NCBI RefSeq assembly: GCF_000007145.1
Contig: NC_003902.1
Span: forward strand, 2,017,436 to 2,049,435
Direction of reading: 5' to 3'
DNA: 32,000 bases
Origin: Xanthomonas campestris pv. campestris str. ATCC 33913
GTDB lineage: Bacteria > Pseudomonadota > Gammaproteobacteria > Xanthomonadales > Xanthomonadaceae
How positions within the stretch are numbered: the first letter of the stretch is position 1; each line of letters opens with the position of its first letter. Under the pieces are notes generated by a model, which saw nothing but the letters and a program-made list of their open reading frames with translations, was not told the DNA's origin and searched no databases. Position numbers and translations under genes: made by a program. This document shows, in pieces, positions 1 through 32,000 of this stretch.

Positions 1-1
1 G

Positions 2-844
2 GATGCCTGGCGACGGCTGCTGGAGCAGCAGCTGCACGGCGGTGTCCAGGGAATCGTGGTTGCCGGCTCGACCGGCGAAGCGGCGGCACTGAGCGACGAC
101 GAGTACGACACGCTGGTGCGTGCGGCCGTGGCACAGGTGGCCGGTCGTGTGCAGGTACTGGCTGGCACCGGGCTCTCCGGTACCGCAAAAACCATCGCGC
201 AGACCCGCCGTGCCGCCACGCTGGGCGCGCAGTACGCGCTGGTGGTGACGCCGCCTTACGTGCGGCCCACCCAGGCCGGCCTGCTGGCGCACTTCCAGGC
301 GGTTGCCGACAACGGCGGCCTGCCGGTGGTGCTGTACAACGTGCCGGGCCGTACCGGCTGCGACCTGCTGCCGGAAACGGTCGCCGCGCTGGTGAGCCAC
401 CCGAACATCGTCGGCATCAAGGAAGCGCGCAGCGAACCGGAGCGGGTTGCCGCGCTGGTGGCCATGCGCAGCGACAGATTCGTGGTGCTCAGCGGTGACG
501 ACGGCAGCGCCGCCCAGTCAATGCTGGCCGGCGCCGACGGCCTGGTGTCGGTGGCGTCCAACGCGCTGCCGTCGGCCTACCGCCGGCTCTGCGATCTGGC
601 CCGCACTGGTCAGCACGAGGCCGCCAACGCCTGGGACACGCGTCTGAGCGAGTACCACAGCTTCTGCGGCATCGAATCCAATCCCATCCCCGTCAAGGCG
701 CTGCTGCAGCGCGCCGGGATCGGCCACGGCCTGCGCTTGCCGTTGCTGCCACTTTCTGCGGCCCATCAGCCGGCCGCCGACCGCCTTGCCGCCAACGCAG
801 TTGCGTTGGAAGCGCTTTCCAGCCGCGAAATGCTCGCGGCCTGA
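2..844 (+). CDS. dapA: 4-hydroxy-tetrahydrodipicolinate synthase (DapA), 5' end cut by the window edge
   Basis: The frame is open from nt 2, ahead of the track start at 56. The translation ...[23 protein letters not shown]...[13 protein letters not shown]...IVGIKEA... matches DapA-family class I aldolase motifs (TGE, YNxPxRTG, and the Lys in GIKE). Confidence 0.9.
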
Positions 845-860
845 CCCAGGAGATCTATCG

Positions 861-1379
861 ATGCGTCATTCCGTTTCCCCCGTCCGCGTGCTCTCGCTCG
901 CGTTGCTGGCGACCGCCACCGTCGCCGCCACGAACGGCTGCAGCTGGTTCCACAAGGGCGCGCGCGGCGACTATGCGCTGGCCCCGGAGGCACGTCCGCT
1001 GGAAGTGCCGCCGGATCTGAACCTGCCCGACACCTCCGGTGCCATGAAGGTGCCGACGCTGGCGTCCACCACCCAGCAGAACGCCAACACGCCGCCATCG
1101 GCCAGCGCCAACAGCGGCTTCACCGTGCCGGGCGAGCGCGATGCGGTGTTTGCCAAGGTGGGCGACGCGCTGGCCGATATCCCGGGCCTGACCATCGCCA
1201 GCAAGGCGCAGATGCTGGGCTCCTACGACGTCACCTACGAGGGCGCCAGCTTCCTGGTGCGCGTGGTCAAGGTCGAAGCCGGCAGCTACGTCTCGGCGGT
1301 TGATCCGCGCGGCATGCCTGCCACTGCGGCGGCGCCGGTGGCGTTGATCGCCTCGCTGAAGGGCAAGCTGGGCGGCTGA
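861..1379 (+). CDS. small lipoprotein, 172 aa, in the position that BamC/NlpB occupies downstream of dapA in enterobacteria
   Basis: ATG at 861 lies 8 nt after AGGAG (848-852). The signal peptide ends in the lipobox ATNGC (MRHSVSPVRVLSLALLATATVAATNGC). The BamC-like call rests only on synteny with dapA and a Pro-rich LEVPPDL stretch. Confidence 0.6.
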   Translation: MRHSVSPVRVLSLALLATATVAATNGCSWFHKGARGDYALAPEARPLEVPPDLNLPDTSGAMKVPTLASTTQQNANTPPSASANSGFTVPGERDAVFAKVGDALADIPGLTIASKAQMLGSYDVTYEGASFLVRVVKVEAGSYVSAVDPRGMPATAAAPVALIASLKGKLGG

Positions 1380-1402
1380 GGCCGGTTGGCAGTGCAGACA
1401 GC

Positions 1403-1429
1403 AAAACGGGCGCCCAGGGCGCCCGTTTT
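1403..1429. terminator. bidirectional rho-independent terminator between the convergent lipoprotein gene and fdxA
   Basis: The sequence is aaaaCGGGCGCC-cag-GGCGCCCGtttt. It forms a perfect GC stem flanked by an A-run on the left and a T-run on the right, in the 76-nt gap between two convergent stop codons. Confidence 0.8.
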
Positions 1430-1455
1430 GTATTTGCGGCCGGCGGCGCTACGGA

Positions 1456-1779
1456 TCAGCGCTGCAGCAGCGGCAATTTGTCCGGCTTGCCGTCCCACTC
1501 GGCGGCGTCGGGCAACGGCTCCTGGCGCACTGTCAGCACCGGCCAGGCCTTGGCCAGCTCGGCGTTGAGGGCAACGAAGGCTTCCTGTCCCGCCGGCACG
1601 TCGTCCTCGGGATAGATCGCGTTGGCCGGGCACTCAGGCTCGCACAGGGTGCAATCGATGCACTCATCCGGGTCGATGACCAGAAAGTTCGGGCCTGCGT
1701 GGAAGCAATCCACCGGACAGACCTCGACGCAGTCGGTGTATTTGCACTTGATGCAGTTTTCGGTGACAACAAAAGGCAT
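1456..1779 (-). CDS. fdxA: 7Fe (3Fe-4S plus 4Fe-4S) ferredoxin, Azotobacter FdxA type, 107 aa
   Basis: The protein reads [62 protein letters not shown], with the CxxCxxxxCxxxCP and CxxCxxCxxxCP cluster motifs. I placed the start at the internal ATG (1779) because this family begins with PFVVT. Confidence 0.9.
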
Positions 1780-1956
1780 GGCAACTTCCGGCGTTAAGCC
1801 GCGCAATTCTAAAGCAGTCGCGTGGTGGGTGTGCGGGTGAGGCGTGATCTTGCAGTGATTTGGCGGTGCGGGGGCGGTTGGCGGTGCTGCCGCCTCGCGC
1901 GCCCTACGCGTGCGGCGCGGGCATTAGGGCGAACGCGCGCTGGGGGCCCGCAGCCG

Positions 1957-1984
1957 CGCCTCCTCGCCTCACCGCGAGAAGGCG
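1957..1984 (-). terminator. candidate terminator hairpin downstream of dgoK
   Basis: An 11-bp stem (CGCCTCCTCGC / GCGAGAAGGCG, one G-U pair) with a 6-nt loop sits 10 nt past the dgoK stop. No U-tract follows, so function is uncertain. Confidence 0.35.
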
Positions 1985-1993
1985 TTGCCGAGG

Positions 1994-2872
1994 TCAGGCA
2001 AGGCCGCGCTGTTGCGCGAGCGCGAACAGGCCGGCGGCGGCCAGGTCTTCCGGGTGCAGCTGGGAGGTCACGCCCAGGTGCTGCAACGCCAGTGCGTAGC
2101 GCTGGGCCAGGGCGGGGCTGCCGACCAGGTGCACCGCGCGGTGATCGCCGCGGTGGTCGCGCAGTTCGTGGCCGATCAGCAGGCCCGAGAGGTAGGACGG
2201 CAGTGCCTGCGCGGGCAGGCGCTCGAACAGCCCCAGGGTGCGGGCACCGAACAGGTGATGGCTCAGCCCACCGGGCTCGGCGCTGCGCGTCACGCCCTGC
2301 AGGAAGGCGCCCTCATCCAGGCTGCCGCCGTCGTCCTGCATCAGCTTGCCCAGGATGCTGTGCTGGCGGAGCAGGGCATACAGCTCGCCGGTCATGACGG
2401 TGGCAAAGTCGGTGAGCTGGCCGTGCGCCAGGCGGGCCCATTTGCTGTGGGTGCCGGGCAGGCAGGCGATGTGTTCGCCGTCGCCAAGCGCGGCGAGCAG
2501 GCCCACCAATTGGGTTTCTTCGCCGCGCATCACATCCGGGGTGCCGTCGCGTTCGCCGACGCTGACGCCGGGCACGAACCACAGCGTGCGGCCGGGGAGC
2601 AGGTCGTCGTAGCGCTGCATTGCCTGGGCCAGCGCCGCGGTGTCGGCCGGGCAGGGCAGGTAGGCCTGTTCCACCCAGCCATTGCGGCTGCCGATCATGC
2701 CCGACAGCAGTACCGGGCCGTCCCAGCCGGTGATCAGCGCTTCCAGCACCGCGTTGAAGCGGCCCTGGCAGGCCAGGATGCCGTCGGCGCCGCGGCGGTG
2801 GTCGCGCACCTGGCCATCGGGCCCGAGCAGATAACCGCGCAGGCTGCTGGTGCCCCAATCAATCGCGATCAT
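1994..2872 (-). CDS. dgoK: 2-dehydro-3-deoxygalactonokinase
   Basis: [15 protein letters not shown]...VMRGEETQLVG...LPGTHSKWA...FATVMTGELYALL is colinear with E. coli DgoK (IAIDWGSTNLR, VMRGEETQLIG, MPGTHCKWV, FRTVMTGELHHLL). The start ATG overlaps the upstream stop as ATGA. Confidence 0.9.
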   Translation of the reverse strand: MIAIDWGTSSLRGYLLGPDGQVRDHRRGADGILACQGRFNAVLEALITGWDGPVLLSGMIGSRNGWVEQAYLPCPADTAALAQAMQRYDDLLPGRTLWFVPGVSVGERDGTPDVMRGEETQLVGLLAALGDGEHIACLPGTHSKWARLAHGQLTDFATVMTGELYALLRQHSILGKLMQDDGGSLDEGAFLQGVTRSAEPGGLSHHLFGARTLGLFERLPAQALPSYLSGLLIGHELRDHRGDHRAVHLVGSPALAQRYALALQHLGVTSQLHPEDLAAAGLFALAQQRGLA

Positions 2873-3780
2873 GCGCTGGTCACCCGGCTTTCGGGCAGGC
2901 CGCGCACCGGCAGGTCGCAGAGGTACAGGCCGCCGGCCTGCGGGGTCTGTGCCAGCTCGGCATCGCTATGGTCCAGGCGCGAGCTGATCACGTGCAGACG
3001 GTCCAGTGCGGCACCGCCGAAGGCACTGCAGGTGGGGTGCTTGACCGGCATCTGCACGATGCGCTCCACGCTGCCGTCCGGGCGATACCGCACCACGCGC
3101 CAGGCGCGCCATTGCGCGTTCCACAGGTGGCCGGCGTTGTCGATGATGGAGCCATCCGGCTCGGCGTCGTCGCGATCCAGGGTGGTGAACACGCGCGTGT
3201 TGCTGGTTTGCGCGGTGTCCGGGTCGTAATCGCAGCGCAGGATCTGCGGGCGCACCGAATCGCAGTAGTACAGCGTGCGGCCATCCGGGCTGAAGCAGAT
3301 CGAGTTGGGAATGGACACGCCCGGCAACGGCAGACGACGCAGCCCGTGGCGCAGCGAGAACTGGTACATCGCCCCGCGCCCGGCCTTGTCTTCGTGCTCG
3401 TCCATGGTGCCGAACACGAAGTTGCCATGGCGATCGGCGCGGCCGTCATTGCTGCGCGTGAGCGGGTTGTCGGCTTCGACATCGGCCAGATGGTCGAGCG
3501 GCAGCGTGTCGCCGTCGGCATTGTCCGGGTCGGCGATGCAGATGGCCTTGGCCAGCGCGATCAGCAGGCGGCCATCGTCCATCAGGCCGATGCAGCCCGG
3601 GCGGTCGGGCAGTGTCCAGAAGCGCGTCTGCGCGCTGCCCGGATGATGCCGCCACAGGCGTTTTTCGCTGATGTCCACCCAATACAGCGCTTCACGCTGC
3701 TCGCACCACAGCACGCCTTCGCCATGCGTGCAGCGGCTGTCGACGGCCAGGACGGCGGTGTAGTCGGCGGTGCTCACCAT
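2869..3780 (-). CDS. SMP-30/gluconolactonase/LRE-family lactonase, probably a galactonolactonase, 303 aa
   Basis: [37 protein letters not shown]... shows the HGEG and LYWVDI beta-propeller lactonase signature. I placed the start at the internal ATG 3780, which overlaps the dgoD stop as ATGGTGA. The longer track ORF (to 4182) would run antisense-free through dgoD and is Arg-rich. Confidence 0.8.
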
Positions 3781-4922
3781 TCGGCGATGCTGCCGTCGGC
3801 GTGACGCCACACCGGGTTGCGCCAGTCCGGCGGATTTTCGTTTGCGCGCTTGAGCATGTCTTCGTTGATCTCCACACCGAGCCCGGGCTTGGGCAGTGCG
3901 GCAATGCTGCCATCCACACAGTGAAAATCTTCTTTGTTGATGACGTAATCGAGCAGGTCGGCGCCTTCGTTGTAGTGGATGCCGATGCTCTGTTCCTGCA
4001 GCACGGCATTGTGCGAAACGAAGTCCACGTGCAGGCAGGCAGCCAGCGCGATCGGGCCGAGCGGGCAGTGTGGTGCGAAGCCCACATCGTAGGCTTCGGC
4101 CATGGCGGCGATCTTGACGCACTCGGTGATGCCACCGGCATGCGACAGGTCCGGCTGCACCATGCCGATGCCGCCGGCGCACAGCACGTTCTTGAACTCG
4201 AAGCGCGAGAACATGCGCTCGCCGGCAGCCAACGGAATGCAGGTGCTCGCGGCCAGGCGCGGGTAGTACTCGGCCTGTTCGGCCAGCACCGGTTCTTCGA
4301 CGAACAGCGGCTTGAACGGTTCGAGCTCGCGCAGCAGCGCCTTGGCCATCGGCGCGCCGACGCGGCCGTGGAAGTCGATGCCGAAATCGATGCTATTGCC
4401 GAAGGTCTCGCGGATTTCGGCCACCTTGACCACTGCCGCATCGACCGCACGCGCGCTGTCGATCAGCTTCATTTCTTCGGTGCCGTTGAACTTGAAGGTG
4501 TCAAAGCCCAGCGCACGGTAATCGTTGATCTGCGCGATGATTGCGCCCGGGCGGTCGCCGCCGACCCAGCGGTAGGTCTTCATGCGATCACGCACCAGCC
4601 CGCCCAGCAGCTCGTACACCGGCACGCCAAGCGCCTTGCCCTTGATGTCCCACAGCGCCTGGTCGATGCCGGCGATGGCGCTCATCAAAATAGCGCCGCC
4701 TCGGTAAAAGCCGGCGCGGTACATGGTCTGCCACAGGTCATTGATGCGGGCCGGATCCTTGCCGACCACGTAGCCGGCCAGCTCGTGCACGGCCGCTTCC
4801 ACGCTGCGCGCACGGCCTTCGATGACCGGCTCGCCCCAGCCGGTGATGCCCTCGTCGGTTTCGACCTTGAGGAACAACCAGCGCGGTGCGGCGTGGTAGG
4901 TGGTGAGGCGGGTGATCTTCAT
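3774..4922 (-). CDS. dgoD: D-galactonate dehydratase (enolase superfamily)
   Basis: [48 protein letters not shown]...[30 protein letters not shown] is near-identical in pattern to E. coli DgoD. Confidence 0.95.
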
Positions 4923-5557
4923 CCTTGCAGTTCCTGGTAAGCCTGCACAAAGGCGCGTGCATGCGTCTGGGTTGTTTCGAGGGATTGGCCGGGTTTGTAC
5001 AGTTCGCCGCCGATGCCGGCGCCGGCGGCGCCCTGCGCCATGAAGCCGGCCAGGGTCTGCGGGCTCACTCCGCCGACCACGTAAACCGGCACGTGGGTCG
5101 GCAGCACCGAGCGCAAGGCGCGCACATGCGCCGCGCCATAGGTGGCCGCGGGGAACAGTTTGAGGATCTGCGCGCCGGCGTCGATGGCATCGAAGGCTTC
5201 GCTGGCGGTGGCAAAGCCGGCCACCACGGTCAGCCCGCGCGACACCGCATGGCGGATCAGCGAAGGCTTGGTATTGGGGGTGACGATGAAACGCGCGCCG
5301 ATCCCGGCCAGCGTGTCGACGTCTTCGTTGCGCAGCACGGTGCCGGCGCCGATCCAGGCGCGCGCGCCGTAGCGCTGCTGCGCCAGGGCAATGCTCTCGG
5401 CCCAGCGTGGCGAGTTGAGCGGGATCTCGATCGCGTCGAATCCGGCGTCGATCAAGGCACCGACATGCGCCAGCGTGTCTTCCGGGGTGATGCCACGCAG
5501 GATGGCGACCAGCGGCAGGGCGAACGGGTTGAACACGGGGGTGGTGGATGCAGTCAT
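4919..5557 (-). CDS. dgoA: 2-dehydro-3-deoxy-6-phosphogalactonate aldolase, 212 aa
   Basis: From the internal ATG 5557 the protein reads [50 protein letters not shown]...GAGTVL...IVTPN...KLFPA, colinear with E. coli DgoA. Its stop overlaps the dgoD start as ATGA. The upstream extension in the track is Pro/Ala/Arg-rich and implausible. Confidence 0.9.
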
Positions 5558-5715
5558 CGGGTTACTCGCACTAGAGCGGAATACAGCCATCGACGGCCAG
5601 GCGGCCCTCGATGTCGGGGGAAGGGGCGCGGCTGCGCGATCGGGCAGGGCAGGCGGTGCGCGTTGCAGACCCGGGCACGGCGGCGGCGGCGCGGCGCACG
5701 CTACGGCTGGCCGGC

Positions 5716-5729
5716 GCGGCAATTGCCGC
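5716..5729. promoter_or_regulatory. 14-bp perfect palindrome in the dgoA/LysR divergent intergenic region, a candidate operator
   Basis: GCGGCAATTGCCGC is its own reverse complement. It lies about 160 bp upstream of the dgoA ATG inside a 419-bp non-coding gap. A regulatory role is inferred only. Confidence 0.3.
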
Positions 5730-5925
5730 AAGCACGGGCGCAGGCCGGCTGCCTGCGGTTGGCCGGCAAGATGGCGTCATCGTCTTCCTCCTCGGCGGTC
5801 ATGGCATCCGCGTGTTGCCGCCATCTGGCGGGCAACCACGACTGTTCTGGCCGCGCCCGGGAGGTAGGGGCTCCTGCTGCGGCGCTCGATAGCCTCGCGC
5901 GGGGAGATATGTGCTGCAAATGAAA

Positions 5926-5936
5926 TTTTCGGCATA
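5926..5936. promoter_or_regulatory. TTTTCGGCATA motif, copy 1, in an AT-rich patch upstream of the LysR gene
   Basis: The 11-mer lies in the only AT-rich stretch (5905-5960) of the intergenic region. The identical 11-mer recurs at 6972-6982, upstream of the first TonB-dependent receptor. Confidence 0.3.
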
Positions 5937-5976
5937 TTCTATTCCTCCGACGAATACACGTCCGCGACGGCACCCC

Positions 5977-6948
5977 ATGGCAAATTCCGGTACTCCCTGG
6001 TTCAACGCAGCCCGGCTCAAGACCCGCCAGCTGTTGTTGTTGTTGCATCTGCACGAACAGCGCTCGGTCCTGCGTGCGGCCGAGGCCGCCAGCATGACCC
6101 AGCCGGCCGCCTCCAAACTGCTGGCGGAAATGGAAGACATGCTCGGGGTGAAGCTATTTGAGCGCCACGCGCGCGGCGTGGAGCCCACCTGGTACGGGCA
6201 TGTGCTGATCCGCCGCGCCCGCGCGGCAATGTCGGAGATCGGCCGGGCGCAGGAAGAGATCGCCGCGTTGCGCGCCGGCCGCATGGGCCAGGCCTCGATC
6301 GGCACGGTGGTCAACCCGGGCACCAACCTGGTGCCGCAGGCCATCGCCGAGGTGAAGCGCGAGTTCCCCGACATCCTGGTGCGGGTGGAGATGGACTACA
6401 GCCGGCCGCTGGTGGCCAAGCTGCTGGATGGGCAGCTGGACATCGTGATCGGCCGCATCCTGGGGCCGGAAGGGGTGGGCGAGCTGGAATTCGAGCCGTT
6501 GGCCGACGAGCCGCATTCGGTGATCGCCCGCGCCGGCCACCCGCTGGCCAGCCGCGCCAACCTGCAGCACGCCGATCTGGTCCGCCACGGCTGGATCCTG
6601 CCGCCGGCCGACAGCGTGCTGCGCGCGCGGCTGGATTCGATGTTCATGGAGCACGGCGTGCAGACCCCGACCAATGCGATCGAGACCTCGTCGCTGCCGG
6701 TGACCTCCACCTTGTTGCGCGGCAGCGACATGCTGACCGCGCTGCCGGTGGAGTCGGTGGCGCCGCTGATCCAGGCCAAGTTGCTCACCGTGCTGCCGAT
6801 CGAATTGGGCGTGCGGATGGAGTCGTTCGGCATCATCCGTCGGCGCGATTACATCCTGCCGCCCGGCGCCGAGCGCATTTTGCAGGCCCTGCGCAGCACC
6901 GCACGTCGCCTGTACCCAGGCCTGCGCAGCCCGGAATCGCCTGTCTAA
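5977..6948 (+). CDS. LysR-family transcriptional regulator, 323 aa
   Basis: The N-terminal winged HTH reads LKTRQLLLLLHLHEQRSVLRAAEAASMTQPAASKLLAEMEDMLGVKLFERHARGV, followed by a periplasmic-binding-protein-like effector domain. I chose the start ATG 5977. GTG 5911 and ATG 5920 are alternatives, but codons 5920-5976 are A/T-ending, unlike the rest of the gene. Confidence 0.85.
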   Translation: MANSGTPWFNAARLKTRQLLLLLHLHEQRSVLRAAEAASMTQPAASKLLAEMEDMLGVKLFERHARGVEPTWYGHVLIRRARAAMSEIGRAQEEIAALRAGRMGQASIGTVVNPGTNLVPQAIAEVKREFPDILVRVEMDYSRPLVAKLLDGQLDIVIGRILGPEGVGELEFEPLADEPHSVIARAGHPLASRANLQHADLVRHGWILPPADSVLRARLDSMFMEHGVQTPTNAIETSSLPVTSTLLRGSDMLTALPVESVAPLIQAKLLTVLPIELGVRMESFGIIRRRDYILPPGAERILQALRSTARRLYPGLRSPESPV

Positions 6949-6971
6949 GCAGGCTCTTCCATTTCCATTCC

Positions 6972-7031
6972 TTTTCGGCATACTAGCCTGTGATTTTTTC
7001 ATTGGCTGGCGCTAGACCGGGCGCCTATACC
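6972..7031 (+). promoter_or_regulatory. candidate promoter region of TonB-dependent receptor 1
   Basis: The order is TTTTCGGCATAC, then 13 nt, then TTTCATTGG (with TTGGCT as a possible -35), then 18 nt, then TATACC as a possible -10. The same ordered blocks occur upstream of receptor 2. The hexamers are weak matches to sigma-70 consensus. Confidence 0.3.
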
Positions 7032-7184
7032 TGTGCGTCAGATCGCACGCTGAAGCGCACGTGAAGTCGGGCAAGTGATCGGCGGCCAAGCCGCCATGTA
7101 GTGGGAAGCGGAACCGGGCCCCAGTGCCCAGGTCCCATCGATCACGCGACCCCGTTGGTCGCGACAACCAGTCTTCAGTCGTCT

Positions 7185-7200
7185 TGCGTCCTGGGAGGGA
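7185..7200 (+). promoter_or_regulatory. conserved leader/RBS element TGCGTCCTGGGAGGGA, copy 1
   Basis: The 16-mer ends exactly 5 nt before the ATG at 7206 and contains a GGGAGGG Shine-Dalgarno sequence. It is identical to the 16-mer at 10435-10450. A 7-bp hairpin (7145-7163) lies 21 nt upstream. Confidence 0.5.
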
Positions 7201-7205
7201 TTCGG

Positions 7206-10118
7206 ATGTACACATTTTCCAGCCATGCTTCGGCAGGCACGGGCGCGCGTGCGCGTCGTTTGGTTCGCCTGCGTCACTCCGCCATGGCCATCAGCATCGG
7301 CGTGCTGCTCGCGGCACCGGCCTATGCTCAGCAGGCGCCACTCACCAACGCCGGCGGCAGCGCGGTGGACCTGGACACAGTGGAAGTGCGCGGTGTGCGC
7401 GCCAGCCTGATCAAGTCCCAGGTGATCAAGCGCGATGCCAGCCAGATCGTGGATTCGGTCAGCGCCGAAGATATCGGCGCCTTGCCCGACCGCAGCGTCA
7501 CCGAAACCCTGCAGCGCGTCAGCGGCGTGACCATCGACCGCTTCATGGCACGCAGCGATCCCGACCACTTTTCGGCGGAAGGCAGCGGCGTGATGATTCG
7601 CGGCCTGACCCAGGTGCGCGGTGAACTCAACGGGCGCGACGTGTTCAGCGCCGCCAGCGGCCGCGGGCTGAGCTTTGAAGACGTGCCGGCCGAGTTGATG
7701 GCCGGCGTGGACGTGTACAAGAACCCCTCGGCCGAGATCATCGAAGGCGGGCTGGGCGGCACGGTCAATCTGCGCACGCGCATGCCGTTCGATAATCCGG
7801 GCCGCATCGTTGGCGGCAATGTCGATTACAACTACGGCGACATGAGCAAGAAGTACAAGCCGTCGGCCTCGTTCCTGTTCAGCGACCGCTGGAACACCGG
7901 CATCGGCGAAATGGGCTTCATGATCGACATCGCCCATTCGGAGCTGGCCACGCGCTCGGACGGCATCCAGGTCGAGCCCTATGTGCGCCGCACCGACGAC
8001 GCGGTGCTGGCCGGTAGTGGCCGCAGCGAGGTCTATGTGCCGGGCGGGGTGAACTGGCGCCAGCTGGATTTCGAGCGCACCCGCGACGGCATTGCCGCGG
8101 CCTTCCAGTGGAAGCCCAGCGATGCCACCGAGATCTATGCCCAGTTCCTGCGCTCACGGTATGAGATGAACTGGCAGGAGCGCGCGGCGTTCTTCAACGA
8201 CAGCAACAACAGCATCACCCCGGCACCGGGAACGACCTTCGACTACGACGAGCGCGGCGCCTTCCTGCGCGGCGCGCCGGTGTCCAGCTCGTGGCGTGGC
8301 GCGCTCACCGGCGATGGCGTGCGCTTCAACACCGACAACCGCTATTCCGAACAACGCACCACCACCACCGACCTGTCGGTGGGCTTCAGCCACTTCTTCA
8401 ACGACAACCTGCAGATCAAGGGCGACATGCAGCTGGTGCAGTCGGAGAACGAACAGCTGGATTTCACCGTGTTCAGTGCGACCTATCTGCCGGGGCTGAC
8501 CTACGATGTCTCCGGCAAATATCCCAGCGTGCAGATCGCCAACCCGGCGTTCACCCAGGACCCGTCCAACTACTTCTGGGCGGCGGCGATGGACCACCTG
8601 GGCAAGAACCGCGGGCGCCAGCTGTCCACGCGCGTGGATCTGGAATACACCTTCGATGACAGCAGCTGGCTGCGCTTTGCGCGCTTCGGCATGCGCGCCA
8701 CCGACCGCAACCAGGTCAACAAGAATTCCGGCTACAACTGGGGCGTGATCTCCGACAACTGGGCCGCCATTCCGGGCACCAGCAACGGGCTGGCCAACAT
8801 GTCGGACTTCATGACCGACCAGTCGTCGTTGTTCACCTTTTCCAACTTCTTCCGGGGCGGGGTGAATGTGCCGACCACGCTGGTGGTGCCCAACAGCAGC
8901 CTGGTCAACAACTACGGCTCCGCCTCGCAGATGATCCAGCAGATCGTGGCGTTGCGCGGCTCTGGCTGGGCGCCGGACACCTATCAACCGCAGGACACCA
9001 ATCGCCAGTTCGAGCGCACCCAGGCCGCGTATGCGGCGCTGTATTTCGGCAATGACGAGGCCTGGGGCATTCCGGTGGACGGCAATGTCGGCGTGCGTGT
9101 GGTGCAGACCAAGACCCAGGCCGAAGGTTTTGGCCAGTTCCAGAACCTGGCCGGGCTGAACGTCTCGCCGGAGTTGCAGGCGCGCTACACCGGGCAGTAC
9201 TTCGACAACAATTCGCAAGGCAGCTACACCAACGTGTTGCCCAGCCTGAATCTGCGGCTGCGTTTCAGCGACAGCCTGCAATGGCGTTTTGCCGCCTCCA
9301 AGGCGATGGCGCGCCCGGACTACACCCAGTTGCAGCCGTACGTGTTGCTCAATGTGGAAACCAACGACGCCGGCCAGGCGACCGACTTCGTTGGCACCGC
9401 CGGCAACCCGAACCTCAAGCCGATGGTGGCCAATCAGTTCGACACCGCGCTGGAGTGGTACTTCGACACCAGCGACATGCTCTACACCACGCTGTTCTAC
9501 AAGAAGGTCAAGGACTACTTCTCCACCCAGACCCGCAGCGAGATCTACGACAACCGCCCGTGGCTGGTGACCCGCCCGTACAACATGGACGAAGGCACCA
9601 TCCGCGGCGCGGAGTTCGGCTACACCCAGTTCTTCGACAGCCTGCCGGGCTGGCTGAACGGGTTCGGCGTCAATGCCAACTTCACCTTCGTCGACAGCAA
9701 GGGCGGCGCCAACACTGCCACCGACCCGTACACCAACACCACGGTCACCGGTGTGGAGCTGCCGCTGGAGGGTTTGTCGCGGCGCAGCTATAACCTGGCG
9801 GGCATTTATGAGAAGGGGCCGCTGTCGCTGCGCCTGGCCTACAACTGGCGCTCGCGCTACCTGCTGACCACCAGCGATGCGGCTACCCGGCTGCCGACCT
9901 GGGCCGATGACTACGGCCAGCTCGATGGCTCGTTCTTCTACCGCTTCAACGACCATCTGCAGCTGGGCCTGCAGGCCAACAACCTGACCAACACCGTGAC
10001 CAAGGTGCTGATGGGGCCGACCTCGTACGAGGGCGGCGAAGTGGATCCGCGGCTGTACACGCGCTCCTCGTTCGTCAACGACCGCCGCTACTCGCTGGTG
10101 CTGCGCATGAATTGGTAG
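7206..10118 (+). CDS. TonB-dependent outer-membrane receptor (carbohydrate-type), 970 aa
   Basis: The signal peptide ends ...LLAAPAYAQQ. There is a TonB box (DLDTVEVRG), a plug domain (IVDSVSAEDIGALPDRSVTETLQRVSGV), a long beta-barrel and a C-terminal ...RRYSLVLRMNW. I placed the start at ATG 7206 rather than the track's 7101, based on the RBS and signal peptide. Confidence 0.9.
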   Translation: MYTFSSHASAGTGARARRLVRLRHSAMAISIGVLLAAPAYAQQAPLTNAGGSAVDLDTVEVRGVRASLIKSQVIKRDASQIVDSVSAEDIGALPDRSVTETLQRVSGVTIDRFMARSDPDHFSAEGSGVMIRGLTQVRGELNGRDVFSAASGRGLSFEDVPAELMAGVDVYKNPSAEIIEGGLGGTVNLRTRMPFDNPGRIVGGNVDYNYGDMSKKYKPSASFLFSDRWNTGIGEMGFMIDIAHSELATRSDGIQVEPYVRRTDDAVLAGSGRSEVYVPGGVNWRQLDFERTRDGIAAAFQWKPSDATEIYAQFLRSRYEMNWQERAAFFNDSNNSITPAPGTTFDYDERGAFLRGAPVSSSWRGALTGDGVRFNTDNRYSEQRTTTTDLSVGFSHFFNDNLQIKGDMQLVQSENEQLDFTVFSATYLPGLTYDVSGKYPSVQIANPAFTQDPSNYFWAAAMDHLGKNRGRQLSTRVDLEYTFDDSSWLRFARFGMRATDRNQVNKNSGYNWGVISDNWAAIPGTSNGLANMSDFMTDQSSLFTFSNFFRGGVNVPTTLVVPNSSLVNNYGSASQMIQQIVALRGSGWAPDTYQPQDTNRQFERTQAAYAALYFGNDEAWGIPVDGNVGVRVVQTKTQAEGFGQFQNLAGLNVSPELQARYTGQYFDNNSQGSYTNVLPSLNLRLRFSDSLQWRFAASKAMARPDYTQLQPYVLLNVETNDAGQATDFVGTAGNPNLKPMVANQFDTALEWYFDTSDMLYTTLFYKKVKDYFSTQTRSEIYDNRPWLVTRPYNMDEGTIRGAEFGYTQFFDSLPGWLNGFGVNANFTFVDSKGGANTATDPYTNTTVTGVELPLEGLSRRSYNLAGIYEKGPLSLRLAYNWRSRYLLTTSDAATRLPTWADDYGQLDGSFFYRFNDHLQLGLQANNLTNTVTKVLMGPTSYEGGEVDPRLYTRSSFVNDRRYSLVLRMNW

Positions 10119-10143
10119 TGCGCCGCGTCACGCGGCAAGTGTG

Positions 10144-10169
10144 CGCGGGCTTGCAGGTGCAGGCCCGCG
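10144..10169 (+). terminator. hairpin after receptor 1, a possible terminator or transcript-stabilising stem
   Basis: CGCGGGCTTGC-aggt-GCAGGCCCGCG forms an approximately 11-bp stem with one G-U pair, 26 nt after the stop codon. There is no U-tract. Confidence 0.35.
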
Positions 10170-10236
10170 TGCCCGCTGCCACGGCGTGAAGGCCGCAATG
10201 CCAGAGACAGCGGGTTTCTCCGGCTTGCTATAGCCG

Positions 10237-10295
10237 TTTTGAATACCTTTCCAGGAATATTTCATTGGTGTGGCATGACAGGCCCGCCCTATGCT
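10237..10295 (+). promoter_or_regulatory. candidate promoter region of TonB-dependent receptor 2
   Basis: The order is TTTTGAATAC, then 13 nt, then TTTCATTGG (with TTGGTG), then 19 nt, then TATGCT. This parallels blocks 6972-7031. Confidence 0.3.
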
Positions 10296-10434
10296 CCCGC
10301 CGCAGCCGCTAGGTAAGCCTTGTTGGGATTACCACGCATCCACCAGCCCAAGGCCCTTGCCGCGGCCGGATGTGGCAGCAACGACGACAGGGCAGGGCGT
10401 TCGCGCACCTGCCCGCCAAAAAATAAGCAGTACA

Positions 10435-10450
10435 TGCGTCCTGGGAGGGA
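10435..10450 (+). promoter_or_regulatory. conserved leader/RBS element TGCGTCCTGGGAGGGA, copy 2
   Basis: The 16-mer is identical to copy 1 and again ends 5 nt before the ATG (10456). A hairpin at 10390-10414 (GGGCAGG...CCTGCCC) lies 20 nt upstream. Confidence 0.5.
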
Positions 10451-10455
10451 GCACC

Positions 10456-13191
10456 ATGTCAGTGCAACATCGCCACATTCCGGCAGGCCGGGCTGTGGGT
10501 CAGCGTTCGATCCGTGAATTCCGCCGCTCCGTGATGGCCATCAGTGTGGCCACGCTGCTGAGCGCGCAGGCCTATGCGCAGGATGCGACCACCACTGCCG
10601 CACCGGCATCGGATGCGACCACCCAGCAGCTGGACACCGTGCAGGTCACCGGCACGCGCAGCAGCGTCACCAAGGCGCAGCTGGTCAAGCAGAACGCCGA
10701 GCAGATCGTCGACTCCATCGTCGCCGAAGACATCGGCAAGCTGCCCGACAACAACGTCGCCGAGGCGCTGCAGCGCATCTCCGGCATCCAGATTTCGCGC
10801 AACTACGGCGAAGGCAGCTCGATCGCCATCCGCGGCCTGACCCAGGTGCGCACCGAGCTCAATGGCCGTGACATCTTCACCGCCAATGACGGCCGTGGCC
10901 TGAGCTTCGAAGACGTGTCGGCCGAACTGCTCGGCGGCGTCAACGTGTACAAGAACCCGTCGGCCGACATGATCGAAGGTGGCCTGGGCGGCACCGTCGA
11001 CCTGCGTACGCGCCTGCCGTTCGACTACGAAGGCCGCAAGATCGCCGGCAGCGTCCAGTACAACTATTACGACCTGGCCGACGACGGCAAGCCGGCGTTC
11101 TCGGGCCTGTTCAGCGATCGCTGGCAGACCGGCATCGGCGAGATCGGCATCCTGGTGAACTACTCGCAGCAAAAGAGCCCGTTCCGCCAGGACACCATCT
11201 CGATCGAGCCGTGGTACACCCAGACCGACCTGCCAGGCTACGAAGGCCAGGGCGTGTCGGTGCCGCACGGTGCCGGTATCAACACCACCATCGGTGAGCG
11301 CGAGCGCAAGACCGGCGCGTTTGCGATGCAGTGGCGCCCGAACGATTCGGTCGAGGTCTACACGCAGGTGCTGCGTTCGGACTACGACTTCAGCTGGCAG
11401 GATTACTCGTTCTTCGCACTGACGCAGCGAAATCCCATACAAGGGTTGCCCGGTATCCAGGTCAACGACCGCAACGAGTTCGTCAACGGCTCGTTCCAGA
11501 ACGTGCCGACCGAATCCAACACCAGCCTGACCGAGCGTCATTCGGTGACCACTGATTACTCGCTGGGCGCCAAGTGGACGGTCAACGAGAAGCTGACCCT
11601 GAGCACCGACTTCCAGTATGTCGATGCCACCACCACTGGCACGCGCTACATCGTGGCGACCGGGCAGGACACCAGCCCGCAGTTCAACGTCGATTTTCGT
11701 GGCGATCTGCCGCGCCTGTCGGTGACCGATGCTAGCGGCGCGGAAGGCTACCTGGCCGACGTCAACAACTATGACGGCTGGCGCTACCACCTGGACAACA
11801 AGGACGACAACAAGGGCACTGAGTTCGCCTGGCGCGCCGACATGGACCTGGCGTTCGACAGCGACTTCGTGCGCAGCTTCAAGGCCGGTGTGCGCTACAC
11901 CGATCGCGATGCCGAGACCAAGGGCAATATCTATCGCTTTATGTGTTTGAACACCGCATGCGGTGCTGCGACCGACTCGCCATTCGCGGCGTTTCCCAGC
12001 ATTGGTATCGTGACCAATCCAATTACCGATTTTTTCCGTGGTGAAAGCAGCACCTTTGGACGTACGTTGACCGCAGCCAATTCGGCAGTGTCCAACTATG
12101 AGCAGACTCTTGCCACCTTCGGCGCCAGTCCGCTTGTATTCGCACCCAACAATATTAACGCTCAGACCGAGAAGACCTACGCGGCCTACGGTGTGTTGCG
12201 CTTCGGTGTGGACAGCGATTCGATTCCGTTCGACGGCAACATCGGCGTGCGCGTGGTGCGCACCGAAGTCGGCTCCAACGGCGTGCGGACCGGTACCGAT
12301 GCCGAGGGCGGTGGCCTGATTCCGGTGGCTGCGCAGCAGACCTACACCGACGTGCTGCCGAGCTTGAACCTGCGCTGGATGTTGAGCGATCAGCTGCAGT
12401 GGCGTTTTGCGGCCTCGCGCGGTATTTCGCGTCCAACCTTCGACCGTCTCAACCCGAACCTGAGCCTGAGCACCGGCACCTAGAACGGCGCTTCGACCTT
12501 CACCGGCACCGCGGGTAACCCGAGCCTGGAAGCGGTCAAGGCTGACCAGTTCGACACCGCGCTGGAGTGGTATTTCGGCCAGGGCTCGATGATGTACGGC
12601 ACCCTGTTCTACAAGAAGGTTGAAGGCTTCATCGCCAACGCCGTCTTCAACGAGGTGTACGACGGCCAGGTGTGGCAGATCACCCGTCCGGTCAACGGCG
12701 ATGCCGGCAAGATCCGCGGGGCGGAACTGGGTTACACGCAGTTCTTCGACTTCCTGCCGGGCTGGCTGAGCGGCTTCGGCCTGCAGACCAACTACACCTA
12801 CGTCGACAGCGAGGCGCCGAGCCCGACGGCCACCGACACCAACGGCCAGTCGCTGACGGTGCCGCTGGAAGGCCTGTCCAAGAACAGCTACAACGCGATC
12901 CTCAGCTACGAAACGGCGCGCTTCCAGGGCCGTGTGGCCTACAACTGGCGCAGCGACTGGCTGGTGACCACCGCGGGCAACGGCACCGGCAACCTGCCGG
13001 TCTACAACAAGGGCTTCGGCCAGTTGGATGCCTCGCTGCGTTTCAACATCAATGATGTGTGGTCGATTTCGCTGGACGGCGTGAATCTGCTCGATACCCG
13101 TCGCGAAAGCTACCTGGGAACCGAGTCGCGCTACCGCGACTTTGTGATCAACGATCGTCGGTATGGCCTGACATTGCGGGCCAGCCTGTAG
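10456..13191 (+). pseudogene. TonB-dependent receptor paralogue interrupted by a single in-frame TAG at 12481-12483
   Basis: Track ORFs 10291-12483 and 12589-13191 are in the same frame. The codons between them read NGASTFTGTAGNPSLEAVKADQFDTALEWYFGQGS, which aligns with receptor 1 (FVGTAGNPNLKPMVANQFDTALEWYF). The N-terminus has a signal peptide (AQAYAQD), a TonB box (QLDTVQVTG) and a plug. The C-terminus ends ...LTLRASL rather than with an aromatic residue. Confidence 0.8.
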
Positions 13192-13262
13192 AACGCGCCG
13201 TAGGAAGTGCGTCGCCGGTCCGGCGAGCTGTGCAGGCAGCTCGTTGGACTGGTGTTTTTCCT

Positions 13263-13283
13263 ATCGACGGCGTTGCCGTCGAT
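13263..13283 (+). other. perfect 9-bp stem-loop just upstream of the GH74 RBS
   Basis: ATCGACGGC-gtt-GCCGTCGAT is preceded by GTGTTTTTCC and followed 8 nt later by GGAGCCGGAGGA and the ATG at 13303. Its function is unknown. Confidence 0.3.
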
Positions 13284-13302
13284 CGCGAGGGGAGCCGGAG
13301 GA

Positions 13303-15558
13303 ATGATCGCAATGATCGATCCGCCTACTAAGCGCCGCACCACCACAACAGGAGCATGGCTGGCTGTCTTGAGCCTGCTGCTGTTGCTCTTTTCGACGCC
13401 CAACGTGCGTGCGGCCGAGCCCGCCACGTCCGGGCCCTACCAGTGGCGCAGTGTTGCCATTGGCGGTGGCGGATTTGTCACCGGTGTGCTGTTTCATCCC
13501 GCCGAACGTGGTCTGGCCTATGCGCGCACCGATGTGGGTGGCGCGTACCGCTGGGATGCGCAGGCGCAGCAGTGGACCGCGCTGACCGACTGGTTGGGCG
13601 CCGACGACTGGAACCTGATGGGCATCGACGCATTCGCCGTCGACCCCGCCGATGCCGATGCGCTGTATCTGGCGGCCGGCACCTATATGCACGAACGCGC
13701 CGGCAATGCCGCAGTGCTGCGCTCGTTCAACCGCGGCCGCACGTTCGAGCGCGCCGACCTGCCGTTCAAACTGGGTGGTAACCAGCTGGGCCGCGCCAAT
13801 GGCGAGCGGCTGGCGGTGGACCCACACGATGGCCGCGTGCTGCTGCTGGGCTCGCGCGATGCCGGCCTGTGGCGTAGCGACGATCGCGGCGCGCACTGGG
13901 CGAAAGTGGCGTCGTTTCCCGACGCCGCGCTGGCCGGTGCCACCGCACGCAATCATGTTGGGCGCGAGCAGGCGGTGGGGATCGCCTTTGTCGTGTTCGA
14001 CGCAGCCAGTGGCAACACCGGCACGCCAACACCGCGCATCTACGTGGGCGTGTCCACCGAACAGACCAGCCTGTATGTGTCCGAAGATGCCGGCCGCAGT
14101 TGGGCACCGGTGGCCGGGCAGCCGCGCGGCCTGCGCCCGAGCCACATGGCCGGCGGCAGCGATGGGCACTGGTACCTGAGCTACGGCGACCAGCCCGGGC
14201 CGGACCTGATGGCCGGGGGAGCCTTGTGGAAATTCACGCCGGCACAGGGGCGCTGGCGCGAGATTAGCCCGATTCCGCAGCCAGCCAGTGGCGATGGATT
14301 CGGCTGGGGCGCGGTGGCGGTGGATCCGCAACAACCGCAGGTGCTGTTGGCCAGCACCTTCCGCCGGCGCACGCCGCGCGACGAGCTGTATCGCAGCGTG
14401 GATGGTGGCAAGCACTGGGCGCCGTTGTTGGCCGATGCGGTGTTCGACCACAGCGCCGCGCCGTGGACCGCACATGCCACGCCGCACTGGATGGGGGCGC
14501 TGGCGATCGATCCGTTCGACGGCAACCACGCGCTGTTCGTGACCGGCTACGGCATCTGGGCCTCGCGCAATCTGCAGGATTTCGCCGCACCGCAGCGCCC
14601 GCTGCAGTGGTGGTTCCAGGACCGTGGGCTGGAAGAAACCGTGCCGCTGGACCTGCTCAGCCCGATGGCCGGCGCGCATCTGCTCAGCGCACTCGGCGAT
14701 ATCGATGGCTTCCGGCATGACGAGTTGGACCGCGCGCAGTTGCAGTACGCCGGCCCACGGCTGACCAATGGCGAAAGCATCGATGCCGCCGGCCAGGCGC
14801 CGCAGTGGGTGGTGCGCAGCGGTACCGTGCGCGACCGCCGCAACAACGAAATCCGCGCGCTGTATTCGCGTGATGGCGGCAAGCAATGGACGGCGTTTGC
14901 GAGTGAGCCGCCAGCCGGGCAGGGCGCCGGCAGCATTGCCATTGGTGCCGATGCGGCGCAGGTGGTGTGGGCACCGGAGCGCGGCGGCAATTGGCGCACG
15001 TCCGACTTCGGCGCGCAGTGGCAGCGTGTGGACGGCCTGCCGGACACCGCGGTGGTGATGGCCGATCGCGTGGACGCACGGCGCTGGTATGCGGTGGATG
15101 TCGCCAGCGGGCAGCTGTACGAGAGCACCGATGCCGCGCGCAGTTTCCGTGCGACCGGTGTGCAGGTGGGCAGCCCGGCGCGCGACGAGCGCACCCGCCC
15201 GCAACTGCGTCCGGACCCGTGGCGCGCAGGCGTGGTGTATCTGGCCAGCCCCGGCAAGGGTGTGATGCGCTGGCAGGACGGTACGCTGCAGGTGCTCTCA
15301 CAGCCGGACGAAGCGCGCTCGCTCGGCATCGGCAAGGCGCTGCGGGCCGGTGCGCCGCCGGCGCTGTATCTGGCCGGGCGCGTGCAGGGCGTGGATGGCG
15401 TGTTCCGCTCCGACGATGGCGGCGTGCAGTGGCAACGCATCAACGATGACGCGCACCGCTTCGGGCGCCCGTACAGCGTGACCGGTGATCCGCGCATTGC
15501 CGGGCGTGTGTACTTCGCCACCGGCGGCCGCGGCATTTTCTACGGCGATCCGAGATGA
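13303..15558 (+). CDS. GH74 xyloglucanase, 751 aa, secreted
   Basis: A signal peptide (…LLLLFSTPNVRAAEP) is followed by YQWRSVAIGGGGFVTGVLFHPAERGLAYARTDVGGAYRWD, the hallmark GH74 N-terminal motif. There are repeated Asp-boxes (SDDRGAHW, SEDAGRSW, SVDGGKHW, SRDGGKQW, SDDGGVQW), consistent with a tandem 7-bladed propeller. Confidence 0.9.
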   Translation: MIAMIDPPTKRRTTTTGAWLAVLSLLLLLFSTPNVRAAEPATSGPYQWRSVAIGGGGFVTGVLFHPAERGLAYARTDVGGAYRWDAQAQQWTALTDWLGADDWNLMGIDAFAVDPADADALYLAAGTYMHERAGNAAVLRSFNRGRTFERADLPFKLGGNQLGRANGERLAVDPHDGRVLLLGSRDAGLWRSDDRGAHWAKVASFPDAALAGATARNHVGREQAVGIAFVVFDAASGNTGTPTPRIYVGVSTEQTSLYVSEDAGRSWAPVAGQPRGLRPSHMAGGSDGHWYLSYGDQPGPDLMAGGALWKFTPAQGRWREISPIPQPASGDGFGWGAVAVDPQQPQVLLASTFRRRTPRDELYRSVDGGKHWAPLLADAVFDHSAAPWTAHATPHWMGALAIDPFDGNHALFVTGYGIWASRNLQDFAAPQRPLQWWFQDRGLEETVPLDLLSPMAGAHLLSALGDIDGFRHDELDRAQLQYAGPRLTNGESIDAAGQAPQWVVRSGTVRDRRNNEIRALYSRDGGKQWTAFASEPPAGQGAGSIAIGADAAQVVWAPERGGNWRTSDFGAQWQRVDGLPDTAVVMADRVDARRWYAVDVASGQLYESTDAARSFRATGVQVGSPARDERTRPQLRPDPWRAGVVYLASPGKGVMRWQDGTLQVLSQPDEARSLGIGKALRAGAPPALYLAGRVQGVDGVFRSDDGGVQWQRINDDAHRFGRPYSVTGDPRIAGRVYFATGGRGIFYGDPR

Positions 15559-15661
15559 GCAGTGCATGCCTGTCCGCGACGCCCTGCTGCTTTACCGTGT
15601 ACGGCGCCGCCGGCCTGGCCGCTGCGGGCGCCGTGACACCGCCGACCCTGGAGATCACCGC

Positions 15662-17575
15662 ATGACCCCGTCCCACATTTCCCGCGCCTGCTTGCTGGGT
15701 GTGTTGCTGTCCAGCGGCAGCGCCGCCGCGCAACCGAGCCTGCCGTTGCTGTTTGCCGATGGCGCGGTGCTGCAGCGCGATGAGGCGATGCCGGTATGGG
15801 GCTGGGCCACGCCCGGCGCTTCAATCACGGTGAGTTTCGATGGCAAGCAGGCCACCGCCAAGACCGACGCGCAGGGGCAGTGGAAGGTTCTCCTGCCCGC
15901 ACACACCGCCGGTGGCCCGTACGTGCTGAGCGTGCATGGCGACGGCGGCGCGCTGCAGGTGCGCGATGTGCTGGTCGGCGATGTCTGGCTGGCCAGTGGG
16001 CAATCGAACATGGAGTGGCCACTGGCCCAGGCCAGCGATGGCCCGCAGGCGGTGGCGGCGGCCAACGATGCGCAGCTGCGCCACTTCAAGGTGCCCAAGT
16101 CGTGGTCGGTGCAGCCGGAGACCAAGCTCACCGGTGGCGACTGGAAAGCGGCCATGCCGGAGAACGCCGGTGCGTTTTCGGCGGTGGGCTATTTTTTTGC
16201 GAAAGAGTTGCGCGCCAGTACCGGCGTACCGATCGGCATTGTCGACAGCACCTGGGGCGGCAGCGCGATCGAGGCGTGGATGGACGCGGCCTCGCTGGGC
16301 CTGAAAGCCGAGCAAAACCAGGGCGCGATCGAGGCGATCAAGCAGCGCGATGCGGCCGCGCAGGCCGCCACCGGCAAGCGCATCGGGCGCTGGCCCAAGG
16401 TGGACGGCGACACCCCGCAGTGGCGCACGCCCGAATTCGATGACCGCGACTGGGACAGCATCCCGGTGACCCAGCAATGGGAACTCAGCGGCTATGAGGG
16501 CATGGACGGCATTGCCTGGTACCGCACCACCTTTACCCTGACCGCCGCCGAAGCCAAGGCCGGCGTGCAGCTGGGGGTTGGCCAGATCGACGATTCGGAT
16601 ATCACCTACGTCAATGGCCAGCAGGTGGGCCAGACCGAGAAACAGTGGAACCTGCCGCGCGTGTATGCAGTGCCGGCGGCGGCGCTGCGGGCCGGCGTCA
16701 ACCAGATCGCGGTGCGCGTGGAAGACCTCAGTGGCGGTGGCGGCATGCACGGCCCGGACGAACAGCGCTTCGTGCAGATCGGCAGCACCCAGCGCGCCCT
16801 GGCGGGCTGGAAATTCCGCCCGGCGCAGGTGCGCGTGTCGCTCACCGACAACAAGAACCAGCTCCCCACGCTGCTCTACAACCAGATGATCCACCCGCTG
16901 CAGCCATTCCCGGTCAAGGGCGTGATCTGGTACCAGGGCGAAACCAACGCCACTGACACCGGCGCAGTGAAATACCGCGACCAGTTCGCTGCGATGATCC
17001 AGCAGTGGCGCGCCGAGCGCGGTGCCAAGCGGTTGCCGTTCCTGTGGGTGCAGCTGGCCAACTTCAAGGCCGGCGGCGACACCGGCGATCTGAGTCCGTG
17101 GGCGCTGCTGCGCGAATCGCAGTCCAAGACGCTGGCGCTGCCGGCGACCGGGCAGGCGGTGATCATCGACATCGGCAACCCCACCGACATCCACCCCACC
17201 AACAAGCGTGATGTAGGCCATCGCCTGGCGCTCGCTGCGCGGCATGTGGCCTACGGCGAAACGCTGGTATACAGCGCGCCGGTCTTCGCCCGCGCCAGCT
17301 ATGCCGATGGCCAGGCCAGCGTGCAGTTCGATCTGCAGGGCAGTGCCTTGCAGGTGCGCGGCGGCGGTACGTTGCAGGGCTTTGCGGTGGCCGGTGCGGA
17401 CAAGCGGTTCCACCCGGCGCAGGCGCGCATCGCTGGCGATCGGGTGATCGTGCGCAGCGATGCGGTGGCCGCGCCGGTGGCAGTGCGCTACGGCTGGAGC
17501 GAAAACCCCGCCGACGCCAACCTGGTCAACCGCGAGCAATTGCCCGTTTCCCCCTTCCGAACCGATACCTGGTGA
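15662..17575 (+). CDS. SASA/sialate-O-acetylesterase-type carbohydrate acetylesterase, probably a xyloglucan acetylesterase, 637 aa
   Basis: A signal peptide (…SSGSAAAQP) is followed by [11 protein letters not shown]...PVWGWA and the catalytic GQSNM motif ([13 protein letters not shown]). A galactose-binding-like beta-sandwich is inserted (WYRTTFTL...[17 protein letters not shown]), and WYQGETN occurs later. ATG 15662 follows GGAG. Confidence 0.8.
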
Positions 17576-17586
17576 CACGGAGTCCT

Positions 17587-19326
17587 ATGTCCATGCATTC
17601 CCCCGTTGCACGCGTGATCCCCCGTTCGCTGGCCGGCCGTTGCCTGCGGCCGTTGCTGTTGTCTTCCCTGGCGGTGGCGCTGGCCGCCTGCCAGTCCGGC
17701 GAGCCGGACAGCGCCGCGAAGCCGCAGGCCGCCGCAACGCCAGGTACCACGGCACCGGCCACGGCGCCTGCCGCCGCACCGGCGACGCAGACCCCGATGC
17801 CGCAATTCGTCAGCAAGGACGGCAAGCACGCCCTGATGGTGGACGGCGCGCCGTTCCTGATCCTCGGCGCGCAGGTCAACAATTCCAGCAACTATCCCGG
17901 CGTGATGGACAAGGTGTGGCCGGCGATGCAGGTGCTGGGCCCGAACACCGTGCAGGTGCCGATCGCCTGGGAGCAGGTGGAGCCGGAAGAAGGCAAGTTC
18001 GATTTCTCCTTTGTCGACACGTTGCTGGCGCAGGCGCGCGAGCACAAGGTGCGGCTGGTGCTGCTGTGGTTCGCCACCTGGAAGAACAATGGCCCGGCCT
18101 ACGCGCCGCATTGGGTGAAGACCGACAACCAGCGCTTCCCGCGCGTGGTGACGCGCGAAGGCAAGGCGATCGGGTCGCTGTCGCCGCATGCGCAGGCCAC
18201 GCTGGATGCCGACCGCAAGGCGTTCGTCGCCTTCATGCAGCATCTCAAGCAGGTCGATCCGCAGCACACGGTGATCATGATCCAGCCGGAAAACGAGCCG
18301 GGCACCTACGGTAGCGTGCGCGACTTCTCGCCGATGGCGCAGAAGTTGTTCGACGGCCCGGTGCCGGACGAACTGCTCAAGCGATTGAACAAGCAGCCGG
18401 GCAGCTGGGCGCAGGTGTTTGGCGCCGATGCCGACGAGATCTTCCACGCATGGTCGATCGGTCGTTACATCGATCAGGTGGCCGAAGCCGGCAAGCAAGC
18501 CTATCCGCTGCCGATGTACGTCAATGCGGCGTTGCGCGGGCCGTTCAATCCGGGCCAGCCCGGCCAGTACGCCAGCGGTGGCCCCACCGATAACGTGCTC
18601 GACGTGTGGAAGGCCGCCGGCCCGCATATCGACCTGCTGGCACCGGACATCTACATGCCCGAGTACCGCATGTACACCACGGTGCTGGAGCGCTACGCGC
18701 GCCCGGACAATGCCTTGTTCGTGGCTGAAACCGGCAACCGCCCGGAATACGCGCGTTACCTGTTCCCCACGCTGGGGCACGACGGCGTCGGCTGGTCGGC
18801 ATTCGGCATGGACTACACGCGCTATTCCAACTATCCGCTGGGCGCCAAGCACGTCAACGAAGAAACCCTGGCGCCGTTTGCGCTGGGCTTCAAGCTGGTA
18901 AGCCTAGGCATGCGCCCGTTCGCCAAGGCTGCATCCGAAGGCAAGCTGCACGGCACCGCCGAAGAACCCGGCCAGGCCGTGCAGGAGCTCAAGCTCAACG
19001 ACCGCTGGAGCGCCACCATCACCTACGGCGTGCCGCAGTTCTGGTTCAAGGGCGAGCCGCCGGGCAACCCCGAGCCGATCGGCGCGGCACTGATTGCCGA
19101 GCTGGGCCCGGACGAATTCCTGGTCACCGGTTACCACGTGCGCGTGACCCTGCATCCGGCTAGCGAAGCCACCGCCAACATGCTCTACGACCGCGTGGAA
19201 GAGGGCCAGTACGACGGCGACACCTGGCAGTTCCAGCGCAACTGGAATGGCGACCAGACCGACTACGGCGTCAATTTCTCCAGTGCACCGCAGCTGCTCA
19301 AGATCAAGCTGGCCACCTACAACTAA
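17587..19326 (+). CDS. clan GH-A beta-galactosidase (GH35-like with a C-terminal beta-sandwich), lipoprotein, about 579 aa
   Basis: The lipobox is LAVALAAC. The TIM-barrel motifs are [26 protein letters not shown]...[14 protein letters not shown]...IMIQPENEP (acid/base NE). The start is uncertain: ATG 17587 lies 4 nt after GGAG, GTG 17572 would overlap the esterase stop, and ATG 17593 is also possible. Confidence 0.7.
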
Positions 19327-19476
19327 GAGCAGCTATCAAAACTACTGCGCAGCCGCCAGGCGGGCGCGGCCGGTGCTCGGAATCGGCATGTACCCCCGTA
19401 CACTCCGGTTCCTCCGCGCCGTCCGCACCCACCTAACGACTGCTCGCTACGTTTTGTTAGCCGCTCTAAGTCCCCA

Positions 19477-19500
19477 CACGCCGCGCAGCTGCGTGGCGTG
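19477..19500. promoter_or_regulatory. 24-nt near-perfect palindrome in the GH35/GH31 spacer
   Basis: CACGCCGCGCAGCTGCGTGGCGTG has 22 of 24 positions self-complementary (11 of 12 dyad pairs are Watson-Crick, and the twelfth can form one G-U pair in RNA). It is centred on CAGCTG. It could be an operator or an RNA hairpin. Confidence 0.3.
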
Positions 19501-19530
19501 CGGCGCACCGCACATCCATCGAACCCAGTG

Positions 19531-19548
19531 CTGCCGCCCCCGCGGCAG
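19531..19548 (+). terminator. weak terminator or attenuator-like hairpin before the GH31 RBS
   Basis: CTGCCGC-cccc-GCGGCAG is followed by TGTTTCG. It is the third of three consecutive stem-loops, the second being GTGCGG-cgca-CCGCAC at 19498-19513. Confidence 0.3.
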
Positions 19549-19574
19549 TGTTTCGCCATTCAAAGGGAGTGAAC

Positions 19575-22478
19575 ATGCAAACCACCCACCATTCCGCCGG
19601 CCGTGCGCCCGCATCCCGACGTCGGCCGCTCGCGCAATGCGTGGCGCTGTCGTTGGCCTTGTTGGCCAATGCCGCGTATGCGCAGGAAGTGCGCAAGGCC
19701 GCCGACGGCGTCACCGTGATGCCGAGCGCCAAGGGTGCCGCAGCGGTGCGTCTGCAGGTGGTCGATGCCGGCATCATCCGCGTCAGTGCCGATCCCGATG
19801 GCGACTTCGCGCGCACGCCCAGCCTGATGCGCGTGCCGGTGCAGGGCGATACCGCCTTCCAGGTGGCCGAGCAGGGCGACAGCGTGCAGCTGAAGACCGG
19901 CAAGGTCACCGCCACCGTGTCCACCGTCGATGGCCATGTCAGCTTCGCCGATGCCAATGGCAAGCCGGTGTTGTCCGAAGTGGCCGGCGGGCGCAGCTTT
20001 GCGCCGCTGAAAGTGGAAGGCAAGCAGTACCTGAGCGTGCGTCAGCGTTTCCAGTCGCCCGATGACGAAGGCTTGTACGGCTTCGGCCAGCACCAGCAGG
20101 GCTGGATGAACCAGAAGGGCCGCAACGTCGAGCTGCAGCAGAACAACATCGACATGGCGGTGCCGTACCTGGTGTCCAGCCGCAACTACGGCCTGCTGTG
20201 GGACAACAACTCGATCACCCGCCTGGGCGATCCGCGCGGCCTGCAGCCGCTGCCCAAGTCGCTCAAGTTGTACGACGCCAAGGGCAAGTCCGGTGCACTG
20301 ACCGCGCGCTACGCCATCAATGGCAAGCAGGTGCTGGAACGCCGCGAGAGCGAAGTGAATTACCAGTACCTCAGCGACCTGACCAAGTTCCCGAAGAAGG
20401 CGATCACCAAGGACAAGGACAGCCGCATGCAGGTCACCTGGGAGGGCGAGATCGAAGCGCTCACCGGTGGCGAGCACACCTTCTCGCTGTACTCGAGCGA
20501 GTACGCCAAGCTGTACGTGGACGGCAAGCTGGTGATCGATCGCTGGCGCCAGAACTGGAACCCCTGGAATCACGAGTTCAAGCTGGATCTGGAGCCCGGC
20601 ACGCGGCACACCGTCAAGATCGAATGGGATCTGATCGACCCCAGCTACATCGCGCTGCTGCACCGCGACCCACTGCCCGCCACCGAGGCGAAGGATCTCT
20701 CGCTGTGGTCCGAAGCCGGACAGATGATCGACTACTACTTCGTCTCGGCCGACTCCTACGACCAGGCCGTGGCCGGTTACCGCGAACTCACCGGCAAGTC
20801 GGTGATGCTGCCGAAGTGGGCGTATGGCTTCTGGCAGAGCCGCGAGCGCTACAAGAGCCAGGACGAACTGGTGGGCGCGGTGGCCGAATACCGCAAGCGC
20901 AAGCTGTCGCTGGACAACATCGTGCTCGACTGGTCGTACTGGCCGGAAAACGCCTGGGGCTCGCATGATTTCGATCCGCAGCATTTCCCGGACCCGGACG
21001 GCATGGTCAAGGCCGTGCACGACATGCACGCGCAGATCATGATTTCGATCTGGCCCAAGTTCTATCCCACCACCGCCAACTACAAGGAACTGGACGCGGC
21101 GGGTTTCATGTTCAAGCGCAACGTCGAAGTCGGCGAGCTGGACTGGATCGGCAAGGGCTACAAGAACTCGTTCTACGACCCGTACTCCGAAAAGGCCCAG
21201 GCCATCTACTGGCGCCAGATCAACGAAAAGCTCAACAGCAAGGGCTTCGATGCCTGGTGGATGGACGCCGACGAGCCGGACGTGCATTCCAACCTGGACA
21301 TCGGTGAGCGCAAGGCACGCACCACGCCGACCGCGTTGGGCCCTTCAACCGAGTTCTTCAATTCGTATCCGTTGCCGCACACGCACGGCGTGTACGTGGG
21401 TGACCGCGCCGCCGACGACAAGCGCGTGTTCATCCTCTCGCGCAAGGGCTATGCCGGCACGCAACGCAATGCAGTGGCGGTATGGAGCGGCGACATCGTC
21501 TCGCGTTGGGACGACATGCACGACCAGATTTCCGCCGGCGTGAACATGGCGCTGTCGGGCCTGCCGAACTGGACCTTCGACATCGGCGGCTTTGCGGTGG
21601 AGAAGCGTTACGAAAACCAGGACCCGGCGCATCTGCCGGAATGGCGCGAACTCAACACGCGCTGGTTCCAGTTCGGTGCGTTCGTGCCGATCTTCCGCTC
21701 GCATGGCCAGTTCCCGTACCGCGAGATCTGGAACATCGCCCCGGAAGGCACGCCGTTCTACGAGAGCATGGCCTACTACAACCGCCTGCGTTACGCCCTG
21801 CTGCCGTACATCTACAGCCTGGCCGGCGATACCTACCAGCGTGACGGCGTGATCATGCGCGGCATGATGATGGACTTCCCGGATGACGCGAAGGCACGCG
21901 ACATCAACGACCAGTACCTGTTCGGCCCGGCATTCCTGGTCGCACCGGTGACCCGCTTCGGCGCGACCTCGCGGCAGGTGTATCTGCCGGCCGGCAGCAG
22001 CTGGCTGGATTTCGCCACCGGCAAGCGCTACGAGGGTGGCCAGACCATCGAGGCCGCCGCGCCGATCGAACGCATGCCGCTGTTCGTGCGTGCCGGCTCC
22101 ATCGTGCCCACCGGCCCGGTGCAGGAGTACGTTGACCAGAAGCCGGATGCGCCGCTCACCGTGGTGGTCTACACGGGTGCCAATGGTCAGTTCTCGTTGT
22201 ATGAGGACGACGGCAAAGGCTATGGCTACGAGAAGGGCGAGTTCAGCCGCATTCCGCTGAGCTGGGACCAGGCCAAGGGCGAGCTGCGCATCGGCCAGCG
22301 CGAAGGCAGCTGGACCGGCATGCAGGCCAAGCGCACCATCAATGTGCGTTTTGTCGACGGACCGCGTGAGGACGCCGGTGCGCTGGAGCCCAAGGTGGAC
22401 ACCAGCATCCAGTACGACGGCAAGCCGGTCAGCGTGTTGCAGCGCAAGATTGCGCCCGGCAAAGCGCGTCGTCGATGA
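19575..22478 (+). CDS. GH31 alpha-xylosidase with a PA14 insertion, 967 aa
   Basis: The signal peptide ends ...LLANAAYAQE. The GH31 nucleophile region is KGFDAWWMDADEPD, and WSGD and FRSHG motifs are present. A PA14-like insert reads TARYAINGKQV...GEHTFSLYSSEYAKLYVDGKLVIDRW. Alpha-xylosidase specificity is inferred from context. Confidence 0.85.
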   Translation: MQTTHHSAGRAPASRRRPLAQCVALSLALLANAAYAQEVRKAADGVTVMPSAKGAAAVRLQVVDAGIIRVSADPDGDFARTPSLMRVPVQGDTAFQVAEQGDSVQLKTGKVTATVSTVDGHVSFADANGKPVLSEVAGGRSFAPLKVEGKQYLSVRQRFQSPDDEGLYGFGQHQQGWMNQKGRNVELQQNNIDMAVPYLVSSRNYGLLWDNNSITRLGDPRGLQPLPKSLKLYDAKGKSGALTARYAINGKQVLERRESEVNYQYLSDLTKFPKKAITKDKDSRMQVTWEGEIEALTGGEHTFSLYSSEYAKLYVDGKLVIDRWRQNWNPWNHEFKLDLEPGTRHTVKIEWDLIDPSYIALLHRDPLPATEAKDLSLWSEAGQMIDYYFVSADSYDQAVAGYRELTGKSVMLPKWAYGFWQSRERYKSQDELVGAVAEYRKRKLSLDNIVLDWSYWPENAWGSHDFDPQHFPDPDGMVKAVHDMHAQIMISIWPKFYPTTANYKELDAAGFMFKRNVEVGELDWIGKGYKNSFYDPYSEKAQAIYWRQINEKLNSKGFDAWWMDADEPDVHSNLDIGERKARTTPTALGPSTEFFNSYPLPHTHGVYVGDRAADDKRVFILSRKGYAGTQRNAVAVWSGDIVSRWDDMHDQISAGVNMALSGLPNWTFDIGGFAVEKRYENQDPAHLPEWRELNTRWFQFGAFVPIFRSHGQFPYREIWNIAPEGTPFYESMAYYNRLRYALLPYIYSLAGDTYQRDGVIMRGMMMDFPDDAKARDINDQYLFGPAFLVAPVTRFGATSRQVYLPAGSSWLDFATGKRYEGGQTIEAAAPIERMPLFVRAGSIVPTGPVQEYVDQKPDAPLTVVVYTGANGQFSLYEDDGKGYGYEKGEFSRIPLSWDQAKGELRIGQREGSWTGMQAKRTINVRFVDGPREDAGALEPKVDTSIQYDGKPVSVLQRKIAPGKARRR

Positions 22479-22560
22479 TTGCAGGCTGTCTTTCCACGAT
22501 GAGTGTGCAGATGCCGGAGCGCCGCAAGGCACACGCGCGCAGTTCCGGTGAAGCCGCACG

Positions 22561-24933
22561 GTGGTCACCGTGCTGACACGCAGAGAACTCTGCAAGGCAA
22601 CCGGGGCCGCAGTCGCGGTCCTGGGTGGCGCTCCGGCGTTGTCGCAGGCAGCCGACATCGCGCCATTGCCTGCGGTCGCCCCGGACGATGCCTTGCACCT
22701 GTGGTATCGCGAGCCGGCCAATGAATGGGTGCAGGCCTTGCCGGTCGGCAACGGCCGGCTGGGCGCGATGGTGTGGGGCGGCATCGCCCACGAGCGTCTG
22801 CAACTCAACGAAGACACGCTGTATGCCGGTGGCCCGTACGACGCCACCAATCCGCAGGCGCTGGCGGCGTTGCCGCAGGTTCGCGCGCTGATCTTTGCCG
22901 GCCGCTATGCGGAGGCCGAGCAGCTGGCCGATGCCAAGCTGTTGTCGCGCCCGCTCAAGCAGATGCCGTACCAGCCGTTGGGCGATCTGTTGCTGGATTT
23001 CGACCGTGCCGACGGCATCAGTGAGTACCGTCGGCAGCTCGATCTGGATACCGCAGTGGCCACCACCACGTTCCGCTCCGGCGGCGCGGTGCACCGGCGC
23101 GAGGTGTTCGTGTCGGCGCAGTCGCAGTGCATCGTGGTGCGTCTGTCCTGCGATCGGCCGGGTGGTATTTCATTGCGGGTGGGCATCGACAGCCCGCAGA
23201 GCGGCGAGGTCACGGTAGAGCAGGGCAGCCTGCTGTTCAGTGGCCGCAATGGCAGCTTCGCCGGCATCGACGGCAAGCTGCGCTTTGCATTGCGCGTGCT
23301 GCCCCAGGTCAAGGGTGGCAGCGTCACCGCGGTGCGCGACCGTCTGCGTATCCAGGGTGCCGATGAAGTGGTGTTGCTGCTGACCGCAGCCACCAGCTAC
23401 CAACGTTTCGATGCGGTGGAGGGCGATCCGCTCGCGCTCACCGTGGCAAGCCTGCAAAAAGCCGGCAAGCTCAGCTACGCCGCGTTGTTGCGCGCGCATT
23501 TGGCCGATCATCAACGCCTGTTCCGGCGCGTGGCGATCGACCTGGGCAGCAGCGAAGCGGCCAGGCTTCCCACCGACGAGCGCGTGCAGCGCTTTGCCGA
23601 GGGCAACGACCCGGCACTGGCAGCGCTGTATCACCAGTACGGCCGCTATCTGCTGATCTGCAGCTCGCGGCCCGGCACTCAACCGGCCAACCTGCAGGGC
23701 ATCTGGAATGACCTGATGCAGCCGCCGTGGGAGAGCAAGTACACCATCAACATCAACACCGAGATGAACTACTGGCCCAGCGAAGCCAACGCACTGCACG
23801 AGTGCGTGGAACCGCTGGAAGCCATGCTGTTCGATCTCGCCCGCACCGGTGCACACACCGCCCGTGCGCTGTACGACGCGCCCGGCTGGGTGGTCCACAA
23901 CAATACCGATCTATGGCGCCAGGCCGGGCCGATCGACGGTGCGCAGTGGAGCCTGTGGCCGATGGGCGGGGTGTGGTTGCTGCAGCAGTTGTGGGACCGC
24001 TGGGACTACGGCCGCGACCGTGCGTATCTGGCCAAGATCTATCCCTTGTTCAAGGGGGCGGCAGAGTTCTTCGTCGCCACCCTGGTGCGCGACCCCGGCA
24101 CCGGCGCGATGGTGACCAATCCGTCGATGTCGCCGGAAAACCAGCACCCATTCGGGGCGGCGGTCTGCGCCGGCCCGACCATGGATGCGCAGCTGTTGCG
24201 CGACCTGTTCGCGCAGTGCATCGCGATGAGCAAGTTGCTTGACGTCGATGCCGCGCTGGCACAGCAGCTGGCCACGCTGCGCGAGCAATTGCCGCCCAAC
24301 CGCATCGGCAAGGCGGGGCAGTTGCAGGAGTGGCAGCAGGACTGGGACATGCAGGCGCCGGAGATCCATCACCGCCACGTCTCGCATCTGTATGCCTTGC
24401 ATCCCTCCAGCCAGATCAACCTGCGTGACACGCCCGAGTTGGCGGCCGCCGCGCGACGTTCGCTGGAGATTCGCGGCGACAACGCCACCGGCTGGGGCAT
24501 CGGCTGGCGCCTGAACCTGTGGGCGCGGCTGGCCGACGGCGAGCATGCGTACCGCATCCTGCAACTGCTGCTCTCGCCCGAGCGCACCTATCCGAACCTG
24601 TTCGACGCACATCCGCCGTTCCAGATCGATGGCAACTTCGGCGGCACCGCCGGCATTACCGAGATGCTGCTGCAAAGCTGGGGTGGCAGTGTGTTCCTGC
24701 TGCCGGCCTTGCCCAAGGCCTGGCCGCGCGGCAGCGTGCGCGGCCTGCGTGTGCGCGGCGGCGCCAGCGTGGATCTGGAATGGGATGCAGGTCGCTTGCA
24801 GCAGGCCCGTGTGCACAGCGATCGTGGCGGGCGCTATCAACTGTCCTATGCAGGGCAGACCCTGGACCTGCAACTGGGCGCCGGGCGCACCCAGCAGGTG
24901 GGCCTCAACAACAACCGATTGGTGAAGCAATGA
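22561..24933 (+). CDS. GH95 alpha-L-fucosidase, about 790 aa, with a Tat-like signal
   Basis: The N-terminus reads LHLWYREPANEWVQALPVGNGRLGAMVWGGIAHERLQLNEDTLYAGGP. Later motifs are NTEMNYWP, HRHVSHLYALHP and ATGWGIGWRLNLWARL. The N-terminal TRRELCKATGAAVAVLGG...LSQAAD resembles a twin-arginine signal. The start (GTG 22561 or GTG 22570) is uncertain. Confidence 0.85.
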   Translation: MVTVLTRRELCKATGAAVAVLGGAPALSQAADIAPLPAVAPDDALHLWYREPANEWVQALPVGNGRLGAMVWGGIAHERLQLNEDTLYAGGPYDATNPQALAALPQVRALIFAGRYAEAEQLADAKLLSRPLKQMPYQPLGDLLLDFDRADGISEYRRQLDLDTAVATTTFRSGGAVHRREVFVSAQSQCIVVRLSCDRPGGISLRVGIDSPQSGEVTVEQGSLLFSGRNGSFAGIDGKLRFALRVLPQVKGGSVTAVRDRLRIQGADEVVLLLTAATSYQRFDAVEGDPLALTVASLQKAGKLSYAALLRAHLADHQRLFRRVAIDLGSSEAARLPTDERVQRFAEGNDPALAALYHQYGRYLLICSSRPGTQPANLQGIWNDLMQPPWESKYTININTEMNYWPSEANALHECVEPLEAMLFDLARTGAHTARALYDAPGWVVHNNTDLWRQAGPIDGAQWSLWPMGGVWLLQQLWDRWDYGRDRAYLAKIYPLFKGAAEFFVATLVRDPGTGAMVTNPSMSPENQHPFGAAVCAGPTMDAQLLRDLFAQCIAMSKLLDVDAALAQQLATLREQLPPNRIGKAGQLQEWQQDWDMQAPEIHHRHVSHLYALHPSSQINLRDTPELAAAARRSLEIRGDNATGWGIGWRLNLWARLADGEHAYRILQLLLSPERTYPNLFDAHPPFQIDGNFGGTAGITEMLLQSWGGSVFLLPALPKAWPRGSVRGLRVRGGASVDLEWDAGRLQQARVHSDRGGRYQLSYAGQTLDLQLGAGRTQQVGLNNNRLVKQ

Positions 24934-26423
24934 GCGTGTACGTAGGACTGGATGTCGGCACACAGAGCGTCAAGCTGGTGGCCTACGATCCGCAGGAGCG
25001 CGCTGTGGTCGCCACCATCGGCGCGCCGATGGAATTGATCAGCCGCGACGATGGCACCCGCGAGCAGCAGGCGCAGTGGTGGATCGACGGCATCGTGCAT
25101 TGCTTCGCGCAGCTCGATGCCGAGCTGCGTGCGCGCGTGCGCGGCATCTCGGTGTCCGGGCAGCAGCATGGCTTCGTGCCGGTGGCCGCCGATGGCAGCG
25201 TCACCGCGCCGGTGAAGCTGTGGTGCGATACCAGCACCGCGCTGGAATGCGACGAGATCATGGATGCGGTGGGCGGTGCGGCAGGCAGCGTGGCCACCGC
25301 CGGCAACCCGATCATGGCCGGCTACACGGCATCCAAATTGCCGTGGACGCGCAAGCATCGCCCCGAGGCGTATGCGGCGATGACCACGGTGATGTTGCCG
25401 CATGACTACGTGAACTTCTGGCTCACCGGCGAGCGCTTCACCGAGGTGGGTGATGCCTCCGGGACCGGTTGGCTGGATGTGCGCACCCGCCAGTGGTCCG
25501 AGCGCATGCTTGGCGCGATGGATGCGCAACGCGATCTGCGCGATGCCTTGCCGCCGCTGGTGGAGACCGGCGCAGTGTTCGCCCTGTCCGATGCAGCTGC
25601 AGAAGCGCTCGCATTGCCGGCCGGCGTGCGCGTCACCACCGGCGGTGGCGACAACATGATGGCGGCGATCGGTACCGGCAATGTGGTGCCCGGCCGCCTG
25701 ACCATGAGCCTGGGCACCTCCGGCACCTTGTTTGCCTACGCCGATCATCCAGTGGTGGACGACGACGCACGCTGGGCCGCGTTTTGCTCGTCCAGCGGTG
25801 GCTGGTTGCCGTTGATCTGCACCATGAACTGCACCGTGGCCACCGAAGCGGTGATGCGCATGTTCTCCATCACCCGTGCGCAGACCGAGGCCATGATCGC
25901 CGACACCACGCCCGGTGCCGACGGGCTGGTGCTGTTGCCGTTCTTCAACGGCGAGCGCACACCCAATCTGCCGGATGCGCGTGGCTGCCTGTTCGGCATG
26001 GATCTGCACAACACCACGCCGGCGCATTTCTATCGCGCGGCGATGGAAGGGGCCACCTACAGCCTGCGCAATGGCTTCGACGCCTTTGTCGCCGCCGGCC
26101 TGCAGTTCGATACCATCCTGCTCACCGGCGGCGGCAGCAAGAGCGCGCAGTGGCGGCAGATGGTGGCCGACGTGTTCAACCTGCAGGTGGTGGTGCCGAC
26201 CCAGCCCGAAGGCGCGGCGTTTGGTGCCGCGCTGCAGGCGGTGTGGGCCTGCGACCGCGACGATGGCGGCCAGGCCGCGTTGTCGGAGGTGGTGCTGGAG
26301 CACCTGCAGATCGACGATGCATTGTCGGCGCGCCCGGATCCGCAACGCGTGGCCGCCTACCAGCAGCACTACCAGAACTTCCTCAAGCACCTGCACGTCG
26401 TCAGCCCGCTCTACGCCGGCTGA
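24930..26423 (+). CDS. xylB: xylulokinase (FGGY family), 497 aa
   Basis: MSVYVGLDVGTQSVKLVAYD...ISVSGQQHGFV...GGGDNMMAAIGTG...LLTGGGSKSAQWRQMVADVF are FGGY kinase motifs. The ATG overlaps the GH95 stop as ATGA (24930-24933). The track ORF start at 24519 is an artefactual extension. Confidence 0.9.
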   Translation: MSVYVGLDVGTQSVKLVAYDPQERAVVATIGAPMELISRDDGTREQQAQWWIDGIVHCFAQLDAELRARVRGISVSGQQHGFVPVAADGSVTAPVKLWCDTSTALECDEIMDAVGGAAGSVATAGNPIMAGYTASKLPWTRKHRPEAYAAMTTVMLPHDYVNFWLTGERFTEVGDASGTGWLDVRTRQWSERMLGAMDAQRDLRDALPPLVETGAVFALSDAAAEALALPAGVRVTTGGGDNMMAAIGTGNVVPGRLTMSLGTSGTLFAYADHPVVDDDARWAAFCSSSGGWLPLICTMNCTVATEAVMRMFSITRAQTEAMIADTTPGADGLVLLPFFNGERTPNLPDARGCLFGMDLHNTTPAHFYRAAMEGATYSLRNGFDAFVAAGLQFDTILLTGGGSKSAQWRQMVADVFNLQVVVPTQPEGAAFGAALQAVWACDRDDGGQAALSEVVLEHLQIDDALSARPDPQRVAAYQQHYQNFLKHLHVVSPLYAG

Positions 26424-26459
26424 TTCATCACTCCCCCAGTACCAAGGACCTCTCACCCC

Positions 26460-27800
26460 ATGAGCAACACCGTTTTCATCGGCGCGAAAGAATACTTCCC
26501 CGGCATCGGCAAGATCGGCTTCGAAGGCCGCGATTCGGACAACCCGCTCGCATTCAAGGTGTACGACGCCAACAAGCAGGTCGCCGGCAAGTCCATGGCC
26601 GAACACCTGCGCTTTGCGGTGGCCTACTGGCACAGCTTCTGCGGCAATGGCGCCGATCCGTTCGGCCCGGGCACGCGTGCGTATCCGTGGGACGTAGGCA
26701 ACACCGCGCTGGCGCGTGCCGAAGCCAAGTCCGATGCCGCGTTCGAATTCTTCACCAAGCTCGGCGTGCCGTATTACTGCTTTCACGACATCGACCTGGC
26801 GCCGGATGCGGACGACATCGGCGAGTACGAAAACAACCTCAAGCACATGGTGCGCATTGCCAAGCAGCGCCAGGCCGACACCGGCGTCAAGCTGCTGTGG
26901 GGCACCGCCAATCTGTTCTCGCACCCGCGCTACATGAATGGTGCCTCCACTAATCCGGACTTCAACGTCGTGGCGCGCGCCGCGGTGCAGGTCAAGGCGG
27001 CGATCGATGCCACGGTGGAGCTGGGCGGGGAAAACTACGTGTTCTGGGGCGGTCGCGAAGGCTACGCCTGCCTGCACAACACGCAAATGAAGCGCGAGCA
27101 GGACAACATGGCGCGCTTCCTGACCCTGGCGCGCGACTACGGGCGTGCGATTGGCTTTACCGGCAACTTCCTGATCGAGCCCAAGCCCATGGAGCCGATG
27201 AAGCACCAGTACGACTTCGACAGCGCCACGGTGATCGGCTTCCTGCACCAGCACGGCCTGGACCAGGATTTCAAGCTCAATATCGAAGCCAACCACGCCA
27301 CGCTGTCGGGCCACAGCTTCGAGCACGACCTGCAGGTGGCCAGCGATGCCGGCCTGCTCGGCAGCATCGATGCCAACCGCGGCAACCCGCAGAACGGCTG
27401 GGATACCGACCAGTTCCCAACCGACCTGTACGACACCGTCGGCGCGATGCTGGTGGTGCTGCGTCAGGGCGGGCTGGCACCGGGCGGGCTGAACTTCGAT
27501 GCCAAGGTGCGGCGTGAATCGTCCGACCCGCAGGACCTGTTCCTGGCCCACATCGGCGGCATGGACGCGTTCGCACGCGGGCTGGAAGTGGCCGACGCGC
27601 TGCTGACCTCTTCGCCCCTGGAAACCTGGCGCGCGCAGCGTTACGCCAGCTTCGACAGCGGCGCGGGCGCGGACTTTGCCAACGGCACCAGCACGCTGGC
27701 GGACCTGGCCAAGTACGCCGCCGGCAGGGGCGAGCCGACGCAAGTCAGCGGCCGCCAGGAGGCCTACGAGAACCTGATCAATCAGTACCTGACGCGTTGA
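26460..27800 (+). CDS. xylA: xylose isomerase (long, class II type), 446 aa
   Basis: [23 protein letters not shown]...[13 protein letters not shown]...YYCFHDIDL...FWGGREGY...[10 protein letters not shown]...[18 protein letters not shown] are canonical XylA motifs. Confidence 0.95.
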
Positions 27801-27808
27801 TGTCCCGT

Positions 27809-27859
27809 GGCCGGCGGCGCACTGCGTCGCCGGCCGATGGCGGTCACCCCCGTGACCGC
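27809..27859 (+). promoter_or_regulatory. two tandem GC-rich hairpins between xylA and the MFS porter
   Basis: The first hairpin is GGCCGGCGGCG...CGTCGCCGGCC (27809-27835, one mismatch). The second is GCGGTCAC-cccc-GTGACCGC (27840-27859). There is no U-tract. They may act as a partial terminator or an mRNA-processing or stability element. Confidence 0.3.
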
Positions 27860-27885
27860 TCCCTTGCATGTTTCCAGGTGAACCC

Positions 27886-29313
27886 ATGTCCAGTGTCTCC
27901 ATTGACGGCGCCCCCGATGCCGGCGAGAACACCCGTTTCATCATCCTGATCAGCTGCGTGGCCACGATCGGCGGCTTTCTGTTCGGCTTCGACAGTGGCG
28001 TGATCAATGGCACCGTCGACGGGCTCAAGCAGACCTTCCAGTCCAGCGCCGCCGAGACCGGCTTCGAAGTTGCCTCGATGCTGCTGGGGTGCGCCATCGG
28101 CGCCTTCTTTGCCGGCCGCCTGGCCGACCGCTGGGGCCGCCGTGCTGTCCTGATCATTTCTGCGGCGCTGTTCCTGCTCTCGGCTATCGGTGCCGGTGCC
28201 TCGCACAGCTCCGGCTTCTTCATCTTTGCCCGCGTGATGGGCGGCTTTGCGGTAGGCGCAGCCAGCGTCATTTCGCCGGCCTACATCGCCGAGGTTGCCT
28301 CCGCGCGCTATCGCGGCCGGCTCGCCACCATGCAGCAGATCGCCATCATCAGCGGGCTGTTCTGCGCGTTCTTGAGCAACTACCTGCTGGCCAATGCCGC
28401 CGGTGCGTCCACCGAGCCGTTATGGGGCGGGCAGGCGGCCTGGCGCTGGATGTTCTGGATGCAGGCCATCCCGTCGCTGCTGTTCCTGCTGCTGTTGCTG
28501 GTCATCCCCGAAAGCCCGCGCTACCTGGTGGTCAAGGGCCGTCGCGAGCAGGCGCTGGTGGTGCTCAAGCGGCTGTACGGTAACGCGGCCGCGCAGACCA
28601 AGCTGGGCGAAATCTCCGCCTCGATGTCGGCCGACCAGCACAAGCCCAAGTTCTCCGACCTGATCAGCAAGACCACCGGCAAGATCCGCCCGATCGTATG
28701 GATTGGCGTCGGCCTGGCGGTGTTCCAGCAACTGGTCGGCATCAACGTGGTGTTCTATTACGGCGCGGTGCTGTGGCAGGCAGTGGGCTTCTCCGAACAG
28801 GACGCCTTGCTGATCAACGTGCTCTCCGGCGGCCTCAGCATTGGTGCCTGCCTGGTCACGGTGATGCTGGTCGACAAGATCGGCCGCAAGCCGTTGCTGT
28901 GGATCGGCTCGGCCGGTATGGCGGTATCGCTGGCACTGGTGACCTACGCCTTCGCCACCGCCTCGCTGGATCCCAACGGCAAGCTCGCGATGTCCGATGC
29001 CATGGGCATGCTCGCGCTGGTTGCCGCCAACGTCTACGTGGTGTTCTTCAATGCCTCGTGGGGCCCGGTGATGTGGGTGATGCTGGGCGAGATGTTTCCC
29101 AACCAGATCCGCGGTTCGGGCCTGGCCATTGCCGGCGCTGCACAGTGGACTTCCAACTTCGCCATCACCGTCAGCTTCCCGATCCTGCTCGGCAGCATCG
29201 GTCTTGCCGGCGCCTACGGCATCTACACCGTTGCCGCCTTCATCTCGGTGTTCTTCGTGCTCAAGTACGTCTACGAGACGAAGGGCAAGGAGCTGGAGCA
29301 GATGGAGGGCTGA
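27886..29313 (+). CDS. MFS sugar porter (XylE/GlcP-like sugar:H+ symporter), 475 aa
   Basis: Sugar-porter signatures are present: GGFLFGFDSGVINGT, GRLADRWGRR, PESPRYL, VDKIGRKPLL and YETKGKELEQME, across about 12 TM segments. I preferred the start ATG 27886 (AGGTG 6 nt upstream) over 27868. Confidence 0.9.
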   Translation: MSSVSIDGAPDAGENTRFIILISCVATIGGFLFGFDSGVINGTVDGLKQTFQSSAAETGFEVASMLLGCAIGAFFAGRLADRWGRRAVLIISAALFLLSAIGAGASHSSGFFIFARVMGGFAVGAASVISPAYIAEVASARYRGRLATMQQIAIISGLFCAFLSNYLLANAAGASTEPLWGGQAAWRWMFWMQAIPSLLFLLLLLVIPESPRYLVVKGRREQALVVLKRLYGNAAAQTKLGEISASMSADQHKPKFSDLISKTTGKIRPIVWIGVGLAVFQQLVGINVVFYYGAVLWQAVGFSEQDALLINVLSGGLSIGACLVTVMLVDKIGRKPLLWIGSAGMAVSLALVTYAFATASLDPNGKLAMSDAMGMLALVAANVYVVFFNASWGPVMWVMLGEMFPNQIRGSGLAIAGAAQWTSNFAITVSFPILLGSIGLAGAYGIYTVAAFISVFFVLKYVYETKGKELEQMEG

Positions 29314-29324
29314 TCACGGCGTTG

Positions 29325-29338
29325 TGCTGATATCAGCA
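29325..29338. repeat. 14-bp perfect palindrome immediately after the porter stop codon
   Basis: TGCTGATATCAGCA is its own reverse complement. It starts 12 nt after the TGA and sits directly before the terminator hairpin. Confidence 0.4.
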
Positions 29339-29343
29339 TGAGA

Positions 29344-29380
29344 AACGCAGAAGGCCGCGCAATGCGCGGCCTTCTGCGTT
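29344..29380 (+). terminator. strong terminator hairpin closing the xyl/porter transcription unit
   Basis: AACGCAGAAGGCCGCGC-aat-GCGCGGCCTTCTGCGTT is a perfect 17-bp stem with a 3-nt loop. It is followed by GATGAT, with no clear U-tract. Confidence 0.75.
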
Positions 29381-29611
29381 GATGATCTCGCCGGGATCTG
29401 CCGATGTCTCGCATGCCTGCATCGCTGCAAGCGACTCAGTCGAGCTGGCTGTCATCGTTGGGCTGGATGCGGCGTGTGTGCCCCTGGCAACTGCCCGCAG
29501 CTCTGGCCTCTGCTGTATCAGGCGGCCTGATTCCCGCGTGGCCCAACGCACCAGCAAAGTGCAATGCACGTCTTCAACTGCGATAACCGCCCGCAAGCGC
29601 GCAGGCTCTTC

Positions 29612-29638
29612 TTGCAAATTGTGCGCCACCGCTATACT
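29612..29638 (+). promoter_or_regulatory. candidate sigma-70 promoter for the MASE1 gene
   Basis: TTGCAA (29612-29617) is followed by 15 nt and then TATACT (29633-29638), about 57 nt upstream of ATG 29695. The -10 is good, but the spacing is shorter than optimal. Confidence 0.3.
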
Positions 29639-29694
29639 CCAATAGGTAGTTTCCCTCCAGACTAGGGCGAATCGTGGAACCAAGGAGTGGTGGT

Positions 29695-31233
29695 ATGGCG
29701 GTAGCTAAAGAGCTTGTTAGGGGCATGCTGATCAGCGTGTGCTACTGCTTGGCGTTTCTGATGCTTTGGCGCTTGTCGATCGACCAATGGTATCTGCCAG
29801 TTGGGTTGCGCGTAGTCACTTTGCTGTTCCGGCCTTACCGCGAGTGGCCTTTTCTGTTGGCAGGTGACGCTGCGGCGATGTTGTTCTTGCGTATTCCGCT
29901 GGGCGAATTGCAGGGATTTAATCCGTTATGGTCATATCTGAGTCCCTTCGTACATGCGCCTTTGATTGCTGGGGCGATTGGCCTACTTCGATACCAAGTT
30001 CCTCATATTGTTAAAAGCCAGCAATGGTTTATTCCTGCTGCTCTTGTCATAGCTCTCTGGAACGCTATATGCAGCTTGGTGCTAAACTCGACCCTCGGTG
30101 GACCGCAGGCTTATCCTGTACTAGACCTGATGTTGCGCTATTGGTCAGGTAGCTATCTGGGCATGCTGGTCTTGCTTCTTCCGGCGATGTTATGGGCTAA
30201 CTGGAATGATGGTCCTGTACGCCTGAGTCTCCAGCGAGATCTTGCAATCGCGGTGGCTGTTATCCTAAGTCTGTTTTTTTTATTAGGGGTCTCGCAAGAG
30301 CCATTGACTCGAAACATCTTGATGGTAGCGATGCTCGTGCCAATGGTCGTGTTGACTTTCAGGCACGGGTGGAAAGGCAGTGCTCTAGGGTCACTATTGG
30401 CAAGCTTCGCAATTGAGTTCTCGCTTCCTCGGGTGTATCAGATCGGTTTTTTTGATCAACAAGTTTTTAGTATGCAGTTGCTCTATGCGGTCACGACGAC
30501 AGTTCTTTTTGTTTTCAATGCTCGTCTGCGCGAGCCAGCCCGCAATAAGGTTTCAAGTCAACCAGGAGATGACGCCTTCACTCTAGCCCGAGCCAGCTAT
30601 TCTAGTGCTGAGCGCATGCTACGCAATCGAGTGCTGGAGTACTCTGACATCAATGTTCAGATCAACAAGATGCGCAAAGATGTGGTGGCTGATTTGAGGG
30701 GGAGAGGGCAGCATTCTGCAGCAATGGAAATGACACGAGTCAGTGTCCTTGAGTCGCAATTGCTTCAGCAGTATGTCGCCGCGCTGTATCCGTTGGAAAT
30801 CGAGACGCATGGGCTGTATCAGGCTCTGCGTTCGTCAGCACTCGAGCGTTTCTGCCAGTCTCAGTTTCAATGCGTGTTTCGCGGTGACTGCAGGAAGCTA
30901 TCGTTGGAACTTCAATTGAGTGCTTATCGCAGTACTCTCAATTGTGTGGAGATCTTGCCGCCGGCCAGTCGGCACTTCATCCAGGCTCGTGCTTGGACCG
31001 GGAAAGGGGCTAGGGGCGTGTTGGTGCGTGTAATTGCTGATTCGTCGTCAGCTGAGGCGGCCAAGAGCGACTCGATCGATGTGGAGGCTGAACTGAAGGC
31101 GCGGTTGAAAGCGCATGGCGGCATGTTTCGCCGCCGCCATGCGCTGGTTCTGACCTTTCTGGTTGCCGAGCCAGTCTCCGTTGCGGTCAGGGGGAGACTA
31201 TCCAGTGTTCCCCAGTTGCTTCCCGCCAGTTGA
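29695..31233 (+). CDS. MASE1-like integral membrane sensor fused to a degenerate UhpB/NarX-type (HisKA_3 plus HATPase-like) module, a putative pseudo-histidine kinase, 512 aa
   Basis: AAGGAG lies 7 nt before ATG 29695. The N-terminal ~290 aa have 8-10 TM segments with UhpB-like landmarks ([24 protein letters not shown] vs UhpB [38 protein letters not shown] vs WHYGWQGALIATLM). The C-terminal half is colinear with the UhpB kinase core but has diverged at the key boxes: [11 protein letters not shown] vs [21 protein letters not shown] vs EGLNNIVKH, VIADSSS vs IEDDGSG, and [10 protein letters not shown] vs MRERVTALGG. This alignment was done by eye from memory of UhpB. Confidence 0.6.
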   Translation: [512 protein letters not shown]

Positions 31234-31657
31234 ATACCGTGAAGTTCTTTGTTTTGTAGACAAGTCGTGCTTGATCACGCTGAGTTGAATCAAGCATTGG
31301 CGGATTGTTTGAACTCGTGCCGGCTGCAATCCTGTTTGCAGCCGGCAACACGACACGTTCTACATCCTTGCCCATCGGCAAGGTCCAGAGTGCGTTGTCC
31401 ACTCTTGCTACCACTGCGTGGACCACGCCAGTTACGTCGTTGATCTGGAGATATGTCACTCCATCACGATGGAGTTCATAAATGGCAAGCGAAGGATCCA
31501 TTGTTAGATTGGCTGCCTTGGGATTGCTTTCGCCAAGCCCTGTCATTGCATGTACGCCGACACCACCATTGGCACAGCACTGAGCCACTGCCATGCCTGA
31601 TGACAGCATTCCAGCAACGACGCAAAAAGCCATAAGCCAATTTTTTGAGTTCTTCAT
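31187..31657 (-). CDS. small secreted protein of unknown function, 156 aa
   Basis: ATG 31657 is preceded by GGGGAAGG. The Sec signal is MKNSKNWLMAFCVVAGMLSSGMAVAQ, followed by CCANGG. The mature part appears rich in beta-strand-forming residues and I recognise no family. The gene is low-GC like its neighbour. Its 3' end overlaps the MASE1 gene 3' end by 47 nt. Confidence 0.55.
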   Translation of the reverse strand: MKNSKNWLMAFCVVAGMLSSGMAVAQCCANGGVGVHAMTGLGESNPKAANLTMDPSLAIYELHRDGVTYLQINDVTGVVHAVVARVDNALWTLPMGKDVERVVLPAANRIAAGTSSNNPPMLDSTQRDQARLVYKTKNFTVFNWREATGEHWIVSP

Positions 31658-31708
31658 GATTTTGCCTTCCCCCTGCATGGGGCAACACCGCCTGCGATTC
31701 AGGCGCTT

Positions 31709-31721
31709 ACACGTTACGTGT
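31709..31721. promoter_or_regulatory. inverted repeat ACACGT-t-ACGTGT upstream of the small secreted-protein gene
   Basis: Two 6-bp arms are separated by one nt, 52-64 nt upstream of the minus-strand ATG 31657. It is a candidate operator only. Confidence 0.25.
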
Positions 31722-31863
31722 TGAATGGCAGATTTTGTTGATTGTTTGTCGCAGAAAATCGCTGCGGCATACCGTCCGCCGAACAGCGAGGAACAGTCAA
31801 CCGCGTCCGCCGTTACCTGGACCTATCCGGTCAGGCGTGATGTGCAGTGCTGGAGCGCGCTAT

Positions 31864-32000
31864 TTAGCGGCTCGGCTCGAGTTCGCCACCGGCACGTTCA
31901 AACCATCCAATCACTCGCCGGTGATGAGGTTCGCCCCAACGACGCAAGAACTGCTGGGTGTGGTGGTCGCCGAGGTCGCGCAGGCTGGCGAGTCGTTGGG
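31864..32000 (-). CDS. 3' end of an unidentified high-GC gene that continues beyond the window
   Basis: The minus-strand frame is open from the window edge to TAA (31866-31864). It translates as ...QRLASLRDLGDHHTQQFLRRWGEPHHRRVIGWFERAGGELEPSR*. The ORF track does not list it because its start lies outside the window. GC returns to host level here. I recognise no family. Confidence 0.4.
   Translation of the reverse strand, partial: QRLASLRDLGDHHTQQFLRRWGEPHHRRVIGWFERAGGELEPSR

Follow-up and report, generated by a model that had tools for sequence, protein, structure and literature searches.

MASE1 is one of the commonest membrane sensor domains of bacteria, and to our knowledge no direct ligand has been established for it. 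The kinase UhpB, which carries this domain, senses through a separate partner, UhpC. In the RetS-GacS system of Pseudomonas aeruginosa, a histidine kinase-like protein controls a genuine kinase by way of DHp-DHp contacts, and its own catalysis is not needed. Genes for exported signals stand beside those for polytopic receptors of the histidine kinase type in the AgrD/AgrC system of Staphylococcus and the ComX/ComP system of Bacillus, in which signal and sensor domain fall into discrete, deeply divergent classes that co-vary inside a species and the transmitter is conserved; ComP is presumably a kinase of the HisKA_3 class. Pore-forming colicins, which are exported, and their immunity proteins, which sit in the inner membrane, are encoded by convergent genes and pair in an allele-specific manner. 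We know of few cases of bacterial pseudo-histidine kinases, such as DivL. DivL of Caulobacter crescentus is described as having a histidine kinase fold without the phospho-acceptor histidine and as signaling through protein-protein contact instead of phosphotransfer (PMC4211667).

The present analysis concerns a MASE1 gene and an overlapping gene in a window of 32,000 nucleotides (the whole stretch of DNA analysed) from Xanthomonas campestris pv. campestris str. ATCC 33913, the features of which are collected in Table 1. The chances appear about even that the membrane pseudo-histidine kinase and its exported partner of ~13 kDa constitute a two-gene sensing cassette that operates independently of phosphorylation and has cell-envelope and social traits as its output. 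No paper found in the literature combines MASE1 with a pseudokinase.

Table 1. Features of the cassette and its borders, in positions of the window.
Feature	Position	Strand	Basis or remark
Perfect 18-nt inverted repeat (hairpin)	29344..29380		Repeat search; 30 nt past the stop codon of the MFS transporter gene
Region upstream of the MASE1 gene with its RBS, allele-specific	29381..29694	+	Homology to other classes lost
Gene for the 512-aa MASE1 pseudo-histidine kinase	29695..31233	+	512 codons plus stop
MASE1 membrane domain, aa 2-280, about 8 TM helices	29698..30534	+	Pfam PF05231; AF2 helices
DHp-like helical hairpin, aa 290-364	30562..30786	+	AF2 helices 290-336 and 340-364; alignment with intact kinases
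Degenerate CA (HATPase_c-like) alpha/beta domain, aa 366-495	30790..31179	+	hhalign, Foldseek, family residue counts
Tail-to-tail coding overlap, 47 bp	31187..31233		Overlap of 4-62 bp in nearly all related loci
Partner gene, 156-aa secreted or periplasmic protein	31187..31657	-	Present, convergent and abutting in 75/80 loci
Region upstream of the partner gene, allele-specific	31658..31891	-	Far end is the right cassette border

A hypervariable cassette with an exported partner

The two genes form a cassette of 2.5 kb with low GC content at a syntenic Xanthomonas site, where the neighbours are core metabolic genes and not defence genes. Its allele classes are deeply divergent (80, 57 and 51% identity) beside flanks that are 95-99% identical, even within one species, and dS reaches 0.5 to over 1.5 in the cassette versus about 0.3 in the flank; the occurrence of different classes within one species is the mark of loci that serve recognition or conflict between strains. 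On the left, nucleotide homology of about 90% with the other classes stops at 29375-29391, at the hairpin that is probably the terminator of the MFS transporter gene, and on the right, flank homology with other allele classes returns at about 31892. Flanking direct repeats of the mobile-element type were not found in the repeat search, a scan of 29250-32000 for sigma-70 promoters and intrinsic terminators gave nothing above shuffled expectation, and Rfam yielded sub-threshold matches only, over the palindrome. Assignment of the cassette to the adjacent xyloglucan locus was considered and rejected, given its different GC content, its divergence, and the sharp homology breaks. Some genomes hold several complete pairs (e.g., five in X. 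albilineans). One cassette copy adjoins a C39-peptidase ABC exporter with an HlyD-like gene, and one paralogue adjoins genes for an HTH-Mrr_cat-STAND NTPase and a transposase.

A sequence-only reading of this DNA had described the MASE1 gene as an orphan with no adjacent response regulator. The second half of that description holds, as no response regulator gene was found in the window or in the unrelated genomic contexts examined; the word orphan does not, as the gene for a secreted protein is convergent with and abuts the MASE1 gene at 75 of 80 loci, contig ends explain four of the five misses, and a sole copy among the evaluable loci (L033) is partner-less. These gene orders establish an obligate linkage. 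Homologues of the partner accompany even those relatives of the pseudokinase that have 30% identity (E 4e-27), and over 74 loci pairwise identity in one protein is correlated with that in the other (r = 0.81), a co-divergence that is also expected of any two tightly linked genes.

The partner gene has the RBS GGAAGG at 31665-31670; an alternative upstream ATG at 31678 would give a protein of 163 aa. The signal peptide ends in AVA, with QCC following the cleavage point, and once mature, the protein has about 130 residues (about 13 kDa), with a vicinal Cys pair at its N-terminus and an all-beta core; the N-terminal two-thirds are conserved and the C-terminus is variable. Every homologue bears the name 'hypothetical' or 'secreted protein', and one is plasmid-borne. 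The partner belongs to no Pfam family and has no PADLOC match, and its Foldseek matches are not significant (best E 0.25 for the PDB and 0.07 for viral proteins). Neither a maturation gene nor a gene dedicated to export or lysis is conserved beside it in related loci; the protein could leave the periplasm via the type II secretion system.

Many of these properties would also be at home in a competition or self-recognition cassette, in which the partner, once released from the cell, would act as a bacteriocin-like toxin or in kin recognition, and the pseudokinase would be the cognate protein for immunity or recognition in the membrane. The divergent classes at one syntenic site within species, the elevated dS, the low GC content, the multiple complete pairs per genome, and the co-divergence of the two proteins all favour such a cassette, as do the convergent gene order familiar from pore-forming colicins, the variable C-terminus of an otherwise conserved partner, the copy beside the C39-peptidase exporter, and the plasmid-borne homologue. 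Nevertheless, a cytoplasmic domain of 230 residues with a dN/dS of about 0.05, which exceeds the membrane part in conservation, is hard to explain in a pure immunity protein; no toxin domain or fold was recognized in the partner by Pfam, PADLOC, or Foldseek; an 'orphan immunity' copy occurs only once among the evaluable loci; and the partner has a Sec signal only, with no conserved export or lysis gene as a neighbour. We consider this explanation unlikely, if the best of the alternatives.

Protection against phages, or of the envelope, is less probable again. The pair might block or sense phage infection, or the MASE1 protein might itself serve phages or toxins as a receptor and be under pressure to diversify, and the hypervariable, low-GC cassette that is exchanged like an island, the paralogue beside the HTH-Mrr_cat-STAND NTPase and transposase genes, and the changed LPS O-antigen pattern of the bdp21 mutant discussed below (PMC3130047) would be in keeping with such a role. 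Opposed to it are the core metabolic neighbours at the syntenic site, the lack of PADLOC matches for either protein, the lack of viral fold relatives of the partner, and the predominance of purifying selection over the whole pseudokinase.

The membrane domain and the kinase-like half

The intact 512-codon ORF with a good RBS that had been read from the letters is upheld by the gene bounds in Table 1, by the motif AAGGAG at 29682-29687, 7 nt 5' of the ATG, and by a start Met that is the same in the aligned homologues. Likewise, the N-terminal domain is MASE1, as the same reading proposed: PF05231 matches aa 2-280 (E 8.9e-61) over profile positions 2-297 of 299 with 206 bits, versus a gathering cut-off of 29.8 bits. 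The membrane topology, which is read from AF2 helices only, comprises 9-10 helical segments in aa 2-286 and is compatible with eight TM helices. A weak match to the UhpB equivalog of NCBIfam covers the MASE1 part of the protein (the other extra matches are chance), and BLASTP against E. coli UhpB gives weak similarity confined to that part. The family amounts to about 110 clusters at 50% identity, and its members keep their full length even at 30% identity, in Lysobacteraceae and outside them; in a few strains the copy is truncated to 234-345 aa.

For the cytoplasmic half, searches with the full protein and with the C-terminal half returned no Pfam or NCBIfam match to HisKA_3 (PF07730) or HATPase_c (PF02518) even at E<=10, and phmmer and the family profile found no kinases among PDB sequences, only a chance match to ARID3A (E 0.38). 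The AF2 model (pLDDT 82) contains a helical hairpin (290-336/340-364) and an alpha/beta domain (390-493), and its top Foldseek matches in the PDB are nearly all histidine-kinase DHp-CA cores, with DesKC (3ehj; E 1.9e-4, probability 1.00) the best and ZraS, HK853, CpxA, DivL (4q20), and RetS (6dk7) among the others. The HisKA_3-class feature of a DHp hairpin followed by a Bergerat-fold CA domain is present in both the AF2 secondary structure and the Foldseek matches. In addition, the C-terminal profile of the family reaches intact MASE1-HisKA_3-HATPase_c kinases (library-wide E 4e-6 to 3e-4), and when E. coli UhpB is added to those kinases, hhalign matches the family to the set with 96.6% probability and E 6.4e-10 over 140 columns, in a significant alignment that begins only at about aa 357. 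Descent of the cytoplasmic half from a UhpB-type HisKA_3/HATPase_c core is therefore supported by fold and hhalign comparison, in agreement with the sequence-only reading and in the face of Pfam silence. The homology of this half is visible only by fold search, profile-profile comparison, and bridging sequences; standard Pfam searches, which had been proposed as the arbiter of the core, are blind here and would have rejected it wrongly.

The catalytic residues are gone throughout the family, as counted per column over 126 representatives. On the basis of the MAFFT joint alignment and a spacing argument, which together define the register of helix 1 (the H-box), the phospho-His column is assigned to N320 of the query (30652-30654) and holds Q in 47, N in 37, R in 16, and H in 8 representatives. 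The alignment sets the kinases' E..ER.R...ELHD opposite a 17-residue query stretch that contains N320, and 46 residues separate N320 from the proline of LYP, comparable to the 47 between the His and the LRP proline of the nearest kinase. The H-box had earlier been placed at DLRGRGQ, with Arg at the phospho-His position; this register is about 15 residues off, as R335 would give a spacing of 31 and DLRGRGQ (aa 333-339) is the hairpin turn of the AF2 model. The family alignment has no conserved His anywhere in helix 1 under either register, and the pseudokinase conclusion stands despite the correction.

In the other boxes, the replacements that had been noticed by eye are confirmed by alignment and by the counts over the 126 representatives. 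The N-box Asn is removed by a one-residue deletion in all 126, with the adjoining QE reading LN in the query; the G1 box DDGxG reads ADSSS, its first D being A in 75 of 126 and its Gly positions P, S, A, or T; and the G2 box GxGLxG reads VEAELK, with A in 85 and E in 90 of 126 at the Gly positions. The scaffold, by contrast with these, is retained as claimed, in a 12-residue query segment that aligns with the kinases' LRPxxLDxLGLY and in ...R..HGG. Because the N-box Asn is deleted in every representative and other residues stand in place of the G1 and G2 glycines, the protein is predicted to have no canonical Mg-ATP site, and the best explanation of these residues is that canonical ATP binding and autophosphorylation would be impossible. 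Some records of family members are annotated 'histidine kinase', as these proteins are in many databases, a label that is wrong for the family in the catalytic sense.

A cryptic active enzyme, which would phosphorylate from a non-canonical residue (e.g., H340) or serve as the phosphatase of a distant NarL-type regulator, could appeal to the kept fold, to the annotation just mentioned, and to the position of H340 directly after the hairpin turn. Such activity is very improbable in light of the family-wide N-box deletion and lost glycines, the variability of H340 (H, Y, F, L, or other), and the state of the HisKA_3 phosphatase motif HDxxxQ, whose D and Q columns are V/L and R/D/E in the family; the phosphatase-only role that had been floated is for this last reason unlikely as well.

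Selection has nonetheless kept the protein. The dN/dS ratio is 0.08-0.11 in MASE1 and 0.045-0.078 in the C-terminal half, and between-class identity is lowest in MASE1 (0.48) and highest in the DHp-like hairpin (0.69). Its minima fall at aa 91-125, 161-215, and 241-265, three stretches that cover the predicted periplasmic loops 2-4 when the identity scan is set against the AF2 helices. The family has invariant residues of its own (R310, R327, Y365, P366, E370, G373, R412, G441, G476, and E492). Because catalytic loss extends over the 126 representatives and dN/dS is 0.045-0.11, the gene belongs to an old, selected, and functional pseudokinase family and is not decaying, as had been argued earlier from the intact ORF. 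The histidine kinase fold is kept, the phospho-acceptor is gone, and selection maintains the protein, a combination that defines a bacterial pseudo-histidine kinase. That a former kinase gene is drifting here as a frameshift-free pseudogene, to which the loss of every catalytic motif and the truncated copies in a few strains might point, has next to no probability, since neutral decay is ruled out by the dN/dS of both halves and is contradicted by full-length conservation to 30% identity and by the invariant residues of the family.

Proposed signaling route and candidate output

In the sensing cassette that we favour, the Sec-exported partner would act in the periplasm as cognate ligand or co-sensor for the MASE1 domain, with allele-specific recognition. 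Binding of the partner would alter the conformation of the cytoplasmic pseudo-DHp/CA dimer, and the dimer would signal without phosphotransfer, through protein-protein contact, by docking onto, sequestering, or heterodimerising with a conserved cytoplasmic component; conservation of the DHp-like hairpin is only suggestive of a contact site for a regulator or genuine kinase. In Lysobacter-type relatives, the obvious candidate for this component would be the co-encoded XRE-HTH/S24-like DNA-binding protein, the gene for which lies immediately upstream on the same strand in 25 Lysobacter-type loci. In Xanthomonas, the component may be a HisKA_3 kinase or a NarL-type regulator. A search of the window and the Xanthomonas loci for a remnant or copy of the Lysobacter-type HTH/S24-like gene gave chance matches only (E at least 0.059), no Xanthomonas name appears among the best 120 database homologues of its product, and PADLOC has no match for the pseudokinase or its Lysobacter-type neighbours. 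P0188, the nearest kinase that is intact, lacks a homologue of the partner; the convergent position downstream of it is taken by a NarL/LuxR response regulator. The output would reach cell-envelope and social traits, namely EPS, LPS, motility, and biofilm.

This output is suggested by XAC1778/Bdp21 of Xanthomonas citri 306, which is probably the ortholog at the same locus, the two having been equated by annotation, synteny, and UniProt organism code and not by a sequence match to the locus tag. XAC1778 is a MASE1 'sensor kinase' adjoining xylose genes, and the strain-306 UniProt entry 'Sensor kinase' falls in an X. citri protein cluster with 77% identity to the query. The transposon mutant of bdp21, which was described as a sensor kinase gene, produces less EPS (48%), swims and swarms less (54-61%), and shows an altered LPS (O-antigen pattern) and a biofilm defect (PMC3130047). 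That paper, the only one found on XAC1778, reports an uncomplemented mutant and describes neither the pseudokinase nature of the protein nor the partner gene nor the cassette polymorphism (PMC3130047); the transposon could also disturb the overlapping partner gene. In the citrus canker pathogen, the likely ortholog thus already has phenotypes in the envelope and in biofilm formation.

A bolder extension, which we put forward tentatively and hold to be a good deal less probable than the sensing cassette itself, is that the polymorphic cassette is a phosphorylation-independent ligand-receptor system in which every class would pair its own exported protein signal with a fitting MASE1 pseudokinase receptor, in effect a protein 'pherotype' or a means of kin recognition. 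Balancing selection would hold the classes as a trans-species polymorphism, such that self/non-self discrimination in Xanthomonas and Lysobacter would adjust EPS, LPS, motility, and biofilm. Should this extension prove correct, it would be the first signaling pathway with a defined protein ligand for MASE1 and with a bacterial pseudo-histidine kinase as a dedicated receptor. The one-to-one tie of MASE1 to a co-evolving exported protein offers a concrete candidate ligand or co-sensor, and a whole family is at hand in which the catalytic residues were erased long ago and the fold is under strong selection.

Comparison with known systems

UhpB resembles the query in size and domain order, with MASE1 at 12-276, HisKA_3 at 305-370, and HATPase_c at 411-497, and UhpB-type kinases (P0184, P0188) share with it the motifs L(R/Y)P..(L/I)(D/E)..GLY, AYR, and R..(L/H)GG. 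The query differs from these kinases in being without the phospho-His, the N-box Asn, G1, and G2, and in having no neighbouring cognate regulator, whereas UhpB has UhpA and P0188 an adjacent NarL-type regulator. Moreover, the partner of UhpB is an MFS membrane protein, whereas that of the query is a small, exported, all-beta protein in a hypervariable cassette.

Among proteins that signal without catalysis, DivL is of the HisKA class and has PAS domains instead of MASE1; the query has, in addition, lost its ATP-binding motifs. DivL is also a conserved core cell-cycle gene without a linked exported partner, in contrast to a polymorphic cassette. The likeness to RetS-GacS lies in the DHp-like hairpin, the best conserved part of the query family, although RetS has a periplasmic sensor domain, receiver domains, and GacS as its target, and heterodimerisation of the query is hypothetical.

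Colicin immunity proteins are small, with 3-4 TM helices and no cytoplasmic domain, and in this are unlike the query; no toxin domain was recognized in the partner, and neither a lysis gene nor a LexA box was identified for the cassette. The Agr and ComQXPA systems employ short modified peptides, dedicated processing enzymes, active kinases, and cognate regulators, whereas in the query cassette the partner is a folded ~13-kDa protein that bears a plain Sec signal, processing genes are not conserved, and the receptor is catalytically dead. With these systems it nevertheless shares adjoining genes for an exported protein and a polytopic receptor, discrete and co-varying allele classes, a variable sensor, and a conserved transmitter.

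A histidine-kinase core without its catalytic boxes

The MASE1 gene is intact and encodes 512 residues from a start Met common to its homologues, with an AAGGAG ribosome-binding site 7 nt ahead (see table), and its N-terminal MASE1 domain, likewise recognized in the sequence-only reading of this DNA, was matched by Pfam at residues 2-280 (E 8.9e-61). Beyond MASE1, neither the whole query nor its isolated C-terminal 238 residues gave a Pfam or NCBIfam match even at E<=10, and PDB sequences searched with the query and a 23-member family profile included no matching histidine kinase. Judged by the HisKA_3/HATPase profile searches proposed as its check, the UhpB-like core would have been rejected, yet deeper tests show that the proposal is right. 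Modelled by AlphaFold2 (AF2) from 35 family members, with a mean pLDDT of 82, the query shows a long helical hairpin (290-336 and 340-364) and then an alpha/beta domain (390-493). With Foldseek, this model matches almost only histidine-kinase DHp-CA cores in the PDB, the top match being the HisKA_3-class DesK (3ehj, E 1.9e-4) and further matches including ZraS, HK853, CpxA, CusS, and the non-canonical DivL and RetS; TM-scores were low because of the full-length query and the different orientation of its two domains. A C-terminal domain profile of the family, run against 1.84 billion representative proteins, returned only 110 proteins at E<=1e-3, nearly all of 500-550 aa with the same layout, and the weak tail of this search, still significant at library scale (E 4e-6 to 3e-4), includes real HisKA_3 plus HATPase_c proteins that keep ELHD, E..N..RH, DDGxG, and GxGLxG intact; precomputed Pfam gives the related protein P0184 a MASE1-HisKA_3-HATPase_c architecture. 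When the family was aligned by hhalign with five tail kinases and E. coli UhpB, the match (96.6% probability, E 6.4e-10, 140 columns) extended from DHp helix 2 through the whole CA domain. UhpB resembles the query in plan and size (MASE1 12-276, HisKA_3 305-370, HATPase_c 411-497), and the C-terminal half of the query is a histidine-kinase core.

The N, G1, and G2 boxes of this core are replaced and its scaffold is retained, both as first proposed. In alignments with kinases, the family carries ADSSS opposite DDGxG, vEAELkAR opposite GxGLxGLxDR, HGG opposite LGG, and segments of 12 and 11 residues opposite LRPxxLDxLGLY and AYRivQEavtN, respectively. Across 126 family representatives, the N-box Asn column is deleted in every one, Ala replaces the first G1 Asp in 75, and the G2 glycine positions carry Ala in 85 and Glu in 90; 114 representatives keep the scaffold Arg. 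The H-box register given earlier was wrong, as DLRGRGQ (333-339) forms the hairpin turn of the AF2 model and would leave only 31 residues before the LYP proline. In the joint alignment, the kinases' E..ER.R...ELHD lies opposite a 17-residue query segment, which would therefore place the phospho-His position at N320, 46 residues from the LYP proline as counted from the sequences (phospho-His to LRP proline is 47 residues in the nearest kinase and 54 in UhpB); the helix-1 register is less certain because it lies outside the significant hhalign alignment. This column holds Q, N, or R in 100/126 members and His in only 8, helix 1 of the family alignment has no conserved His at any position, and the representatives have likewise lost D and Q of the HisKA_3 phosphatase motif HDxxxQ.

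Neutral decay of the gene is excluded, in keeping with the earlier view: by Nei-Gojobori, dN/dS between the query and six orthologs (76-91% identity) is 0.08-0.11 in the MASE1 part and 0.045-0.078 in the C-terminal half, and the family has invariant residues of its own (R310, R327, Y365, P366, E370, G373, R412, G441, G476, E492). This is an old, selected pseudokinase family; its only database names are 'MASE1 domain-containing protein' and 'histidine kinase', of which the latter is wrong.

The exported partner and adjoining genes

The description of the gene as an orphan does not hold. A convergent gene for a small Sec-exported protein overlaps its 3' end by 47 bp, and 75 of 80 loci from reference genomes have this partner in convergent, abutting position, nearly always with a tail-to-tail overlap of 4-62 bp; four of the other five loci run into a contig end. 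Only L033 (Lysobacteraceae bacterium USHLN149; pseudokinase gene 5923-7560, 50% identity, syntenic xylA-MFS site) has full flanks in which no partner gene is detectable. The layout recurs in a 35%-identity relative, where the small proteins are homologous (E 4e-27), and pairwise identities of pseudokinase and partner are correlated (r = 0.81, 74 loci). The partner's signal peptide ends in AVA ahead of QCC, and in the mature protein an N-terminal vicinal Cys pair (CC-P or C-G-C-P) and the blocks GLGES-P and YEFxRDGxxYLQIND...WVLPxGxDxxRV are conserved, followed by a variable C-terminus. AF2 models the partner's core confidently as an all-beta fold, for which the PDB and viral libraries gave no significant relative, and its sequence has no Pfam or PADLOC match.

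The reported lack of an adjacent response regulator was borne out, none being found beside family members in any of the unrelated genomic settings that were inspected. The nearest intact kinase, P0188, differs in this: a NarL/LuxR-type regulator gene lies convergent downstream of it (locus L095, 2994-3491, minus strand), in the position held by the secreted-protein gene in the pseudokinase family, and it has no partner homologue. In 25 Lysobacter-type loci (L001, 7215-7880; e.g., L062-L088), the MASE1 gene is directly preceded on the same strand by a conserved third gene, whose product joins an XRE/YdaS-type HTH to a Peptidase_S24-like domain with Ala/Thr and Arg at the catalytic Ser and Lys positions. 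This product appears to be a LexA/CI-like protein of a non-cleaving kind, and in that branch it is a candidate for the pseudokinase's output partner; the window and the Xanthomonas loci hold no trace of such a gene. Downstream of the partner, L001 also encodes a 534-aa protein (10372-11976, minus strand) with weak zincin/reprolysin-like metallopeptidase matches (best E 2e-4). In X. albilineans (L089/L090, 1972-5485), a paralogous cassette divergently adjoins a bacteriocin or peptide export set (C39-peptidase ABC exporter, HlyD-like gene, 67-aa ORF), with an HTH-Mrr_cat-STAND NTPase gene and a transposase fragment on its opposite side.

A hypervariable cassette beside the xyloglucan/xylose locus

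Features of the window
Feature	Position	Strand	Remarks
LysR-type regulator	5911-6948		
TonB-dependent receptors, two	7101-10118, 10291-12483		
BNR/Sortilin-repeat (GH74-like) protein	13207-15558		
SASA esterase	15485-17575		
GH35/42-like protein	17572-19326		
GH31	19548-22478		
GH95	22561-24933		
FGGY kinase			
Xylose isomerase	26460-27800		
MFS sugar porter	27868-29313		
Perfect 18-nt inverted repeat	29344-29380		1-nt loop; 30 nt past transporter stop codon
RBS AAGGAG	29682-29687	+	
MASE1 pseudokinase gene	29695-31233	+	
Partner ORF	31187-31678	-	probable real start 31657 (156 aa); RBS GGAAGG

GC drops from about 0.65 to 0.51-0.53 across both cassette genes, and the ~90% nucleotide homology with other Xanthomonas species ends at 29375-29391 and resumes at about 31892. 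The left break coincides with the 18-nt palindrome, which lacks a following T-run and gives sub-threshold Rfam 'Leu_leader' matches on both strands. At the syntenic site, the neighbouring MFS transporter shows 95-99% identity across all species, the pseudokinase falls into classes of about 80%, 57%, and 51% identity (partner about 75%, 52%, and 43%), and strains within X. arboricola, and within X. hortorum, differ in class. Synonymous divergence is 0.27-0.45 in the flank irrespective of class, as against 0.49 (91% ortholog) and 1.2-1.6 (80% class) in the cassette; it follows that the alleles either predate the divergence of the flank or arrived by import. When classes are compared, identity is highest in the DHp-like hairpin (0.69), lower in the CA-like domain (0.58), and lowest in the membrane domain (0.48), and the least conserved stretches (91-125, 161-215, 241-265) would cover periplasmic loops 2-4 in a topology predicted from the AF2 helices and a cytoplasmic C-terminus.

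Most occurrences of the family are in Lysobacteraceae, namely Xanthomonas, Lysobacter, and related MAGs. Five complete cassettes in X. albilineans CFBP2523 (L038, L047, L048, L051, L053), outlying copies in Paracidovorax cattleyae, a betaproteobacterial plant pathogen (L040, L042), and in Pseudomonas sp. nanlin1 (L055), and a partner homologue (P0230) annotated on an X. sontii plasmid suggest horizontal spread. Shortened pseudokinase copies of 234-434 aa in several Xanthomonas strains (P0032, P0045, P0051; cluster members P0246, P0252, P0255), some annotated 'Sensor kinase (fragment)', indicate occasional loss.

Apart from the cassette, the window consists of a xyloglucan/xylose utilisation locus (7101-29313), to which the table's genes from the LysR-type regulator to the MFS sugar porter belong and whose 3' edge the cassette adjoins; given its different GC and evolutionary history, the cassette is probably not part of it. 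A 1141-aa ORF (24846-28271, minus strand) antisense to xylB, xylA, and the transporter was rejected as a typical high-GC shadow ORF.

Possible function

Experiments on function are available only for the X. citri 306 gene XAC1778/bdp21, termed a 'MASE1-containing sensor kinase', whose uncomplemented EZ-Tn5 mutant was biofilm-defective with an altered LPS pattern, and showed 48% EPS, 54% swimming, and 61% swarming relative to wild type (PMC3130047). A strain-306 UniProt entry 'Sensor kinase' belongs to the X. citri cluster that shares 77% identity with the query, and the partner's X. citri cluster includes an entry 'Secreted protein', so orthology of XAC1778 to the query is likely.

Building on the demonstrated pseudokinase identity and linkage to the partner, we propose that the exported protein may serve the variable MASE1 domain as its cognate periplasmic ligand or co-sensor, and that the conserved pseudo-DHp/CA dimer would pass the signal on by protein binding, in the manner of DivL and RetS, to some cytoplasmic component, for which the co-encoded HTH protein is the obvious candidate in Lysobacter-type loci. 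The main rival, a competition or toxin-immunity cassette, would explain the polymorphism well but leaves the strongly conserved cytoplasmic domain unexplained; a defence or phage-receptor role of the cassette and a cryptic enzymatic activity of the pseudokinase are less likely. A literature search found no description of the family's pseudokinase nature, partner, or cassette polymorphism. The family joins the MASE1 sensors and the bacterial pseudo-histidine kinases, among which its obligate exported partner and recognition-locus-like population structure are unusual.
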